Below the pieces are notes generated by a model, which ran no database searches, was not told the DNA's origin, and was given only the letters and a program-made list of their open reading frames with translations. This document shows, one piece after another, positions 1 through 64,000 of a DNA stretch of 64,000 nt. Source of the stretch: Candidatus Latescibacterota bacterium (GTDB lineage: Bacteria; Latescibacterota; UBA2968; UBA8231). Position 1 is the stretch's first letter, and every line of letters starts with the position of its first letter. Location: contig OZ220090.1 in NCBI GenBank assembly GCA_964291625.2, positions 1,062,451 to 1,126,450 on the forward strand. Direction: 5' to 3'. The position numbers and the translations under genes were made by a program.

Positions 1-1
1 C

Positions 2-1525
2 GCCCTCTCCGGCAACCAGAACCTCCCCATCTTCGACGCCTGCATCGGCAGCGGCCTGCGGCTCATCCACACCCGCCACGAGGCCGCGGCCGTGCACATG
101 GCCGACGGCTGGGGCCGCCTCACCGGCGAGCCGGGGGTGGCCCTGCTCACCGCCGGGCCCGGCCACTGCAACGGCGTCACCGGCCTGTTCGTGGCCCGGG
201 CCGCCGAGTCGCCCCTGGTGATGATCAGCGGCCACAGCCCGCGCTCGCAGGCCGGCATGGGCGCCTTCCAGGAGCTGGACCAGGCGGCCATGGCGGCGCC
301 CGCCGCCAAGTGGTCCCACACGGCCGACGGGTCCGGGCCGCTGGCGGAACTCGTCGCCCGGGCGCTGAGGACCGCGGTCGGCGGCCGCCCCGGGCCCGTG
401 CACCTCAGCCTGCCCATGGACCTGCTGCAGACGGAGGAGGCCCTGGGTCCACCATCGAGGGCGGAAGGGCTTCCAGAGGAGGAGGCCCGGCTGAGCGAGA
501 GCGAGGCCGGGGAGATCCTCGACCACCTGCAGAGCGCCGCCCGCCCCCTGATCCTGGCCGGTCCCGCCATGTCCCGCGGCGGCCACTGGCAGGCGGTGCA
601 GGCCCTGCAGTCGGCCTCCGGCGTCCCGGCCCTGCCGTGCGAGAGTCCGCGGGGCGTGGACGACCCCTGGCTGCGCGGCGCCACTCACTGTCTGGCCGAG
701 GCCGATCTCGTGCTGCTCCTGGGAAAGAGACTGGACCACTCCCTGCGCTTCGGAGAGCCCCCCGCCTTCTCGGAGTCGGTCCGCTTCCTCGCGGTCGACG
801 CCGAAGAAGCGCTCAACCCCTCCCGCCTCGACGGCTGCTTCCGGGCCGACCCCGCCGAGGCCGCGGCCACCCTCACCGACGCCGCGGCGCAGCGGCCATG
901 GCAGGACAGCCCGTGGGGCCGGCAGGTCCGCGAGGCGCGCGCCGAGCCCCCGGAGTGGCCGGCCCACCGCGACAGCGCCGCATCGCCCATCCACCCCCTG
1001 GCGCTGTGCGAGAGGCTTCAGCCCTTCCTGGACCGGGACGGCGTCTTCGTCTGCGACGGCGGCGAGTTCGGGCAGTGGATGCAGGGCGGGCTCAGCGCCG
1101 GGGTGCGGCTGATCAACGGCCCTTCCGGCTCGATCGGCAGCTCCCTGCCCATGGGCATGGCCGCCAAGGTGCGCCACCCGGAGCGGCCGGTCTTCGTCTT
1201 CCAGGGGGACGGCACCTTCGGCTTCCACGCCCTCGAGATCGACACCTGCCTGCGCTACGGCCTGCCCGTGGTCGTCATCGTCGGCAACGACGCCCGCTGG
1301 AACGCCGAGGTGCAGTTGCAGATCCGCCAGTACGGGCCGGACCGCACCATCGGCTGCGACCTCCTGCCGACCCGCTACGACCGGGTCGCCGAGGCCCTGG
1401 GCGGGTTCGGCGAGCGGGTCGAGGATCCCGGCGAGCTGGCGCCCGCCGTCGAGCGCGCCCTGGCCAGCGGCCTGCCCGCGGTGATCGACGTCACCATCGA
1501 CGGACTGCCGGCCCCGGTCTTCTGA
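2..1525 (+). CDS. Thiamine pyrophosphate-binding protein (acetolactate synthase-like), 5' end outside window
   Basis: Frame is open from the window edge (ALSGNQNLPIFDA...TRHEAAAVHMADGWGRLTG); TAGPG motif; TPP-binding GDGTFG...GND motif. Confidence 0.92.
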   Translation, partial: ALSGNQNLPIFDACIGSGLRLIHTRHEAAAVHMADGWGRLTGEPGVALLTAGPGHCNGVTGLFVARAAESPLVMISGHSPRSQAGMGAFQELDQAAMAAPAAKWSHTADGSGPLAELVARALRTAVGGRPGPVHLSLPMDLLQTEEALGPPSRAEGLPEEEARLSESEAGEILDHLQSAARPLILAGPAMSRGGHWQAVQALQSASGVPALPCESPRGVDDPWLRGATHCLAEADLVLLLGKRLDHSLRFGEPPAFSESVRFLAVDAEEALNPSRLDGCFRADPAEAAATLTDAAAQRPWQDSPWGRQVREARAEPPEWPAHRDSAASPIHPLALCERLQPFLDRDGVFVCDGGEFGQWMQGGLSAGVRLINGPSGSIGSSLPMGMAAKVRHPERPVFVFQGDGTFGFHALEIDTCLRYGLPVVVIVGNDARWNAEVQLQIRQYGPDRTIGCDLLPTRYDRVAEALGGFGERVEDPGELAPAVERALASGLPAVIDVTIDGLPAPVF

Positions 1526-1535
1526 GGGGCCGCCC

Positions 1536-2942
1536 TCAGTGGCGACGCCTCGCGGCTGACCACGGGGAGCGCGAAGCCTGCTCTACCTTGCGGGAAACGG
1601 TCCACGGCTTGCTGGTGAGCCGGAGGCCCAGCCCACGTTTGATCTCACGCCACTTCTTCTCTTCTTCGGGCATGATGAAGGTCACCGCCTCTCCGGAGCG
1701 CCCCATGCGGCCCGTTCGTCCGACCCGGTGGGTGAACAGATGCTCCGAGTCCGGCAGGTCGAAGTTGATCACCTGTCCGACTCCCTCGATATCCAACCCT
1801 CGGGCGGCCACGTTCGTGGCCACCAGGATCGGTGTGGCGCCCGACCGGAAGTTCACCAACGCCCGTTCCCGCGCGTTCTGGCTGAGGTTCCCCTGCAGGG
1901 CGCCTACAGCGTATCCCAGGGCGTCCAGCTGTTTCGCCAGCCGCCTGACCCCGTGCTTGGTCCTGCCGAAGACCAGGACCGGAGCGTCCGGCCGCTGGTC
2001 CAGCAGCGTCTGCAGGGCGCCGATCTTGTCGCTCTTCTCGATGGTATAGACCAGATGCTCCACCGTCGGCAGCGCCTGCAGTTCCTCATCGACTTTCACC
2101 GTTACGGGGCTCCGAAGGTGCTTGGAGGCTGTCTTCGCCACCCACTCGGGCATGGTCGCCGAGAAGAGCGCCGTCTGACAGGCCGGGGGCGCGTAGCCGA
2201 GGATCGCCTCGACGTCCCGCGCGAACCCCTTGTCCAGCATCTCGTCCGCCTCGTCCAGAACCAGGAAACGCACCGATCCCAGGTCGAGACTGCCTTGCCG
2301 CAGGTGGTCCAGCGTCCGTCCCGGAGTGCCGACGATGATCTGGGCGCCGCCCTTCACCGCGCTGCGTTCGGGCCCCAGCCCCCGGCCGCCGTAGAGCAGG
2401 GTCACGCGCAGCCCGTGGGCCGAGGCGATCGCCTCCGTGACCCCCGCCACCTGGATGGCCAACTCGCGCGTCGGCACGAGCACGAGGGCCTGGACTCGCC
2501 GAATCGACGAATCGCACCGCTCGACCAGGGGCACGGCAAAGGCCAGGGTCTTCCCGGACCCGGTGCGCGCCTGGCCGATCACGTCCCGTCCCGCCAGAAG
2601 CTCGGGAATGGCTTTCTCCTGGATGGGGGTGGGCTCGGAGATTTCCATCCGGGAGATCGCCGCCCGGGTCTCGGAACTCAGCGCCATGCTGCCGAAGGAC
2701 GAACCCGCAACCGGGCCGCGGGCGGGGGTTTCACGGGGAGGGGGCGCCTCCTTTGCGGGCGCGACGGCTCGCGAGCCGACATCCTTGCGGGTGGCCTGGA
2801 AGCACGGCGAGCAGTAGACCGGCCTGTCGTGGGTTGGCCGGAAGGGAACCGTCGTGGAACAGCCGCAACTGGCGCAGACGGCCTTGTGCCGTTGCCTGCG
2901 GCTGGTGTTGAGTGGGCGGGTCGATGGGCGTTCGAGATGCAT
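1536..2942 (-). CDS. DEAD-box RNA helicase with N-terminal CxxC-x17-CxxC zinc ribbon
   Basis: Q motif PTPIQ, ARTGSGKT, PTRELA, TPGR, DEAD, SAT, ARGLD, HRVGRTGR; N-terminal CASC...VPFRP...PVYCSPCF. Confidence 0.95.
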   Translation of the reverse strand: MHLERPSTRPLNTSRRQRHKAVCASCGCSTTVPFRPTHDRPVYCSPCFQATRKDVGSRAVAPAKEAPPPRETPARGPVAGSSFGSMALSSETRAAISRMEISEPTPIQEKAIPELLAGRDVIGQARTGSGKTLAFAVPLVERCDSSIRRVQALVLVPTRELAIQVAGVTEAIASAHGLRVTLLYGGRGLGPERSAVKGGAQIIVGTPGRTLDHLRQGSLDLGSVRFLVLDEADEMLDKGFARDVEAILGYAPPACQTALFSATMPEWVAKTASKHLRSPVTVKVDEELQALPTVEHLVYTIEKSDKIGALQTLLDQRPDAPVLVFGRTKHGVRRLAKQLDALGYAVGALQGNLSQNARERALVNFRSGATPILVATNVAARGLDIEGVGQVINFDLPDSEHLFTHRVGRTGRMGRSGEAVTFIMPEEEKKWREIKRGLGLRLTSKPWTVSRKVEQASRSPWSAARRRH

Positions 2943-3224
2943 GCGGAAGCAGACTCCTTGGTCTGTGCGAGTGACGCGGGGGTGAAGAGAGAAGAGAGAT
3001 CGTGGACCGTGGGTGGATGGAACCGGAAGCGCGCCAGGTCAGGCGCACCCGCCCACCACACCCGGACCGTACGGCAAGATGCCGTTCGTCCTGATCCTGC
3101 CTGCTCTGAAAGGGTGTCTCAAGAAAGGAAGCGCTGAAGCAGGCCAGTTGGTCATCCCGGCGAGTCAAGAGCCTGCCGGTGGCCTGTTTCAAGTGGGTTC
3201 ACAGAGTATACGGGAGATTGAGCC

Positions 3225-4337
3225 TTGGTCAACCCCCGAGATGAACGGCCGCCGACCCGAGTCGCCGTGGCCGGCTGCGGGAGCATCGCCGTGAGCGGCC
3301 ACCTGCCGGCCTGCCGGGCCGCGGCCGAATCCGGACTCTGCGAGCTGGTGGGGGTCTGCGACATCGTCCCCGAACGGGCGCGGTCAGCGTCACGCGAGTA
3401 CGGCGCCCCCTCCTTCGATACGGTGGCGCAGATGCTGGCGGAGACGCAGCCGGAAGTCCTGAGCATCACCACATTTCCGGACTCTCATCGAGAACTGGCA
3501 CTCCAGGCCTTCGCCGCCGGATGTCATGTCCTGTGTGAGAAACCGGTGGCCATGAACGCCGCGGAAGCGGCGCAGATGGTGACGGCCGCACGAGGAGCCG
3601 GCCGCCTCCTGGGCGTCTGCTTCCAGTACCGGCACTGGGACGAATCGCGATGGCTCAAGGAACGCATCGCCGCCGGCGCCCTGGGCCACGTCCACTCGGT
3701 CCGCACCTGGGGCGGCGGCGTCCACGGCTTCGCCACCAACCCCGACTATCACCGGGTGGCCCGCGCCGGGGGCGGCGTCCTCGCCCACTGGACGATCCAC
3801 AACATGGACCTGGCCCTCTGGCTGCTGGACCATCCCGAGCCCGTCACCGCCAGCGCCTTCTGCCACCAGCGGCTGTCCACCTCCCCCGAGGCCCTCGGGC
3901 CTTCCCTCGATGTCGTCGATCCCGCGGCGGTGGAGCCGGGGATCGAGGACTTCGCCATGGCCCTCGTGCGGCTGGAGGGCGGCACCGTGATCACCGTCGA
4001 GGCGGACTGGCTGCAGCCGCCCTCGGAGCGCCACGAAGGGTGGGAGATCCTCGGCGAGCGCGGCGCCGCCTCCCTCTCGCCGCTCCGCTTCCGCGTCGTG
4101 AAGGACGGCTCCTGGATCGACGCCGGGCCTCCCCCGGGAGCGCTGGCCCCCGGCGGCTACGGCATGGAACGGCTCTACACCGCCTTCCTCGAGGCCGTCC
4201 GCAGCGGCGGCCCCGCGCCCGTGTCGGGGGCCGAGATCCTGCGCATCCAGCGCCTGATGGACGCCCTCTACGAGTCCGCCGCCCGGGGGCGCGAGGTGAG
4301 CCTGGCGGAGGCTTCCCCATGCGAGGAGGAGAGATGA
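3225..4337 (+). CDS. Gfo/Idh/MocA family oxidoreductase
   Basis: GCGSIA Rossmann motif, HVLCEKP, GGGVLAHWTIHNMD. Confidence 0.92.
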   Translation: MVNPRDERPPTRVAVAGCGSIAVSGHLPACRAAAESGLCELVGVCDIVPERARSASREYGAPSFDTVAQMLAETQPEVLSITTFPDSHRELALQAFAAGCHVLCEKPVAMNAAEAAQMVTAARGAGRLLGVCFQYRHWDESRWLKERIAAGALGHVHSVRTWGGGVHGFATNPDYHRVARAGGGVLAHWTIHNMDLALWLLDHPEPVTASAFCHQRLSTSPEALGPSLDVVDPAAVEPGIEDFAMALVRLEGGTVITVEADWLQPPSERHEGWEILGERGAASLSPLRFRVVKDGSWIDAGPPPGALAPGGYGMERLYTAFLEAVRSGGPAPVSGAEILRIQRLMDALYESAARGREVSLAEASPCEEER

Positions 4338-4945
4338 GTCTGATCTACATCGAGTACTTCAGCCGCCGCCCCGGGGTCGACCTGGACACCTTCCGGGCGG
4401 GGGTCGCCGAGGGCCAACAGGGCTGGGACAGCGGTTACGACGCCGACCGTCTCGTGCTCAACGTGGGGCGGACCTGGCGGCTCGGTCCCGAGCCCGAGTA
4501 CTTCACCGCCTGGCACTGCCCCCGCGCCGGCTTCGACCGCCTCGACGACTGGGACCGCATCTTCCGCGGCGGCGAGGCCGATCACCTGGAGGGGGCCTTC
4601 TTCCGGGTGGCCCGCATCGACGTGGCCGGCTGCTACACGCCCCTCATCGAGCCCGTCCCCACCCGGGGCGGCACATACTACGTCGAGCTCTTCCGCCCCC
4701 GGGCCGACGGGGATTCGATCTCCGCCTTCTACGGGGAACGCGCCGCCCGGCACCCCCGCCTGCGGCTGAACCTGCTCCTGCACCGCATCGGCCGGCTCGC
4801 TCCGGAGCCGGGCGGACTCGCCGTCTGGGTGCTGCCGGAGTTCGCCGCCCTGGAGGAGATCGCCCGGGAGCTGGACGGGGCCGATCAGCCGGTGGAGCTG
4901 GTCACGGCCGGGACCTACGCCGACTTCGGGCGCGAGATCCTGTAG
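4334..4945 (+). CDS. Hypothetical protein (MSLIYIEYFSRRPG...)
   Basis: GAGGAG RBS, ATGA overlap with upstream stop, host-like codon usage; C-terminal part of ORF 3650..4945. Confidence 0.75.
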   Translation: MSLIYIEYFSRRPGVDLDTFRAGVAEGQQGWDSGYDADRLVLNVGRTWRLGPEPEYFTAWHCPRAGFDRLDDWDRIFRGGEADHLEGAFFRVARIDVAGCYTPLIEPVPTRGGTYYVELFRPRADGDSISAFYGERAARHPRLRLNLLLHRIGRLAPEPGGLAVWVLPEFAALEEIARELDGADQPVELVTAGTYADFGREIL

Positions 4946-4975
4946 CACGGGAGGATTGCGCGCTGGCGCGTGCAG

Positions 4976-5015
4976 ATCATTCACAGCGTGAATGATATCT
5001 ATTCACGCCATGAAT
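4976..5015. promoter_or_regulatory. AT-rich tandem palindromes (operator-like)
   Basis: ATTCAC-agc-GTGAAT at 4979 and ATTCAC-gcc-ATGAAT at 5001, 22 bp apart. Confidence 0.45.
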
Positions 5016-5141
5016 TGATCGCACCCGCCGATGCGGGGCCCCCCAAGGGCCGGTCCCCTCAGGGAGCCGGGCCGCGCTTGGGGCCGGGGCGCATCGATCA
5101 CACTGGAAGAGACGGGTTGCGCCGCTCCGAAGGCGGCTCCG

Positions 5142-5813
5142 TCAGGGAACCCGATCCTTCGGAAACCAGGTGACCCTCGGCGGCCCGGTCGAGGTGCTGC
5201 GCCGTGCGTCCATCATCTCCCGGAGGGTCTCCCGGGCGCCGCCGACGATGGGGTCGCCGTGCCCGGGCAGGAGGCTCTCGAAGTCGAGGTCGAGCAGGTG
5301 GGCCAGGCTCTCCCAGGGCCGGGGATGGCCGTTGGGGTGGCCGCCGAGGGGGATGCCTCCCGGCGCCCACTTGGCGGTGGTGCCCAGGGCGTCGCCCACG
5401 AACAGGAGACCCCCGTGCCGCGGGGAGAGCAGGGCCTGCTCGCCGCGGGTGAGGCCGGGGACGCCGACGGCCCGCAGGCCGCAGGGCAGCTCGTCGCCGT
5501 CGCCGTAGGGCTCCCAGCGGTCCAGGTCCTCGACCATGCAGGCGTCCTCGGCGGGCAGGTAGATCGGGGCCCCGGTGCGGGCGGCGAAGAGCCGGGCCGA
5601 GCGCTCGTGCCAGCCCACGGTGAGCACGATGGCCCGCACGTCCCCGGCCTCGGCAATCGGTTGGAGGGCGCTCCACTCGACCGGATCGATGAGGACGCTG
5701 CCGGCCTCCGTGCGCAGCCACCAGGACTCGAGGGACCAGACCTCCGGCCAGACGACCCGCCACTGGAACAGGCCGGGCAGGACCTCCTCCATCGCCTCCC
5801 CCCCGGTCAGCAT
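5142..5813 (-). CDS. MBL-fold metallo-hydrolase-like protein
   Basis: VLIDP, degenerate T-x-x-x-H-x-R motif (LTVGWHERS), LFVGDAL, LLPGHG. Confidence 0.8.
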   Translation of the reverse strand: MLTGGEAMEEVLPGLFQWRVVWPEVWSLESWWLRTEAGSVLIDPVEWSALQPIAEAGDVRAIVLTVGWHERSARLFAARTGAPIYLPAEDACMVEDLDRWEPYGDGDELPCGLRAVGVPGLTRGEQALLSPRHGGLLFVGDALGTTAKWAPGGIPLGGHPNGHPRPWESLAHLLDLDFESLLPGHGDPIVGGARETLREMMDARRSTSTGPPRVTWFPKDRVP

Positions 5814-5819
5814 GAGCCC

Positions 5820-7043
5820 TCAGGCCGGTCGGCGCTCGGCCGCCAGCTCCCCCAGGGCCCCCAGGAGCAGGTCGATCTCGTCCTCGAGGTGGAAGAAGCA
5901 GACGCTGGCCCGCAGGCCCTCCACGGTGTGGGGGAGAGGCTTGATGACGAGGTTCCAGCGCTCCTGCAGGGCCGCCGTGAGGGCCTCCCCCGTCCAGCCG
6001 CGCAGGCCGAAGCTGACCAGGGCCGCCGAGTCCTCCGCCCTCCGGGGCGTGTACAGCTCGGCGCCGTCGATGCGGGCCAGTCCCGCCTTGAGCCGGCCCG
6101 TCAGCTCGCGGATGCGCGACCAGACCGCCCCGGGTCCGATCTCCTGGAGCCAGTCGGCGGCCGCCGCCCAGGCGTGGACCAGCGGCCACGACCAGGGGCC
6201 GTACTGGAAGCGCTGGGCCGTGTCGGGCAGCTCGAAGGTGTCGCTCTCGAAGTCGAGCCACTTCTCGGCGCGGCAGCCGGCGTAGGTGACCTCGATGTCG
6301 TGGAGCTTCTCGCGGCGGACCCACAGGGCGCCGGCGGCGTAGGGCGAGAACATCCACTTGTAGGAGAGCAGGCCGGCGAAGTCGCAGCCCAGGTCGCGGA
6401 GCCGGTAGGGCACGGCGCCGCACGAGTGGGCCAGGTCGAGGAAGGAGGGGATGCCGCGCTCCCGGGCCAGGGCGCACAGGGGCTCGACGGGAAAGCGGAA
6501 GCCGAAGTCGGTGGTCACGTGGCTCAGGGCCAGGAGCCGGGTCCTCGGGGTCAGGGCGGCGTCAGCGGCGGCCATCAGCTCCTCCCGGTCCTCGGCCAGG
6601 GGCAGCTTCACCACCTCGACGCCGAGGCGTTCCCGCAGGTGCAGGCTGGGCAGCAGCAGGGCCGCCTCCTCGTTGTCGGAGATGACGATGCGGTCGCCCG
6701 CCTCCCACGAGAGGCCGCGGAGCACCGTGTGGAAGGCCTCGCTCACGCCGCGCATGACGGCCAGCTCGTCGGCGTCGGCGTCGAAGTACCGGGCCAGGCG
6801 CTCCATGGAGCGGCGGCGGCGGGGGTACTCCTCTTCCGGGTAGATGATGTGCATGGGGCCGCGGGCCAGCAGCTCCTCCATGAGCTGCATGTGCTCGCGG
6901 GCGACGGGCTCCGGCGTGATGGAGACGCCGCCGTTCTGGAACCAGACGTAGTTGCGCAGGGCCGGGAACTGGGCCCGCACCGCGGCCACGTCGATCGCGG
7001 CCGTGGCGGGCGCGGAGGCGGCCGGCGCGGCGGATGTGCTCAA
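5820..7043 (-). CDS. Aminotransferase class V (cysteine desulfurase/isopenicillin-N epimerase-like)
   Basis: VRAQFPAL, LSHV, DLAHS, PLP lysine in SYKW, LRASVCFFH; TTG start overlaps upstream TGA. Confidence 0.9.
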   Translation of the reverse strand: MSTSAAPAASAPATAAIDVAAVRAQFPALRNYVWFQNGGVSITPEPVAREHMQLMEELLARGPMHIIYPEEEYPRRRRSMERLARYFDADADELAVMRGVSEAFHTVLRGLSWEAGDRIVISDNEEAALLLPSLHLRERLGVEVVKLPLAEDREELMAAADAALTPRTRLLALSHVTTDFGFRFPVEPLCALARERGIPSFLDLAHSCGAVPYRLRDLGCDFAGLLSYKWMFSPYAAGALWVRREKLHDIEVTYAGCRAEKWLDFESDTFELPDTAQRFQYGPWSWPLVHAWAAAADWLQEIGPGAVWSRIRELTGRLKAGLARIDGAELYTPRRAEDSAALVSFGLRGWTGEALTAALQERWNLVIKPLPHTVEGLRASVCFFHLEDEIDLLLGALGELAAERRPA

Positions 7044-7798
7044 GAGTCCAGGCCCCAGAGCCGTCGGCGCTCCTCGGGCCAGTCCTCCCATCCCGGGTGC
7101 AGCTGCATCACCGCCTTCACGTCGCGCTTGCGGCCCCCCGGCGGGAAGTAGTTCCAGCCCATGGCCCGCCGCGGACCGGCGCCGGTCTTGAGGCCGGTGG
7201 CGTGCCAGCAGGAGGGCGTCCAGATCAGGGTCCAGCGGGGGTCGAGGACGACCTCCACCTCCTGCGGGTGGCGGGCGTAGCAGTGCTCGGGGGGCTCCTC
7301 GTGGTTGCCGGTGGCCAGCTCGAGCTGCATCAGCTCGGCCGCCACCTCCTCGCGGGAGCGGTGCTGGCTGCCGGGCAGCACCCGCAGGGGCGCGTTGCTG
7401 GCGTCGTGGCGGTCGAGGGCGGTGCGGAAAGAGACCTGGCGCACGTCGGGGCCGCCGTCGACGTGCCAGTAGACCTGGCGGATCGGCCGCCCCTCGGAGG
7501 CGTCGCCGATGCCGCAGGCGCCCACGTGCACGTCCTCGGCGCCGAGGATGCGCCGCGCCGCCTCCACCAGGATCGGGCTCTCCACCATCTTCAGCAGGGG
7601 CTCGCCGATCATCAGGAACTGGCAGGCCAGGCGGTTGCATCCCGGGAACTCGGTCTGCGCCCACACCGGCTCCACCTCCTGCTGGCGGGCGTCGACCTCG
7701 CGCATGCCCTCGGCGCCGATCGGATTGGGGACGAAGAAGAAGCCGTGGCGCTCGAAGTGGGCCAGCTGCGCGTCGGTGATGCCGATCTCTGCGCCCAT
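7040..7798 (-). CDS. Phytanoyl-CoA dioxygenase (PhyH) family Fe(II)/2OG protein
   Basis: FERHGFF start, WHVD (HxD), LRVLPGSQ, WHAT distal His. Confidence 0.85.
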   Translation of the reverse strand: MGAEIGITDAQLAHFERHGFFFVPNPIGAEGMREVDARQQEVEPVWAQTEFPGCNRLACQFLMIGEPLLKMVESPILVEAARRILGAEDVHVGACGIGDASEGRPIRQVYWHVDGGPDVRQVSFRTALDRHDASNAPLRVLPGSQHRSREEVAAELMQLELATGNHEEPPEHCYARHPQEVEVVLDPRWTLIWTPSCWHATGLKTGAGPRRAMGWNYFPPGGRKRDVKAVMQLHPGWEDWPEERRRLWGLDS

Positions 7799-7801
7799 CC
7801 T

Positions 7802-8878
7802 TCAGGCCCTCCCCACGGCCAGCTCGTCGAGCTTGGCCTCGTCCAGCTCGACGCCGAGGCCCGGCCCCTCGAAGGGGGTCAGGTAGCTGCCCTCGGCCTT
7901 CACCCGCTCCTTCGCCGGCGAGGCCATGTAGAGGACGGGGCCCATGGGGTCGCAGGGCAGCTGCACCTGGGGCGAGCTGACGCCCACGGAGACCTGGGCG
8001 CTGACGCCGAGGGTCGACTCCTGGTCGGTGCCGATGAGGCACTTCAGGCCCATCGCCTCGGCCACGGACATGATGCGCTTGATGTGGGTCGGCCCGCCGG
8101 AGACGCAGGCGAGGTTGAAGGCGGTGCAGGCGCCGCTGTCGGCCGCCTCCCAGGCCTGGCGCAGGGAGCCGATGTGCCAGGTCACGGGCAGGTCGACGCG
8201 TTTGGTGAACTCGGCGCTGGCCCGCATGTCCCAGCTCGGCTGCTCGAAGTGGAAGGGGTCGTGGCGGCGCAGGCGGTCGCCGTAGCGCAGGACCTCCTGC
8301 CAGTCGGTGAACCGGCCCGAGAAGTCGAGGGACTTGAGGCGGATGGCGTCGCCGTGCCTCGACTTCATCTCGGTGAGGAAGCGGTCGTCGAGCTCGGAGT
8401 CGCCGGAGACGTAGAACCGGAAGAGGTGGTGGCCGAGGTCGACGAGGCGCTGCAGGTAGGAGCCGGCCTGCTCGAAGTCCTCCTGCACCTGGCGGCCCCA
8501 GATCGGGTAGCAGCAGTAGAGGCGGTCGCGCACCTTGCCGCCGAGCATCTGGTACGCGGGCACGCCCTGCACCTTGCCGTTGAGGTCGTAGAGGGCCAGG
8601 TCGACGGCGGAGGCCACGTGGGCGTTGGAGACGGTGGAGCCCCACGGGCGGCCGCGCATGAAGTCGTTGATCTCGTTGATGCGGCGCGCGTCCAGGCCCT
8701 TGAGCTGCTCGTTGAGCTGCCCCGCCAGGGCCGGCAGGTCGGCGCACTTGCTGTCCGAGGCCTCCCCGAGTCCGACGGGACCGTCGTCGACGTGGAGCTT
8801 GAGGATCACGTGCCCCGAGATCATCCCGTGGTAACGGGGCGTCTCGATCTGGATGAGCTCGATCTTCTGAATCTTCAC
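7802..8878 (-). CDS. Mandelate racemase/muconate lactonizing enzyme family (enolase superfamily)
   Basis: GLGE, SAVDLALYDLNGK...PAYQMLGGKVRD, FEQP, GPGLGVELD; GTG start with GGAG RBS. Confidence 0.88.
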   Translation of the reverse strand: MKIQKIELIQIETPRYHGMISGHVILKLHVDDGPVGLGEASDSKCADLPALAGQLNEQLKGLDARRINEINDFMRGRPWGSTVSNAHVASAVDLALYDLNGKVQGVPAYQMLGGKVRDRLYCCYPIWGRQVQEDFEQAGSYLQRLVDLGHHLFRFYVSGDSELDDRFLTEMKSRHGDAIRLKSLDFSGRFTDWQEVLRYGDRLRRHDPFHFEQPSWDMRASAEFTKRVDLPVTWHIGSLRQAWEAADSGACTAFNLACVSGGPTHIKRIMSVAEAMGLKCLIGTDQESTLGVSAQVSVGVSSPQVQLPCDPMGPVLYMASPAKERVKAEGSYLTPFEGPGLGVELDEAKLDELAVGRA

Positions 8879-8886
8879 GGTCTCTC

Positions 8887-10080
8887 CTATCCCTTCTCGA
8901 TGTTGGGCGGAGGCGCGGCGGCCTCCCACCCGGGGCCGGCCAGGGCCGTGGCCAGGGTGCGGGCCACGCTCACGGCGTGGGCGCAGGTCGCCTCCTCGGT
9001 GACGCAGTAGACCTGGTAGCAGTACGCGAGGGTGCCGAAGCGCTCGGCCAGGTTGGTGAAGCCGCCGGCGCCGCTCAAGGGCGTGGCGCGCTCGATGGCG
9101 GTGACCCGCCAGTCGGCGTTCAGCGACAGCAGCGCCGCGTCCACCCGCTCCGCCAGCTCCCGGCGGCCGGGGTCGGCGAACCACTCCGCCGCCATGGGGT
9201 TCAGCTTGTGGGCGCGCACGTCCTGGTAGTGGGTGTGCAGCTCCAGGTAGGACAGCGGCCCCAGGGCCTCGGCGTACTCCCACAGGGCGCGGGTCTCGGC
9301 CGGAGCGGCCTGGCCCGCCAGCAGGCGGCCGAAGCTGAACATGGGCACCTCGCCGTCGCCGTTGGTGCACGACCGCCCGCCGGCGGTGCCGTCGGGGTTG
9401 GGCAGGGGCACGAAGGCGAAGCGGAAGCGCTCGAGGAGCCGCCGCGTCAGGGCGCTGCCGTCGGTGAGCCAGTGGGCGATGGCGAGCACCGGACGCGCCG
9501 CCGGCTCGGCGGGCTGCATCGTCGCCCCGATGAGGATGGTGTCGGCCGCGGCGGCCGTCGACTCCAGCGCCAGGATCGGACGGCCCTGGCAGGTGCGGCC
9601 GATCTCGCGGACCTCGAAGGGACCGGAGGCGGCCAGCGTCCCCATGTCGTCGCAGATCTCGCGGACACTGGCGTAGGGCTTGTTGGCAACCCTCACCTCC
9701 TCGCCCGGCGCCAGGCGGATCTTCAGGTCCACGTGGGAACCTTCGGCGTGCTCGGTGTCGCGGGCCGGGACCGGCCGCCAGCGGCCGCGCCGGAAGAGCC
9801 AGTACGGCGGCGCCATGTAGGCGGCGCCGCTGGTCTCGGTGAACCGGAACCGCAGCCGCACGGTGCGGTGCTGGTCCACGTGGGAGACCAGGCGCACGTG
9901 GCAGGCGTACTCGCGGGGCACCCCGGCGCCGCCGAAGTGCTCCTCCAGGGCTTCGCGGAACCAGTCCGGCACGGGCTCGGGCAGGGGCAGGGCCTCGAAG
10001 GCGTCCTGGCCCGCGACCCGGATCTCGCCGGCGCTGCCGCCCTCGAAGCCGGCGTCGACGCGGATGGAGGTGTCGCTCAT
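8887..10080 (-). CDS. M14 zinc carboxypeptidase-like protein
   Basis: FEGG N-terminus, IGRTCQGRPI, PLPNPDG, LELH; first zinc motif degenerate (QPAE). Confidence 0.75.
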   Translation of the reverse strand: MSDTSIRVDAGFEGGSAGEIRVAGQDAFEALPLPEPVPDWFREALEEHFGGAGVPREYACHVRLVSHVDQHRTVRLRFRFTETSGAAYMAPPYWLFRRGRWRPVPARDTEHAEGSHVDLKIRLAPGEEVRVANKPYASVREICDDMGTLAASGPFEVREIGRTCQGRPILALESTAAAADTILIGATMQPAEPAARPVLAIAHWLTDGSALTRRLLERFRFAFVPLPNPDGTAGGRSCTNGDGEVPMFSFGRLLAGQAAPAETRALWEYAEALGPLSYLELHTHYQDVRAHKLNPMAAEWFADPGRRELAERVDAALLSLNADWRVTAIERATPLSGAGGFTNLAERFGTLAYCYQVYCVTEEATCAHAVSVARTLATALAGPGWEAAAPPPNIEKG

Positions 10081-10183
10081 GGAGCCGAAAGATTGGTGAA
10101 TCACCCGGCCGGCTCAAGGCGGGGCGCCGCTGGACGGCGCCGCCCGGGCGCGGCTGATTCCTCCTCCCCTTCACCGCTGGCCG

Positions 10184-12772
10184 ATGGAGATCCCCATGGA
10201 ACCCGGTTACCCCTTCCTTCGCGAGTACCGCGGCGAGCAGCTCCTCAAGGTGGCCATGCCCCTGGGCGGCATCGGCACGGGCACCGTCTCCCTCGGCGGC
10301 CGCGGCGACCTGCGCGACTGGGAGCTGATGAACCGGCCGTCGAAGGGCTTCGTGCCGAAGCAGGGCGACTCCTGGATCGCCCCAGGGCCCTCGGTCGTGC
10401 TGCACACCCGCGAGGCGTCCTCCGGCCGCCGGCAGACCCGCCTGCTGGAAGGCCCGCTGGATCCCGTCCAGTACGACGGCCAGGCCGGCTGCGCGGTGAA
10501 CAACCACAACCTGCCGCGCATGGAGGCGGCCGTCTTCCGCGCCGCCTATCCCCTGGCCGAGATCGACTTCTCCTGCCGCGACCTGCCGCTGCGGGTCCGC
10601 CTGCAGGCCTTCAACCCCCTGGTCCCGTGCGAGGTCGGCGACTCGAGCCTCCCCGCGGCGGTGCTGCGCTACCGCCTCCGCAACCCGGCGGCCGAACCGG
10701 TGGAGGCCTCCATCGCCTTCTCGCTGCCGAACTTCATCGGCGCCGACCGCTCCCCCCACGAGCCGACCTGCTACGCCACGGCCCACGCCTACGGCCCGCG
10801 GCGCAACGTCAACGAATTCCGCGGCGGCGACGGCCTGCGGGGCCTCTTCCTGCGCTCCGACGGCGTGCCCGCCAACCACCCGGCCTGGGGCACGATGGCG
10901 CTCACCACCACGGCGGCGGACTGCTCCCACCGCACCGCCTGGGCCGATCTGTCCTGGGGCAACACCCTCCTCGACTACTGGGACGACCTGACCGCGGACG
11001 GCGCCGTCGACGAGCGGTCCTCGGGCCGGGACGACCCCATGGCCACCCTGTGTCCGCGGGTCACGGTCGCCGGCGGCGGTGAGGCCGAGATCCTCTTCCT
11101 GCTCACCTGGCACTTCCCGAACCGCCTGGCCTGGGAGGCGGCGGACCACGTCGACGCGGCGGCCGGCGGCGGTTGCTGCGACGGCGACTGCGCCCCGGAG
11201 CCGCACCCCGAGTTCGTCGGCAACCACTACTGCACGGTCTACGACGACGCCTGGGACGCGGCCGAGCGCGAGATCGGACGGCTCGACGACCTGGAGGCGC
11301 GCACCGTGGGCTTCGTCTCCGACTTCCTGGCCGCCGACGTGCCCGGCGTGATCCGCGAGGCGGCGCTCTTCAACCTGTCGACCCTGCGCACCCAGACCTG
11401 CCTGCGCACCGCCGACGGCCACTTCTTCGGCTGGGAGGGTTGCCACGACACGCAGGGCTGCTGCCGCGGCTCCTGCACCCATGTGTGGAACTACGAGCAG
11501 GGCCTCGGCTTCGTCTTCGGCGAGCTGTCGCGGAACATGCGCCACGTCGAGTTCGCCCACGCCACCACCGACCGCGGTCAGGTGCAGACGCGCATCGCCC
11601 TGCCCCTCCAACGGCCCCCGGAGCGTCCCTTCCTCGCCGCCGCCGACGGCCAGCTCGGCGTGATCATGCGGTTCTACCGCGACTGGCAGCTCAGCGGCTC
11701 CCGGGAGCTGTTCGACGCCCACTGGCCGCGGGTCCGCTCGGCCCTCGAGTTCTGCTGGATCGAGCACGGCTGGGACGCCGACCAGGACGGGGTCATGGAG
11801 GGCTGCCAGCACAACACGATGGACGTGGAGTACTTCGGCCCCAACCCGCAGATGGGGTTCTGGTACCTCGGGGCCCTGCGCGCCGGCGAGGAGATGGCCG
11901 GCCATGCCGGCGACGCCGCCCTGGCCGAACGCTGCCGGGCGCTGTTCGAGTCCGGCAAGGCCTGGATCGAGGCGCACCTGTTCAACGGCGAGTACTTCGA
12001 GCACCGCGTCGTCCCCCCCGGCGCCGGCGCCGCCATCGATCCCGGGATCATCGGCAACCCGGAGCGCGGCGACCTCGACGACCCGGCCCTGCAGCTCGGT
12101 CCCGCCTGCCTCGTGGACCAGCTCGTGGGACAGTACATGGCCCACGTCTGCGGCCTCGGGGACCTGGTCGATCCCAGCCTCGCCCGCACCACCCTGCGCA
12201 GCATCAAGGCCCACAACTGGCGCGACTCCTTCCTCGGCCACTTCAACCACTTCCGCAGCTACGCCGTCGGCGACGAGAAGGGGCTGCTCATGGCCAGCTA
12301 CCCCCGCGGCGACCGCCCCCGGCAGCCCTTCCCGTACTGCAACGAGCTGATGACGGGGTTCGAGTACAGCACCGCCGTGCACATGCTCTACGCCGGCCTG
12401 GAGGAGGAGGGCCTGGAGTGCTTCGCCGCCGTCCGCGACCGCTACGACGGCCGCCGCCGCAACCCCTTCGACGAGGCCGAGTGCGGCCACCACTACGCCC
12501 GCGCCCTGGCCAGCTGGGGCGGGCTTCTGGCGTGGTCGGGGTTCGGCTACTCCGCCGTCACCGGCGCCCTGCGCCTGGGCCGGGAGGGGACCTTCTTCTT
12601 CTCCACGGGAAACGCCTGGGGCACCTATACCCTCGAGGGGGGCCGCCTGAGCCTCACCGTGAAGGGCGGGCAACTGCGCCTGACGAGCGTGGCCATCGAC
12701 GGCGGCCCCGAGGTCCCGGTCCCCGAGCCGGTGGTGCTCACCGAGGGCCGGGACGTGTCGGTCCCGGTGTGA
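10184..12772 (+). CDS. GH116 glycoside hydrolase (non-lysosomal glucosylceramidase-like)
   Basis: MPLGGIGTG, GSCTHVWNY, AADGQLG, QHNTMD, NPFDEAECGHHYAR; start may be 10196. Confidence 0.92.
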   Translation: MEIPMEPGYPFLREYRGEQLLKVAMPLGGIGTGTVSLGGRGDLRDWELMNRPSKGFVPKQGDSWIAPGPSVVLHTREASSGRRQTRLLEGPLDPVQYDGQAGCAVNNHNLPRMEAAVFRAAYPLAEIDFSCRDLPLRVRLQAFNPLVPCEVGDSSLPAAVLRYRLRNPAAEPVEASIAFSLPNFIGADRSPHEPTCYATAHAYGPRRNVNEFRGGDGLRGLFLRSDGVPANHPAWGTMALTTTAADCSHRTAWADLSWGNTLLDYWDDLTADGAVDERSSGRDDPMATLCPRVTVAGGGEAEILFLLTWHFPNRLAWEAADHVDAAAGGGCCDGDCAPEPHPEFVGNHYCTVYDDAWDAAEREIGRLDDLEARTVGFVSDFLAADVPGVIREAALFNLSTLRTQTCLRTADGHFFGWEGCHDTQGCCRGSCTHVWNYEQGLGFVFGELSRNMRHVEFAHATTDRGQVQTRIALPLQRPPERPFLAAADGQLGVIMRFYRDWQLSGSRELFDAHWPRVRSALEFCWIEHGWDADQDGVMEGCQHNTMDVEYFGPNPQMGFWYLGALRAGEEMAGHAGDAALAERCRALFESGKAWIEAHLFNGEYFEHRVVPPGAGAAIDPGIIGNPERGDLDDPALQLGPACLVDQLVGQYMAHVCGLGDLVDPSLARTTLRSIKAHNWRDSFLGHFNHFRSYAVGDEKGLLMASYPRGDRPRQPFPYCNELMTGFEYSTAVHMLYAGLEEEGLECFAAVRDRYDGRRRNPFDEAECGHHYARALASWGGLLAWSGFGYSAVTGALRLGREGTFFFSTGNAWGTYTLEGGRLSLTVKGGQLRLTSVAIDGGPEVPVPEPVVLTEGRDVSVPV

Positions 12773-12825
12773 TCCCGCCTATCCCCTCTCGATGCGGGGC
12801 GGCGGCGCCACGGATGGGGAGTCGG

Positions 12826-13800
12826 TCACGCCTGCGTCAATTCGAGGCTCTGCGGTGCAATCGCTTCGGACATGTAGAGCGATCCTGCCGCGTACTCCTC
12901 AAGCAGATCCTGAACCTCGGCGATCTCGGACAGGCGATCGAATCGCACACGTCCCTCCTCGATGGCGGCGACGAGAATATCCTGCGGCTCGAACTGGCTG
13001 ATGAGAACGGGCGAGTGGGTGGCGAGGAACACCTGCTTGTTCCACTGTCCGACGGCTTCCTTGACGGCCTTCGCGAAGACGGCGATAGCCCACGGATGCA
13101 GTGACGTTTCCGGCTCGTCGAACAACAGGACCGATTCCCTCTCTCCTTCCGAGAAGAGCGCGATGAGCAGAAGCAGCAATTGCAGGTGCCCATCGCTCAC
13201 CTCGGACGCGAGTATCCCCTCACGGCGCCCTTGCTCAAGGAAGCTGGCGTAGACCGAACTTGGTCCGGTCTGTTCCAGCGCGATGCCGTCGAAGGTGGGG
13301 AATGCCTCGCTCATGCACCGCATGATCGTGCCGTGGCGAGGGTCGATTCTCTGTTTGTCCTGGAGGTTCCTGAGCACGGACCAGGCGTTGCTTCCAGGGT
13401 CCGAGAGCAGGGTCTCGCGGCTGCTTTCGGATCCGCTCTTCTTGAGGCGCGAAAGGCGGAAGGATCTGGAACGATACCGACGAACATGGTGCAGCAGGCG
13501 ATCCAGAGACCCGGCCTCGGCATCTCCTGGATTGAAGGTGACGCCGCCGGCCGTCAGCTCGACCTCGATATCCTGATCGGCGTCTGCTCTGTCCCGCAGA
13601 GTCTCAATGCTGTGCCCCCGCTCGGAAGACGCAGATTCGACACCCTGGATCGCGCAGTCCCTGAAGAAGCAGAGTGTGTCGAGCAAGGTGGATTTTCCGG
13701 CGCCGTTCGGACCGCAGACGACGTTGATCTGACCCAGGTCGAGATCGACGTCAGCGAGAGCGCGGTAGTTCCTGACGCGAATCCTCGTCAGGCCGCTCAA
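12826..13800 (-). CDS. AAA_21/SMC-like ABC-type ATPase
   Basis: RIRVRNYRAL, Walker A GPNGAGKS, signature VSDG, Walker B LLFDEPETSLHP, ATHSP; TTG start overlaps upstream TGA; lower GC than neighbours. Confidence 0.88.
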   Translation of the reverse strand: MSGLTRIRVRNYRALADVDLDLGQINVVCGPNGAGKSTLLDTLCFFRDCAIQGVESASSERGHSIETLRDRADADQDIEVELTAGGVTFNPGDAEAGSLDRLLHHVRRYRSRSFRLSRLKKSGSESSRETLLSDPGSNAWSVLRNLQDKQRIDPRHGTIMRCMSEAFPTFDGIALEQTGPSSVYASFLEQGRREGILASEVSDGHLQLLLLLIALFSEGERESVLLFDEPETSLHPWAIAVFAKAVKEAVGQWNKQVFLATHSPVLISQFEPQDILVAAIEEGRVRFDRLSEIAEVQDLLEEYAAGSLYMSEAIAPQSLELTQA

Positions 13801-15710
13801 GAAGAGACCTCCACGGAGCTCACCGCCCCGGCCCGTCCCATGGCGTTGACGGCGCGCGCCTCCAGGCGGTTCTCGCCGGTGTGCAGAGGCCAGGCGAAGG
13901 AGGCGGGGCGCGCCTCCCAGCCGCCGGCGTCGACGCGCACCTCGAAGCGCTCGAAGTTGGGACAGACGGCCTCCAGATCGACGCGCAGCTCCGGCCCGCC
14001 GCCGGCCTGCAGGTGGATGCGGGTGCGGTCCACGTCCCAGTAGAGGTCGGCCTCGCGGTCGGTGTGTCGGCTGAACCAGGGCAGGGCCGGGGTCTTGTCG
14101 TCCTCCCAGAACAGGTAGCCGTCGTAGTGGTAGGAGCCGGCGCCGTGCTCGGGCTCGCCCGGGCTCAGGGTGGCGGGCTCGTCGTTGCGGCGGTTGATCA
14201 TGAACCGCATCCACAGGTGGATCCGGTTCTCCACGTTGAAGCGCTCGCCCGTGGCCTCCGGGGGCGGCGGGCTGACGCGGATGTCGTCGAGGTCGTCGTT
14301 CACCCAGGCCGTGTGGGCCTCCAGGGCGGTCAAGGGGACTCCGTGGCGCTCGAAGTGGTAGGTGAACTTGGTGGCGTCGTTGCTGTCGCCGCCGGGATCC
14401 ATGGTCACCCACTTGCCGTAGTCGTTCGACCAGACCTCGGTGATGCAGTGGGAGCGCATGATCTGGGTGCGCGCCGTGAACCCGAGGGCGGCGCAGCACT
14501 GGGTGAAGACGGAGGCGTAGTGGGTGCACATGCCGAGGGCCAGCTGCTGGCCGGCCAGCTCGAGGATGACCAGGGCGTCCCAGGGCGGGCAGTAGTTCAG
14601 GCCCCCCATGTTCCAGCCGTCCTCCCACTGCTCGCGGACCCACTGGCGCAGGCGCGTCAGGGCCTCGAACTCGGTCTTGGCCGGGCCCACCACCTGGTCG
14701 AGCTTCCAGCGCTCGCGCAGGAGCTTCGCCCGGGGCTCGTCGGCGCCCATGTACGAGAACCGCCAGGAGCTGTACGCCAGGGGGCGGTTGTCCGCTTCCG
14801 CCAGCCGGACGGCGGCGGACTCCCGCGCCTCGACCCGTGCCGACAGGCGGGCCCCGGTCAGGGTCGGGGTCACCGCCGGGTCGGCGGTCGACAGCAGGGC
14901 CCGCCACTGGAAGAACCGGGCGCCCTCCGGCACCTGTGCCTCCCCCTCCAGCGGCGCCCAGGCGCTCCAGGCCGCGGGCTCGTACGCCGGCGTCGGACCG
15001 GCCCGCCACTCGAGGCGGCGGCTCGTGCCCTCGGGCTCGCGCCCCTCCAGCTCGACGCGCACGCCGAGGGCGGCGCCGTCCATGGCGATCCCCCCCTCCT
15101 CGCGGCCGAGCAGGTCCACCGCCTCGGAGCAGATCTCGCCGGCGGCCATGTGCTGGTCGAGCCACAGGCGCACCACGTACTCGCCGTCGGCGCGGTCGTT
15201 CACGCCGAGCTCGTCGGAGCGCCAGGTCTGTCCGCCGTCGTCGCTGACCTCGCTGCGGTCGGGCTGCACGCTCTCCTCGACGAGCACCGTCCACTCGGCG
15301 TCGCCCACGGCGCGCAGCACGACCTCGTTCTCCCCCTCCCGCAGCCACGCGGGATCGATCTCCACGGCGCGCCAGCGGTCGACCCAGTACTCGCGCTTCT
15401 CCTCCCACGCGAAGCGGGTCGCGTGCCCGTTGACCAGCGCCTCCAGCTCGCCGCCGGTCCGGTCGCAGGAGAGGTAGCCGATCAGCTTCGCCCCGGAGGC
15501 CGACACCGGGCCGAGGACCAGGCCCTTGCGGATCCACCGCCCCCCGGCGATGCGCTCCAGGTCGCGGTTGTTGCAGCGCGCCGCCTCGTCGGCGGCCATC
15601 TCGCCGCGGCGCAACTGCAGGCCGCCGTCGCGGCGGACCACGTTGCGGCGGGTGCAGCGGTCGAGGGCCTCGGGGCCTTCCCATGCTCTCGTGGTCGTCG
15701 TCTCGGACAT
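13797..15710 (-). CDS. Transglutaminase-like domain protein
   Basis: Cys-His-Asp triad pattern GMCTHY...SHCITEVW...WVTMDP; C-terminal Ig-like EARAVNAMG. Confidence 0.8.
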   Translation of the reverse strand: MSETTTTRAWEGPEALDRCTRRNVVRRDGGLQLRRGEMAADEAARCNNRDLERIAGGRWIRKGLVLGPVSASGAKLIGYLSCDRTGGELEALVNGHATRFAWEEKREYWVDRWRAVEIDPAWLREGENEVVLRAVGDAEWTVLVEESVQPDRSEVSDDGGQTWRSDELGVNDRADGEYVVRLWLDQHMAAGEICSEAVDLLGREEGGIAMDGAALGVRVELEGREPEGTSRRLEWRAGPTPAYEPAAWSAWAPLEGEAQVPEGARFFQWRALLSTADPAVTPTLTGARLSARVEARESAAVRLAEADNRPLAYSSWRFSYMGADEPRAKLLRERWKLDQVVGPAKTEFEALTRLRQWVREQWEDGWNMGGLNYCPPWDALVILELAGQQLALGMCTHYASVFTQCCAALGFTARTQIMRSHCITEVWSNDYGKWVTMDPGGDSNDATKFTYHFERHGVPLTALEAHTAWVNDDLDDIRVSPPPPEATGERFNVENRIHLWMRFMINRRNDEPATLSPGEPEHGAGSYHYDGYLFWEDDKTPALPWFSRHTDREADLYWDVDRTRIHLQAGGGPELRVDLEAVCPNFERFEVRVDAGGWEARPASFAWPLHTGENRLEARAVNAMGRAGAVSSVEVSS

Positions 15711-15723
15711 CGTCTCCTCCCTT

Positions 15724-17076
15724 TCAGCGCACGAGCCGGCGGAAGGACTCCTCCACCAGCTCGCACTCGATCAGCTCGTCCAGCCGCTCCCGCCGCAACC
15801 CGTCGGCGATGACGGCGAAGCTCCCGCGGACCGCCTCCTCTGTGCGATCGAGGGCCTCCTCGTCGTCGTGGGCGGTGTTGAAGAAGAACCCCTGCGACAG
15901 GATCACGCCGCGGCGGGCGTTCTCCTGCACGAAGAGGGTGGCCACCTTCGGCATCAGCTCGGCGGGCACGTCGAAGCGGATCCCCGGGTGGGCGGAGACG
16001 CCCACGCACCTGGCCGGCGCCCCGGTCTCGGCGGCGGCGGCCTCGACGCGCCGGCGGAAGTCGCTGCCGAGGCGCTCGAAGAGGGCGGGCGCGTCGAGCC
16101 GCTCCAGCTCCCGCACCGTGGCCAGGGCGGCGGCGGTGCCCACGTTGTCGTCCCAGTAGGCGCTGGAGATGAACATCCGCGCCATCGGCTCCATCACCTC
16201 CCGGCGGCCGACGACGGCGGCCATGGGGTAGCCGTTGGAGATCGCCTTGGCGAAGACGGTCATGTCCGGGGTCACGCCCACGACCTCCTGCACGCCGCCG
16301 AGCCCGATGCGCCAGCCGCAGGAGACCTCGTCGAAGATGAGCACCGCGCCGTACTGGTCGGCCAGCCGGCGGACCCCCTCCAGGTAGCCCTCCGGCGGCA
16401 GCTCGGTGCGCATCGGCTCCATGATGATGCAGGCCACCTCGTCGCCGTGGGCCTTCAGCAGGTCCTCGAGCTGGTCGAGGTCCCCGTAGGCGAAGGGCAC
16501 CGACGAGCCCTCGAGGGCCCGGGGCACGCCGATCGGCTCGATGCCGTTGAAGAGGTGCCCGTCGAGGCGCTCGGAGCCGAGGTTGGCCGCCAGGTACCAG
16601 TCGTGCCACCCGTGGTAGCCGCTGAAGAGGACCTTGTCGCGGCCGGTGACGCCGCGGGCGATGCGCACCGCCACGGTGCAGGCCTCGCCGCCGCCCTTGG
16701 CGTAGCGCACCATCTCCGCCGACGGCACGAGGCGCACCAGCAACTCGGCCAGCTCCACGGCCGACTCGTGGACGATGGAGTAGATGGAGCCGCGCTCGAT
16801 CTGCTCCTTCACGGCGGCGTCGACCACGTCGTTGGCGTAGCCGAGCACGATCGGCCCCACGGCGCTGAACCAGTCGACGTACTCGTTGCCGTCCACGTCC
16901 CAGATGCGGCAGCCCTTGGCGCGCTCGGCGTAGATCGGGCTGACGCCTAGGGCGGCCCTCGTGGGCCGGCGGCTGATCAGCTGGGTGGCGCCGGGGATCA
17001 CCCGGCGGGCTCGTTCGTAGATCTCGAGGGACCGCCCCACCTGGGGCGGCGCTTCGACTGCGGGATGGGTCGTCAT
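15724..17076 (-). CDS. Aminotransferase class III (glutamate-1-semialdehyde aminomutase-like)
   Basis: WDVDGNEYVD, GYHGWHD, LIFDEV, FAKAISNGYP; ATGA coupling. Confidence 0.92.
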   Translation of the reverse strand: MTTHPAVEAPPQVGRSLEIYERARRVIPGATQLISRRPTRAALGVSPIYAERAKGCRIWDVDGNEYVDWFSAVGPIVLGYANDVVDAAVKEQIERGSIYSIVHESAVELAELLVRLVPSAEMVRYAKGGGEACTVAVRIARGVTGRDKVLFSGYHGWHDWYLAANLGSERLDGHLFNGIEPIGVPRALEGSSVPFAYGDLDQLEDLLKAHGDEVACIIMEPMRTELPPEGYLEGVRRLADQYGAVLIFDEVSCGWRIGLGGVQEVVGVTPDMTVFAKAISNGYPMAAVVGRREVMEPMARMFISSAYWDDNVGTAAALATVRELERLDAPALFERLGSDFRRRVEAAAAETGAPARCVGVSAHPGIRFDVPAELMPKVATLFVQENARRGVILSQGFFFNTAHDDEEALDRTEEAVRGSFAVIADGLRRERLDELIECELVEESFRRLVR

Positions 17077-18140
17077 ATCGAGTAGCGCTCCAGCTTCTCC
17101 TCGTCCACGTCGACGCCGAGACCGGGCCCGTCGGGCACGGCGATCCGGCCCTGCCGGAAGACCAGCGGCTCGGCGAGCACGTCGTCCACCAGGCCGTGGT
17201 AGCAGGTGTCGCTGGGTCCGGAGAAGTTCGGCGTCGACGCGGCCAGGTGGGTGATGGCCACGGTCTTGAGCCCCAGGTCGTGGGAGCAGTGCATCAGGCA
17301 GGGCACGCCGAAGCCCTCGGCCACGCGCGCCACCTTCTGCACCGGCAGCACGCCGCCGGCGGCGGGGGTGTCCGGCATCAGGTAGTCGCCGGCGCCGGAA
17401 TGGAGCAGGGGCACGGCGCTCTCGGGGCCGGTCACGCCCTGGTTGACGAGGATCTCCATGCCCGCCTCCTCGCGGCAGCGCACCAGGACCTCGGCGTGCT
17501 CGCCGTCGCAGGGATCCTCGAAGCGGTTGACCCCCACCGCCTTCATCTTCTCCATCACCTCGAAGGCGCCTTCGGGGCCGTAGCCGCCGTTGGCGTCGGG
17601 CCGCAGCTCGGCTTCGCCGTCGATCTCCCGGACCACCGCCTCGGCGATGGGCAGGTCCTGGCCGGGGTCGTTGCCGGCCTTGGTCTTGAGAGAGGTGAAG
17701 CCCCAGCGGTCGACGTACTCGCGGGCCGTGGCCGCCGACTCGGAGGGCTCCTTCAGGCCCATGCAGGCCGTGAACTCCGCCTCCTCGCGCAGGCGCCCCC
17801 CGAGGAGGCTGCACAGGGGCAGGCCGGCGCGCTTGCCGAGCAGGTCCCACAGGGCCATCTCCACTCCGGAGGCGGGACCGGCTCCGACTCCCGCCGCCTT
17901 CATGGCCGCCAGGGCGCCCTCCACGTCGTCGGCGCGGCGCCCGGTCAGCAGGTCAACGGCGGCCGGCTCCAGGCGGGCGGTGCCCTCCCCCCAGCCGGTG
18001 AGGCCGTCGTCGGTGTCGACGCGCACGATGAGGGCCGTGCCGCCCAGGGTGCCGCCCCCTCCCCCGCGGCCGACGTAGGGACCGACGGGCGGCGCGTAGG
18101 GGATGTGGACGGTCCAGCTCTTCAGGGCCCGGATCTTCAC
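17073..18140 (-). CDS. Mandelate racemase/muconate cycloisomerase family enzyme
   Basis: GWGE, EMALWDLLGK, KxK (LKTK), DANG, EDP, GPGLGVDVD; GTG start after GAGGAG. Confidence 0.9.
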   Translation of the reverse strand: MKIRALKSWTVHIPYAPPVGPYVGRGGGGGTLGGTALIVRVDTDDGLTGWGEGTARLEPAAVDLLTGRRADDVEGALAAMKAAGVGAGPASGVEMALWDLLGKRAGLPLCSLLGGRLREEAEFTACMGLKEPSESAATAREYVDRWGFTSLKTKAGNDPGQDLPIAEAVVREIDGEAELRPDANGGYGPEGAFEVMEKMKAVGVNRFEDPCDGEHAEVLVRCREEAGMEILVNQGVTGPESAVPLLHSGAGDYLMPDTPAAGGVLPVQKVARVAEGFGVPCLMHCSHDLGLKTVAITHLAASTPNFSGPSDTCYHGLVDDVLAEPLVFRQGRIAVPDGPGLGVDVDEEKLERYSI

Positions 18141-18172
18141 GCTCTCCTCCTCGGCATGCGGGGAATCCATGC

Positions 18173-19258
18173 TCAATCGATGGGCTCGTACTTCGGCTGC
18201 CTCGGGGCGCGTTCGCGCTCGAGGCGGTAGGGACGGCCGGCCTGCAGGGGCAGTTCCACGCGGGCGCCGCCGCACACGTGGGACTCGATGAAGGCGAAGA
18301 TCAGCTCCGTGTTGGTGCGCGCCAGGCGCGCGCCTCCCCGGGGGGGCTCCCCGGTGTCGAGACTGTGCACGAGATCCTCGATCAGGCACACGGTCGAGCT
18401 CTTGCGCTGGTACTCCGGGAAGGGGCTGCGGCCCAGCACCGGGCGCCCCCGGTGGTCCTTCCCCTTGGGCTCCCGGATCTCCCACTCCTCGCCGTTCTGC
18501 ATCGCCGTGGCCACGCCGCCGCTGCAGATTGCCTCGATCTCGGAGCCGCGGCCGCTGTTCAGGGCGTAGGCGGTGACCCCGTCCTCGAACTGCAGGATCC
18601 CGTGGCCGACGGGGTCCTCGCTCAGCCGATCGCCGTCGATGACGCCGTCGCCCTCGGGCAGGTGGGCCTGCACCCAGGCCACGGGGCGGTCCGAGTGCAG
18701 GCGCAGGATCAGGTCGAAGCCGTGGCTGGCGCTGTTGAAGAGAGTGCCCGTCGAGTGCAGCACCAGCGACTTCAGCCGGCCGATGCGGCCCCCGTCGATG
18801 ACCTCCTTCATGCGGTCGTACCCCGGGTCCCAGCGCCGGTTGGTCCCCATGTTGAGGACCGCGCCGTGGGCCTCGCAGGCCTCGACCATGGCGTCCGCGT
18901 CGGCCAGGGAGGCGGAGAATGCCTTCTCGGCGTAGATGGCGCGGACCCCGTGGGCGGCGGCGAAGACGACGACCTCGCGGCGCTGCTCGGGCTGGGTGGC
19001 GACGCTGAGGATCTCGGGCTTCTCGGCCTCGATCATCCGCCGGTAGTCGGTGTACTGCCGGTCGGCGGGCACCCCGTAGCGGCGCCCCACCTGCTCCATC
19101 ACCTCCGGGCGCAGGTCCGAGCAGGCGACCATGTCGGTGCGCTCGCAGGCTTCGTACCCGGCGGCGTGCGAGTACGGCCGGCGGGCCGGCGGCACCTCGT
19201 TGTCGATGAAGGCCCCCATGCGGCTGCAGCCGACGAGGGCGGCGCGGTAGCGATGCAT
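18173..19258 (-). CDS. Gfo/Idh/MocA family oxidoreductase
   Basis: VGCSRMG, IYAEKA, SHGFD. Confidence 0.88.
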   Translation of the reverse strand: MHRYRAALVGCSRMGAFIDNEVPPARRPYSHAAGYEACERTDMVACSDLRPEVMEQVGRRYGVPADRQYTDYRRMIEAEKPEILSVATQPEQRREVVVFAAAHGVRAIYAEKAFSASLADADAMVEACEAHGAVLNMGTNRRWDPGYDRMKEVIDGGRIGRLKSLVLHSTGTLFNSASHGFDLILRLHSDRPVAWVQAHLPEGDGVIDGDRLSEDPVGHGILQFEDGVTAYALNSGRGSEIEAICSGGVATAMQNGEEWEIREPKGKDHRGRPVLGRSPFPEYQRKSSTVCLIEDLVHSLDTGEPPRGGARLARTNTELIFAFIESHVCGGARVELPLQAGRPYRLERERAPRQPKYEPID

Positions 19259-19262
19259 TTGC

Positions 19263-20777
19263 TCAGCTCCCGGGAGAGGTCGGTGCGCCGGAGTCGAAGA
19301 GGGACTCGTCGAACCGCCCCTCCTCGTCGAGGGGAAAGACGCGGCGCCCCAGGTTGCGGAAGGTCACCGCCTGGGGGGAGTGAACCGAGGACTCCCCCAC
19401 GAGGTGAACGGCCCCGGCCCACGACTCGAAGCCGGCGCGGAAGTGGGCGGCGGACTTGACCCCCACCCAGCGCATGCTCCGCGGGTCGAGGCCGAGGGTG
19501 CGGGCGAAGGCGGTGTCGAAGGGCTGCTCGCGCTCGGTCACCAGCAGCACGTGCACTCCGTCCTGCTCGATGTGGGCCGAGGGCCCCATGCTCGCCTCGA
19601 GGCCGGCGAAGATCGGCCCGTCGTAGTGGAAGGCGCCGTCGCTGACGGCGATCACGCGGGCCTTCATGGGCACCGGCTCGCCCTGCAGGGGATGGGACTT
19701 GCCGCCCACCCGCAGGTCGAGGGCGGCGCCGGCCCCGGCGCCATGGCAGGCGGCCACCGACTCCGGGTCGACGATGTAGAGGACGCAGGCCTGGCGCAGG
19801 CCGGCCTCGACAAAGGCCCGCAGCATGCCGGTGCTGTCCCCGGGGGACCCGCCGCCGGTGTTGTCGTCACGGTCGGCGATGACGGCCGGGAAGAGCCCGT
19901 CGGCCTCGACCTGCCGCAGGACCTCCTCCGTCGACCGGCGGGGCTCGTGCCAGTCGCGGCGGCGCTCCCAGATCCAGCCGCCCAGCTCGTCGGCGCAGGC
20001 CTGGGCCAGCTCCTCGTCGCCGTCGGCCACCACCGTCACCGAGGCGCCCATGCAGGGCACGTCGGCCAGGGGGAAGCAGGTGCAGACCGAGGCGCAGACC
20101 ACCCCCGGCCGGGCCTCGATCCCGTGGAGCCGCTCGATCGTCTCCCGCATCGGCGGGTGGGCGGTGACCTGGTGCATGCCCCACATCATCGGCACCGGGT
20201 GGAAGGCCATCACCGGCCGCAGGCCCTCGCGGACGATGCGCACCAGCACGTCGGCGCACTCGCGGCCCCGCTCGGCCATGTCCACCTCCGGGTAGCTCTC
20301 GCGCCCGATGAGCACGTCGGCGGCGGCGACCATCTCGGCCGACATGTTGGTGTGGATGTCGTGGGCGGCGCAGACCGGCACCGAGGGGCCCACGACCTCG
20401 CGGACCCGGCTGAGGATGTGGCCGTCGGCGTCGTCGAGGCCCTCGGCCGCCATCGACCCGTGCAGCTCGAGGAGGACGCCGTCGATCTCGCCGGCGGCCC
20501 GGAGGCCGTCGAGCAACTCGGTCAGGATCTCGTCGAAGAGAGCCCGGGGCGTGGGCGCGCTCGGATGGGGCTCGGCGTGGATCGTGGGCACCAGCTCGAA
20601 GCCGTGGTCCTCAGCGCCCTCGATGAAGCCGCCCATGGGGCTGTTGGTGCCGCGGAAGGTGCGGATCAGCTCCTCGCCGCGCAGGTAGCCGAAGCGGGCC
20701 TCGTAGCTGTGGCGGCCGGTGGGCACCGGCGTGAAGGTGCTCGACTCGTGGCTGATGGTGCCGGTGGCGACGCGCAT
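19263..20777 (-). CDS. M81 (MlrC-like) metallopeptidase
   Basis: HESSTF, LELHGSM, DIHTN, YPEVD, DNTGGGSPGD, VKSAAHFRAGF. Confidence 0.93.
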   Translation of the reverse strand: MRVATGTISHESSTFTPVPTGRHSYEARFGYLRGEELIRTFRGTNSPMGGFIEGAEDHGFELVPTIHAEPHPSAPTPRALFDEILTELLDGLRAAGEIDGVLLELHGSMAAEGLDDADGHILSRVREVVGPSVPVCAAHDIHTNMSAEMVAAADVLIGRESYPEVDMAERGRECADVLVRIVREGLRPVMAFHPVPMMWGMHQVTAHPPMRETIERLHGIEARPGVVCASVCTCFPLADVPCMGASVTVVADGDEELAQACADELGGWIWERRRDWHEPRRSTEEVLRQVEADGLFPAVIADRDDNTGGGSPGDSTGMLRAFVEAGLRQACVLYIVDPESVAACHGAGAGAALDLRVGGKSHPLQGEPVPMKARVIAVSDGAFHYDGPIFAGLEASMGPSAHIEQDGVHVLLVTEREQPFDTAFARTLGLDPRSMRWVGVKSAAHFRAGFESWAGAVHLVGESSVHSPQAVTFRNLGRRVFPLDEEGRFDESLFDSGAPTSPGS

Positions 20778-20892
20778 GGGGGCTCTTCCGGCCTTCGGGG
20801 AGCGGGTGCGGAGGCCGAAGTATAGGTCCTTGGCCGGAGGCCGGGCGAGGGTTGCTCCGGTGCCGCGGTCTTCGCGCCGCGGCACCAGTCCG

Positions 20893-21732
20893 TCAGCGTG
20901 AGAAGGGGTGCTTGATCCGCCCCCATCCCGCGGGGGACGCCTGGGTGTCCGTTGGCCTCAGGCCGACCAGCACCGCCTGCGCGAAACCGCTGGCGTCCTC
21001 CTGCAGACCCCTGGCTCCGCCAGGCGGAGCGGGATAGGTGATGACACTGTAGCAGTTCGAACGTCCAACGCCATTGTTGTCGGCGGCGAGCACGGCCAGG
21101 GTGATGGTATCACCGATCCTCAGGTCGGAGCGTACGCTCTCCCCGGGGCCCGCGTCGCTCACCACGTCGAAGACCGTGAGCGACAACTCGACGCGCGTCA
21201 CCTTCTCATCCGGGTCCAGGGCACCCACCCCGTGGATGAACTCCGCGGAGTTCCGCCACTCGCCTACGGCTCCGGTGTAGCGGATCGAGGGGCCGTCCTC
21301 GGCGAAGGGAAGCACCTCGACTCGCTGCGCCGTGGCCGCGTCCGAGGCGACTTCCTGGGGCGCCACCTCGACCATGAACTCGAACTGGCCGTCGCGCCAG
21401 ATGTCGAAGGGCCGATCGGAGATCTCATGATCGATTCGCTCGAAGGCGACGAGCACGCGATCCGGCGGCAGCACGGCAATCCAGATCTCGATCCAGAAAG
21501 TACCCGGGCAGTACCCATGGGCGGATTCGCTGGGGTCCGCCCACGTATCGATTTCCTTCAGCATCGGCGGACCGATGATCTGCCGCCAGTCCGTCAGGTC
21601 ACCGTCCACCTGTATGGCATGGGCGTCCGTCAGCACAGGGATCTCGAGCGGCAGCAGGACCGGAGGCTCCCCGGCCGAGCAGATCCCTGGCAGCGCAGCG
21701 AACAGCAGGACAAGGGCTGGCGCTCTCAGCAT
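20893..21732 (-). CDS. Secreted DOMON/CBM9-like array protein, copy F (last)
   Basis: Signal peptide, IQVDGDLTDW motif, C-terminal SPAGWGRIK. Confidence 0.85.
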   Translation of the reverse strand: MLRAPALVLLFAALPGICSAGEPPVLLPLEIPVLTDAHAIQVDGDLTDWRQIIGPPMLKEIDTWADPSESAHGYCPGTFWIEIWIAVLPPDRVLVAFERIDHEISDRPFDIWRDGQFEFMVEVAPQEVASDAATAQRVEVLPFAEDGPSIRYTGAVGEWRNSAEFIHGVGALDPDEKVTRVELSLTVFDVVSDAGPGESVRSDLRIGDTITLAVLAADNNGVGRSNCYSVITYPAPPGGARGLQEDASGFAQAVLVGLRPTDTQASPAGWGRIKHPFSR

Positions 21733-21778
21733 GGCATGCCTCGTTGCGGCCTGCTACGTGTCCAGCGACGCCCGACCG

Positions 21779-22615
21779 CTACCATCTCAAGAGCCGCTTG
21801 AGCGAGCCCCAGCCCGAGGGCAGCACCACCGTCGGAGGCGGTTCCAGGCCGACCAGCACCGCCTGTGCGAAACCGCTGGCGTCTTCCTGCAGCCCCCTGG
21901 CTCCGCCAGGAGGAGCGGAATAGTAGATGACCTGGTAGCAGTTTCCATCGTCATTTTCGTTGGCGGCGATCACGGCCAGGGTGATGGTGTCACCGATCTT
22001 CAAGTCGGAACGAACGCTCTCCCCGGGGCCCGCGTCGCTCACCACGTCAAAGACCGTGAGCGACAACTCGACGCGCGTCACCTTCTCATCCGGGTCCAGA
22101 GCAGCCACTCCGTGGATGAACTCCGCCGTGTTCCGCCATCGGCCCACAGCTCCGGCGTAGCGGATCGAGAGGCCGCCCTCGGCAAAGGGAAGCACCTCGA
22201 CCCGCTGCGCCGTGGCCGCGTCCGAGGCGACTTCCTGGGGCGCCACCTCGATCATGAACTCGAACTGGCCGTCGCGCCAGATGTCTCTGACACTATCTGA
22301 GATCGAATGGTCCCATCGGTCGAAGGCGACGAGCACGCGATCCGGCGGCACCACGGCAATCCAGATCTCGATCCTGAAAAGCTGCTGGTGGCAGAACGCA
22401 TAGTCGGATTCGGTGGGGTCCGCCCATACGTCACGTTCCGTGAGCATGGGCGCACCGATCACCTGCCGCCAGTCCCCCAGGTCACCGTCCACCTGAATGG
22501 CATCGGCGTCCGTCAGCACCGGGATCTCGAGCGGCAGCAGGACCGGAGGGTCCCCAGCCGAGCAGATCCCTGGAAGGGCGGCGAACAGCAGCACAAGGGC
22601 TATCGCTCTCAGCAT
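21779..22615 (-). CDS. Secreted DOMON/CBM9-like array protein, copy E
   Basis: ATG start MLRAIAL, VDGDLGDW, C-terminal PSGWGSLKRLLRW. Confidence 0.85.
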   Translation of the reverse strand: MLRAIALVLLFAALPGICSAGDPPVLLPLEIPVLTDADAIQVDGDLGDWRQVIGAPMLTERDVWADPTESDYAFCHQQLFRIEIWIAVVPPDRVLVAFDRWDHSISDSVRDIWRDGQFEFMIEVAPQEVASDAATAQRVEVLPFAEGGLSIRYAGAVGRWRNTAEFIHGVAALDPDEKVTRVELSLTVFDVVSDAGPGESVRSDLKIGDTITLAVIAANENDDGNCYQVIYYSAPPGGARGLQEDASGFAQAVLVGLEPPPTVVLPSGWGSLKRLLRW

Positions 22616-22661
22616 GGCACGCCTCGCTGCGGCCTGCTGCGTGGCCAACGACGCTTGGCCG

Positions 22662-23489
22662 CTACCATCTCAAGAGCCGCTTGAGCGAGCCCCAGCCCGA
22701 GGGCAGCACCACCGTCGGAGGCGGCTCCAGGCCGACGAGCACCGCCGGCGCGAAGCCGCTGGCGTCTTCCTGCAGCCCCCTGGCTCCGCCAGGAGGAGCG
22801 GAATAGTAGATGACCTGGTAGCAGTTTCCATCGTCATTTTCGTTGGCGGCGATCACGGCCAGGGTGATGGTGTCACCGATCTTCAAGTCGGAACGAACGC
22901 TCTCCCCGGGGCCCGCGTCGCTCACCACGTCAAAGACCGTGAGCGACAACTCGACGCGCGTCACCTTCTCATCCGGGTCCAGAGCAGCCACTCCGTGGAT
23001 GAACTCCGCCGTGTTCCGCCATCGGCCCACAGCTCCGGCGTAGCGGACCGAGAGGCCACCCTCGGCAAAGGGCAGCACCTCGACTCTCTGCGCCGTGGCG
23101 GCGTCCGAGGCGACCTCCTGGGGCGCCACCTCGATCATGAACTCGAACTGGCCGTCGCGCCAGATGTCTCTGACGTTACCTGAGATCGAACGATCCCATC
23201 GGTCGAAGGCGACGAGCACGCGATCCGGCGGCAGCACGGAAATCCAGATCTCGATCCAGAAAGTCGACGGACAGTACGCGGATTCGCTGGGGTCCCCCCA
23301 CATGTCGATCATCGCGAGCGTCGGAGGACCGATGACCTGCCGCCAGTCCGCCAAGTCACCATCCACCTGTATGGCATCCTCATTCGTCAGCACCGGGATC
23401 TCGAGCGGCGGCAGGACCGGAGGGTCCCCGGCCGAGCAGATCCCCGGCAGCGCGGCGAACAGCAGCACAAGGGATATCGCTCTCAGCAA
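22662..23489 (-). CDS. Secreted DOMON/CBM9-like array protein, copy D
   Basis: TTG start aligned with the other copies, VDGDLADW, PSGWGSLKRLLRW. Confidence 0.85.
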   Translation of the reverse strand: MLRAISLVLLFAALPGICSAGDPPVLPPLEIPVLTNEDAIQVDGDLADWRQVIGPPTLAMIDMWGDPSESAYCPSTFWIEIWISVLPPDRVLVAFDRWDRSISGNVRDIWRDGQFEFMIEVAPQEVASDAATAQRVEVLPFAEGGLSVRYAGAVGRWRNTAEFIHGVAALDPDEKVTRVELSLTVFDVVSDAGPGESVRSDLKIGDTITLAVIAANENDDGNCYQVIYYSAPPGGARGLQEDASGFAPAVLVGLEPPPTVVLPSGWGSLKRLLRW

Positions 23490-23535
23490 GGCGAGCCTCG
23501 CTGTGGCCTGCTCCGTGGCCAACGACGCCCGACCG

Positions 23536-24375
23536 CTACCATCTCAAGAGCCGCTTGAGCGAGCCCCATCCCGAAGGCGACACAACCGTACGACGCGGTT
23601 CCAAGCCGACCAGCACCGCCTGCGCGAAACCGCTGGCATCCTCCCGCAGAATCCTGGCAGGAGGGAATGGATAGGTGACGACCGCGACGCACCAGTCACA
23701 AGGATCGACATCGACGCCTATCACCCCCAAGGTGATGGCATCACCGACCTTCAGGTCCGACCGAACGCTCTCCTGGAGCCCCACGTCGCTGACCACGTCG
23801 AACACCGTGAGCGACACCTCCACGCGCGTCTCGATCTCGTGATTGGCCTTGGGTGGGTCCGAGTCGGTCACCCCGTGGAGGTACTCGCTCGTGTTCCGCC
23901 ACGCGCCCAAGGCTCCGGCGTAGCGGACCGAGAGGCCGCCTTCGGCAAAGGGCAGCACCTCGACTCTCTGCGCCGTGGCCGCATCCGAGGCCACCTCCTG
24001 AGGCGCCACCTCCACCATGAACTCGAACTGGCCCTCGCGCCATCCATCGACTACCTGGTCGCTGACCTCCGTGTCTCGTCTCTCGAAGGCGAGGAGCACA
24101 CGGTCCGGCGGCAGCACGGCAATCCAGACATCAAGGTGATAATCCAACAAATCTCTCATGGGGTCGCCCTCGGTGACGTCCCCCCACATGTCGATCGGCG
24201 CGAGCGTCGGCGGACCGATGACCTGCCGCCAGTCCGCCAGGTCACCGTCCACCTGTATGGCATGGGCGTCCGTCAGCACAGGGATCTCGAGCGGCGGCAG
24301 GACCGGAGGCTCCCCGGCCGAGCAGACCCCTGGAAGGGCGGCCAACAGGACCACGGCCGTCATGCTTCTCAGCAT
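23536..24375 (-). CDS. Secreted DOMON/CBM9-like array protein, copy C (most divergent)
   Basis: Signal peptide, VDGDLADW, loop insertion DSDPPKANHEIE, PSGWGSLKRLLRW. Confidence 0.85.
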   Translation of the reverse strand: MLRSMTAVVLLAALPGVCSAGEPPVLPPLEIPVLTDAHAIQVDGDLADWRQVIGPPTLAPIDMWGDVTEGDPMRDLLDYHLDVWIAVLPPDRVLLAFERRDTEVSDQVVDGWREGQFEFMVEVAPQEVASDAATAQRVEVLPFAEGGLSVRYAGALGAWRNTSEYLHGVTDSDPPKANHEIETRVEVSLTVFDVVSDVGLQESVRSDLKVGDAITLGVIGVDVDPCDWCVAVVTYPFPPARILREDASGFAQAVLVGLEPRRTVVSPSGWGSLKRLLRW

Positions 24376-24428
24376 GGGACCCCTGTCAGATGGGCGATCA
24401 GCAAAGCAGGTGGAACGCCAGCCGGCCG

Positions 24429-25262
24429 CTACCATCGCCAGAGACGCTTGAGCGAGCCCCATCCCGAGGGCCGGACCACCGTAGGAGGCGGCTCCAGACC
24501 CACCAGCACCGCAGGCGCGAAGCCGCTGGCGTCCTCCTGCAGACGCCTGGCTCCGGCAGGGGGATAGTCGATGACACTGTAGCAGCTCGAACGTCCATCG
24601 CCATTGTTGTCAGCGGCGATCACGGCCAGGGTGATGGCATCACCGATCCTCAGGTCGGAGCGCACGCTCTCCCCGGGGCCCGCATCGCTCACCACGTCGA
24701 AGACCGTGAGCGACAACTCGACGCGCGTCACCTTCTCATCCAAGTCCAGAGTACCCACCCCATGGATGAACTCCGCCGTGTTCCGCCATTGGCCCACAGC
24801 ACCGGTGTAGCGGATCGAGAGGCCGCCCTCGGCGAAGGGAAGCACCTCGACCCGTTGCGCCGTGGCCGCGTCCGAGGCGACTTCCTGGGGCGCCACCTCG
24901 ATCATGAACTCGAACTGGCCGTCCCGCCAGATGTCGAAGGGCCGATCGGAGATCTCATGATCGATTCGCTCGAAGGCGACGAGCACGCGATCCGGCGGCA
25001 CCACGGCAATCCATATCTCGATCCAGAAAGTACCCGGGCAGAACGCATAATCGGACTCTGTGGGGTCCGTCCATACGTCACGTACCGTGAGCAAGGGCGC
25101 ACCGGTGACCTGCCGCCAGTCCGTCAGGTCACCGTCCACCTGCATGGCAGCGGCGTCCGCCAGCACCGGGATCTCGAGCGGCGGCAGGACCGGAGGGTCC
25201 CCGGCCGAGCAGATCCCCGGCAGCGCGGCGAACAGCAGGACAAGGGATATCGCTCTCAGCAA
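24429..25262 (-). CDS. Secreted DOMON/CBM9-like array protein, copy B
   Basis: Signal peptide, VDGDLTDW, PSGWGSLKRLWRW. Confidence 0.85.
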   Translation of the reverse strand: MLRAISLVLLFAALPGICSAGDPPVLPPLEIPVLADAAAMQVDGDLTDWRQVTGAPLLTVRDVWTDPTESDYAFCPGTFWIEIWIAVVPPDRVLVAFERIDHEISDRPFDIWRDGQFEFMIEVAPQEVASDAATAQRVEVLPFAEGGLSIRYTGAVGQWRNTAEFIHGVGTLDLDEKVTRVELSLTVFDVVSDAGPGESVRSDLRIGDAITLAVIAADNNGDGRSSCYSVIDYPPAGARRLQEDASGFAPAVLVGLEPPPTVVRPSGWGSLKRLWRW

Positions 25263-25308
25263 GGCGAGCCTCGCTGTGGCCTGCTCCGTGGCGAGCGACG
25301 CCCGGGCA

Positions 25309-26145
25309 CTACCATCTCAAGAGCCGCTTGAGCGAGCCCCAGCGCGAGGGCAGCACCACCGTCGGAGGCGGTTCCAGACCCACCAGCACCGCCGGCGCGA
25401 AACCGCTGGCGTCTTCCTGCAGACGCCTGGCCCCAGCGGAACCGTAGCCGGTGACCCTGTAGCAGTGTGAATCGCTTCCATCGCCATTGTTGTCGGCGGC
25501 GAGCACGGCCACGGTGATGGTATCACCGATCCTCAGGTCGGAGCGCACGCTCTCCCCGGGGCCTGCATCGCTCACCACGTCGAAGATCGTGATCGACAAC
25601 TCGACGCGGGTCACCTTCTCATCCAGGTCCAGGGCACCCACCCCGTGGATGAACTCCGCCGTGTTCCGCCATAGGCCCACAGCACCGGTGTAGCGGATCG
25701 AGAGGCCGTCCTCGGCGAAGGGAAGCACCTCGACTCGCTGCGCCGTGGCCGCGTCCGGGGCGACATCCTGTGACGTTACCTCGATCATGAACTGGAACTG
25801 GCCGTCTCGCCAGATATCGAAGATACCCTCGGAGATCACCTCATCGAGTCGCTCGCAGGCGACGAGCACGCGATCCGGCGGCAGCACGGCAATCCAGATC
25901 TCGATCCAGAAAGTACCCGGGCAGTACCCATGGGCGGATTCGCTGGGGTCAGCCCACATTTCATATGTCGCCAGCAGAGGCGGACCGATGACTTGCCGCC
26001 AGTCCGCCAGGTCACCATCCACCTGTATGGCATCGGCGTCCGTCAGCACCGGGATCTCGAGCGGCGGCAGGACGGGGGCCTCCCCACCGAAGCACATGCG
26101 CGGCAACACGACAAGCAGAAAGACCAACGCCGTGGTTCTCCCCAT
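25309..26145 (-). CDS. Secreted DOMON/CBM9-like array protein, copy A (first)
   Basis: GAGGAG RBS, distinct signal peptide, VDGDLADW, PSRWGSLKRLLRW. Confidence 0.85.
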   Translation of the reverse strand: MGRTTALVFLLVVLPRMCFGGEAPVLPPLEIPVLTDADAIQVDGDLADWRQVIGPPLLATYEMWADPSESAHGYCPGTFWIEIWIAVLPPDRVLVACERLDEVISEGIFDIWRDGQFQFMIEVTSQDVAPDAATAQRVEVLPFAEDGLSIRYTGAVGLWRNTAEFIHGVGALDLDEKVTRVELSITIFDVVSDAGPGESVRSDLRIGDTITVAVLAADNNGDGSDSHCYRVTGYGSAGARRLQEDASGFAPAVLVGLEPPPTVVLPSRWGSLKRLLRW

Positions 26146-26282
26146 GGCCGTCTCTCCTCACCCGTCCGTGCACGAGTCCAAATCCATTCATCCATCATAC
26201 CCATCTGGCCGGGATATCGCTATGCCAACCCGCCCTGGGACGCAGGTTGGCCCACTCCGGGCCAGCGGCTACCATTGGCGCC

Positions 26283-27062
26283 ATGATCTTCAACGCCATC
26301 GACGACTTCCGCCGCCGGCTGCAATCCGGCGAGACCCTGGTGGGCACCACCCTGACCCTCACCGATCCCCAGGTCTGCGAGGCCCTCGCCGATTCGGTCG
26401 ACTTCCTGTGGATCGACCTGGAGCACTCCCCCATGGGCCCGGAGGCGATGCGCGCCCACCTGATGGTGGCCCGGGGCCGGCGCCGGGCGGTCCTCGTGCG
26501 CGTGCCGGGGTCGGAGACGTCCGCCATCAAGCCCGTCCTCGACGCCGGGGCCCCCGGCATCGTCGTCCCCCAGGTCGCCTCCGCCGCCGAGGTCGAGTCG
26601 GTCGTCGCCGACTGCCGCTACCCGCCCGGCGGGCGCCGGGGCTTCGGCCCCCTCGTGGCCTCCGACTACGGCCGCCTGGGAGGTCCGGAGTACCCGGAGC
26701 TGGCGGACCGCAGCCTCTTCGTCTCGGTCATGGTCGAGCGCGTCGAGGCGGTGGAGGCGATCGACGAGATCGTCGCCGTGCCCGGCCTCGACTCGGTGGT
26801 CCTCGGCCCCAATGACCTCTCCGGCTCCCTCGGCCTCCTCGGGCAGGTGGAGCACCCCGACGTGGTGGCCGCCATGGAGCGGGTCATCGCCGCGGCCTCC
26901 GCCCGGGGCCTGCCGGTGGGCTCGGGCCTGCCCGTCGACCCGGCCTACGCCGAGGTCCAGGCGCGGCGCGGCGTGCAGTGGCTGCAGATCGGCGGCGACC
27001 TCCCCCACCTGATGCTCGCCGTGGACGACACGGTGAAGACGGTCCGCCAGCGGCTGGCGTGA
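26283..27062 (+). CDS. HpcH/HpaI aldolase family protein
   Basis: DFLWIDLEHSP, VLDAGAPGIVVP, YPPGGRRG, LGPNDLS. Confidence 0.93.
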   Translation: MIFNAIDDFRRRLQSGETLVGTTLTLTDPQVCEALADSVDFLWIDLEHSPMGPEAMRAHLMVARGRRRAVLVRVPGSETSAIKPVLDAGAPGIVVPQVASAAEVESVVADCRYPPGGRRGFGPLVASDYGRLGGPEYPELADRSLFVSVMVERVEAVEAIDEIVAVPGLDSVVLGPNDLSGSLGLLGQVEHPDVVAAMERVIAAASARGLPVGSGLPVDPAYAEVQARRGVQWLQIGGDLPHLMLAVDDTVKTVRQRLA

Positions 27063-28120
27063 ACCTCCTCCCCGCGCAGGACCTGCGCGACCTCGGCGTC
27101 GAGTTGTTCCGGGCCTGCGGCGCCCCGGCAGCCGAGGCCGCCCTCGTGGCCGATCATCTCGTGGAAGCCAGCCTCATGGGCATCGACTCCCACGGCGTCG
27201 TGCGCTACGTGATGTACGTGGAGCACTGCCTCGACGGCACGATCCGTCCCGGCGCGCCGGCGCGGGTGGTGGACTCCCCGGGAGCGGCGGCCGTCGTCGA
27301 CTGCGGCATGAACTTCGGCCAGGTCGGCGCCCAGCACATGACCGACCTGGTGAGCGAGGGCGCCCGGTCCGGCGGCATCGCCTTCGCCGTGAGCCGCCGC
27401 TGCCATCACGTGGGCCGCCTCGGCGCCTGGCCCCAGAAGCTGGCCGAGGCCGGCCTCTTCGGACTGGCCGTGGCCAACAGTCACCGGCACGGCCACTTCG
27501 TCGTGCCCTGGGGCGGACGGGAGGGCCGGCTGGCCACCAACCCCCTGGCCTGGGCGGCGCCCACCGAGGGCGATCCCCTGCTGCTGGACATGTCGACGAG
27601 CATGATCCCCGAGGGCCGCATCCGCACCGCCCTGCACGCCGGAGAGCGGCTGCCCGAGGGCCGCATCCTCGACGGAGACGGACGGCCCACGGTCGAGCCC
27701 GCCGACTTCTACGGCCCGGGCGAGGGGCCGCCGGCCGGCGCCATCCTGCCCTTCGGCGGCGACCTCGGGTACCGCGGCTTCGGCCTCGGCCTGCTGGTGG
27801 AGGTCCTCGGCGCGACGATCGCCGGCGAGCCCCTGGCCGAACCCGACGACGGCCGCTACATCAACGGCTTCGGCATCCTCGCCATCGACCCGGCGGCGCT
27901 GAGCGGCTCCGGGGACCGCTTCCGGGAGCTGACCGGCGAGCTGCGGGACTACGTGCGCGGCTCGGCCCCGGCTCCCGGCTTCGAGGAGGTGCTGATGCCG
28001 GGGGAGCGCGAGTTCCGCACCCTGCGCGAGCGCCGGCGCGAGGGCATCCCCCTGCCCGGGGAGAGCCGCCGCCTCATCGCGGAGGCGGCGGAGCGGGTCG
28101 GGGTCCGGGTTCCGTGGTAG
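27059..28120 (+). CDS. Ldh_2 family (malate/L-lactate/ureidoglycolate dehydrogenase-like) oxidoreductase
   Basis: GIDSHG, HVGRLG, ATNPLA, LDMSTS, LPFGG, MPGERE; GTGA overlap. Confidence 0.93.
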   Translation: MNLLPAQDLRDLGVELFRACGAPAAEAALVADHLVEASLMGIDSHGVVRYVMYVEHCLDGTIRPGAPARVVDSPGAAAVVDCGMNFGQVGAQHMTDLVSEGARSGGIAFAVSRRCHHVGRLGAWPQKLAEAGLFGLAVANSHRHGHFVVPWGGREGRLATNPLAWAAPTEGDPLLLDMSTSMIPEGRIRTALHAGERLPEGRILDGDGRPTVEPADFYGPGEGPPAGAILPFGGDLGYRGFGLGLLVEVLGATIAGEPLAEPDDGRYINGFGILAIDPAALSGSGDRFRELTGELRDYVRGSAPAPGFEEVLMPGEREFRTLRERRREGIPLPGESRRLIAEAAERVGVRVPW

Positions 28121-28159
28121 CAGGTATCAGATTGACCACATTAACGATGGAGACACGAA

Positions 28160-29194
28160 ATGAAGATTTTCGATGGTTACGCTGATTTGTTGCAGTGGGT
28201 GGTAGAGAAGGGGCACTCGCCGGAGGTGCTCGGATACGCTCCGGACGGGTCGCCCCTGATTTGTCTGCGCACCGGCGGCGACAAGGAACCCGCCATCTTC
28301 ATCAGCGCCGGCAGCCACTCCACCGAGCAGGCCGGCGTCGGCGCCGCCATGGGCCTGCTGGAATCCCTCGACACCGAGCACCAGGTCTACATCTTCCCCA
28401 GCAGGGACCCCATGGGGATGAACGGCTACGCCTACGTCCTGGGCCTGAGCCTGGACGAGGTGCCCGAGCTGAACTCGGCGGCTGATGTGAGGGATGTCCT
28501 GAAGGCCCGCGGCGAGGTGCTCTACGAGGAGGGCGATACCGTCCTCGCTCTCGTGGGCGAGTACGGCTACTCGACGAGGGGGCTCCTCGGGAAGTTCGAG
28601 GTGGGAGCGGAGTTCCTCGAGCCCCTCTTCGGCCGGCGCATCTTCTTCCCCTCCGGCGACGAAGGCGAGGGCACCGCGCCCTGCCAGCGGGCCTACTCCC
28701 TGATCGTGACTCCCGAGGGCGAGGTCCTGCACATCAACCGCTTCCACGACACCGCCTGGGCGCCGGTGGAGCCGCGCTGCACGCGCAATCTCATGGCCCG
28801 CATCAACCCCGGCCTGACCCTGGACCTCCACGAGTACGGAGGCGACGGCTTCTGGTTCTCGGCCCGCCACCAGCAGACCGAGGAGGACGAGAGCTGGGAG
28901 AAGAGGATGGCCGACACCATGATCCGCGCCGTGGCCGACTCGGGCGTCGAGCTGGCCCCCCTGGGCTACATGCCGGGACCCTTCTTCGAGGTCCAGGAGC
29001 GCGGCGTCGTGTGGCTGATCGCCCAGCAGCGGGGCGAGGGCCTGAACCTGGCCGACTACGGGGCCCGTCACTACGGGCCGGCCTTCACCATCGAGACCGG
29101 GATGAAGATGGCCGGCGGCTACGACGAGCGGGTCAGCACCTCGATGCTGGTCTCGAAGACGGCGGTCTCGGTCTTCGAGGAGCGGTGGCGCTGA
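28160..29194 (+). CDS. M14-like zinc hydrolase (carboxypeptidase/desuccinylase-like)
   Basis: HxxE (GSHSTE), DLHE, FTIET. Confidence 0.75.
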   Translation: MKIFDGYADLLQWVVEKGHSPEVLGYAPDGSPLICLRTGGDKEPAIFISAGSHSTEQAGVGAAMGLLESLDTEHQVYIFPSRDPMGMNGYAYVLGLSLDEVPELNSAADVRDVLKARGEVLYEEGDTVLALVGEYGYSTRGLLGKFEVGAEFLEPLFGRRIFFPSGDEGEGTAPCQRAYSLIVTPEGEVLHINRFHDTAWAPVEPRCTRNLMARINPGLTLDLHEYGGDGFWFSARHQQTEEDESWEKRMADTMIRAVADSGVELAPLGYMPGPFFEVQERGVVWLIAQQRGEGLNLADYGARHYGPAFTIETGMKMAGGYDERVSTSMLVSKTAVSVFEERWR

Positions 29195-29261
29195 GGGAGA
29201 CGGCGTCCAGCCCCGTCACGGTCGAGCACGTTCCTGAACAGGTCCCGCAGCGGCATGGCGG

Positions 29262-30155
29262 TCACTTCCTCACCGCAACCCCCAGCACCCGCTCCCAGAC
29301 CTTGATCATCGCTCCCTTGGCCTCGTCGCCGTGGCCCTCGGCCAGGGCCTGGCGGTAGGTCTGCATCGCTCCCGAGGCCACGGGCATGGGGGCCCGCTCC
29401 TGGTCGGCGCGCTCCATGAGGGTGACCATGTCCTTGAAGGCGGCGCCCATGGGGTAGCCCTCGTCGAAGCGCCCCTCAAGGACGAGCTCGGCGAAGTAGT
29501 CGAAGCCGAAGCTCTGGCCCGAACCGGTGGCCACGACGCGGCGGAGCTTGTCAGGGTCGAGTCCGAGTCGCACGGCGAGGGGCAGCATCTCGGCCATGGC
29601 CGCCACCGAGATGTTGTAGAGCACGTTGTTGGCCATCTTCGTCAGCTGGCCGTGGCCCGGGGCGCCCATGTGCACCACGAGGCGGCCGATCCGCTCCAGC
29701 AGGGGCTTCACCTCCTGGAAGGCGGCCTCGTCCCCTCCCACCATGACCGTCAGGGTCCCGGCGGCGGCGCGGTCCTCCAAGCCGGTGACCGGCGCGTCGA
29801 GGAGCCGGATGCCCCGCTCCTTCAGGCGGGCTGCCATGTCGCGGGCGTGATCGGGGTGGCTGGTGCTGCAGTCGACGACCACGGCTCCGGCCTTCAGGGA
29901 CTCGGCCAGGCCGCCGGCGCCGAGGAGCACCTCCTCCACCACGGAACCGTCCGGCAGGGAGAGGAGGACGCGGTTGCAGCCCCGCCCGACGGAGGCCACA
30001 TTCTCCAGCGGCCTGACGCCGGGGCCCTCCACGGCCTCGCAGGCCGCGGCGTCGATGTCGAAGACGAGGATCTCCTCCCCGGCGCGCGCCAGGTTGGCCA
30101 CCATTCTCCGGCCCATGGAACCCAGACCGATGAAGCCCACCCTGTCCGCTGCCAT
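29262..30155 (-). CDS. 3-hydroxyisobutyrate dehydrogenase family NAD(P)-dependent oxidoreductase
   Basis: GFIGLGSMG, LDAPVTG, LTVMVGG, KMANN. Confidence 0.93.
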   Translation of the reverse strand: MAADRVGFIGLGSMGRRMVANLARAGEEILVFDIDAAACEAVEGPGVRPLENVASVGRGCNRVLLSLPDGSVVEEVLLGAGGLAESLKAGAVVVDCSTSHPDHARDMAARLKERGIRLLDAPVTGLEDRAAAGTLTVMVGGDEAAFQEVKPLLERIGRLVVHMGAPGHGQLTKMANNVLYNISVAAMAEMLPLAVRLGLDPDKLRRVVATGSGQSFGFDYFAELVLEGRFDEGYPMGAAFKDMVTLMERADQERAPMPVASGAMQTYRQALAEGHGDEAKGAMIKVWERVLGVAVRK

Positions 30156-30188
30156 CAGCTCTCCGCCTCAGCTTCCGGGGGTGCGCCC

Positions 30189-30758
30189 GTGAGCACCAGC
30201 CGCCTGCGACAGCTGGAGCGCGACGACCTCGACGAGCAGCAGAAGGCCGTCTGGGACGCCATCGTCGAGGCCCGCGGCAACGTGGCCGGCCCCTTCCGCG
30301 TCTGGCTCCACAGCGCCCCCTTCGCCGACCGCGCCCAGAAGCTCGGCGCCCTGGTCCGCTACCAGACCCGCCTCGAGCCCCGCCTCTCGGAGCTGGTCAT
30401 CCTGGTCACCGCCCGCGCCTGGGACTGCCAGCTCGAGTGGACCCTGCACGAGCCCATCGCCCTCGAGGCCGGCCTGGCGCCGGAGCTGCTGGAGGCGGTC
30501 CGCCTCGGCCAGTACCCCGAGTTCGAGCGCGAGGACGAGCAGGCGGTCTACGACTACGCCGCCGAGCTGGTCTACAACCGCTTCGTCCAGGAGCGCACCT
30601 TCGCCACGGCCCGCGACCTGCTCGGCGAGGCCGGCGTCGTCGAGCTCACCGGCCTCATCGGCTACTACTCGATGGTGGCCATGTCCCTCAACGCCTTCCA
30701 GGTACCGCTGCCCAAGGGCACCAAGCCCACCCTCGTCGACTGTCCCACCTTCCGGTAG
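30189..30758 (+). CDS. Carboxymuconolactone decarboxylase (AhpD-like) family protein
   Basis: GPFRVWLHS, ELVILVTAR...EWTLH, VVELTGLIGYY; C-terminal part of ORF 29331..30758. Confidence 0.88.
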   Translation: MSTSRLRQLERDDLDEQQKAVWDAIVEARGNVAGPFRVWLHSAPFADRAQKLGALVRYQTRLEPRLSELVILVTARAWDCQLEWTLHEPIALEAGLAPELLEAVRLGQYPEFEREDEQAVYDYAAELVYNRFVQERTFATARDLLGEAGVVELTGLIGYYSMVAMSLNAFQVPLPKGTKPTLVDCPTFR

Positions 30759-30772
30759 TCCCGGGCCGGCGG

Positions 30773-31570
30773 TCATCCGGGATCCGGGCCGCCGCCGCCG
30801 GGCAGCCCCGCGGCGATCTCGCCGCAGGTGACCGACCCGCACCCGAACATCTCCAGGTTGAGGATCGTCGCCCGCGTCTGCCCCAGCCCCTCGTGGGTGG
30901 CCGCCGACTCCATGCCGGTGGTGCCGTCGCGCACGACCAGCACCGCGTAGCCGCGGCGGTTCATGTCGATGGTGCCGTAGTCGCGGTGGACGATGCAGGC
31001 GTTGGTGTTGAAGCCGGCGTAGAGCAGGAACATCACCCCCTGGTGCCGGCACCACAGGTGCAGCTCCTCGCCGGTGGAGACCACCGGCTCGCCCTCGGCC
31101 GGCTGCATGTCCGGGTGGATCCGCAGGCCGGCGCGGACGGCCTCGCGCTCGGGGTCGCGCGGCTCCTCGGGTGACGCGAACACGGCGAACTTCCCCTGGC
31201 GCTGGCGGAACTCCGGCGGCGGCCAGTCCTCGTCGGCGGGCCAGGTCCTGCGGTCCCAGCCCTCGAGGCCCAGCCAGTTCGGGTGCGACTCGGCCTGCGG
31301 CGGCGAGGGGGCGTGAACGATCGGCAGGCCGGCGGCGCGGCAACGGTCGACCAGGGGCCGCAGGCGCTGCCGGATGATCCCGTCGGCCCGGGCGTGGGTG
31401 TCCTTCAGGTAGTGGCGGTCCCAGACGTCGACCAGGACGAGGGCCGCCTGGGGCAGCGGGATCCGCCAGTCCAGGTGGTCGTAGGTCGTGTTGGACTCCA
31501 CCCACTCGACGCCGGGGTCGACGTGCCAGCGGTGGTAGCGGGGGCGGATGTGAAGGACGGGCTCGGACAT
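30773..31570 (-). CDS. Isochorismatase family cysteine hydrolase
   Basis: ALVLVDVW, AGFNTNAC, VVRDGT. Confidence 0.85.
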   Translation of the reverse strand: MSEPVLHIRPRYHRWHVDPGVEWVESNTTYDHLDWRIPLPQAALVLVDVWDRHYLKDTHARADGIIRQRLRPLVDRCRAAGLPIVHAPSPPQAESHPNWLGLEGWDRRTWPADEDWPPPEFRQRQGKFAVFASPEEPRDPEREAVRAGLRIHPDMQPAEGEPVVSTGEELHLWCRHQGVMFLLYAGFNTNACIVHRDYGTIDMNRRGYAVLVVRDGTTGMESAATHEGLGQTRATILNLEMFGCGSVTCGEIAAGLPGGGGPDPG

Positions 31571-31640
31571 GGAGAGACCTCTCGACGGCGTCAGGTCGCC
31601 GGCGCGGAGCCCGCGGCCCCGGTGGCGGTCCCCCGGCGGC

Positions 31641-32426
31641 TCACAGGAGCAGCAGCTCGTTGCGGCAGTCGATGCGCACGGACTTCGAGTAGTGGTGGAC
31701 CTCCACGCCCTCGGCCACCGGCACCGGGACGCGGATCAGCAGCTCGGACCAGTCGAAGCGGTGGAAGGCGATGAAGGCCAGCTCCAGGGAGCCGATCAGC
31801 TCCGCGGGCTCGACCTCCGGACCCGGCACCAGGACCGGCCCCGTGTCGGGCTGGAAGAGGACGTCCCGCTCGTTGGCGTTCACCGTCTTCACCGGGTATT
31901 CCAGCTCCACCTCGCAGCGCCCGTTCCCGTAACTCGTGCGCGCCACCAGGTTGCGATTGGCGAGGATCGCCTCCACCGCCGCCGCCGAGGTCTCCAGGGG
32001 GCGGGCCTCGACGCGCTCCAAGTCGAGGCGGGCGCTCTCGAAGACCTCCTCCACGCGCACCACCTGGCGCTCCGGCTGCATGCCGAGGGACTCGACGTAG
32101 AGCGGCAGTTGCCGGCCGACGATGTCGTAGGTCTTGAGGCTCATGAACTCGCCGTCGTCGGAGAGGACCGGCTTGAAGTCGGCGTTCGGCTGCGGCCAGA
32201 TGCCGTCCTCGGCCCCCACCGCCTCGGTCTTGCAGCTCACGCCGAGAGCGAAGCCGCGGCTCCGGCCCGAGGCCTTGTCGGTCACGGTGCACAGGCAGTC
32301 CAGGGGCACGCGGGCGTTGTTCAGCGAGTACGGCGGCGGCACGGTCACCGTCGCCGGCGGCAGCTTGTCCCTGTCGCTGCGCCACCACAGGAAGGACCGC
32401 GAGAAGTCGACGGCCGGGACGCTCAT
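31641..32426 (-). CDS. Hypothetical protein (MSVPAVDFSRSFLWWRSD...)
   Basis: ATGA coupling to the SDR stop; host-like codon usage. Confidence 0.75.
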   Translation of the reverse strand: MSVPAVDFSRSFLWWRSDRDKLPPATVTVPPPYSLNNARVPLDCLCTVTDKASGRSRGFALGVSCKTEAVGAEDGIWPQPNADFKPVLSDDGEFMSLKTYDIVGRQLPLYVESLGMQPERQVVRVEEVFESARLDLERVEARPLETSAAAVEAILANRNLVARTSYGNGRCEVELEYPVKTVNANERDVLFQPDTGPVLVPGPEVEPAELIGSLELAFIAFHRFDWSELLIRVPVPVAEGVEVHHYSKSVRIDCRNELLLL

Positions 32427-33205
32427 ATGCAGGTCCAGCCGCCGTCGACCATCAGGGCCTCGCCGGTGACGTAGGCCGAGGCGTCGGAGGCGAGGTAGAC
32501 GACGGCGCCCTTGATGTCCTCGTTGTCGAGCATGCGGCCGAGGGGGCAGCGCTTCTCGTAGGCCTCGACGAAGGGGCCGGGCTGCTCGTCGAAGTAGCCC
32601 CCGGGGCAGATGCAGTTGGCGCGCACGCCCTGCTTGCCGAAGTAGTTGGCCAGGTAGCGGGTGAAGTTGATCATGCCCGCCTTGACGAAGGTGTAGTCCG
32701 GCGGCTGCCGCATGGGGGTGCCCTCGTAGAGGGTCGGGTCGTTGGCGACCACGCCGTAGATGCTGGAGATGTTGATGATCGAGCCCCGGCCGCGGTCGGC
32801 CATGCCCGGCAGGAAGGCCTTGCACAGGGCGAAGAGGCCGGTCATGTTGCCGCTGGCGCTGAACTCCCAGTAGTCGGGGGTCTGCTCCTCGAAGCCGCCG
32901 CCGCGGGCGACGACGGCGGAGTTCACCAGCACGTCGGCGCGCCCGAAGCGCTCGTGGACCCGGCCGCCGAACTCCTCGATGGAGGCGGTGTCGGTGACGT
33001 CGAGCTGCAGGGCGTGGGCGTCGTGGCCCTTGGCGCGCAGCTCGCCGGCGAAGGCCTCGTTGCGCTCCAGCGAGCGCGAGGCCGTGATCACGGTCGCCCC
33101 GGCCTCGGCCAGGGCCTCGGAGATGCTGGAGCCGAAGAGCGGCCCGGCGCCGCCGGTGACCACGGCGATGCGCCCCTCCAGGGAGAAGCGGTCGAGAATC
33201 CCCAT
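32423..33205 (-). CDS. SDR family oxidoreductase
   Basis: VVTGGAG, LVNSA, NISSIYG, YxxxK (YTFVK), VDGG. Confidence 0.95.
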   Translation of the reverse strand: MGILDRFSLEGRIAVVTGGAGPLFGSSISEALAEAGATVITASRSLERNEAFAGELRAKGHDAHALQLDVTDTASIEEFGGRVHERFGRADVLVNSAVVARGGGFEEQTPDYWEFSASGNMTGLFALCKAFLPGMADRGRGSIINISSIYGVVANDPTLYEGTPMRQPPDYTFVKAGMINFTRYLANYFGKQGVRANCICPGGYFDEQPGPFVEAYEKRCPLGRMLDNEDIKGAVVYLASDASAYVTGEALMVDGGWTCI

Positions 33206-34017
33206 CAGTGCTGGTCCCTCCTCGGCAGGATCGGTTGCGCCCGCAGCTCGCGGATCAGGTCGACGAGGCCGCTCACGGCGGCCTCGAGCCAGGCCTCGCC
33301 CTTCTCGGGGGTCGCCTTGGTGGCGTCGCCCAGGACGCCGCTGGCCGTCTGCGAGCTCCAGTAGGGTATGAGCCGCGCCCCGGAGCCCTCCGGGTGGGTG
33401 CCGGCCAGCAGGTCGGAGCGGAAGCTCTTCGACAGGGGCGAGCGCTCGTCCACGGCCTTGTCCATCTCCACCAGCTCCGGCTTCAGCGCCAGGTAGAGGG
33501 CGGTCTCGTACTCGCCGCCGTGGGAGGTGCCGCCGTGGTCGGAGTCGCGCAGCTCGGCGCCGGCGGTCTTCGACCTGCGCAGGTCCCAGTGGCTGACGCT
33601 GGCGCAGTAGACCCGCCCCTCGTACTCCATCACCGTGAGCCGCGCCGCCAGGTCCAGGGGCGAGGCGTTGCTGCCGTGGCCGTTGACGATGAGGATGCGC
33701 TCGAAGCCGTGGTGGCCGAGGCTGCAGGCCACGTCCTTCACGTAGCGGATGAAGGTGTCCCAGGTGATGGTCAGAGTGCCGTGGAAGTCCATGTGGTGGG
33801 GGCTGTACCCGTGGGGCACGGCCGGCGCCAGCACCGCCTCGTCGGGGATGCGCGCCACGGCGCGCTCGCAGATCCCGGTGCACAGCACCACGTCCGTGTC
33901 CACCGGCAGGTGCGGTCCGTGGTCCTCGTAGGTGGCCACGGGCAGGACCGCCACGCGGCCGTCGCGGGCGGCGTCGCGGATCTCGTGCCAGATCATCTCG
34001 GCGAATCGGTACTTCAA
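33205..34017 (-). CDS. Creatininase family amidohydrolase
   Basis: EDHGPHLPVDTD, SPHH, NGHGSN, HGGEYET; TTG start after AGGAGG. Confidence 0.93.
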   Translation of the reverse strand: MKYRFAEMIWHEIRDAARDGRVAVLPVATYEDHGPHLPVDTDVVLCTGICERAVARIPDEAVLAPAVPHGYSPHHMDFHGTLTITWDTFIRYVKDVACSLGHHGFERILIVNGHGSNASPLDLAARLTVMEYEGRVYCASVSHWDLRRSKTAGAELRDSDHGGTSHGGEYETALYLALKPELVEMDKAVDERSPLSKSFRSDLLAGTHPEGSGARLIPYWSSQTASGVLGDATKATPEKGEAWLEAAVSGLVDLIRELRAQPILPRRDQH

Positions 34018-34195
34018 CGAATCATCCTCCTGAATCACGCTGGAATCTGCCAACTGGTGCTGTACCTTGAGGAAGGGAAAGGCCAGATCGGCGGGAGAGC
34101 AACCTGGAAGCGGACGATTGACACAGTTGTCGAGGCCCGCAGGCTCCCGCCAGGTGAATGGCCCTCCCTCACCCTTGCACTCTGGAGAGTACCCC

Positions 34196-34795
34196 ATGGC
34201 AGCCTTGAGATACCTCGCCCTGGCTGTAGTCGTGGCTGTAGTCGTGGTTGGCGCCGGCTGCGCTGCGAGGCCAGCCCCCGCTTCCAGACCTGCGCCGGTT
34301 CCGGAGCAGCCCGAACCGGCCGACGTGATCGAGGACACCCCCTCCGGTGAATCCGCCCCCACACCCGGCCTGGGTGTCAGCCGGTCTGAGATTCAAGCCC
34401 ATTTCGAGGGGCGTGGTTGGACCTTCAAGCCTGCCGGCCGGCGACGGCCAACCGGAGAGCCACGGGTCCTGGGGGAGGCGTCGTTCGGCAAGGCGAGGCT
34501 CGAATTGATCGGTCCTGAGCACAACATCATTCAGGCCGACATGTCGGTTTCGTTCTCGCCTGCCCTTCGCGAAGAGACAATCAGGAGTCACACCGGATTC
34601 CTGTGGGATTTCATGAAGGTCATACTCCCGGGCTGGGTGGAAGCCTACGCTCTGTTGGGGGACCACATGGCCTGGGCAAGCGCAGGCGGGAGTCCGCAAG
34701 GTCCGCAACATGCAGTGGCAGGGGACAGGGCTTTTGAAGTGGAGCATCCTGAACCCTGGAAACTGACGATCTCCGCCAGGTTGGTGGAGCGCTAG
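34196..34795 (+). CDS. Putative lipoprotein; its stop codon lies in the CTAG at the IS junction
   Basis: Hydrophobic signal ending VGAGC, Pro-rich linker, GGAG RBS. Confidence 0.65.
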   Translation: MAALRYLALAVVVAVVVVGAGCAARPAPASRPAPVPEQPEPADVIEDTPSGESAPTPGLGVSRSEIQAHFEGRGWTFKPAGRRRPTGEPRVLGEASFGKARLELIGPEHNIIQADMSVSFSPALREETIRSHTGFLWDFMKVILPGWVEAYALLGDHMAWASAGGSPQGPQHAVAGDRAFEVEHPEPWKLTISARLVER

Positions 34796-34802
34796 TGCTC
34801 AC

Positions 34803-34831
34803 TTGTACGAGTTATTGTCATAACGTATCTT
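34803..34831 (+). promoter_or_regulatory. Putative IS630 transposase promoter (leaderless)
   Basis: TTGTAC-N17-TATCTT, ATG begins 7 nt after the -10, no SD; GTTAT-tgtc-ATAAC palindrome in the spacer. Confidence 0.55.
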
Positions 34832-34837
34832 GGGGGC

Positions 34838-35911
34838 ATGCCACGGCCCGCGACCCAGATTTCGTTGACGGAAGAGGATCGCGCCACGCTGTCGCAATGG
34901 GTGCGATCGGGGACCACGGAACAGCGGCTCGCCTTGCGGGCGCGCATCATTCTGGCCGCGGCGGCCGGCGAGGCGTCGGCGGCCATCGCCGACCGGCTGG
35001 AGCTGCGCCACGGCACGGTGAGCAAGTGGCGGACGCGCTTTGCCGCGCACGGCCTGGAGGGGTTGCAGGACGCGCCGAGGCCGGGGCCGCCGAGGCGGTA
35101 TGACGAGGAAACCGAGCAGCGCATCCTCGACGTGGTGTCCCAACCGCCGCCGGAGGGGCACGCGACTTGGACCGGGACGCTGGTGGCCGAGGCCTTGGGC
35201 GACGTGTCGGACGATCACGTGTGGCGGGTGCTGCGTCAGCATGGCATCCATCTACAGCGGCGACGGTCCCATGAGGTGAGCACGGACCCGGAGTTTTCGG
35301 CCAAGGCTGCCGATGTCGTGGGGTTGTACCTCGACCCGCCGGAGAACGCCGTGGTGCTGTGCGTCGACGAAAAGCCTTCCATCCAGGCCTTGGAACGAGC
35401 CCAGGGGTATCTGCGGTTGCCCAATGGCCAGGCCATGAGCGGCGCCAGCCATCGCTATCAACGCCACGGCACCACGACCTTGTTCGCCGCCCTCGAGGTC
35501 GCCACGGGGCGCATCCAGGCTGGCCACGCGAAGCGACGACGGCGCCGGGAGTTCCTCGACTTCATGAACGACCTGGTCCGAGAGTATTCGCCCCACCAGG
35601 CCATTCACGTGATCCTGGACAACCTGAACACCCACAAGCCCAAACGCGACCGATGGCGGGCCCGTCATCCCAACGTGCACTTCCACTACACGCCCACCAA
35701 CGCCTGCTGGCTGAATCAGATCGAGACCTGGTTCAGCATCCTCACCCGCCGCGCCTTGCAGGGGGCCAGCTTCACCTCGCCCCGGCAACTTCGCCAAGCC
35801 ATCGACGCCTTCATCGCCGCCTACAACTCGACGGCTCAGCCCTTCGAGTGGAAGAAGCGGAACGTCGTCCCTACGGAGCTTCATGATACATACGCTGAAC
35901 TGTGCAGGTAG
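34838..35911 (+). CDS. IS630 family transposase
   Basis: HTH N-terminus, DDE motifs VDEK...ILDNL...WLNQIE. Confidence 0.97.
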   Translation: MPRPATQISLTEEDRATLSQWVRSGTTEQRLALRARIILAAAAGEASAAIADRLELRHGTVSKWRTRFAAHGLEGLQDAPRPGPPRRYDEETEQRILDVVSQPPPEGHATWTGTLVAEALGDVSDDHVWRVLRQHGIHLQRRRSHEVSTDPEFSAKAADVVGLYLDPPENAVVLCVDEKPSIQALERAQGYLRLPNGQAMSGASHRYQRHGTTTLFAALEVATGRIQAGHAKRRRRREFLDFMNDLVREYSPHQAIHVILDNLNTHKPKRDRWRARHPNVHFHYTPTNACWLNQIETWFSILTRRALQGASFTSPRQLRQAIDAFIAAYNSTAQPFEWKKRNVVPTELHDTYAELCR

Positions 35912-35940
35912 GCACTAGCTGAAGACCTCTCAGGAAGGAC

Positions 35941-38900
35941 CTACCTCACCAGCGCCACCTTCCCGACCCTGACCTGGCCCCCCGCCATCAGCCTCCACAG
36001 ATAGACCCCTCCAGCGACCGCACGGCCGTCACTGGTGCCGTCCCACTCCTTGGCATAGACACCACGGGGGGCGTCCGGATCGGCCGCCAGGGTGGCCACA
36101 GACTGGCCTGAGAGGTTGTAGACGACCAGGCTCACCGGGCCGTCCTCGGGCAGTTGGTAGTAGAACATGGTCGTCGGGTTGAACGGATTGGGGGCCGCAT
36201 AGATGGCGAGCTCGTCAGGGCCTCCCATGGAGACGAGGACCTTCCCGGCTTCGTTGGTGACGCTGTCTCCTACGTGTGCAGGGACCGTGTACTCTGCGTA
36301 CGGCCCCCACCCGATGCTGTTCTTGGCTTTGACCCGGAAGGTGTAGGTGACTCCGGCCAGGATCCCTGTGGCGGTGAAATTCCTGTCTCCGTTCGTGTGG
36401 GTGTCGTTGTTCCAGATCTGGCCGACCTTCCGATTCCAGATGTAGTCTGTGATCGAGGCCCCGTTGTCGTCAGGCTCGTCCCACTCGATGCGCACGGACC
36501 CGGTGATCGGCCGGCGGTAACTGAATCCACTGGGCGCGTCGGGATTGCCCGCTGGGGTGGCGGAGTCCGTCGAGGGCGGTCCAAACCCTGCGGGGTTGTG
36601 TGCCCGGACCTGGAAGTAGTAGAGGGTGCCGTTGGTGAGCCCTTCGATGGTCTTGGTTCGCGAGGTGACTCTGCTATAGGCGGTGTACGACCCGCCATCG
36701 ACCTTGAACCGATAGTTGTAGCGGTCGATGTTGGCTCCCTGGTCGTCCGCCGCATCCCACGTCAGGGTGACCTTTGCGTCTCCGCGAGAGGCGTTCAGAT
36801 TTGGCGGAGGCAGGGGTTTCTTGGCGCTGACCACGCTCGTAGTGGTGGCCGAGGCATACTTCCCGTCTCCATGGCCGTCCGAGTATTCCCTGGAGGCTCT
36901 CAGGAACTTGCCGACGAGATACTTGGAAGAGATGGTGAGGGTCCGGCCGTCACTGGAGAGTGCGAAGTCATGGTCATCCAAGGCTGTGCCTTGTGACGAA
37001 CTGGAACTGGTGGTGGACCACTCCCAGTTCGCCTCGAATCCAAGGTCTCCGTCCGGGTCCGAGAGCAACGCGGTGACGGAGTCTCCCCATTTCGGGGCGT
37101 TGTTGGACAAGGTGACGGTGCCGTCCTCGTCTACGTTTTCAATGGTGATGGCGGTCGTGTGGCTGTCGGATGCGCCGCTGGCATCCGTTGCGGTGACTTG
37201 GAGGGAGTAGGACTTCTTGGCTTCGTAGTTGGGGCTGATCGCGAACGTCACCCTGCGAGTGTTGTCGGTGGCTCCCGCCGAGTGGCTGAAGATGGCCCCG
37301 TCGCTCACAGACCAGGTGATGGTGTCATCGGGGAGATCGTCATCCGAGACGGTATAGACTCCAACGAACTGCTTGGAGGTATTCTCCGGGACAGATACCT
37401 GAGTCCGACCTGACACCTCGGGCTCATCGTTGGCAGGAATAGTTGCCGTGCTTGTGACAGAGGACCCGCTGCCGATGGCGTTGACGGCCCTGACCTCGAA
37501 CTTGTATTCCGTGCCGGCCAAGAGGCCGGAGGCCGTCGCGGTGCGAGCGGTCTTGAACGTCCATGGAGACCAAGTTCCACCGGACAAATTCACCCTGTAT
37601 CGGTATTGATACCTGGCCACCGCCGACCCGCAGTCACTGGACGGGGCGTCCCAAGTCCATGTCATGCTCTTTGTCCCGACGCTCCCGGAGAGGTTCCTCG
37701 GAGGCATCGGGACGCTGGCCAAGACAGTGCCCGTCGAAACCGTAAGGGTGTTGTCGGCGGCGGCGTTGTCTTCATACTCGGCGATGACGGAGATCTTCTG
37801 TCCTACACGCGAGGAAGGGATCGAGCGAGTAACGGTCGCCGAGGTCTCCGACAATTCGACCCCGTCCCACGTCCAGCCGTGATCGTCATCCGACATGTCG
37901 ATCCCCCCGTCAGGATCCGTGAGGGTGGCTTGGAGGCTGGAGCAAACGCGAGGGGCACTGCTGTTGAAGGTGATGGACCCTGTCTCGATCTCGTTGGTGA
38001 CCCTGACCGTCCGATTGGCCGTGCCGGTCACTTCGCCGTCGCTGACTTGGATCTTGACGGAGTAGATGTGCTTCGACTCGTAGTTGGGAGCCGACTTGAA
38101 CTCCAGAGTCCTCCGGTCGCTGTGACCCGCCACGGCCTCCAGATCGAAGGAACTGCCATCCGTCCCGCCCGGAGACCACGTCAGGTCCCCGCAGTAGGAG
38201 TTGGCCCCCACCTCGTAGGTCCCCGCCGACTGCGTGGTGTTCTCAGGGACGTCCTGCTTGGTGTCCGGAACCTCGTCCACGGTGATGACGCAATCGGTGG
38301 CGATGACGGGCGAGTTCGTCGTCTTCCGGACCGTGTGATTGCCATACTCGTCGTTGTAGTTGACCGTCACTTTGAGATGGGATCCCACGTCCCCTGAGGT
38401 GGGGGTGTAGGTGTCGGTGGCGCTCAAAGAGGGGGTGGTGGTCCTGGCGGAGTTCTCATCACTACTGGAGGCCCCGACACGATCCCACCTCCATGTGTGC
38501 TGACGGTGGTTGTCCTCATCGATCAAGGTGGCCGTCACCGTCTGGCCTTTGACCGGCGGATCCGGAGAGATGCCCAGCACCCCTGGCCCGTTGGGTTTAC
38601 GCACCACGATGCCTGTAGTCCCGGTGGCGGTCTGTTCCCCGTCGTCATCGTCGTACGTGGCCGTCACCTTCAGCTTCTTGTCCACGTCCGCCGCGACAGG
38701 GGTGTACGTGGCATTGCCGTCGGTCCCATCCGCGGACGTCAGGGTAGTCTCGGTGGACCCGTCCACCCGCACCCAATCCCCCCAAGTGACGTCGGACACG
38801 CCGTCGTCGTCGGCCACGGAGGCCGTCACGGCCTTCGTCTCCTGAGGCACGTCAGCCGGGTCGGTCTGCTCGAAGGTGAAACTGACCTCGCCGGGGCTGT

Positions 38901-47699: not shown

Positions 47700-48261
47700 G
47701 GTCCTGGAGCCCCGGTCGGGCTCGTGGAGGGCGGCGCGCCTCCGCGGCCACCCGACCCAGGCAGACGCCCTCTACCTGGCCGCCGACCGCGAGCTGTACC
47801 ACAGCCCGGATCGCGGTGCCACCTGGCGGGCCCTCGACCCGGGGTATCCCGGGGTCCCCTGAATCAACGACGTGGCCGTCGATCCCCTCGACCCGTCGAC
47901 GCTCTACGTGGCCGAGCGCCGGCCTGTTCTCCCTGGAGAGCGGGCCGACAGCCGTAACGGCGGAGGCCGCCGTGCCGCGCACGACCGAGCTGATGAGGAG
48001 CTACCCCAATCCCTTCAACGCGAGCCCCGTCATCCCCTTCCGCCTGGCCACCTCAAGCCGGGTGAGGGTCGACATCCACAACCTCCTCGGGCAGCGGGTC
48101 CGCCGGTTCCTCGACGAGCCGCGCGCCCCGGGCTGCACAAGGTGCGCTGGCCCGGCACCGATGACCGGGGGTCCCCGGTCTCCAGCGGCGTCTACTTCTA
48201 CCGCTACCGCCTCATCACCGGCGATGTGGCCGAGACCCGGCGCTGCATGCTGATCCGGTGA
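47700..48261 (+). pseudogene. Decayed 3' fragment of a BNR/beta-propeller protein with C-terminal FlgD-Ig domain
   Basis: LYHSPDRGATW (BNR), internal stop, VAVDPLDPSTLYV, then SYPNPFNA...LGQRVR frameshifting into VRWPGTDDRG...SGVYFY. Confidence 0.75.
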
Positions 48262-48397
48262 TCCTCGGGACGGGACAGAATCTGAGGCAATCGCGACACC
48301 CGAGAGCGCCGGCTGCAAGGCAGGGCAGCTGCCGCGAAGCAGACTGGCTATGGGAGACTGGGGTCGAGGAGACCCGGCTGACAGCGGATGGCGATGC

Positions 48398-48425
48398 TTG
48401 ACAAGTGTACCATAAGTGGTACACT
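48398..48425 (+). promoter_or_regulatory. Sigma70-type promoter overlapped by palindromic operator (TA autoregulation)
   Basis: TTGACA-N16-TACACT with extended -10 TG; palindrome AGTGTACCA-taag-TGGTACACT. Confidence 0.75.
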
Positions 48426-48428
48426 CAG

Positions 48429-48710
48429 ATGGTGCCAAGAGACAGGCCGCTTCCTGTTCGCTTCTTCCGTACGACGACGGGCCGTGAGCCGGCCAGAGCA
48501 TGGCTGCGCAGCCTGGATCGAGAGTCGAAGAGGATCATTGGTACGGACATCAAGACCCTTCAGTTCGGGTGGCCCCTTGGAATGCCGCTGGTACGCAAGC
48601 TCGAGGGCGATCTTTGGGAGGTCCGTAGCACCCTGCCCAATTCGATAGCTCGAGTACTCTTTACGGTCTTCGATGGCACGATCGAGACTGGCGATTCTCC
48701 GGGAGACACG
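48429..48710 (+). pseudogene. Truncated RelE/Gp49-like (DUF891) toxin running in frame into the antitoxin
   Basis: FFRTTTGREP...GWPLGMPLVRKL...LWEVR...ARVLF present; the usual LLHGFxKK C-terminus and stop codon are missing. Confidence 0.75.
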
Positions 48711-48989
48711 ATGAAGGGACATGTCGGCAGCAGCTTCGATGAGTTCCTCGCAGAGGAGGGCCTTCTCAGCGAATCGGAGGCGACGGCGGTGAAGCGCGTC
48801 ATTGCTTACCAGCTGAGTCAGTTCATGGAAGAGAACAAGCTGTCCAAGTCGGCGATGGCCAGGCGCATGCGAACCAGTCGGTCGGCTCTGGACCGTCTGC
48901 TTGACTCGTCCAATCCCTCGGTAACACTGCAGACGATGGACCGCGCTGCGCGGGCCCTGGGCAAGAAGCTCCGCATTGAACTGACCTGA
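48711..48989 (+). CDS. XRE/HTH antitoxin
   Basis: HVGSSFDEFLAEEG...KSAMARRMRTSRSALDRLLD...SVTLQT; own GGAG RBS. Confidence 0.88.
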   Translation: MKGHVGSSFDEFLAEEGLLSESEATAVKRVIAYQLSQFMEENKLSKSAMARRMRTSRSALDRLLDSSNPSVTLQTMDRAARALGKKLRIELT

Positions 48990-49062
48990 TTTCACCTGGG
49001 GCCGCTGCCGGGCAAGGTCTGTCCCGCCAGGCTTCGTCCGGCCCCTGACCCGCCCCTCCCGC

Positions 49063-49899
49063 TCACCCTCCCGCGCCGCGGTGCAGGGTGGCGATCCAGC
49101 GTTCGGCGGAGATGAAGCCCCAGCTCCAGCCGGACCACTCCTCCGCCACGCCGGCCGCCTGCAGCTCCTCCAGGCCGAGGCCCGCCGCCATCCCGTCCTC
49201 CACCGCCGCCCGCGTCTCCCGGATCATGCGCAGGTAGGTGCGCAGATCGTCGGGCGTTGCCAGATCCCCATGCCCGGGGATGACCCGCGTCTCGGGGCCG
49301 ATCCGCGCCAGCACCGCCTCGACGGCGGCGATCACCCCGTCGACGCTGCCGCCGGCGTCGATGTCGACGTAGGGGAACCGCCCGTGGAACAGGATGTCGC
49401 CCATGTGGACCACGTCGGAGCCGGTGAAGAACACGACGGCGTCGCCATCGGTGTGGGCCGCCGGGAAGTGGACGATCTCGATCTCCTCGCCGTTGAAGTG
49501 CAGGGAGACGCCCTCCTCGAAGGTGAGCACGGGCAGGGCCTCGGGCGGCGGGTCCTCCCCGGCCGTCAGTCGGGCGCGGACATTGTGGTGCGCCAGGATC
49601 GGGGTGACGGCGCCGAAGACGGCGTTGCCGCCGGTGTGGTCTCCGTGGTAATGCGTGTTGAGGAGGAAGGCGGGATCGCCCTCCCCCAGGCCGGCCAGGG
49701 CGGCGCGCATCGGCTCGGCGAGCCGGGCGAACTTGGCGTCGATCAGCAGCAGGCCGTCATCGCCGGCGCAGACGCCGATGTTGCCGCCGCGGCCGTTGAT
49801 CATGTGGATGCCTCCGGTCACCGGGGTGACCGTCAGCTCCTGGGCCGACAGGGCGCCGGCGGCCAGCAGCAGCAGGGGCAGCAGGGGCGTGGTCTTCAT
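49063..49899 (-). CDS. Secreted MBL-fold metallo-hydrolase (cyclase-like)
   Basis: Signal peptide, NTHYHGDHTGGN, AHTDGD, HMGD, IPGHG. Confidence 0.93.
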   Translation of the reverse strand: MKTTPLLPLLLLAAGALSAQELTVTPVTGGIHMINGRGGNIGVCAGDDGLLLIDAKFARLAEPMRAALAGLGEGDPAFLLNTHYHGDHTGGNAVFGAVTPILAHHNVRARLTAGEDPPPEALPVLTFEEGVSLHFNGEEIEIVHFPAAHTDGDAVVFFTGSDVVHMGDILFHGRFPYVDIDAGGSVDGVIAAVEAVLARIGPETRVIPGHGDLATPDDLRTYLRMIRETRAAVEDGMAAGLGLEELQAAGVAEEWSGWSWGFISAERWIATLHRGAGG

Positions 49900-50148
49900 C
49901 GGGGCTCTCCTCGGCAACGGTCGGACGGACGGGCGGAGCGTGGACCTATTATACTCGCCACACGGAACGGCTCACCACGCAGACGGGGAAGTGGGCACAC
50001 GCAATGAGGGACGAGCTTTGACAAGGACCGGGCCGGGCCGGCGCGCCATGGGCGGCCACTTGCGGGTTCTCCAGGCCGAGTCCAACGACGCCGGCGGGTA
50101 CGCGCCCGACAACCGCGGCCGCGCCGCCACCCGCGGACCGGCGCGGGC

Positions 50149-50913
50149 ATGACGGGAGGGCGGATGCCGACCGGGAGGAGCGACGGCCGCCGCGGCAGAC
50201 GCCCTGGCCGGCGGACGCTGGCCCTGTCCGTCCTGCTGGCCGTGGCGGCCCTGGCCGAGCCGGCGCCGGGTCCGCGGACGGTCCTGCTCTTCGGCGACTC
50301 CCTGACCGCCGGGTACGGGGTCGAGCCCGAGCAGGCCTTCCCGGCCCTGATCCAGGCGCGGCTGGACTCCCTCGCCTGGCCGGTGCGTGTCGTCAACGCC
50401 GGCCTCGCCGGCGAGACCACTGCGGCCGGGTTGCGCCGCATCGACTGGGTCCTGCGTCCCCCGGTGGACGTCTTCGTGCTGGCCCTCGGCGGCAACGACG
50501 GTCTGCGGGGTCTGCCCCCGGACCAGACCGAACGCAACCTGCAGGCCATCCTCGACCGGGTGAAGGCGAGGTTTCCCGAGGCCGGCCGGGTCGTGGCCGG
50601 GGTGCGCCTGCCGCCCAACCTCGGGGAGCCGTACGTCCAGGCCTTCCAGGCTGTCTTCCCGCGGCTGGCGCAGGCCAACGGAGCGGTGCTGATCCCGAGG
50701 CTCCTGGAGGGGGTCGGCGGCGACCGCGGGCTGATGCTCGGCGACGGCATCCACCCGAACGCGGACGGCCACCGCCGGGTGGCGGAGACGGTGTGGGCGG
50801 CGCTGGAGCCGCTGCTGGCGCCGAGCGCCTCAACCGGCGCGGCGCAGGACCTCCAGGGGCGGAGCGGTGCGGACGCCCCGGCTGCCGGCGACCCCGAAGA
50901 GGACGGTCAATAG
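50149..50913 (+). CDS. tesA: GDSL arylesterase / acyl-CoA thioesterase I (TesA-like)
   Basis: FGDSLTAGYG, NAGLAGETT, LGGNDGLRG, DGIHPN. Confidence 0.9.
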   Translation: MTGGRMPTGRSDGRRGRRPGRRTLALSVLLAVAALAEPAPGPRTVLLFGDSLTAGYGVEPEQAFPALIQARLDSLAWPVRVVNAGLAGETTAAGLRRIDWVLRPPVDVFVLALGGNDGLRGLPPDQTERNLQAILDRVKARFPEAGRVVAGVRLPPNLGEPYVQAFQAVFPRLAQANGAVLIPRLLEGVGGDRGLMLGDGIHPNADGHRRVAETVWAALEPLLAPSASTGAAQDLQGRSGADAPAAGDPEEDGQ

Positions 50914-53373
50914 AGGCACGGCCGCGGCCATCCCCGCCAGCCACTCCCAGGCCGGCTGGTAGGCCACCTCGAAGACCCAGGCCGCCAGGCCCCAGCCGCC
51001 GCCGAGGGCCAGGGCCAGGCCGGTGGCGCCGGCCAGGGCCCCGAGGGCGGCGTACTCCACCAGCAGGATGCGTCCCACCTGGCGGCGGCTGGCGCCGATG
51101 GTGCGCAGCAGGGCGCTCTCGCGCAGGCGCTGGAAGCGGCTCGCCGACACCGACGCGGCGAGCACCACGAGTCCGGTGGCCACGCTGAACAGGGCCATGA
51201 AGCGGACCACGGCGGCGACGCGCTCGAGGACCTTGTCGACGGTGCGCAGGATCACGTCGAGGTCGATGGCGGAGACGTTGGGGAAAGCGCCGACGACCTC
51301 CCGCTGCAGGCGGGCCCGGGTCCCGGCGTCGGCGCGGCTGACGAGCACGTGGAACTGGGGCGCCTGCTCCAGCACGCCCGTGGAGAACACGACCAGGAAG
51401 TTGGGCATGATCCGCTGCCAGTCGACCTCGCGCAGACCGGAGACGATCACGGGCACGCGCACCCCCTGCACGTCGAAGACCAGCTCGTCGCCCACGGTCA
51501 CGCCGAGGCGGGCGGCCACCCCCTCCTCGAGAGAGACGGTGCCCGCACCGACCTCCGCGTCGGCCGCGGCCGCCGGGCCGGGTTGCGCGGCCCCGTGGCT
51601 GCCGGAGAGGAGCCGCTCGCTGTCGGTGAGGTGGTCGCGGTAGGTGGACCGGTACTCGCGGTGCAGGGCCCAGTTGCGGCGGCCGCCGCTCTCGCCGGCG
51701 ATCTCCTCGACGCTCCGTCCCTTGACCTCGGCCAGGCGCATGGCCACCACCGGTACCTGCTGCAGCACCGGCATCCCCAGGCCCTCGACGAGCCCGGCCA
51801 CCGCCTCGCGCTGATCGGTCTGGATGTCGAAGAGCACCATGTTCGGCTGATCGCCGCCGCCGATGCGAGCCAGGTGGGAGAGGATCGAGCTCTGGGCGGT
51901 GTGCAGGGCGGCGACCAGGAAGACGCCCAGGCCGAGGCTGACGAGCAGCAGCAGGGTCTGGTTGTGGGGCCGGTAGAGGTTGGCCAGGCCCTGGCGCCAG
52001 ACGTAGCTCCAGCGCCGCGGGAAGAGCCGGCGCGTGCCGGCGCGCAGGGCGAGGGCGGCCGCGGCCAGCAGCAGCAGGGCGGCGGCCGTGCCGCCGGTGA
52101 ACATCAGGGCGTGGTCGGCCCGCCCGGCCAGCAGCTGCGCCAGCAGGAAGGCGCCGGCGGCGGCCACGGCCAGCACCAGCAGCCGCAGCAGGCGGTCGCC
52201 GGCGCGGACACCGGTCTCGTACGAGGCGCGCAGGGCGAGCAGGGGACTGGCGCCGCGCACGGCCAGCAGGGGCCGGGCGGCGAACAGCACGGCGATGGCG
52301 GTGCCGATGCCCACGCCTTCGAGCAGGGGCCGCGGCGACAGGGCGACCTCCACGGCGCCGGGCAGGAAGCCGGCCACCACCTGCGGCAGCAGCAGCGTGA
52401 CCCCCAGCCCCGCCAGCGCCCCGGCGAGGGAGCCGGTCAGGCCCATGGCCCCGGCCTGCAGCAGGTAGATGGCCAGGGCCTGCCGGCTGCTGGCGCCCAG
52501 GGCCCGCAGCACGGCGACGGTCTCGAGCTTCTGCTCCACGTGGGCGTGGATGGCGCTGGCCACCCCCACCGCGCCCAGGAGCAGGGCGATGAACCCGCCC
52601 AGGCCGAGGAAGGCGTCGAGATTGCGGATGGTGCGGCCGAGACGGCGCTGCCGGTCGGCGGCGGTGTCGGCGTCGAGGCCCGGGTCGGACAGGCGAAGGC
52701 GCTCCTCCAGGCGGCCGGCGAGGGCCCCCACCCGGCGGCCGTCGTCGAAGGCGAAGTAGCGCTTGTGCTCGACGCGGCTGCCGTACTGGACCAGCCCGGT
52801 CTCGTCCAGGTGCTCGAGGGGGATGAACACCGGCGGGCGCACGTCGCTGCGCACCGCCGTCTCCCCGGGGACGGCGAGGACGCGCCCGGCGATCCGGAAC
52901 GGGCGCCGGCCGACCTGCACCGAGTCCCCCACCCCGGCGTCGAACTGCCGCATCACGCCGTCGTCGACCAGGGCCCCGCGGCCGGCCTCCAGGGCGGCCC
53001 GGGCGCCGGGCGGGTCGGTCCGCACCCGGCCATAGAACGGCCACCCGCCCTCCAGGGCACGGACCTCCACCAGGCGCGATCCGCCCGAGGCCGGCAGCAG
53101 CACCATCGAGCGGGTCTCCACCTGCCGCGCCTGGCGCCCGCCGAGGGAGTCGAAGACCGCCTCCGCCTCATCCGAGAAGGGCTGGCGGCTCTCGACCTCC
53201 AGGTCGGCGCCCAGCAGCTCCGCCGCCTGGCGGGCGACGCCCGTCTCCATGGCCAGGCTCAGGCCGCGCAGGGCGGTGAGGGCGGCGATGCCGATGGCGA
53301 TGGCGGCGGTGTGGAACAGCAGCCGGCGGCGGAACCCGCGGCTGTCCCGCCAGGCCATGCGCAGGGTCCACAC
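50830..53373 (-). CDS. ABC transporter permease (YbbP/FtsX-like)
   Basis: LLGADL, WPFYG, two FtsX-like TM bundles, PNMVLFDIQ. Confidence 0.92.
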   Translation of the reverse strand: MWTLRMAWRDSRGFRRRLLFHTAAIAIGIAALTALRGLSLAMETGVARQAAELLGADLEVESRQPFSDEAEAVFDSLGGRQARQVETRSMVLLPASGGSRLVEVRALEGGWPFYGRVRTDPPGARAALEAGRGALVDDGVMRQFDAGVGDSVQVGRRPFRIAGRVLAVPGETAVRSDVRPPVFIPLEHLDETGLVQYGSRVEHKRYFAFDDGRRVGALAGRLEERLRLSDPGLDADTAADRQRRLGRTIRNLDAFLGLGGFIALLLGAVGVASAIHAHVEQKLETVAVLRALGASSRQALAIYLLQAGAMGLTGSLAGALAGLGVTLLLPQVVAGFLPGAVEVALSPRPLLEGVGIGTAIAVLFAARPLLAVRGASPLLALRASYETGVRAGDRLLRLLVLAVAAAGAFLLAQLLAGRADHALMFTGGTAAALLLLAAAALALRAGTRRLFPRRWSYVWRQGLANLYRPHNQTLLLLVSLGLGVFLVAALHTAQSSILSHLARIGGGDQPNMVLFDIQTDQREAVAGLVEGLGMPVLQQVPVVAMRLAEVKGRSVEEIAGESGGRRNWALHREYRSTYRDHLTDSERLLSGSHGAAQPGPAAAADAEVGAGTVSLEEGVAARLGVTVGDELVFDVQGVRVPVIVSGLREVDWQRIMPNFLVVFSTGVLEQAPQFHVLVSRADAGTRARLQREVVGAFPNVSAIDLDVILRTVDKVLERVAAVVRFMALFSVATGLVVLAASVSASRFQRLRESALLRTIGASRRQVGRILLVEYAALGALAGATGLALALGGGWGLAAWVFEVAYQPAWEWLAGMAAAVPLLTVLFGVAGSRGVRTAPPLEVLRRAG

Positions 53374-53377
53374 GGGG

Positions 53378-54061
53378 TCAGCCGCCCGTGTCGGCGACCA
53401 CGGCGCCGGCCCGCAGGCGGATCACGCGGCGGCAGCGCCCGGCCAGGTCGGTGTCGTGGGTGACCAGCACCAGGGTGGTGCCCGCCTCCTGGTTGAGGGC
53501 GAACAGCAGGTCGGCGACGGCGGCGCCGGTGTCGGTGTCGAGGTTGCCCGTGGGCTCGTCGGCGAACAGGATGCGCGGCCGGTGGATGAAGGCCCGCGCC
53601 AGTCCGACGCGCTGCTGCTCGCCGCCCGACAACTGAACGGGGTAGTGGTCGAGGCGGTCGCCGAGGCCGACGCGGTCGAGCAGCTCGGCGGCGCGCTCGC
53701 GGGCGCCGGCCTCGCCGCGCAGCTCCAGGGGCACGGCCACGTTCTCCACGGCGCTCAGGGTCGGCACCAGCTGAAAGGTCTGGAAGACGAAGCCGACGCG
53801 GTCCCGCCGCAGGCGCGCCCGGGCGTCCTCGTCGAGGCGGCCGAGGGGCTCGCCGTCGAGAACGACGCTTCCCGCCGTGGGCCGGTCGAGGCCGGCGCAC
53901 AGACCGAGGAGGGTGGTCTTGCCGCTGCCCGAGGGCCCGACGACGGCGCAGGTGGTGCCCGCCGCGACCGAGAACGTGACGTCGCGCAACACCGTCAGCT
54001 CGCGGTGGCCGCTGCGGTAGGTACGGGTGAGGCCGCGCGCCTCGAGGACGGCTGCGCTCAT
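53378..54061 (-). CDS. ABC transporter ATP-binding protein (YbbA/LolD-like)
   Basis: GPSGSGKT, LSGGEQQR, DEPTGNLD, VTHD. Confidence 0.95.
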   Translation of the reverse strand: MSAAVLEARGLTRTYRSGHRELTVLRDVTFSVAAGTTCAVVGPSGSGKTTLLGLCAGLDRPTAGSVVLDGEPLGRLDEDARARLRRDRVGFVFQTFQLVPTLSAVENVAVPLELRGEAGARERAAELLDRVGLGDRLDHYPVQLSGGEQQRVGLARAFIHRPRILFADEPTGNLDTDTGAAVADLLFALNQEAGTTLVLVTHDTDLAGRCRRVIRLRAGAVVADTGG

Positions 54062-54951
54062 CGCAGACCCCGTTGGCGCAGCAGCTGAATCAGGCGTTCG
54101 GGCCGGTCGGTCATGATGCCGTCGACGCCTGTCTCGATCAGGCGTTCCATCTCCTCGTCGCGGTTGACGGTCCACACCTGCACGGGCAGGCCGCGCCGGC
54201 GGGCGCCCTCGACGAACCGGGGGTTCACCAGGTCGATGGGGCCGGCCGTCTCGGGCACGTGGTAGGCGTCGAAGTCCGGCTCCACGAGGCCGTCGAGGCG
54301 CAGGGTGCGCAGGCCCCAGTCGACGGCGACCTCGCGGGCCGAGGCCGAGGTGGCGATCCCCGGGCAGGCCTCCCGGAAGGCGCCCAGGGTTTCGTGGCGG
54401 AAGGAGGCGACGATGGCCAGGGACTGCATCCCGTGGGACCGCAGGTCGTCGCACAGGCGCTGCGCCGAGTCCCGGTGGCCGCTCTTCAGCTCCACGAGCA
54501 GACGCCGCCCGGGGAAGGCGGCGAGGAACTCCTCGAGGGAGGGGATCCGCAGTCCCTTCCCCCGGTAGGGGTGGGTGCGGCCGCCGTCCGGACTCCAGCG
54601 GTAGCCGGCGTCCAGGGCCTGGAGCCGGGCGAGGGTCATCCGGTCGACGCGGCCCGTGTCCTCGGTGACGCGGTGCACGCGGCGGTCGTGGAAGACGACG
54701 AGAGCCCCGTCGGCGCTGCGCCGCAGGTCCAGCTCGAGGATGTCGGCGCCCAGGGAGTCGGCGTGTCGAAAGACGAGCAGGGTGCCCTCCGGGGCCACAT
54801 CGGCGCCGCCCCGGTGGGCGATGACCTGCAGGCCTTCGAGGCCGGCGAAGTAGGGATGGACCGGCCGGGGGGACGGCGGCACGAGGGCCAGCACCGCCCA
54901 CAGGCCCAGGACCGCGGCCAGAGCGACGACCGCCTTGCGGCGACGGCTCAC
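54058..54951 (-). CDS. Glycerophosphodiester phosphodiesterase
   Basis: IAHRGG, PEGT, ELD, VFHD, VWTVN, GIMTDRP; N-terminal membrane anchor. Confidence 0.92.
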   Translation of the reverse strand: MSRRRKAVVALAAVLGLWAVLALVPPSPRPVHPYFAGLEGLQVIAHRGGADVAPEGTLLVFRHADSLGADILELDLRRSADGALVVFHDRRVHRVTEDTGRVDRMTLARLQALDAGYRWSPDGGRTHPYRGKGLRIPSLEEFLAAFPGRRLLVELKSGHRDSAQRLCDDLRSHGMQSLAIVASFRHETLGAFREACPGIATSASAREVAVDWGLRTLRLDGLVEPDFDAYHVPETAGPIDLVNPRFVEGARRRGLPVQVWTVNRDEEMERLIETGVDGIMTDRPERLIQLLRQRGLR

Positions 54952-55100
54952 CGCTTGTCCGCCAGGTAACTGGACAGGCTCCCCTTGGCCACGTCCGCAG
55001 CCTCGGCGATCCCCTCCATCAGGACCTCGTCGTAGCGGCCCCTCGCGAACCGGCGGGCAGCACAGGCCAGGATCCGTGCGCGCAGTTGGGAACCGCTCAC
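54948..55100 (-). CDS. 50-aa HTH-only TetR-family protein (mini-gene or remnant; below the ORF track cutoff)
   Basis: My translation: VSGSQLRARILACAARRFARGRYDEVLMEGIAEAADVAKGSLSSYLADKR*; GGAGGT RBS; GTGA overlaps at both ends. Confidence 0.72.
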   Translation of the reverse strand: MSGSQLRARILACAARRFARGRYDEVLMEGIAEAADVAKGSLSSYLADKR

Positions 55101-56968
55101 GATCCATCACCTCCTGCGGCTCGGAGCGATCGGGTCCGCTCCTGCGCTGACTCAAGGGCTCCGTACTGCAGCTGGTGCAGCCGGTGGTAGAGCCCGCCGC
55201 GGGCCAGCAGCTCCTCGTGGCGGCCGTGCTCGCGCACCTGACCCCGGTGCAGCACGAGGATGGAATCGGCCTGGCGCACCGTCGACAGCCGGTGGGCGAT
55301 GACCAGGCTCGTGCGCCCGCCCATCATCCGCCCCACCGCCTCCTGGATCCACATCTCGGTCTCGGTGTCGATGTTGGCCGTGGCCTCGTCGAGGACGAGG
55401 ACCTCGGGTTCGGCGGCCAGCACCCGGGCGAAGGAGAGCAGCTGGCGCTGCCCTGCCGACAGGGAGGCGCCGCGCTCCCCCACGGTCTGGTCGTAGCGGT
55501 CCGGCAGGCGGTCGATGAAGCGGTCGGCGTTGGTGTCGCGGGCGGCCTGCTCGATCCGCTCCCTCGGGACCGCCTCCCCGTCGCTGCCGGCGCCGAGGGC
55601 GATGTTGTCGGCCAGGGTCCCCGCGAAGAGAAAGACATCCTGCTGCACCAGCCCGATGCGGCGGCGCAGGTCGCGCGCGTCCCAGTCCCTCACGTCGACG
55701 CCGTCCACCCGGACCTCGCCGCGCTGCGCGTCGTAGAACCGGCACAGGAGGTTGACGAGGGTGCTCTTGCCGGCGCCGGTGGCCCCGACCACGGCCAGGC
55801 TCTGCCCGGGCTCGATGGCGAAGGTGACGCCGCGCAGGACCCACTCCTCCTCCCCCGGCCCGCCGTCGTAGGCGAACCAGACGTCGCGGAACTCGATGCG
55901 GCCGAGCATCGGGTCCGGACCCCGCCAGGCGCCGCTGGGCTCCTCCTCGGCGTCGAGCAGCTCGAAGATGCGCTCCGACGAGGCCATCGCCGTCTGCAGC
56001 ACCTGCCAGCCCTCGGCGATCGACCGCAGGGGCATGAAGAACCGGGGCACGTACTGGAGCATCGCCACCAGCACCCCCCACTCCATCTCCCGGGAGAGGA
56101 CCTGGCCGGTGCCGTACCACAGGACGAGGGCCAGCATCAGGCCGCCCGAGAGCTCCATGACCGGGAAGTAGGCCGAGTGGTAGACGGTGGCGGTCAGGCG
56201 GCTGCGGAGATACTCGTCGTTGCTCTCCTCGAAGCGGCGCGAGCGGCGGTCCTCGGTGCCGAAGAGCTGCACCACCTCCATGCCGGTGATCCCCTCCTGC
56301 AGGGTGGCGGCGAAGTCGCCGAAGCGCGCCCGGGCCTCCTGGTAGCAGCGGTAGGTGCGGCGCTGCAGCAGGGCCGTGGCGAGGAAGGCGAGGGGCAGGC
56401 AGAGGCTCGTGACCAGGCCCAGACCGGGGTCCATGTAGAAGATGAACCCGAGGATGACGACCAGCGTGAAGAGGTCGCTCACGAGGGTTACCAGGCCGTC
56501 GGTGAACAGCTCGTTGAGGGCGTCCACGTCGCTGGTGTTGCGCGCCATGAGCCGCCCCACGGGCGTGCGGTCGTAGAACCGCAGGGGCAGCCACTGCAGG
56601 CGGTTGAAGATCGCCCGCCGCAGGTCGCGCATCGCCCACTGGCCGATCATGTTCGTCGTCCAGCCCTGGACGTAGCCGAGGACGAACTGCAGTCCCAGCA
56701 GGGCCGCGTAGAGCAGGACGATGGCGCCGAAGCCCTCGGCGTCGCCGGCGAGGAGGTAGTCGTCGACGCCGATCTTGGTCAGGTAAGGGCCCGCCTGGCG
56801 GACGCCGGCGCCGAGGAGGATCGCGGCCAGGCCCGCAAGCCCCCAGAAGAGGTAGGGCCGCAGCCAGCCCAGCAGCCGGAGGATCAGGCGGGCCTCCAGG
56901 CCGCGGGGGCTCTCCTCTTCCTCGAGGGGTGGCGCCGCCGGCAGCGGGGCGGGACCGCCGCGCATCAT
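55097..56968 (-). CDS. ABC exporter ATP-binding/permease subunit (MdlB-like)
   Basis: TM domain plus GATGAGKS, LSAGQRQ, LDEATA, IAHRLST. Confidence 0.93.
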   Translation of the reverse strand: MMRGGPAPLPAAPPLEEEESPRGLEARLILRLLGWLRPYLFWGLAGLAAILLGAGVRQAGPYLTKIGVDDYLLAGDAEGFGAIVLLYAALLGLQFVLGYVQGWTTNMIGQWAMRDLRRAIFNRLQWLPLRFYDRTPVGRLMARNTSDVDALNELFTDGLVTLVSDLFTLVVILGFIFYMDPGLGLVTSLCLPLAFLATALLQRRTYRCYQEARARFGDFAATLQEGITGMEVVQLFGTEDRRSRRFEESNDEYLRSRLTATVYHSAYFPVMELSGGLMLALVLWYGTGQVLSREMEWGVLVAMLQYVPRFFMPLRSIAEGWQVLQTAMASSERIFELLDAEEEPSGAWRGPDPMLGRIEFRDVWFAYDGGPGEEEWVLRGVTFAIEPGQSLAVVGATGAGKSTLVNLLCRFYDAQRGEVRVDGVDVRDWDARDLRRRIGLVQQDVFLFAGTLADNIALGAGSDGEAVPRERIEQAARDTNADRFIDRLPDRYDQTVGERGASLSAGQRQLLSFARVLAAEPEVLVLDEATANIDTETEMWIQEAVGRMMGGRTSLVIAHRLSTVRQADSILVLHRGQVREHGRHEELLARGGLYHRLHQLQYGALESAQERTRSLRAAGGDGS

Positions 56969-58719
56969 CACAGCTCGGTCAGCTCCCGGGCCAGGCTCTG
57001 GCGGCGGTGCATGCCGGCGTAGAGCCCGCCCCGCGCCACCAGCTCCTCGTGGGTGCCCTCCTCGGCGATGCCGCCGTCGTCGAGGACGACGATGCGGTCG
57101 GCGTCGCGCACGCTCGACAGGCGGTGGGCGATGAGGATCGTCGTGCGCTGCCGCATCACCTCCCGCAGGTTGTCCAGGATCCCCTCCTCGGTGGCGGTGT
57201 CGACGCTGGCCAGGGCGTCGTCGAGGATGAGGATGCGAGGCTCGCGGGCCAGGGCCCGGGCCAGGGCGGTGCGCTGCCTCTGCCCCCCCGACAGGGTGAC
57301 GCCGCGCTCGCCGACGACCGTCTGCAGGCCGTCGGGGAACTCGGCCGGGTCGAGCTGCGCCATGCCGGCGGCCCACTCGACGGGGCCGGGAGCCCGGTCG
57401 AGGACGATGTTCTCCTCGATCGTCTCGGAGAACAGGAAGGCCTCCTGCGGCACGTAGCCGATGGCGGCGCGCAGGGTCGTCAGGGGGATGCTCTCCACGG
57501 GCGCGCCGTCGATCAGCACCTCGCCGCGGTCCGGCTCCAGCAGGCGCGGGATCAGGCGGGCCAGGGTCGACTTCCCCGAGCCCACGCGGCCGACGATGGC
57601 GAGGGTGCCGCCGGCGGGGACCCGCAGGGAGACCCCCTCCAGGACCGGGCGGCCGTCGAAGGCGAGGTGCACGTCGCGCAGCTCGACCTCCCCTCTCAGC
57701 CCGTCGCGTCCCGGGGCGCGGCGGTCCTCGGGCGGGTGGCCGAGGATGGCGTTGATGCGGCCGAGGGAGGCGGCGGCGCGCTGGAACTCGTCGACCATGC
57801 GGCCCAGGAGGTACATGGGCCGGCTCATGCGGATCAGGTAGAGGTTGAAGGCGACGAAGGCGCCGAGGGTCAGGCTGCCGTCGATGACGCGCAGGCCTCC
57901 GAGCCACAGCACGACCAGCATGGAGACCCCGTTCAGCAGTCCCGTGAAGGGAAAGAACAGGCTGCGGATGTGGATCAGTCCCTGGTTGCGCTCCACGTAC
58001 TCTTCGTTGAGGGCCCCGAAGTCGCGGATCTCCCGGGCCTCGACGGCGCACGCCTTGACCAGCCGCATGCCGCCGAGGTTCTCCTGGATGCGGGAGCTGA
58101 TCGCCCCGAACTGCTCCTGCACGCGCCGGTAGCCGGAGCGGACGCGGACCGAGACGAGGCTGGCGGCCACGGCCAGGACCGGCATCGGCGCCAGGGCCAG
58201 CAGCGCCAGCTGCCAGTCGATCAGGCTCATGAGGAGCAGGCTCAGGACGAAGGTGAGCACGCCCATGAGGGTCATGCGGAAGGCGTGGTGCAGGAAGCGC
58301 TGGATCGCCTCCACGTCGTTGGTGGCGCGGGCCATCAGGTCGCCGGCGCGGCGCTCCTGGAAGAACCGCAGCGGCAGCCGCAGGAGGTGCCTCACGTAGG
58401 CGCCCCGGATGTCGTGCTCCACGTGGCGGGAGACGCTGGTGAAGAACCAGCGCATGCCGAAGTTCACCCCCCAGCCCGCCACGGCCAGGCCGGCGATCGC
58501 CCAGGCGAAGACCCGCACCTCGCCCAGGGCCGCGGCGACAACTCCCGCGGCCGGCTCCGCCTCGGTGACCCTTTCGGCGCGCTCGATCGCCTCCTTCAGC
58601 AGCAGGGGCAGGACGAGGGTGATCGTCTGGGCCAGCAGCAACAGCCCCAGACCGAGGACGACCTGACGGCGGTAGGGGCGCAGCCAGGGGCGGAAGAGTC
58701 GGAAGGGATCGAGGCGCAA
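56968..58719 (-). CDS. ABC exporter ATP-binding/permease subunit (MdlA-like)
   Basis: TM domain plus GRVGSGKS, LSGGQRQR, degenerate LDDALASVD. Confidence 0.93.
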   Translation of the reverse strand: MRLDPFRLFRPWLRPYRRQVVLGLGLLLLAQTITLVLPLLLKEAIERAERVTEAEPAAGVVAAALGEVRVFAWAIAGLAVAGWGVNFGMRWFFTSVSRHVEHDIRGAYVRHLLRLPLRFFQERRAGDLMARATNDVEAIQRFLHHAFRMTLMGVLTFVLSLLLMSLIDWQLALLALAPMPVLAVAASLVSVRVRSGYRRVQEQFGAISSRIQENLGGMRLVKACAVEAREIRDFGALNEEYVERNQGLIHIRSLFFPFTGLLNGVSMLVVLWLGGLRVIDGSLTLGAFVAFNLYLIRMSRPMYLLGRMVDEFQRAAASLGRINAILGHPPEDRRAPGRDGLRGEVELRDVHLAFDGRPVLEGVSLRVPAGGTLAIVGRVGSGKSTLARLIPRLLEPDRGEVLIDGAPVESIPLTTLRAAIGYVPQEAFLFSETIEENIVLDRAPGPVEWAAGMAQLDPAEFPDGLQTVVGERGVTLSGGQRQRTALARALAREPRILILDDALASVDTATEEGILDNLREVMRQRTTILIAHRLSSVRDADRIVVLDDGGIAEEGTHEELVARGGLYAGMHRRQSLARELTEL

Positions 58720-58735
58720 AAGGAGTCCGGAAATA

Positions 58736-58751
58736 GACTGACCGGTCAGTC
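58736..58751. promoter_or_regulatory. Perfect 16-bp palindrome, TetR-type operator
   Basis: GACTGACCGGTCAGTC, 16 bp upstream of the operon start; minus-strand TTGACG-N17-CAGTTT just upstream. Confidence 0.7.
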
Positions 58752-58809
58752 ACAAACTGGGCGGGCCGGCTTGCGGCGTCAAGAAAGCCTGAGTTGGGGC
58801 TGGCTATGT

Positions 58810-59853
58810 TCAGGCCCCGTTGATCACGGCCTCGGCATGTCCCAGCTGATCCGTGATCCAGCCGAAGTCGGGCCCCTCGCCGAGGATCATGCCCTGCATG
58901 GCGCGGTAATCCCGTTCGATCACCGCGCGCAGTCCCTCTTGCGGAACCAGCCTCACCCCTCCCGGAACGGCTTCCTCGAACCGCTTCCAGGCCTGCTTGA
59001 AAGCAACAAGGTTGTGATTCCGAACCGAGTTCAGCAGGCCGGTGTCGACCAGCGCCGACCGGCCGACATCCGTCGCCGTGATCACCGCCGCATCGTAATA
59101 GTGGCGCGAAATGCGGTCCTTGTCGGCCGGCAGCCGCCCGGTGTCCCGGAATCCACAGTGCGCGCCATGCAGGATCAGCAGCTTCTCCCAATAGGTCCGC
59201 TCGGGCGCGATCACTCGAATGCCCCGCGATGAGAACGACCAGTCCGGGAGCACATCGGCGACATAGGGAGTGACCATGCAGTCCTGGCTGGGGTCGAGGG
59301 CAGACCTTGCTCCCGCCTCGATCTTCACGCGCGGGGCGACGTAGGCGACCTCACGGCTCGGAAAGAGTGTGGGGTACTCGATGAACAGCGTCTGTCCGTC
59401 GACATCGCCCTCATCGGGAAGGACCTGACAGGCGGCCGAGAGTTCGCCGACCCGCCTGGCCAGAGCGGTCCGCAGTTCTCCGCGGATGTATCCGCTGCAG
59501 GCCGCGCCGAGGTCCTTGAACAGCGAGGCCCGCTTCTTGTTGGACAGACGGCTCGCCAAGGTCGGGTCGCCTTCCCCTTCGAATCCAAGACCGTCTCGGA
59601 ACACCACGAGATCGATGTCCTCGGAAAAGCGCTTGATGAGTCCGAAGGCCTTGGACAGCGACGTGCCGCCCTTGAAGAGCATCCTCGGATGCCCCTCGGG
59701 CCGCCGGTTGAAGAGCGCGTCGAGAACCAGGCAGACCCAGAAGTCCTTCTCCACATACCCCGGCAACGTGTCGAGGCGGGCTGCCGCCGCCTGGAAGACA
59801 TCCCGTCTGTCCTGCTCCGGCAGCGAAAGGAACGATCCAAAGCCTCCGGTCAT
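58810..59853 (-). CDS. AbiEii/AbiGii-type nucleotidyltransferase toxin (type IV TA)
   Basis: VEKDFW, FKGGTSLSK, RFSEDID, RTYWEK, RHYYD. Confidence 0.93.
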   Translation of the reverse strand: MTGGFGSFLSLPEQDRRDVFQAAAARLDTLPGYVEKDFWVCLVLDALFNRRPEGHPRMLFKGGTSLSKAFGLIKRFSEDIDLVVFRDGLGFEGEGDPTLASRLSNKKRASLFKDLGAACSGYIRGELRTALARRVGELSAACQVLPDEGDVDGQTLFIEYPTLFPSREVAYVAPRVKIEAGARSALDPSQDCMVTPYVADVLPDWSFSSRGIRVIAPERTYWEKLLILHGAHCGFRDTGRLPADKDRISRHYYDAAVITATDVGRSALVDTGLLNSVRNHNLVAFKQAWKRFEEAVPGGVRLVPQEGLRAVIERDYRAMQGMILGEGPDFGWITDQLGHAEAVINGA

Positions 59854-60473
59854 GGGGCGACGGCCTGGTCACTCGCGATGCTGCGCGCCAGCGGCAATGC
59901 CCAGCCGGGCAGATCGCGGCTGTTGTGCAACAGGTCGACCTTCACGTGGTCGGGAAGGTGACGGCTCAGCGTCGAGACAGCCACCCCGTCCGAGGCCGCG
60001 CGGCGGCCCAACCACCGCAGCGCTTGAACGACCGGCGCGGCGGGTCTCCCCGCCCACTGCATGACCCTCGGACCCGCGTGCCGGAACCGGACGGTTCTTC
60101 CGTCGATCTCAAGCGTCCTCGAATGGCCGTCGGTCACGTAGCTGACCTTCGCCGGAACCGCGTTGGTGAGGCCCAACTGATTCGCGGCCACCAGGCCGTC
60201 TGGCATGATCCGCACACCGTCCCGTCGTGCCAGCGCTGCGATGGCGGCCTCCAGATCGACGGGCGCTGGCCGATTCAGCACACGGCTGATCCTGGGCCTG
60301 TCGTACAGGCCATGGCCCACGCGGCGCAGCCGTCCCGCCTTGACGAGACGCGACAGGGCCTGGTCGATGGCCTCACGGCTGCCGAGATCCAGAAAGTCCT
60401 TGGGCGTGCACACCCACCGTCCGCTCCCGTGCACGGACACCCTCCGCATGATCTTGTCTGCCATGGCGGTCAT
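59850..60473 (-). CDS. AbiEi-like antitoxin (DUF6088-like)
   Basis: DFLDLGSREAIDQALSRL...RRVGHGLY, ANQLGLTNAVP; ATGA coupled to the toxin. Confidence 0.9.
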   Translation of the reverse strand: MTAMADKIMRRVSVHGSGRWVCTPKDFLDLGSREAIDQALSRLVKAGRLRRVGHGLYDRPRISRVLNRPAPVDLEAAIAALARRDGVRIMPDGLVAANQLGLTNAVPAKVSYVTDGHSRTLEIDGRTVRFRHAGPRVMQWAGRPAAPVVQALRWLGRRAASDGVAVSTLSRHLPDHVKVDLLHNSRDLPGWALPLARSIASDQAVAP

Positions 60474-60607
60474 CGGACATCAGAGTCAGAAATTTATGCT
60501 ATTTTTTCTTACGAATCAAGAAGGAGATATCAGGGGGCGGACCTCATGCAGATTGACGCCTACCGCCCCCCGGGGCCTCATTCCCCGCCCTTTCCGGGAG
60601 ATCAGCC

Positions 60608-62530
60608 ATGGACCCGATCCGAGCCACCGTACCCGCCACCGAGGCGCCGTCGTGGGCGGTCTGGCAGCGCCGCCTCATCGATGCGATGAACGCCTCCGTC
60701 GAGCCCTACACCGAGGCCTACTGCGAGGCCGACGGCCGCCTGATCTGGCGCCACGAGACGGCGGGCAGCCCCGACGACTTCTACGAGGCCTTCTTCAACT
60801 GGCCCCTCCTCTACCTGATCGGCGGCGCCGACGACCTGCTGCCGCGATCGCACCGGCACTGGCGGGCCGTCACCCGGCAGCTGACCGGCTTCGGCCTGGT
60901 GCGCGATGAGTACGCCCTCCGGGAGGACCAGTTCCACCAGGCCGAGAGCGACATCTTCTTCTACAACCTCTGCCTGGCCGATCCCGCCGACGAGGCCACC
61001 GCGGAGCGGGCCTGCCGCTTCGCCGACCTCTACACCGGCCACGACCCCGCCGTCGACAACTGGGACGGCGGCCGCAAGCTGATCCGTTGCGCCCTCAACG
61101 GCTCCGGCGGGGCGGCCCTCGACTTCTACGGACCCGACCATTCGTACGGCTGGTCGGAGGGCATGTCCGTGTACGGGCTCCCCTACCACGACGTGGCCGG
61201 CGTCGAGAGCGTCGAGGACCTGAAGGACCCGGCCAAGGCCCGGGCCATGGGCGCCGCCATGGCCCGGCGCATGGGGCGCGGCGACGCGGTACCCAACCTC
61301 GCAGTGGTCAGTCTGGTGACCAACGCCTGGCTGCTCACCGGCGAGGACCGCTACCGCGGCTGGGTCCTCGACTACGCCGGCCGCTGGGCCGAGCGGGCCC
61401 GGGCCAACGGCGGCCTGCTGCCCGACAACGTCGGCCTCTCCGGCGAGGTGGGGGAGCACATGGACGGCAAGTGGCACGGCGCCCTCTACGGCTGGACCTG
61501 GCCCCACGGGTTCTACAACGTGCAGCAGGCGGCCCTGCTGGCCGCCGGCGCCGCCCTGCTCATGACCGGCGACACCTCGTGGCTGGAGCTTCCCCGGGCC
61601 CAGCAGGACCGCATCTTCGAGATGGGCGAGACCCGCGACCTGCGGCGCCAGCAGATGAGCCTCCACCACCACTGGATCGGCCACTGGCGGGGCTTGGAGC
61701 GCGCCGGCGTCCACGACACCTGGGTCGTCCCCTACCGCTACGGCGACGCCGGCTGGTTCGACTGGCAGCCCCTCTCCCCCATCTACCCGGCGGCCCTGTG
61801 GAACCTGTCCATGGACCCGGCCGACTGGCGCCGCATCGAGGAATTGCGCGCCCGGGAGGCCTACGACTGGGCCGATGTCTTCAGCTTCCGCAACAAGGAG
61901 GACGCCGGCCACGAGCAGCCGTGGCTGCGCTTCCTGGACGGCGCCAACCCCGGCTTCCCCGAGCGCATGCTCGGCGCCAGCTACGGCGAGGTCGCCCGCC
62001 GCCTGGAGCTGATCCGCGGCGACGACGAGCACGACACCCACCGCGACGTGCACCGCTGGCAGCACGTGAACCCCGTCTCGACGGAGGCCCTCGTGCAGCA
62101 GACCCTGGGCGCGCCCCAGTCCCTCTACAACGGGGGACTCCTGCACTGCCGGGTGCGATATTGGGACCGGGAGCGCCGGAGGCCGGGACTGCCCGCGGAC
62201 ATGGCCGCCCTCGTGCAGGAACTGTCGGCGGAGCGCACCGTCCTGACCCTGGTCAACCTCAGCCCCTTCGAGGAACGCCGGCTGACGGTCCGCGCCGGGG
62301 CCTTCGGCGAGCACCGCTTCGGCCGCGTCACCTGGGACCGCCGCCTCAGCGCCTACCCCGGCGGCAGCGGCGACTACGCGGCCGAGCCCCTGGCCGCCGG
62401 CGGCGACAGCCGCGACGTGGACGACACCCACCTGGCCGTCGACCTGCCGCCGGCGACGCGGATCACCCTGGAGCTGGAGACGCGGCGCTATGTGGGCCGG
62501 CCGAGGGCGGCCCTGGACTGGCCGGGGTGA
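60608..62530 (+). CDS. Hypothetical 640-aa protein (possible alpha/alpha-barrel enzyme)
   Basis: Long ORF with strong host codon usage and GGAG RBS; no diagnostic motif recognised. Confidence 0.8.
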   Translation: MDPIRATVPATEAPSWAVWQRRLIDAMNASVEPYTEAYCEADGRLIWRHETAGSPDDFYEAFFNWPLLYLIGGADDLLPRSHRHWRAVTRQLTGFGLVRDEYALREDQFHQAESDIFFYNLCLADPADEATAERACRFADLYTGHDPAVDNWDGGRKLIRCALNGSGGAALDFYGPDHSYGWSEGMSVYGLPYHDVAGVESVEDLKDPAKARAMGAAMARRMGRGDAVPNLAVVSLVTNAWLLTGEDRYRGWVLDYAGRWAERARANGGLLPDNVGLSGEVGEHMDGKWHGALYGWTWPHGFYNVQQAALLAAGAALLMTGDTSWLELPRAQQDRIFEMGETRDLRRQQMSLHHHWIGHWRGLERAGVHDTWVVPYRYGDAGWFDWQPLSPIYPAALWNLSMDPADWRRIEELRAREAYDWADVFSFRNKEDAGHEQPWLRFLDGANPGFPERMLGASYGEVARRLELIRGDDEHDTHRDVHRWQHVNPVSTEALVQQTLGAPQSLYNGGLLHCRVRYWDRERRRPGLPADMAALVQELSAERTVLTLVNLSPFEERRLTVRAGAFGEHRFGRVTWDRRLSAYPGGSGDYAAEPLAAGGDSRDVDDTHLAVDLPPATRITLELETRRYVGRPRAALDWPG

Positions 62531-62549
62531 CCGGTGCGAGGCAGCGGAC

Positions 62550-62582
62550 TTGTGTGATGCCGAGATCGTCGACTACCACTGA
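62550..62582 (+). pseudogene. higB: 3' remnant of higB toxin gene
   Basis: Encodes ...DAEIVDYH*, the typical C-terminus of plasmid-killer HigB, directly upstream of higA. Confidence 0.7.
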
Positions 62583-62603
62583 TGCCCCTTGAGGGGTGAC
62601 GAC

Positions 62604-62897
62604 ATGACCCGCCTGGACCCCATCCACCCCGGCGAAATCCTGAAGCACGACTTCATGGAGCCCATGGGGCTGTCCGACACCTCCCTTGCGAGAGCGATCG
62701 GCGTTGCGCCGGCGCGGATCGACGAGATCGTCCGCGGCCCCCGGGGAATCACGTCGGAGACCGCGCTGCGTCTGGCGCGGTACTTCAACACCGATGCCCG
62801 AAGTTGGATGAACCTTCAGGACCGCTACGAGCTCGAACTCGCGGCGCGTGAGAAGGCCGAGGACTTGCGCGCCATCCGCCCGCGCGAGGTGGCGTGA
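62604..62897 (+). CDS. higA: HigA (VapI) family antitoxin
   Basis: PIHPGEILKHDFMEP...ITSETALRLARYF...WMNLQ. Confidence 0.93.
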   Translation: MTRLDPIHPGEILKHDFMEPMGLSDTSLARAIGVAPARIDEIVRGPRGITSETALRLARYFNTDARSWMNLQDRYELELAAREKAEDLRAIRPREVA

Positions 62898-63026
62898 GTC
62901 GCATCGGCGCCCGGGGGAGGGTCAGGAACCGATGGGTCACCGGGTCGTCTGAGTTGGACTGCCGTCCCGCAAACCAGCAAGGCGTCGCCACGGCAAGAGC
63001 GGCCTCGCAGCAGGAGGCGAGAGTCC

Positions 63027-63683
63027 TTGGCACGATCCGTCCTCATCGCCCTGACCGGGCTGCTCCTGGCCGGCTGCGACCTCTTTGCCCCGAAGAAGAT
63101 CACCGGGCAGATAGAGCGGCCGCCGCCGGACTCGCCGTACACGCCCCAGGTGGTGATGGACAACCTGGAGAGGGCCTTCGACGACCGCGACAGGAACCTG
63201 TATGAAGACCTCCTCGACGACGCCTTCTGGTTCACCGAGGCCGACTGCACGGGCGACCTTGTCTACTACTATGGCAAGGAGGAGGAGCTGCGGATCATGG
63301 GCCCCCGCGACGGCTCGTCCCACGGCATCTTCGACATCTACCGCACCATCGACTGGAAGTTCAACCCCACCCGGCGCTACACCGAGTACGGCCGCGACCG
63401 CCCCGACAGCTTCGAGGGCGATCCCGACGGGCACCCCGACGAAGACTGGGAGGTCTTCCGGGGCCGGGTGGAGATCCGGCTCCTCCAGCGGCCGGACGAG
63501 GGCTACTTCGTCGATCAGGTGATGACCTTCAAGATGCGTGAGGGCGACGACGGCCTCTGGCGCATCGTGCGCTGGATGGACGATCCCCTGTCCACGGACT
63601 GCGGCGAGGGGGAGAGCCCCAAGCCGGCCGCCCGGCCGGTCTGGTCCCGGGTCAAGGCGATCCCCGGCAAGGCCCGCCCCTAG
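63027..63683 (+). CDS. Lipoprotein of unknown function
   Basis: Lipobox LAGC; AGGAGG RBS; C-terminal RPVWSRVK. Confidence 0.8.
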   Translation: MARSVLIALTGLLLAGCDLFAPKKITGQIERPPPDSPYTPQVVMDNLERAFDDRDRNLYEDLLDDAFWFTEADCTGDLVYYYGKEEELRIMGPRDGSSHGIFDIYRTIDWKFNPTRRYTEYGRDRPDSFEGDPDGHPDEDWEVFRGRVEIRLLQRPDEGYFVDQVMTFKMREGDDGLWRIVRWMDDPLSTDCGEGESPKPAARPVWSRVKAIPGKARP

Positions 63684-63889
63684 GCCGCGCTCTCGCCAAC
63701 CAGGCCCACGCTCCCGCTCTCTCCCGCCCGGGGCATGCCGGCTTCCCTGCCGTGCACGCCGCGGCCCCCGGTCCGGGAGCCGCGACGGCTTGCTGACCCT
63801 GTGATCCAATGCCGAAGTTCGGCCCTCCGGGCGCGCGCACATGCGCCCCATAAGTGTTTCCCCCATCGGCAACGGAAGCGAAGCAATCC

Positions 63890-64000
63890 ATGAAGCCCCC
63901 CCGTCCCACTCCCCTCCCCCCGCCCCGCAGCGACGGCGCTGTGCTCCACGTCGACGCCGAGCGCTACGTCGACACCCTCACCGGGCTGAACAACGCCGGT
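63890..64000 (+). CDS. Start of probable GGDEF-domain protein (truncated by window end)
   Basis: My translation: MKPPRPTPLPPPRSDGAVLHVDAERYVDTLTGLNNAG; DxLTGLxN typically opens GGDEF domains. Confidence 0.55.
   Translation, partial: MKPPRPTPLPPPRSDGAVLHVDAERYVDTLTGLNNAG

What the first reader, a model, noticed from the sequence alone, without database searches (positions are those of the whole stretch)
20893..26145. Six-gene array of secreted beta-sandwich proteins with shuffled variable segments (antibody-like repertoire)
Seen: six tandem genes (A to F in transcription order) share a conserved framework interrupted by three variable segments: VR1 after DWRQ, VR2 after PPDRVLxA, VR3 before ARxLxED. 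Alleles reassort between non-adjacent copies. In VR1, ADPSESAHGYC is in A+F, DPTESDYAFC in B+E, and PPTLAxIDMWGD in C+D. In VR2, ERIDHEISDRPF is in B+F and DRWDxSISxxVR in D+E. In VR3, ANENDDGNCYQVIYY is in D+E and NNGxGRSxCYSVIxY in B+F. Knowledge: (I/V)DGxLxDW marks DOMON/CBM9-like ligand-binding sandwiches. Inference: a recombination-diversified repertoire of binding proteins with CDR-like loops; no recombinase or reverse transcriptase is encoded in this window.
Basis: partly seen in the sequence, partly recalled or inferred. Interest (0 to 1): 0.88.

Follow-up and report, generated by a model that had tools for sequence, protein, structure and literature searches.

The report
Recombining array of secreted CBM9-like proteins
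A sponge-associated bacterium carries six side-by-side genes for exported sugar-binding-type proteins whose variable loops have been swapped between copies by ordinary homologous recombination, a real but already familiar way for bacteria to diversify surface proteins.

Summary
The mosaicism is significant: PHI z = -10.5 (0 of 10,000 permutations), conflicting segment trees with 93-100% bootstrap, and a 292-nt identical D/E tract.

A good AlphaFold model (pLDDT 83.8) superposes on the CBM9 module 1I82 (Z 18.0, 184 of 189 residues), although no Pfam model matches.

The array sits between the same flanking genes in four congeners, with 2 to 7 copies. Loop alleles are few, old and shared across species. 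dN/dS is 0.65-1.13 in the loops against 0.22-0.24 in the framework, never clearly above 1.

I found no silent cassettes, no nearby reverse transcriptase and no convincing invertible repeats. It is best read as a germline tandem-paralog cluster evolving by unequal crossover and gene conversion, like the Staphylococcus aureus lpl cluster, not an antibody-like system.

Extra: all six proteins end in a short WGx(I/L/V/M)K tail. The same tail closes 59 exported-looking ORFs of several unrelated families in this genome.

The parts
25309..26145 (-). Gene A, first gene of the array (278 aa); type I body with the 'first-gene' signal peptide also seen in the first gene of the arrays of four congeners
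24429..25262 (-). Gene B (277 aa, TTG start), type I. It is the only copy with a near-orthologue at flank-level identity in a congener (95.7% aa to G002 gene 4)
23536..24375 (-). Gene C (279 aa from the homologous ATG; the ORF is open to 24462). Type II subfamily: a 4-residue-longer beta7-beta8 loop, no Cys in VR1 and CxxC in VR3. Its N-terminal loop and C-terminal part carry type I-like sequence
22662..23489 (-). Gene D (275 aa from the homologous TTG), type I
21779..22615 (-). Gene E (278 aa from the homologous ATG), type I
20893..21732 (-). Gene F, last gene (279 aa), type I, with the 'last-gene' C-terminal tail variant that is conserved in the last gene of all five arrays
25023..25106 (-). 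VR1 of gene B (residues 53-80): the long loop before strand beta2. It holds the single VR1 cysteine of type I proteins
24930..24974 (-). VR2 of gene B (residues 97-111): end of beta3 and the beta3-beta4 loop. It lies inside the B/F shared tract (24930-24990 in B, 21400-21460 in F)
24549..24623 (-). VR3 of gene B (residues 214-238): the beta9-beta10 hairpin and what follows. It holds the second cysteine
24432..24473 (-). C-terminal tail of gene B (residues 264-277) with the WGx(I/L/V/M)K motif 2-8 residues before the stop. The same tag ends 59 ORFs of this genome
22764..23039 (-). Recent conversion or duplication tract in D. Its partner in E is 21881-22156. It spans 134 consecutive matching polymorphic sites and includes a 292-nt identical run
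25863..25947 (-). A/F shared tract over VR1 (partner in F at 21450-21534): 45 consecutive matching polymorphic sites and a 94-nt identical run
25242..25292 (-). B/D shared tract over the spacer and signal-peptide codons (partner in D at 23469-23519). It is part of a junction unit (3' end of the upstream gene, spacer, 5' end of the next gene) that is nearly the same for A>B and C>D
19263..20777 (-). Downstream flank: an M81/MlrC-like metallopeptidase gene, same strand, syntenic in all five genomes
26247..27062 (+). Upstream flank: an HpcH/HpaI aldolase gene, divergent strand, syntenic in all five genomes

Best explanation
The locus is a lineage-restricted tandem cluster of paralogous genes. Among the 40 relatives searched it was found in 4 of 9 other species of one genus. 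The record titles of related MAGs name that group Gemmatimonadaceae or Candidatus Latescibacterota, and pieces occur in runs labelled sponge metagenome. Each gene encodes a Sec-exported, stand-alone protein of about 255 mature residues with the CBM9 beta-sandwich fold and a short C-terminal WGx(I/L/V/M)K tail. Shown: the cluster changes copy number (2 to 7) between genomes whose flanks are 90-97% identical. Shown: segments have been copied between paralogs, so a small pool of old loop alleles appears in different combinations in different copies and species, while the framework stays homogenised. Inferred mechanism: RecA-type homologous recombination using the near-identical framework blocks. 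Every gene pair shares an identical run of at least 29 nt, and the block between VR1 and VR2 has dS of only 0.01-0.03. Unequal crossover would change copy number and make hybrid genes, and patchy gene conversion would move loop segments. Inferred function: the three variable blocks and the type II loop insertion sit at one end of the sandwich and form the ligand-contacting surface. On this reading the cell exports several related binding modules with different specificities at once, most likely for glycans or other host or particle surface ligands. This is a germline repertoire built over evolutionary time, not a programmed diversification system.
For: Gene anatomy and alignments. Recombination tests: PHI z = -10.5, with 0 of 10,000 permutations as low. 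Segment trees conflict with high support: VR1 gives (B,E) 96 and (C,D) 98, VR2 gives (B,F) 93 and (D,E) 95, VR3 gives (D,E) 100. In the run test 12 of 15 pairs reach p <= 0.0014, and D/E share 134 consecutive sites. Identical runs are 292 nt for D/E, 94 nt for A/F, 78 nt for B/D and 76 nt for B/F. Fold: the model has pLDDT 83.8 and pTM 0.80. VIA-align gives 1I82_A Z 18.0, rmsd 2.8 A, 184 of 189 residues, and 4JPQ_B Z 16.2. Foldseek gives 7NWO E 7e-7 and 1I82 TMt 0.76. The nearest ESM Atlas clusters carry CBM9_1. Distribution: 5 of 41 genomes including the window's own have the family, all in one genus, with 0 of 31 outside it. Synteny holds, with flanks 90-97% identical in nucleotides. Copy numbers are 6, 7 (one broken), 3, 2 and at least 4. 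Array proteins match their best congener copy at only 82-88% aa for five of the six genes, against 94-97% for the flank proteins in G002. Allele pool: 80 distinct proteins give 4 major VR2 classes, 4 major VR3 classes and 8 multi-member VR1 classes, and combinations such as VR1 class 1 or 3 with VR2 class 2 or 3 all occur. Selection: dN/dS is 0.65, 1.13 and 1.05 in VR1, VR2 and VR3, against 0.24 in the core and 0.22 in the C-terminal framework. Placement of the variable blocks: all follow strands that end at the same pole when strands are counted alternately. In addition, 71 of 80 proteins have exactly two mature cysteines, either one in VR1 plus one in VR3 (44) or two in VR3 (27). No other donor sequence exists in the genome: 1 of 37 blastn HSPs lies outside the array, and it is a 23-nt match. 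Independent assemblies repeat the same mosaics, for example B-like, E-like and F-like combinations.
Against: No dN/dS value is clearly above 1, so adaptive diversification is not shown, and relaxed constraint in loops would give similar numbers. Ligand binding is inferred from fold alone. None of the six proteins reaches any Pfam model, and the CBM9 aromatic clamp could not be located. The one-pole placement of the variable blocks rests on strand parity and cysteine covariation, not on coordinates. Signal peptides, co-transcription and ribosome sites are read by eye. The promoter scan found nothing. Transcription rests only on contigs from two RNA libraries, which may contain DNA. The runs laid were contigs, so within-population heterogeneity could not be examined, and a faster ongoing process is not excluded.
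Confidence: 0.7

Rival explanations
1. Neutral concerted evolution. The three blocks are simply unconstrained surface loops that have diverged too far to be homogenised by gene conversion. On this reading the mosaic has no adaptive meaning, and the copies are redundant dosage duplicates.
For: dN/dS in the blocks is near 1 and never clearly above it (0.65-1.13; 0.41-0.97 between allele classes). Third-position diversity rises together with amino-acid diversity in the same blocks. One copy in G002 is broken.
Against: Discrete allele classes persist across species, with within-class dN/dS of 0.43-0.72. The two-cysteine pattern is kept in 71 of 80 proteins. All six copies here and 18 of 19 complete copies examined in five genomes are intact. 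The variable blocks coincide with one pole of a binding-module fold.
Confidence: 0.15
2. Programmed or high-frequency variation. The array recombines often enough within a population to give cells with different repertoires, as in cassette-based antigenic variation. This is the spirit of the first reader's 'antibody-like' reading.
For: Segmental, non-reciprocal-looking tracts include a very recent one: D/E share 292 identical nt next to regions with 16-22 differences per 60 nt. Array content turns over fast relative to flanks.
Against: There is no expression-site and silent-cassette layout: all copies are full length with start codon and signal peptide. No partial copies exist elsewhere. The only RVT_1 match in the genome lies about 1 Mb away on the contig. 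The best inverted repeat in 19000-28000 is 42 nt at 76% complementarity. The allele pool is small and old. In the probable source run X1, only two kinds of base difference and no joints were reported (contigs only, so weak evidence).
Confidence: 0.08
3. Assembly artefact: the mosaics are chimeras made when near-identical repeats were mis-joined.
For: The genes share identical runs of 29 to 292 nt. Short-read contigs break inside the array, and no listed piece spans the stretch.
Against: The same block combinations recur in independent assemblies: B-like (1,2,1) in many proteins, F-like (6,2,1) in P0012, and an E-like combination, (5,4,3) against E's (11,4,3), in P0021, P0027, P0035 and P0036. 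Four other genomes, one of them a single contig, show syntenic mosaic arrays. Contigs of run X1 match 28 of 30 bins, 67 of 71 pieces at 99% or more. One 318-nt piece covers VR1 and VR2 of gene C without a difference.
Confidence: 0.02
4. The proteins are heme-binding DOMON-type redox modules, like the gamma subunits of ethylbenzene dehydrogenase or nitrite oxidoreductase, rather than ligand-binding modules.
For: 2IVF_C (Z 11.8), 7B04_C (Z 10.6) and cellobiose dehydrogenase cytochrome domains (Z 7.1-7.6) appear among the fold matches.
Against: The CBM9 and BACUNI_03838 matches are much stronger, at Z 18.0 and 16.2. Among columns conserved at 90% or more in the 44-sequence family alignment there is no Met, His or Tyr, and the only Lys is in the C-terminal tail. 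No redox partner gene flanks the array.
Confidence: 0.03

Closest known systems
Staphylococcus aureus lpl (lipoprotein-like) tandem paralog cluster on the nuSa-alpha island (Tsuru & Kobayashi 2008, PMC2568036; abstract and outline read)
   Same: Both are same-strand tandem paralogs for exported proteins thought to act in host interaction. Both have highly conserved nucleotide blocks inside each ORF that serve as recombination sites, incongruent phylogenies of the variable regions of one ORF, and rearrangements and copy differences between close genomes. Both also show a conserved unit running from the 3' end of one gene through the spacer into the 5' end of the next. Here that holds for A>B versus C>D.
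   Different: The protein family and fold are different: CBM9-like here, not DUF576-type lipoproteins (that family name is recalled, not tested). There are three variable blocks rather than two. The phylum and habitat differ. There is no canonical lipobox by eye. The C-terminal WGx(I/L/V/M)K tail is an extra feature.
Family 9 carbohydrate-binding modules, e.g. TmCBM9-2 of Thermotoga maritima xylanase 10A (PDB 1I82) and CkCBM9.3 (PDB 7NWO; PMC8280721, passages read)
   Same: Same fold: Z 18.0, rmsd 2.8 A, 184 of 189 residues, and TMt 0.74-0.76. Acidic residues are conserved across the wider family, which would fit the structural calcium sites of CBM9. That link is inference.
   Different: Identity is only 11-12% and no PF06452 match was found. 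These are stand-alone exported proteins, not modules of glycoside hydrolases. About 45 extra residues are present, much of them probably the long VR1 loop (inference). Equivalents of the Trp71/Trp175 aromatic clamp were not identified. Sugar binding is untested.
Cassette-based antigenic variation by segmental gene conversion (Neisseria pilE/pilS, Borrelia vlsE/vls, Anaplasma msp2). Recalled knowledge; no paper read here.
   Same: Segments of variable regions are copied between related sequences that share conserved framework blocks.
   Different: Those systems have one expressed gene plus truncated, promoterless donors, and they vary at high frequency within a clone. Here all six copies are complete genes, no extra donors exist, and frequency is unknown.
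Diversity-generating retroelements. Recalled knowledge.
   Same: Both concentrate variation in the ligand-binding loops of an exported binding protein.
   Different: There is no adjacent reverse transcriptase; the only RVT_1 hit is at C2:85064, about 1 Mb away. There is no template repeat. The variants are discrete shared alleles rather than scattered substitutions.

Membership tests
CBM9 (Pfam PF06452 CBM9_1; CAZy family 9) | Sequence match to the family profile above its gathering score | tested here: not met
   0 of 6 array proteins match PF06452 at E <= 1. A distant relative, P0096, reaches 19.6 bits against a cut-off of 23.4. The PDB profile search gave 0 hits at E <= 1.
CBM9 (Pfam PF06452 CBM9_1; CAZy family 9) | 11-13-stranded beta-sandwich superposable on TmCBM9-2 | tested here: met
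   1I82_A at Z 18.0, rmsd 2.8 A, 184 of 189 residues. Foldseek E 7e-7 to 3e-6 for 7NWO, 7NWN and 1I82. The model has pLDDT 83.8.
CBM9 (Pfam PF06452 CBM9_1; CAZy family 9) | Aromatic clamp (Trp71/Trp175 in TmCBM9-2; PMC8280721) and sugar binding | not testable with these tools
   No residue-level structural alignment or coordinates were returned. Rough interpolation places the clamp near the Trp after VR2 and the Phe after VR3, but that is a guess.
Heme-binding DOMON-type modules (EbdC, NxrC, CDH cytochrome domain) | Conserved axial heme ligands (Met, His, Lys or Tyr; recalled) | tested here: not met
   Columns conserved at 90% or more in the 44-sequence alignment hold no Met, His or Tyr, and the only Lys is in the tail. 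Fold scores are lower, at Z 7-12.
Tandem paralog cluster diversifying by homologous recombination at conserved blocks (lpl type) | Same-strand tandem paralogs with conserved internal nucleotide blocks flanked by variable regions | tested here: met
   The block between VR1 and VR2 has dS 0.012-0.03. Every pair shares an identical run of at least 29 nt.
Tandem paralog cluster diversifying by homologous recombination at conserved blocks (lpl type) | Incongruent phylogenies of variable regions within one ORF | tested here: met
   Bootstrap 93-100 for conflicting groupings. PHI had 0 of 10,000 permutations as low.
Tandem paralog cluster diversifying by homologous recombination at conserved blocks (lpl type) | Copy-number and order differences between close genomes at a syntenic locus | tested here: met
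   2, 3, at least 4, 6 and 7 copies between the same flanks, which are 90-97% identical.
Cassette-based antigenic variation | One expression site plus truncated silent donor cassettes | tested here: not met
   All six copies are full length with start codon, GAGG-like site and signal peptide. No fragments lie elsewhere in the genome.
Cassette-based antigenic variation | High-frequency variation within a clonal population | not testable with these tools
   Only assembled contigs of the runs could be laid.
Diversity-generating retroelement | Reverse transcriptase and template repeat next to the variable gene | tested here: not met
   The genome has one RVT_1 match, at C2:85064-85699, while the array is at C2:1083343-1088595. 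No template-like copy was found.
Invertible or shufflon-type site-specific systems | Inverted repeats and a site-specific recombinase at the locus | tested here: not met
   The best inverted repeat in 19000-28000 is 42 nt at 76% complementarity. The neighbours are an aldolase, a dehydrogenase and a peptidase. The only transposases in the window are IS630-like, 9 kb or more away.

The most novel reading that the evidence does not exclude
The WGx(I/L/V/M)K tail may be a new, helix-free C-terminal sorting or anchoring tag that displays a large set of binding modules (CBM9-like, LRR, Cache, PD40 and unknown families; 59 ORFs) on the surface of sponge-associated Gemmatimonadota-like bacteria. The six-gene array would then be its most actively recombining member, giving each strain, and possibly each cell lineage, a different combination of host- or prey-recognition specificities. 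The evidence does not exclude that recombination is frequent enough to produce heterogeneity within one sponge.
Probability: 0.12. Interest if true: 0.75.

Novelty: new member of a known kind. Interest (0 to 1): 0.45.

Why it matters
Sponge symbionts are uncultivated, and how they are recognised, tolerated or attached in the host is largely unknown. This locus gives a well-defined, testable set of exported binding modules. Their specificity-determining loops can be read from natural chimeras: each paralog is in effect a loop-swap experiment already done by recombination. It also extends the lpl-type mode of evolution, recombination at conserved blocks that shuffles variable regions in tandem paralogs, to a distant phylum and a different fold. 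The shared C-terminal tail on 59 proteins of unrelated families may point to an undescribed export or anchoring route. If so, it would help predict the surface proteome of Gemmatimonadota, Latescibacterota and Poribacteria-like symbionts.

Tried and rejected
Structure from the six paralogs alone gave pLDDT 34.1 and was discarded. The 44-sequence alignment was needed.

Pfam, NCBIfam (7 proteins; only one irrelevant 16-bit hit) and the PDB sequence-profile search (0 hits) gave no family name.

The sigma-70 and terminator scan found 0 promoter-like sites. It found 2 terminator-like sites against 1.9 expected in shuffles, both inside genes, so it says nothing about operon structure.

The inverted-repeat search gave 39 weak pairs typical of GC-rich DNA, none convincing.

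DGR, silent cassettes and invertible elements were considered and rejected.

A lipoprotein reading was considered because a Cys is invariant in the signal peptide. The residues before it do not fit the lipobox consensus as I recall it, and distant relatives lack the Cys.

Heme-binding DOMON was rejected.

Read laying: all four runs were contigs, so heterogeneity, strand, transcript ends and expression level could not be judged. Two X1 bins (22711-22911 and 24721-24921) had no cover, which proves nothing. Table 5 of that call listed no joints. The two rows of table 5c (26490 to 24158 in X2 and X6) and the loose ends were not interpreted.

Runs with small word shares were not used for habitat.

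I could not map the variable blocks in three dimensions because model coordinates are not returned. Strand parity and cysteine covariation were used instead.

Site-wise selection tests were not run, because recombination invalidates them without segment partitioning.

A literature search for the tail motif strings found 1 irrelevant paper. Searches found no description of this family or array.

Full report
WHAT IS THERE.

One search finds six minus-strand ORFs exactly where the finding places them. After harmonising start codons with the alignment the genes are:
- A 25309-26145
- B 24429-25262
- C 23536-24375
- D 22662-23489
- E 21779-22615
- F 20893-21732

They are separated by 46, 53, 46, 46 and 46 nt. 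Each spacer ends in a GAGG- or AGGGG-like site a few bases before an ATG or TTG (read by eye).

Each protein starts with a short basic stretch, a hydrophobic run and a small-residue site, which I read as a Sec signal peptide (inference; no predictor was available). The array is slightly less GC-rich than its flanks (0.66 against 0.73).

The window is the last 64 kb of contig 2 of a 5.9-Mb, two-contig genome. The family occurs in that genome only as these six genes plus two very distant relatives on contig 1. A blastn of the repeat units against the whole genome gave 37 HSPs. Only one lay outside the array, a 23-nt chance match.

Nucleotide identity between genes is 71-92%, but it is very uneven along the gene:
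- B and D are almost identical over the spacer and signal-peptide codons.
- A and F are almost identical over VR1.
- B and F are almost identical over VR2.
- D and E have no difference at all over about 300 columns that include VR3.
- The same pairs differ by 13 to 25 positions per 60 nt elsewhere.

Three tests confirm that this is recombination.
- PHI (my script): 0.339 observed against 0.458 +/- 0.011 in permutations. None of 10,000 permutations was as low (116 informative sites).
- Maximum-likelihood trees of separate segments conflict with high bootstrap support. VR1 gives (B,E) 96 and (C,D) 98. VR2 gives (B,F) 93 and (D,E) 95. VR3 gives (D,E) 100.
- A GENECONV-like test permuted the order of the 403 polymorphic sites. 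It gave p <= 0.0014 for 12 of 15 pairs. The longest runs were D/E (134 sites), A/F (45), B/D (39) and B/F (34).

Exact identical runs are 292, 94, 78 and 76 nt for those pairs. No pair shares less than 29 nt.

WHAT THE PROTEINS ARE.

No Pfam or NCBIfam model and no PDB sequence matches them. The close family is small: 82 proteins at 47% identity or more among 5.8 billion clusters, none named. The exhaustive representative search found only 32 relatives at E <= 0.001. Two of these are large multidomain proteins with T9SS-type C-terminal domains. One distant relative brushes the CBM9_1 model below threshold.

With a 44-sequence alignment AlphaFold gave a confident model (pLDDT 83.8, pTM 0.80). 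It superposes on the family 9 carbohydrate-binding module of Thermotoga maritima xylanase 10A (1I82_A: Z 18.0, rmsd 2.8 A, 184 of 189 residues). It also superposes on a Bacteroides putative carbohydrate-binding protein (4JPQ_B, Z 16.2). Heme-binding DOMON-type subunits score lower, at Z 7-12, and Foldseek agrees. The nearest ESM Atlas clusters are CBM9_1-bearing hypothetical proteins, commonest in Latescibacterota, Gemmatimonadota and Poribacteria (a lead only).

The family alignment keeps several acidic residues and tryptophans but no Met, His or Tyr. That argues against a heme module.

WHERE THE VARIATION LIES.

Across 19 complete genes from five genomes, amino-acid diversity peaks in three blocks (B numbering): residues 53-80, 96-111 and 212-240. 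It also rises in the signal peptide and the last 20 residues.

In the model these three blocks are the long loop before beta2, the beta3-beta4 loop and the beta9-beta10 hairpin. Counting strands alternately, all three fall at the same pole of the sandwich. So does the beta7-beta8 loop that is four residues longer in type II proteins. The loops of the opposite pole are nearly invariant. This is inference from topology.

An independent hint comes from the cysteines. Of 80 distinct family proteins, 71 have exactly two cysteines in the mature part. In 44 there is one in VR1 and one in VR3. In 27 both are in VR3. This fits a VR1-VR3 disulfide in type I and an intra-loop one in type II.

CBM9 modules bind sugar ends with an aromatic clamp (Trp71 and Trp175 in TmCBM9-2; PMC8280721, passages read). 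I could not locate its equivalents.

HOW THE ARRAY EVOLVES.

The family was found in 4 of 9 other species of the same genus and in 0 of 31 genomes outside it among those searched. In all of them it lies between the same HpcH-type aldolase and M81/MlrC-type peptidase genes, which are 90-97% identical in nucleotides to the window's. The copy number differs between genomes:

| Genome | Copies |
|---|---|
| G006 | 2 |
| G007 | 3 |
| G004 | at least 4 (array split over two contig ends) |
| G000 (this window) | 6 |
| G002 | 7, one frame-disrupted |

G002 also has an extra matrixin-like protease gene with a T9SS-type tail upstream of the array.

Two subfamilies exist everywhere: type I (A, B, D, E, F) and type II (C). 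The first gene always has its own signal-peptide type and the last gene its own tail variant, whatever body lies between. That is the pattern expected when recombination is confined to the repeated part.

Only B has a partner at flank-like identity in the closest genome (95.7%). The other five reach 82-88%, against 94-97% for the flank proteins.

Clustering the blocks of 80 proteins at 80% identity gives few classes:
- VR2: 6 classes, 4 of them major
- VR3: 11 classes, 4 of them major
- VR1: 20 classes, 8 with more than one member

Combinations such as VR1 class 1 or 3 with VR2 class 2 or 3 all occur.

Between classes dS is 0.47-1.02, far above the 0.18-0.28 of the core, so the alleles are old. 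dN/dS is 0.65-1.13 in the blocks against 0.22-0.24 in the framework for the five type I genes of the window. It is 0.78-0.95 against 0.25-0.28 for 13 type I genes. It is raised, but not above 1.

The 16 codons between VR1 and VR2 have dS of only 0.012-0.03, so they are a likely recombination anchor.

The junction unit made of the 3' end of A, the spacer and the 5' end of B is nearly the same as that of C and D. This echoes the gene-spanning unit of evolution described for the S. aureus lpl cluster (PMC2568036, abstract read).

WHAT IT IS NOT.

- There is one RVT_1 match in the genome, about 1 Mb from the array.
- There is no template-like or truncated copy anywhere.
- There is no convincing inverted repeat.
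- The flanking genes are metabolic.
- The window's two IS630-like transposases flank a different, low-GC island.
- Assembly chimerism is unlikely. The same block combinations recur in independent assemblies. Contigs of the best-holding run match 28 of 30 bins, 67 of 71 pieces at 99% or more.

EXPRESSION AND HABITAT.

Pieces 95-100% identical to genes A, B, C and F occur in contigs of two libraries recorded as sponge metatranscriptomes (X6, X22). One X22 contig covers the B-C spacer. The tool warns that DNA can be present in such libraries and that contigs do not show single transcripts, so this is only a weak hint of transcription. Record titles of related MAGs name Gemmatimonadaceae and Candidatus Latescibacterota.

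A SIDE DISCOVERY THAT BEARS ON FUNCTION.

The six proteins end in a WGx(I/L/V/M)K motif 2-8 residues before the stop.
- In the six-frame translation of the genome, 59 ORFs of 120 aa or more end this way.
- Of 75 occurrences of the motif in long ORFs, 59 lie 2-8 residues from the stop. For the reversed motif the figure is 1 of 15.
- By blastp the 59 fall into clusters of 23 (the six plus 17 other CBM9-like proteins), 11, 5, 4, 4 and 3, plus 9 singletons. 46 of the 59 have an N-terminal hydrophobic run.
- I scanned ten representatives. Two are LRR proteins, two are Cache-domain proteins, one is a PD40 propeller, and five have no Pfam match.
- Distant relatives from other organisms carry the same kind of tail.
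- The genome also has 19 matches to the T9SS C-terminal domain (11 over cut-off), so this tail is a separate class.
- I found no paper with the motif strings.

I read the tail as a probable sorting or anchoring tag. That would place the array products among a larger set of exported binding modules. This is inference.

VERDICT.

The mechanism is ordinary homologous recombination in a tandem paralog cluster, for which a close precedent exists. The 'antibody-like' framing is not supported.

What is new is the protein family, the host lineage and the shared C-terminal tail. I rate it as a new member of a known kind, of moderate interest.

Noticed in passing
genome-wide (G000); in the window: 24432-24473 and the equivalent ends of genes A, C, D, E and F: A short C-terminal tail, WGx(I/L/V/M)K followed by 2-8 residues and the stop, ends 59 ORFs of 120 aa or more from at least six unrelated sequence clusters (CBM9-like, LRR, Cache, PD40 and unknown families). 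59 of 75 motif occurrences are at the C-terminus, against 1 of 15 for the reversed motif. It has no hydrophobic helix, and no NCBIfam model or paper was found for it. It may be a sorting or anchoring tag.
   Followed up: partly
window 34838-46037: A low-GC island (0.57-0.65 against about 0.72) is bounded by two IS630-like DDE_3 transposase genes with identical Pfam scores, in opposite orientation (34838-35911 plus strand, 44964-46037 minus strand). It encloses a 2675-aa ORF (35941-43968, minus strand) with fibronectin type III and cadherin domains. It looks like a composite-transposon-like element carrying a eukaryote-like giant adhesin.
   Followed up: partly
L034 11094-12239 (G002), between the array and the aldolase gene: The closest congener has an extra gene here for a matrixin-like zinc protease with a FlgD_ig/T9SS-type C-terminal domain. 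It is absent at this position in the window, where only about 100 nt separate gene A from the aldolase gene.
   Followed up: partly
G000 C1:3471489-3490325 and C1:3546368-3547338: A second recently expanded subfamily of tail-bearing CBM9-like proteins: seven paralogs whose best mutual matches are 67-83% identical, lying in two or three loci. This suggests that expansion of this fold in arrays is a general habit of the genome.
   Followed up: no
L034 about 5788-6617 (G002 gene 6) and L034 3275-4890: One type II copy in G002 is frame-disrupted. The MlrC-like flank gene in that MAG also appears as two tblastn pieces that meet at one base. These may be real pseudogenes or assembly errors.
   Followed up: no
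G000 C2:85064-85699: This is the only reverse-transcriptase (RVT_1) match of the genome, inside a 626-aa open frame. Its type (group II intron, retron or DGR) was not examined.
   Followed up: no
window 20500-26500 in runs X2 and X6: Table 5c of the read-laying output lists contigs in a DNA-type run and an RNA-library run of related strains that join 26490 to 24158 with 13 other letters between. Table 5 itself lists no joints. It may reflect a relative whose array starts with a type II gene, as in G006 and G007, but I did not interpret it.
   Followed up: no
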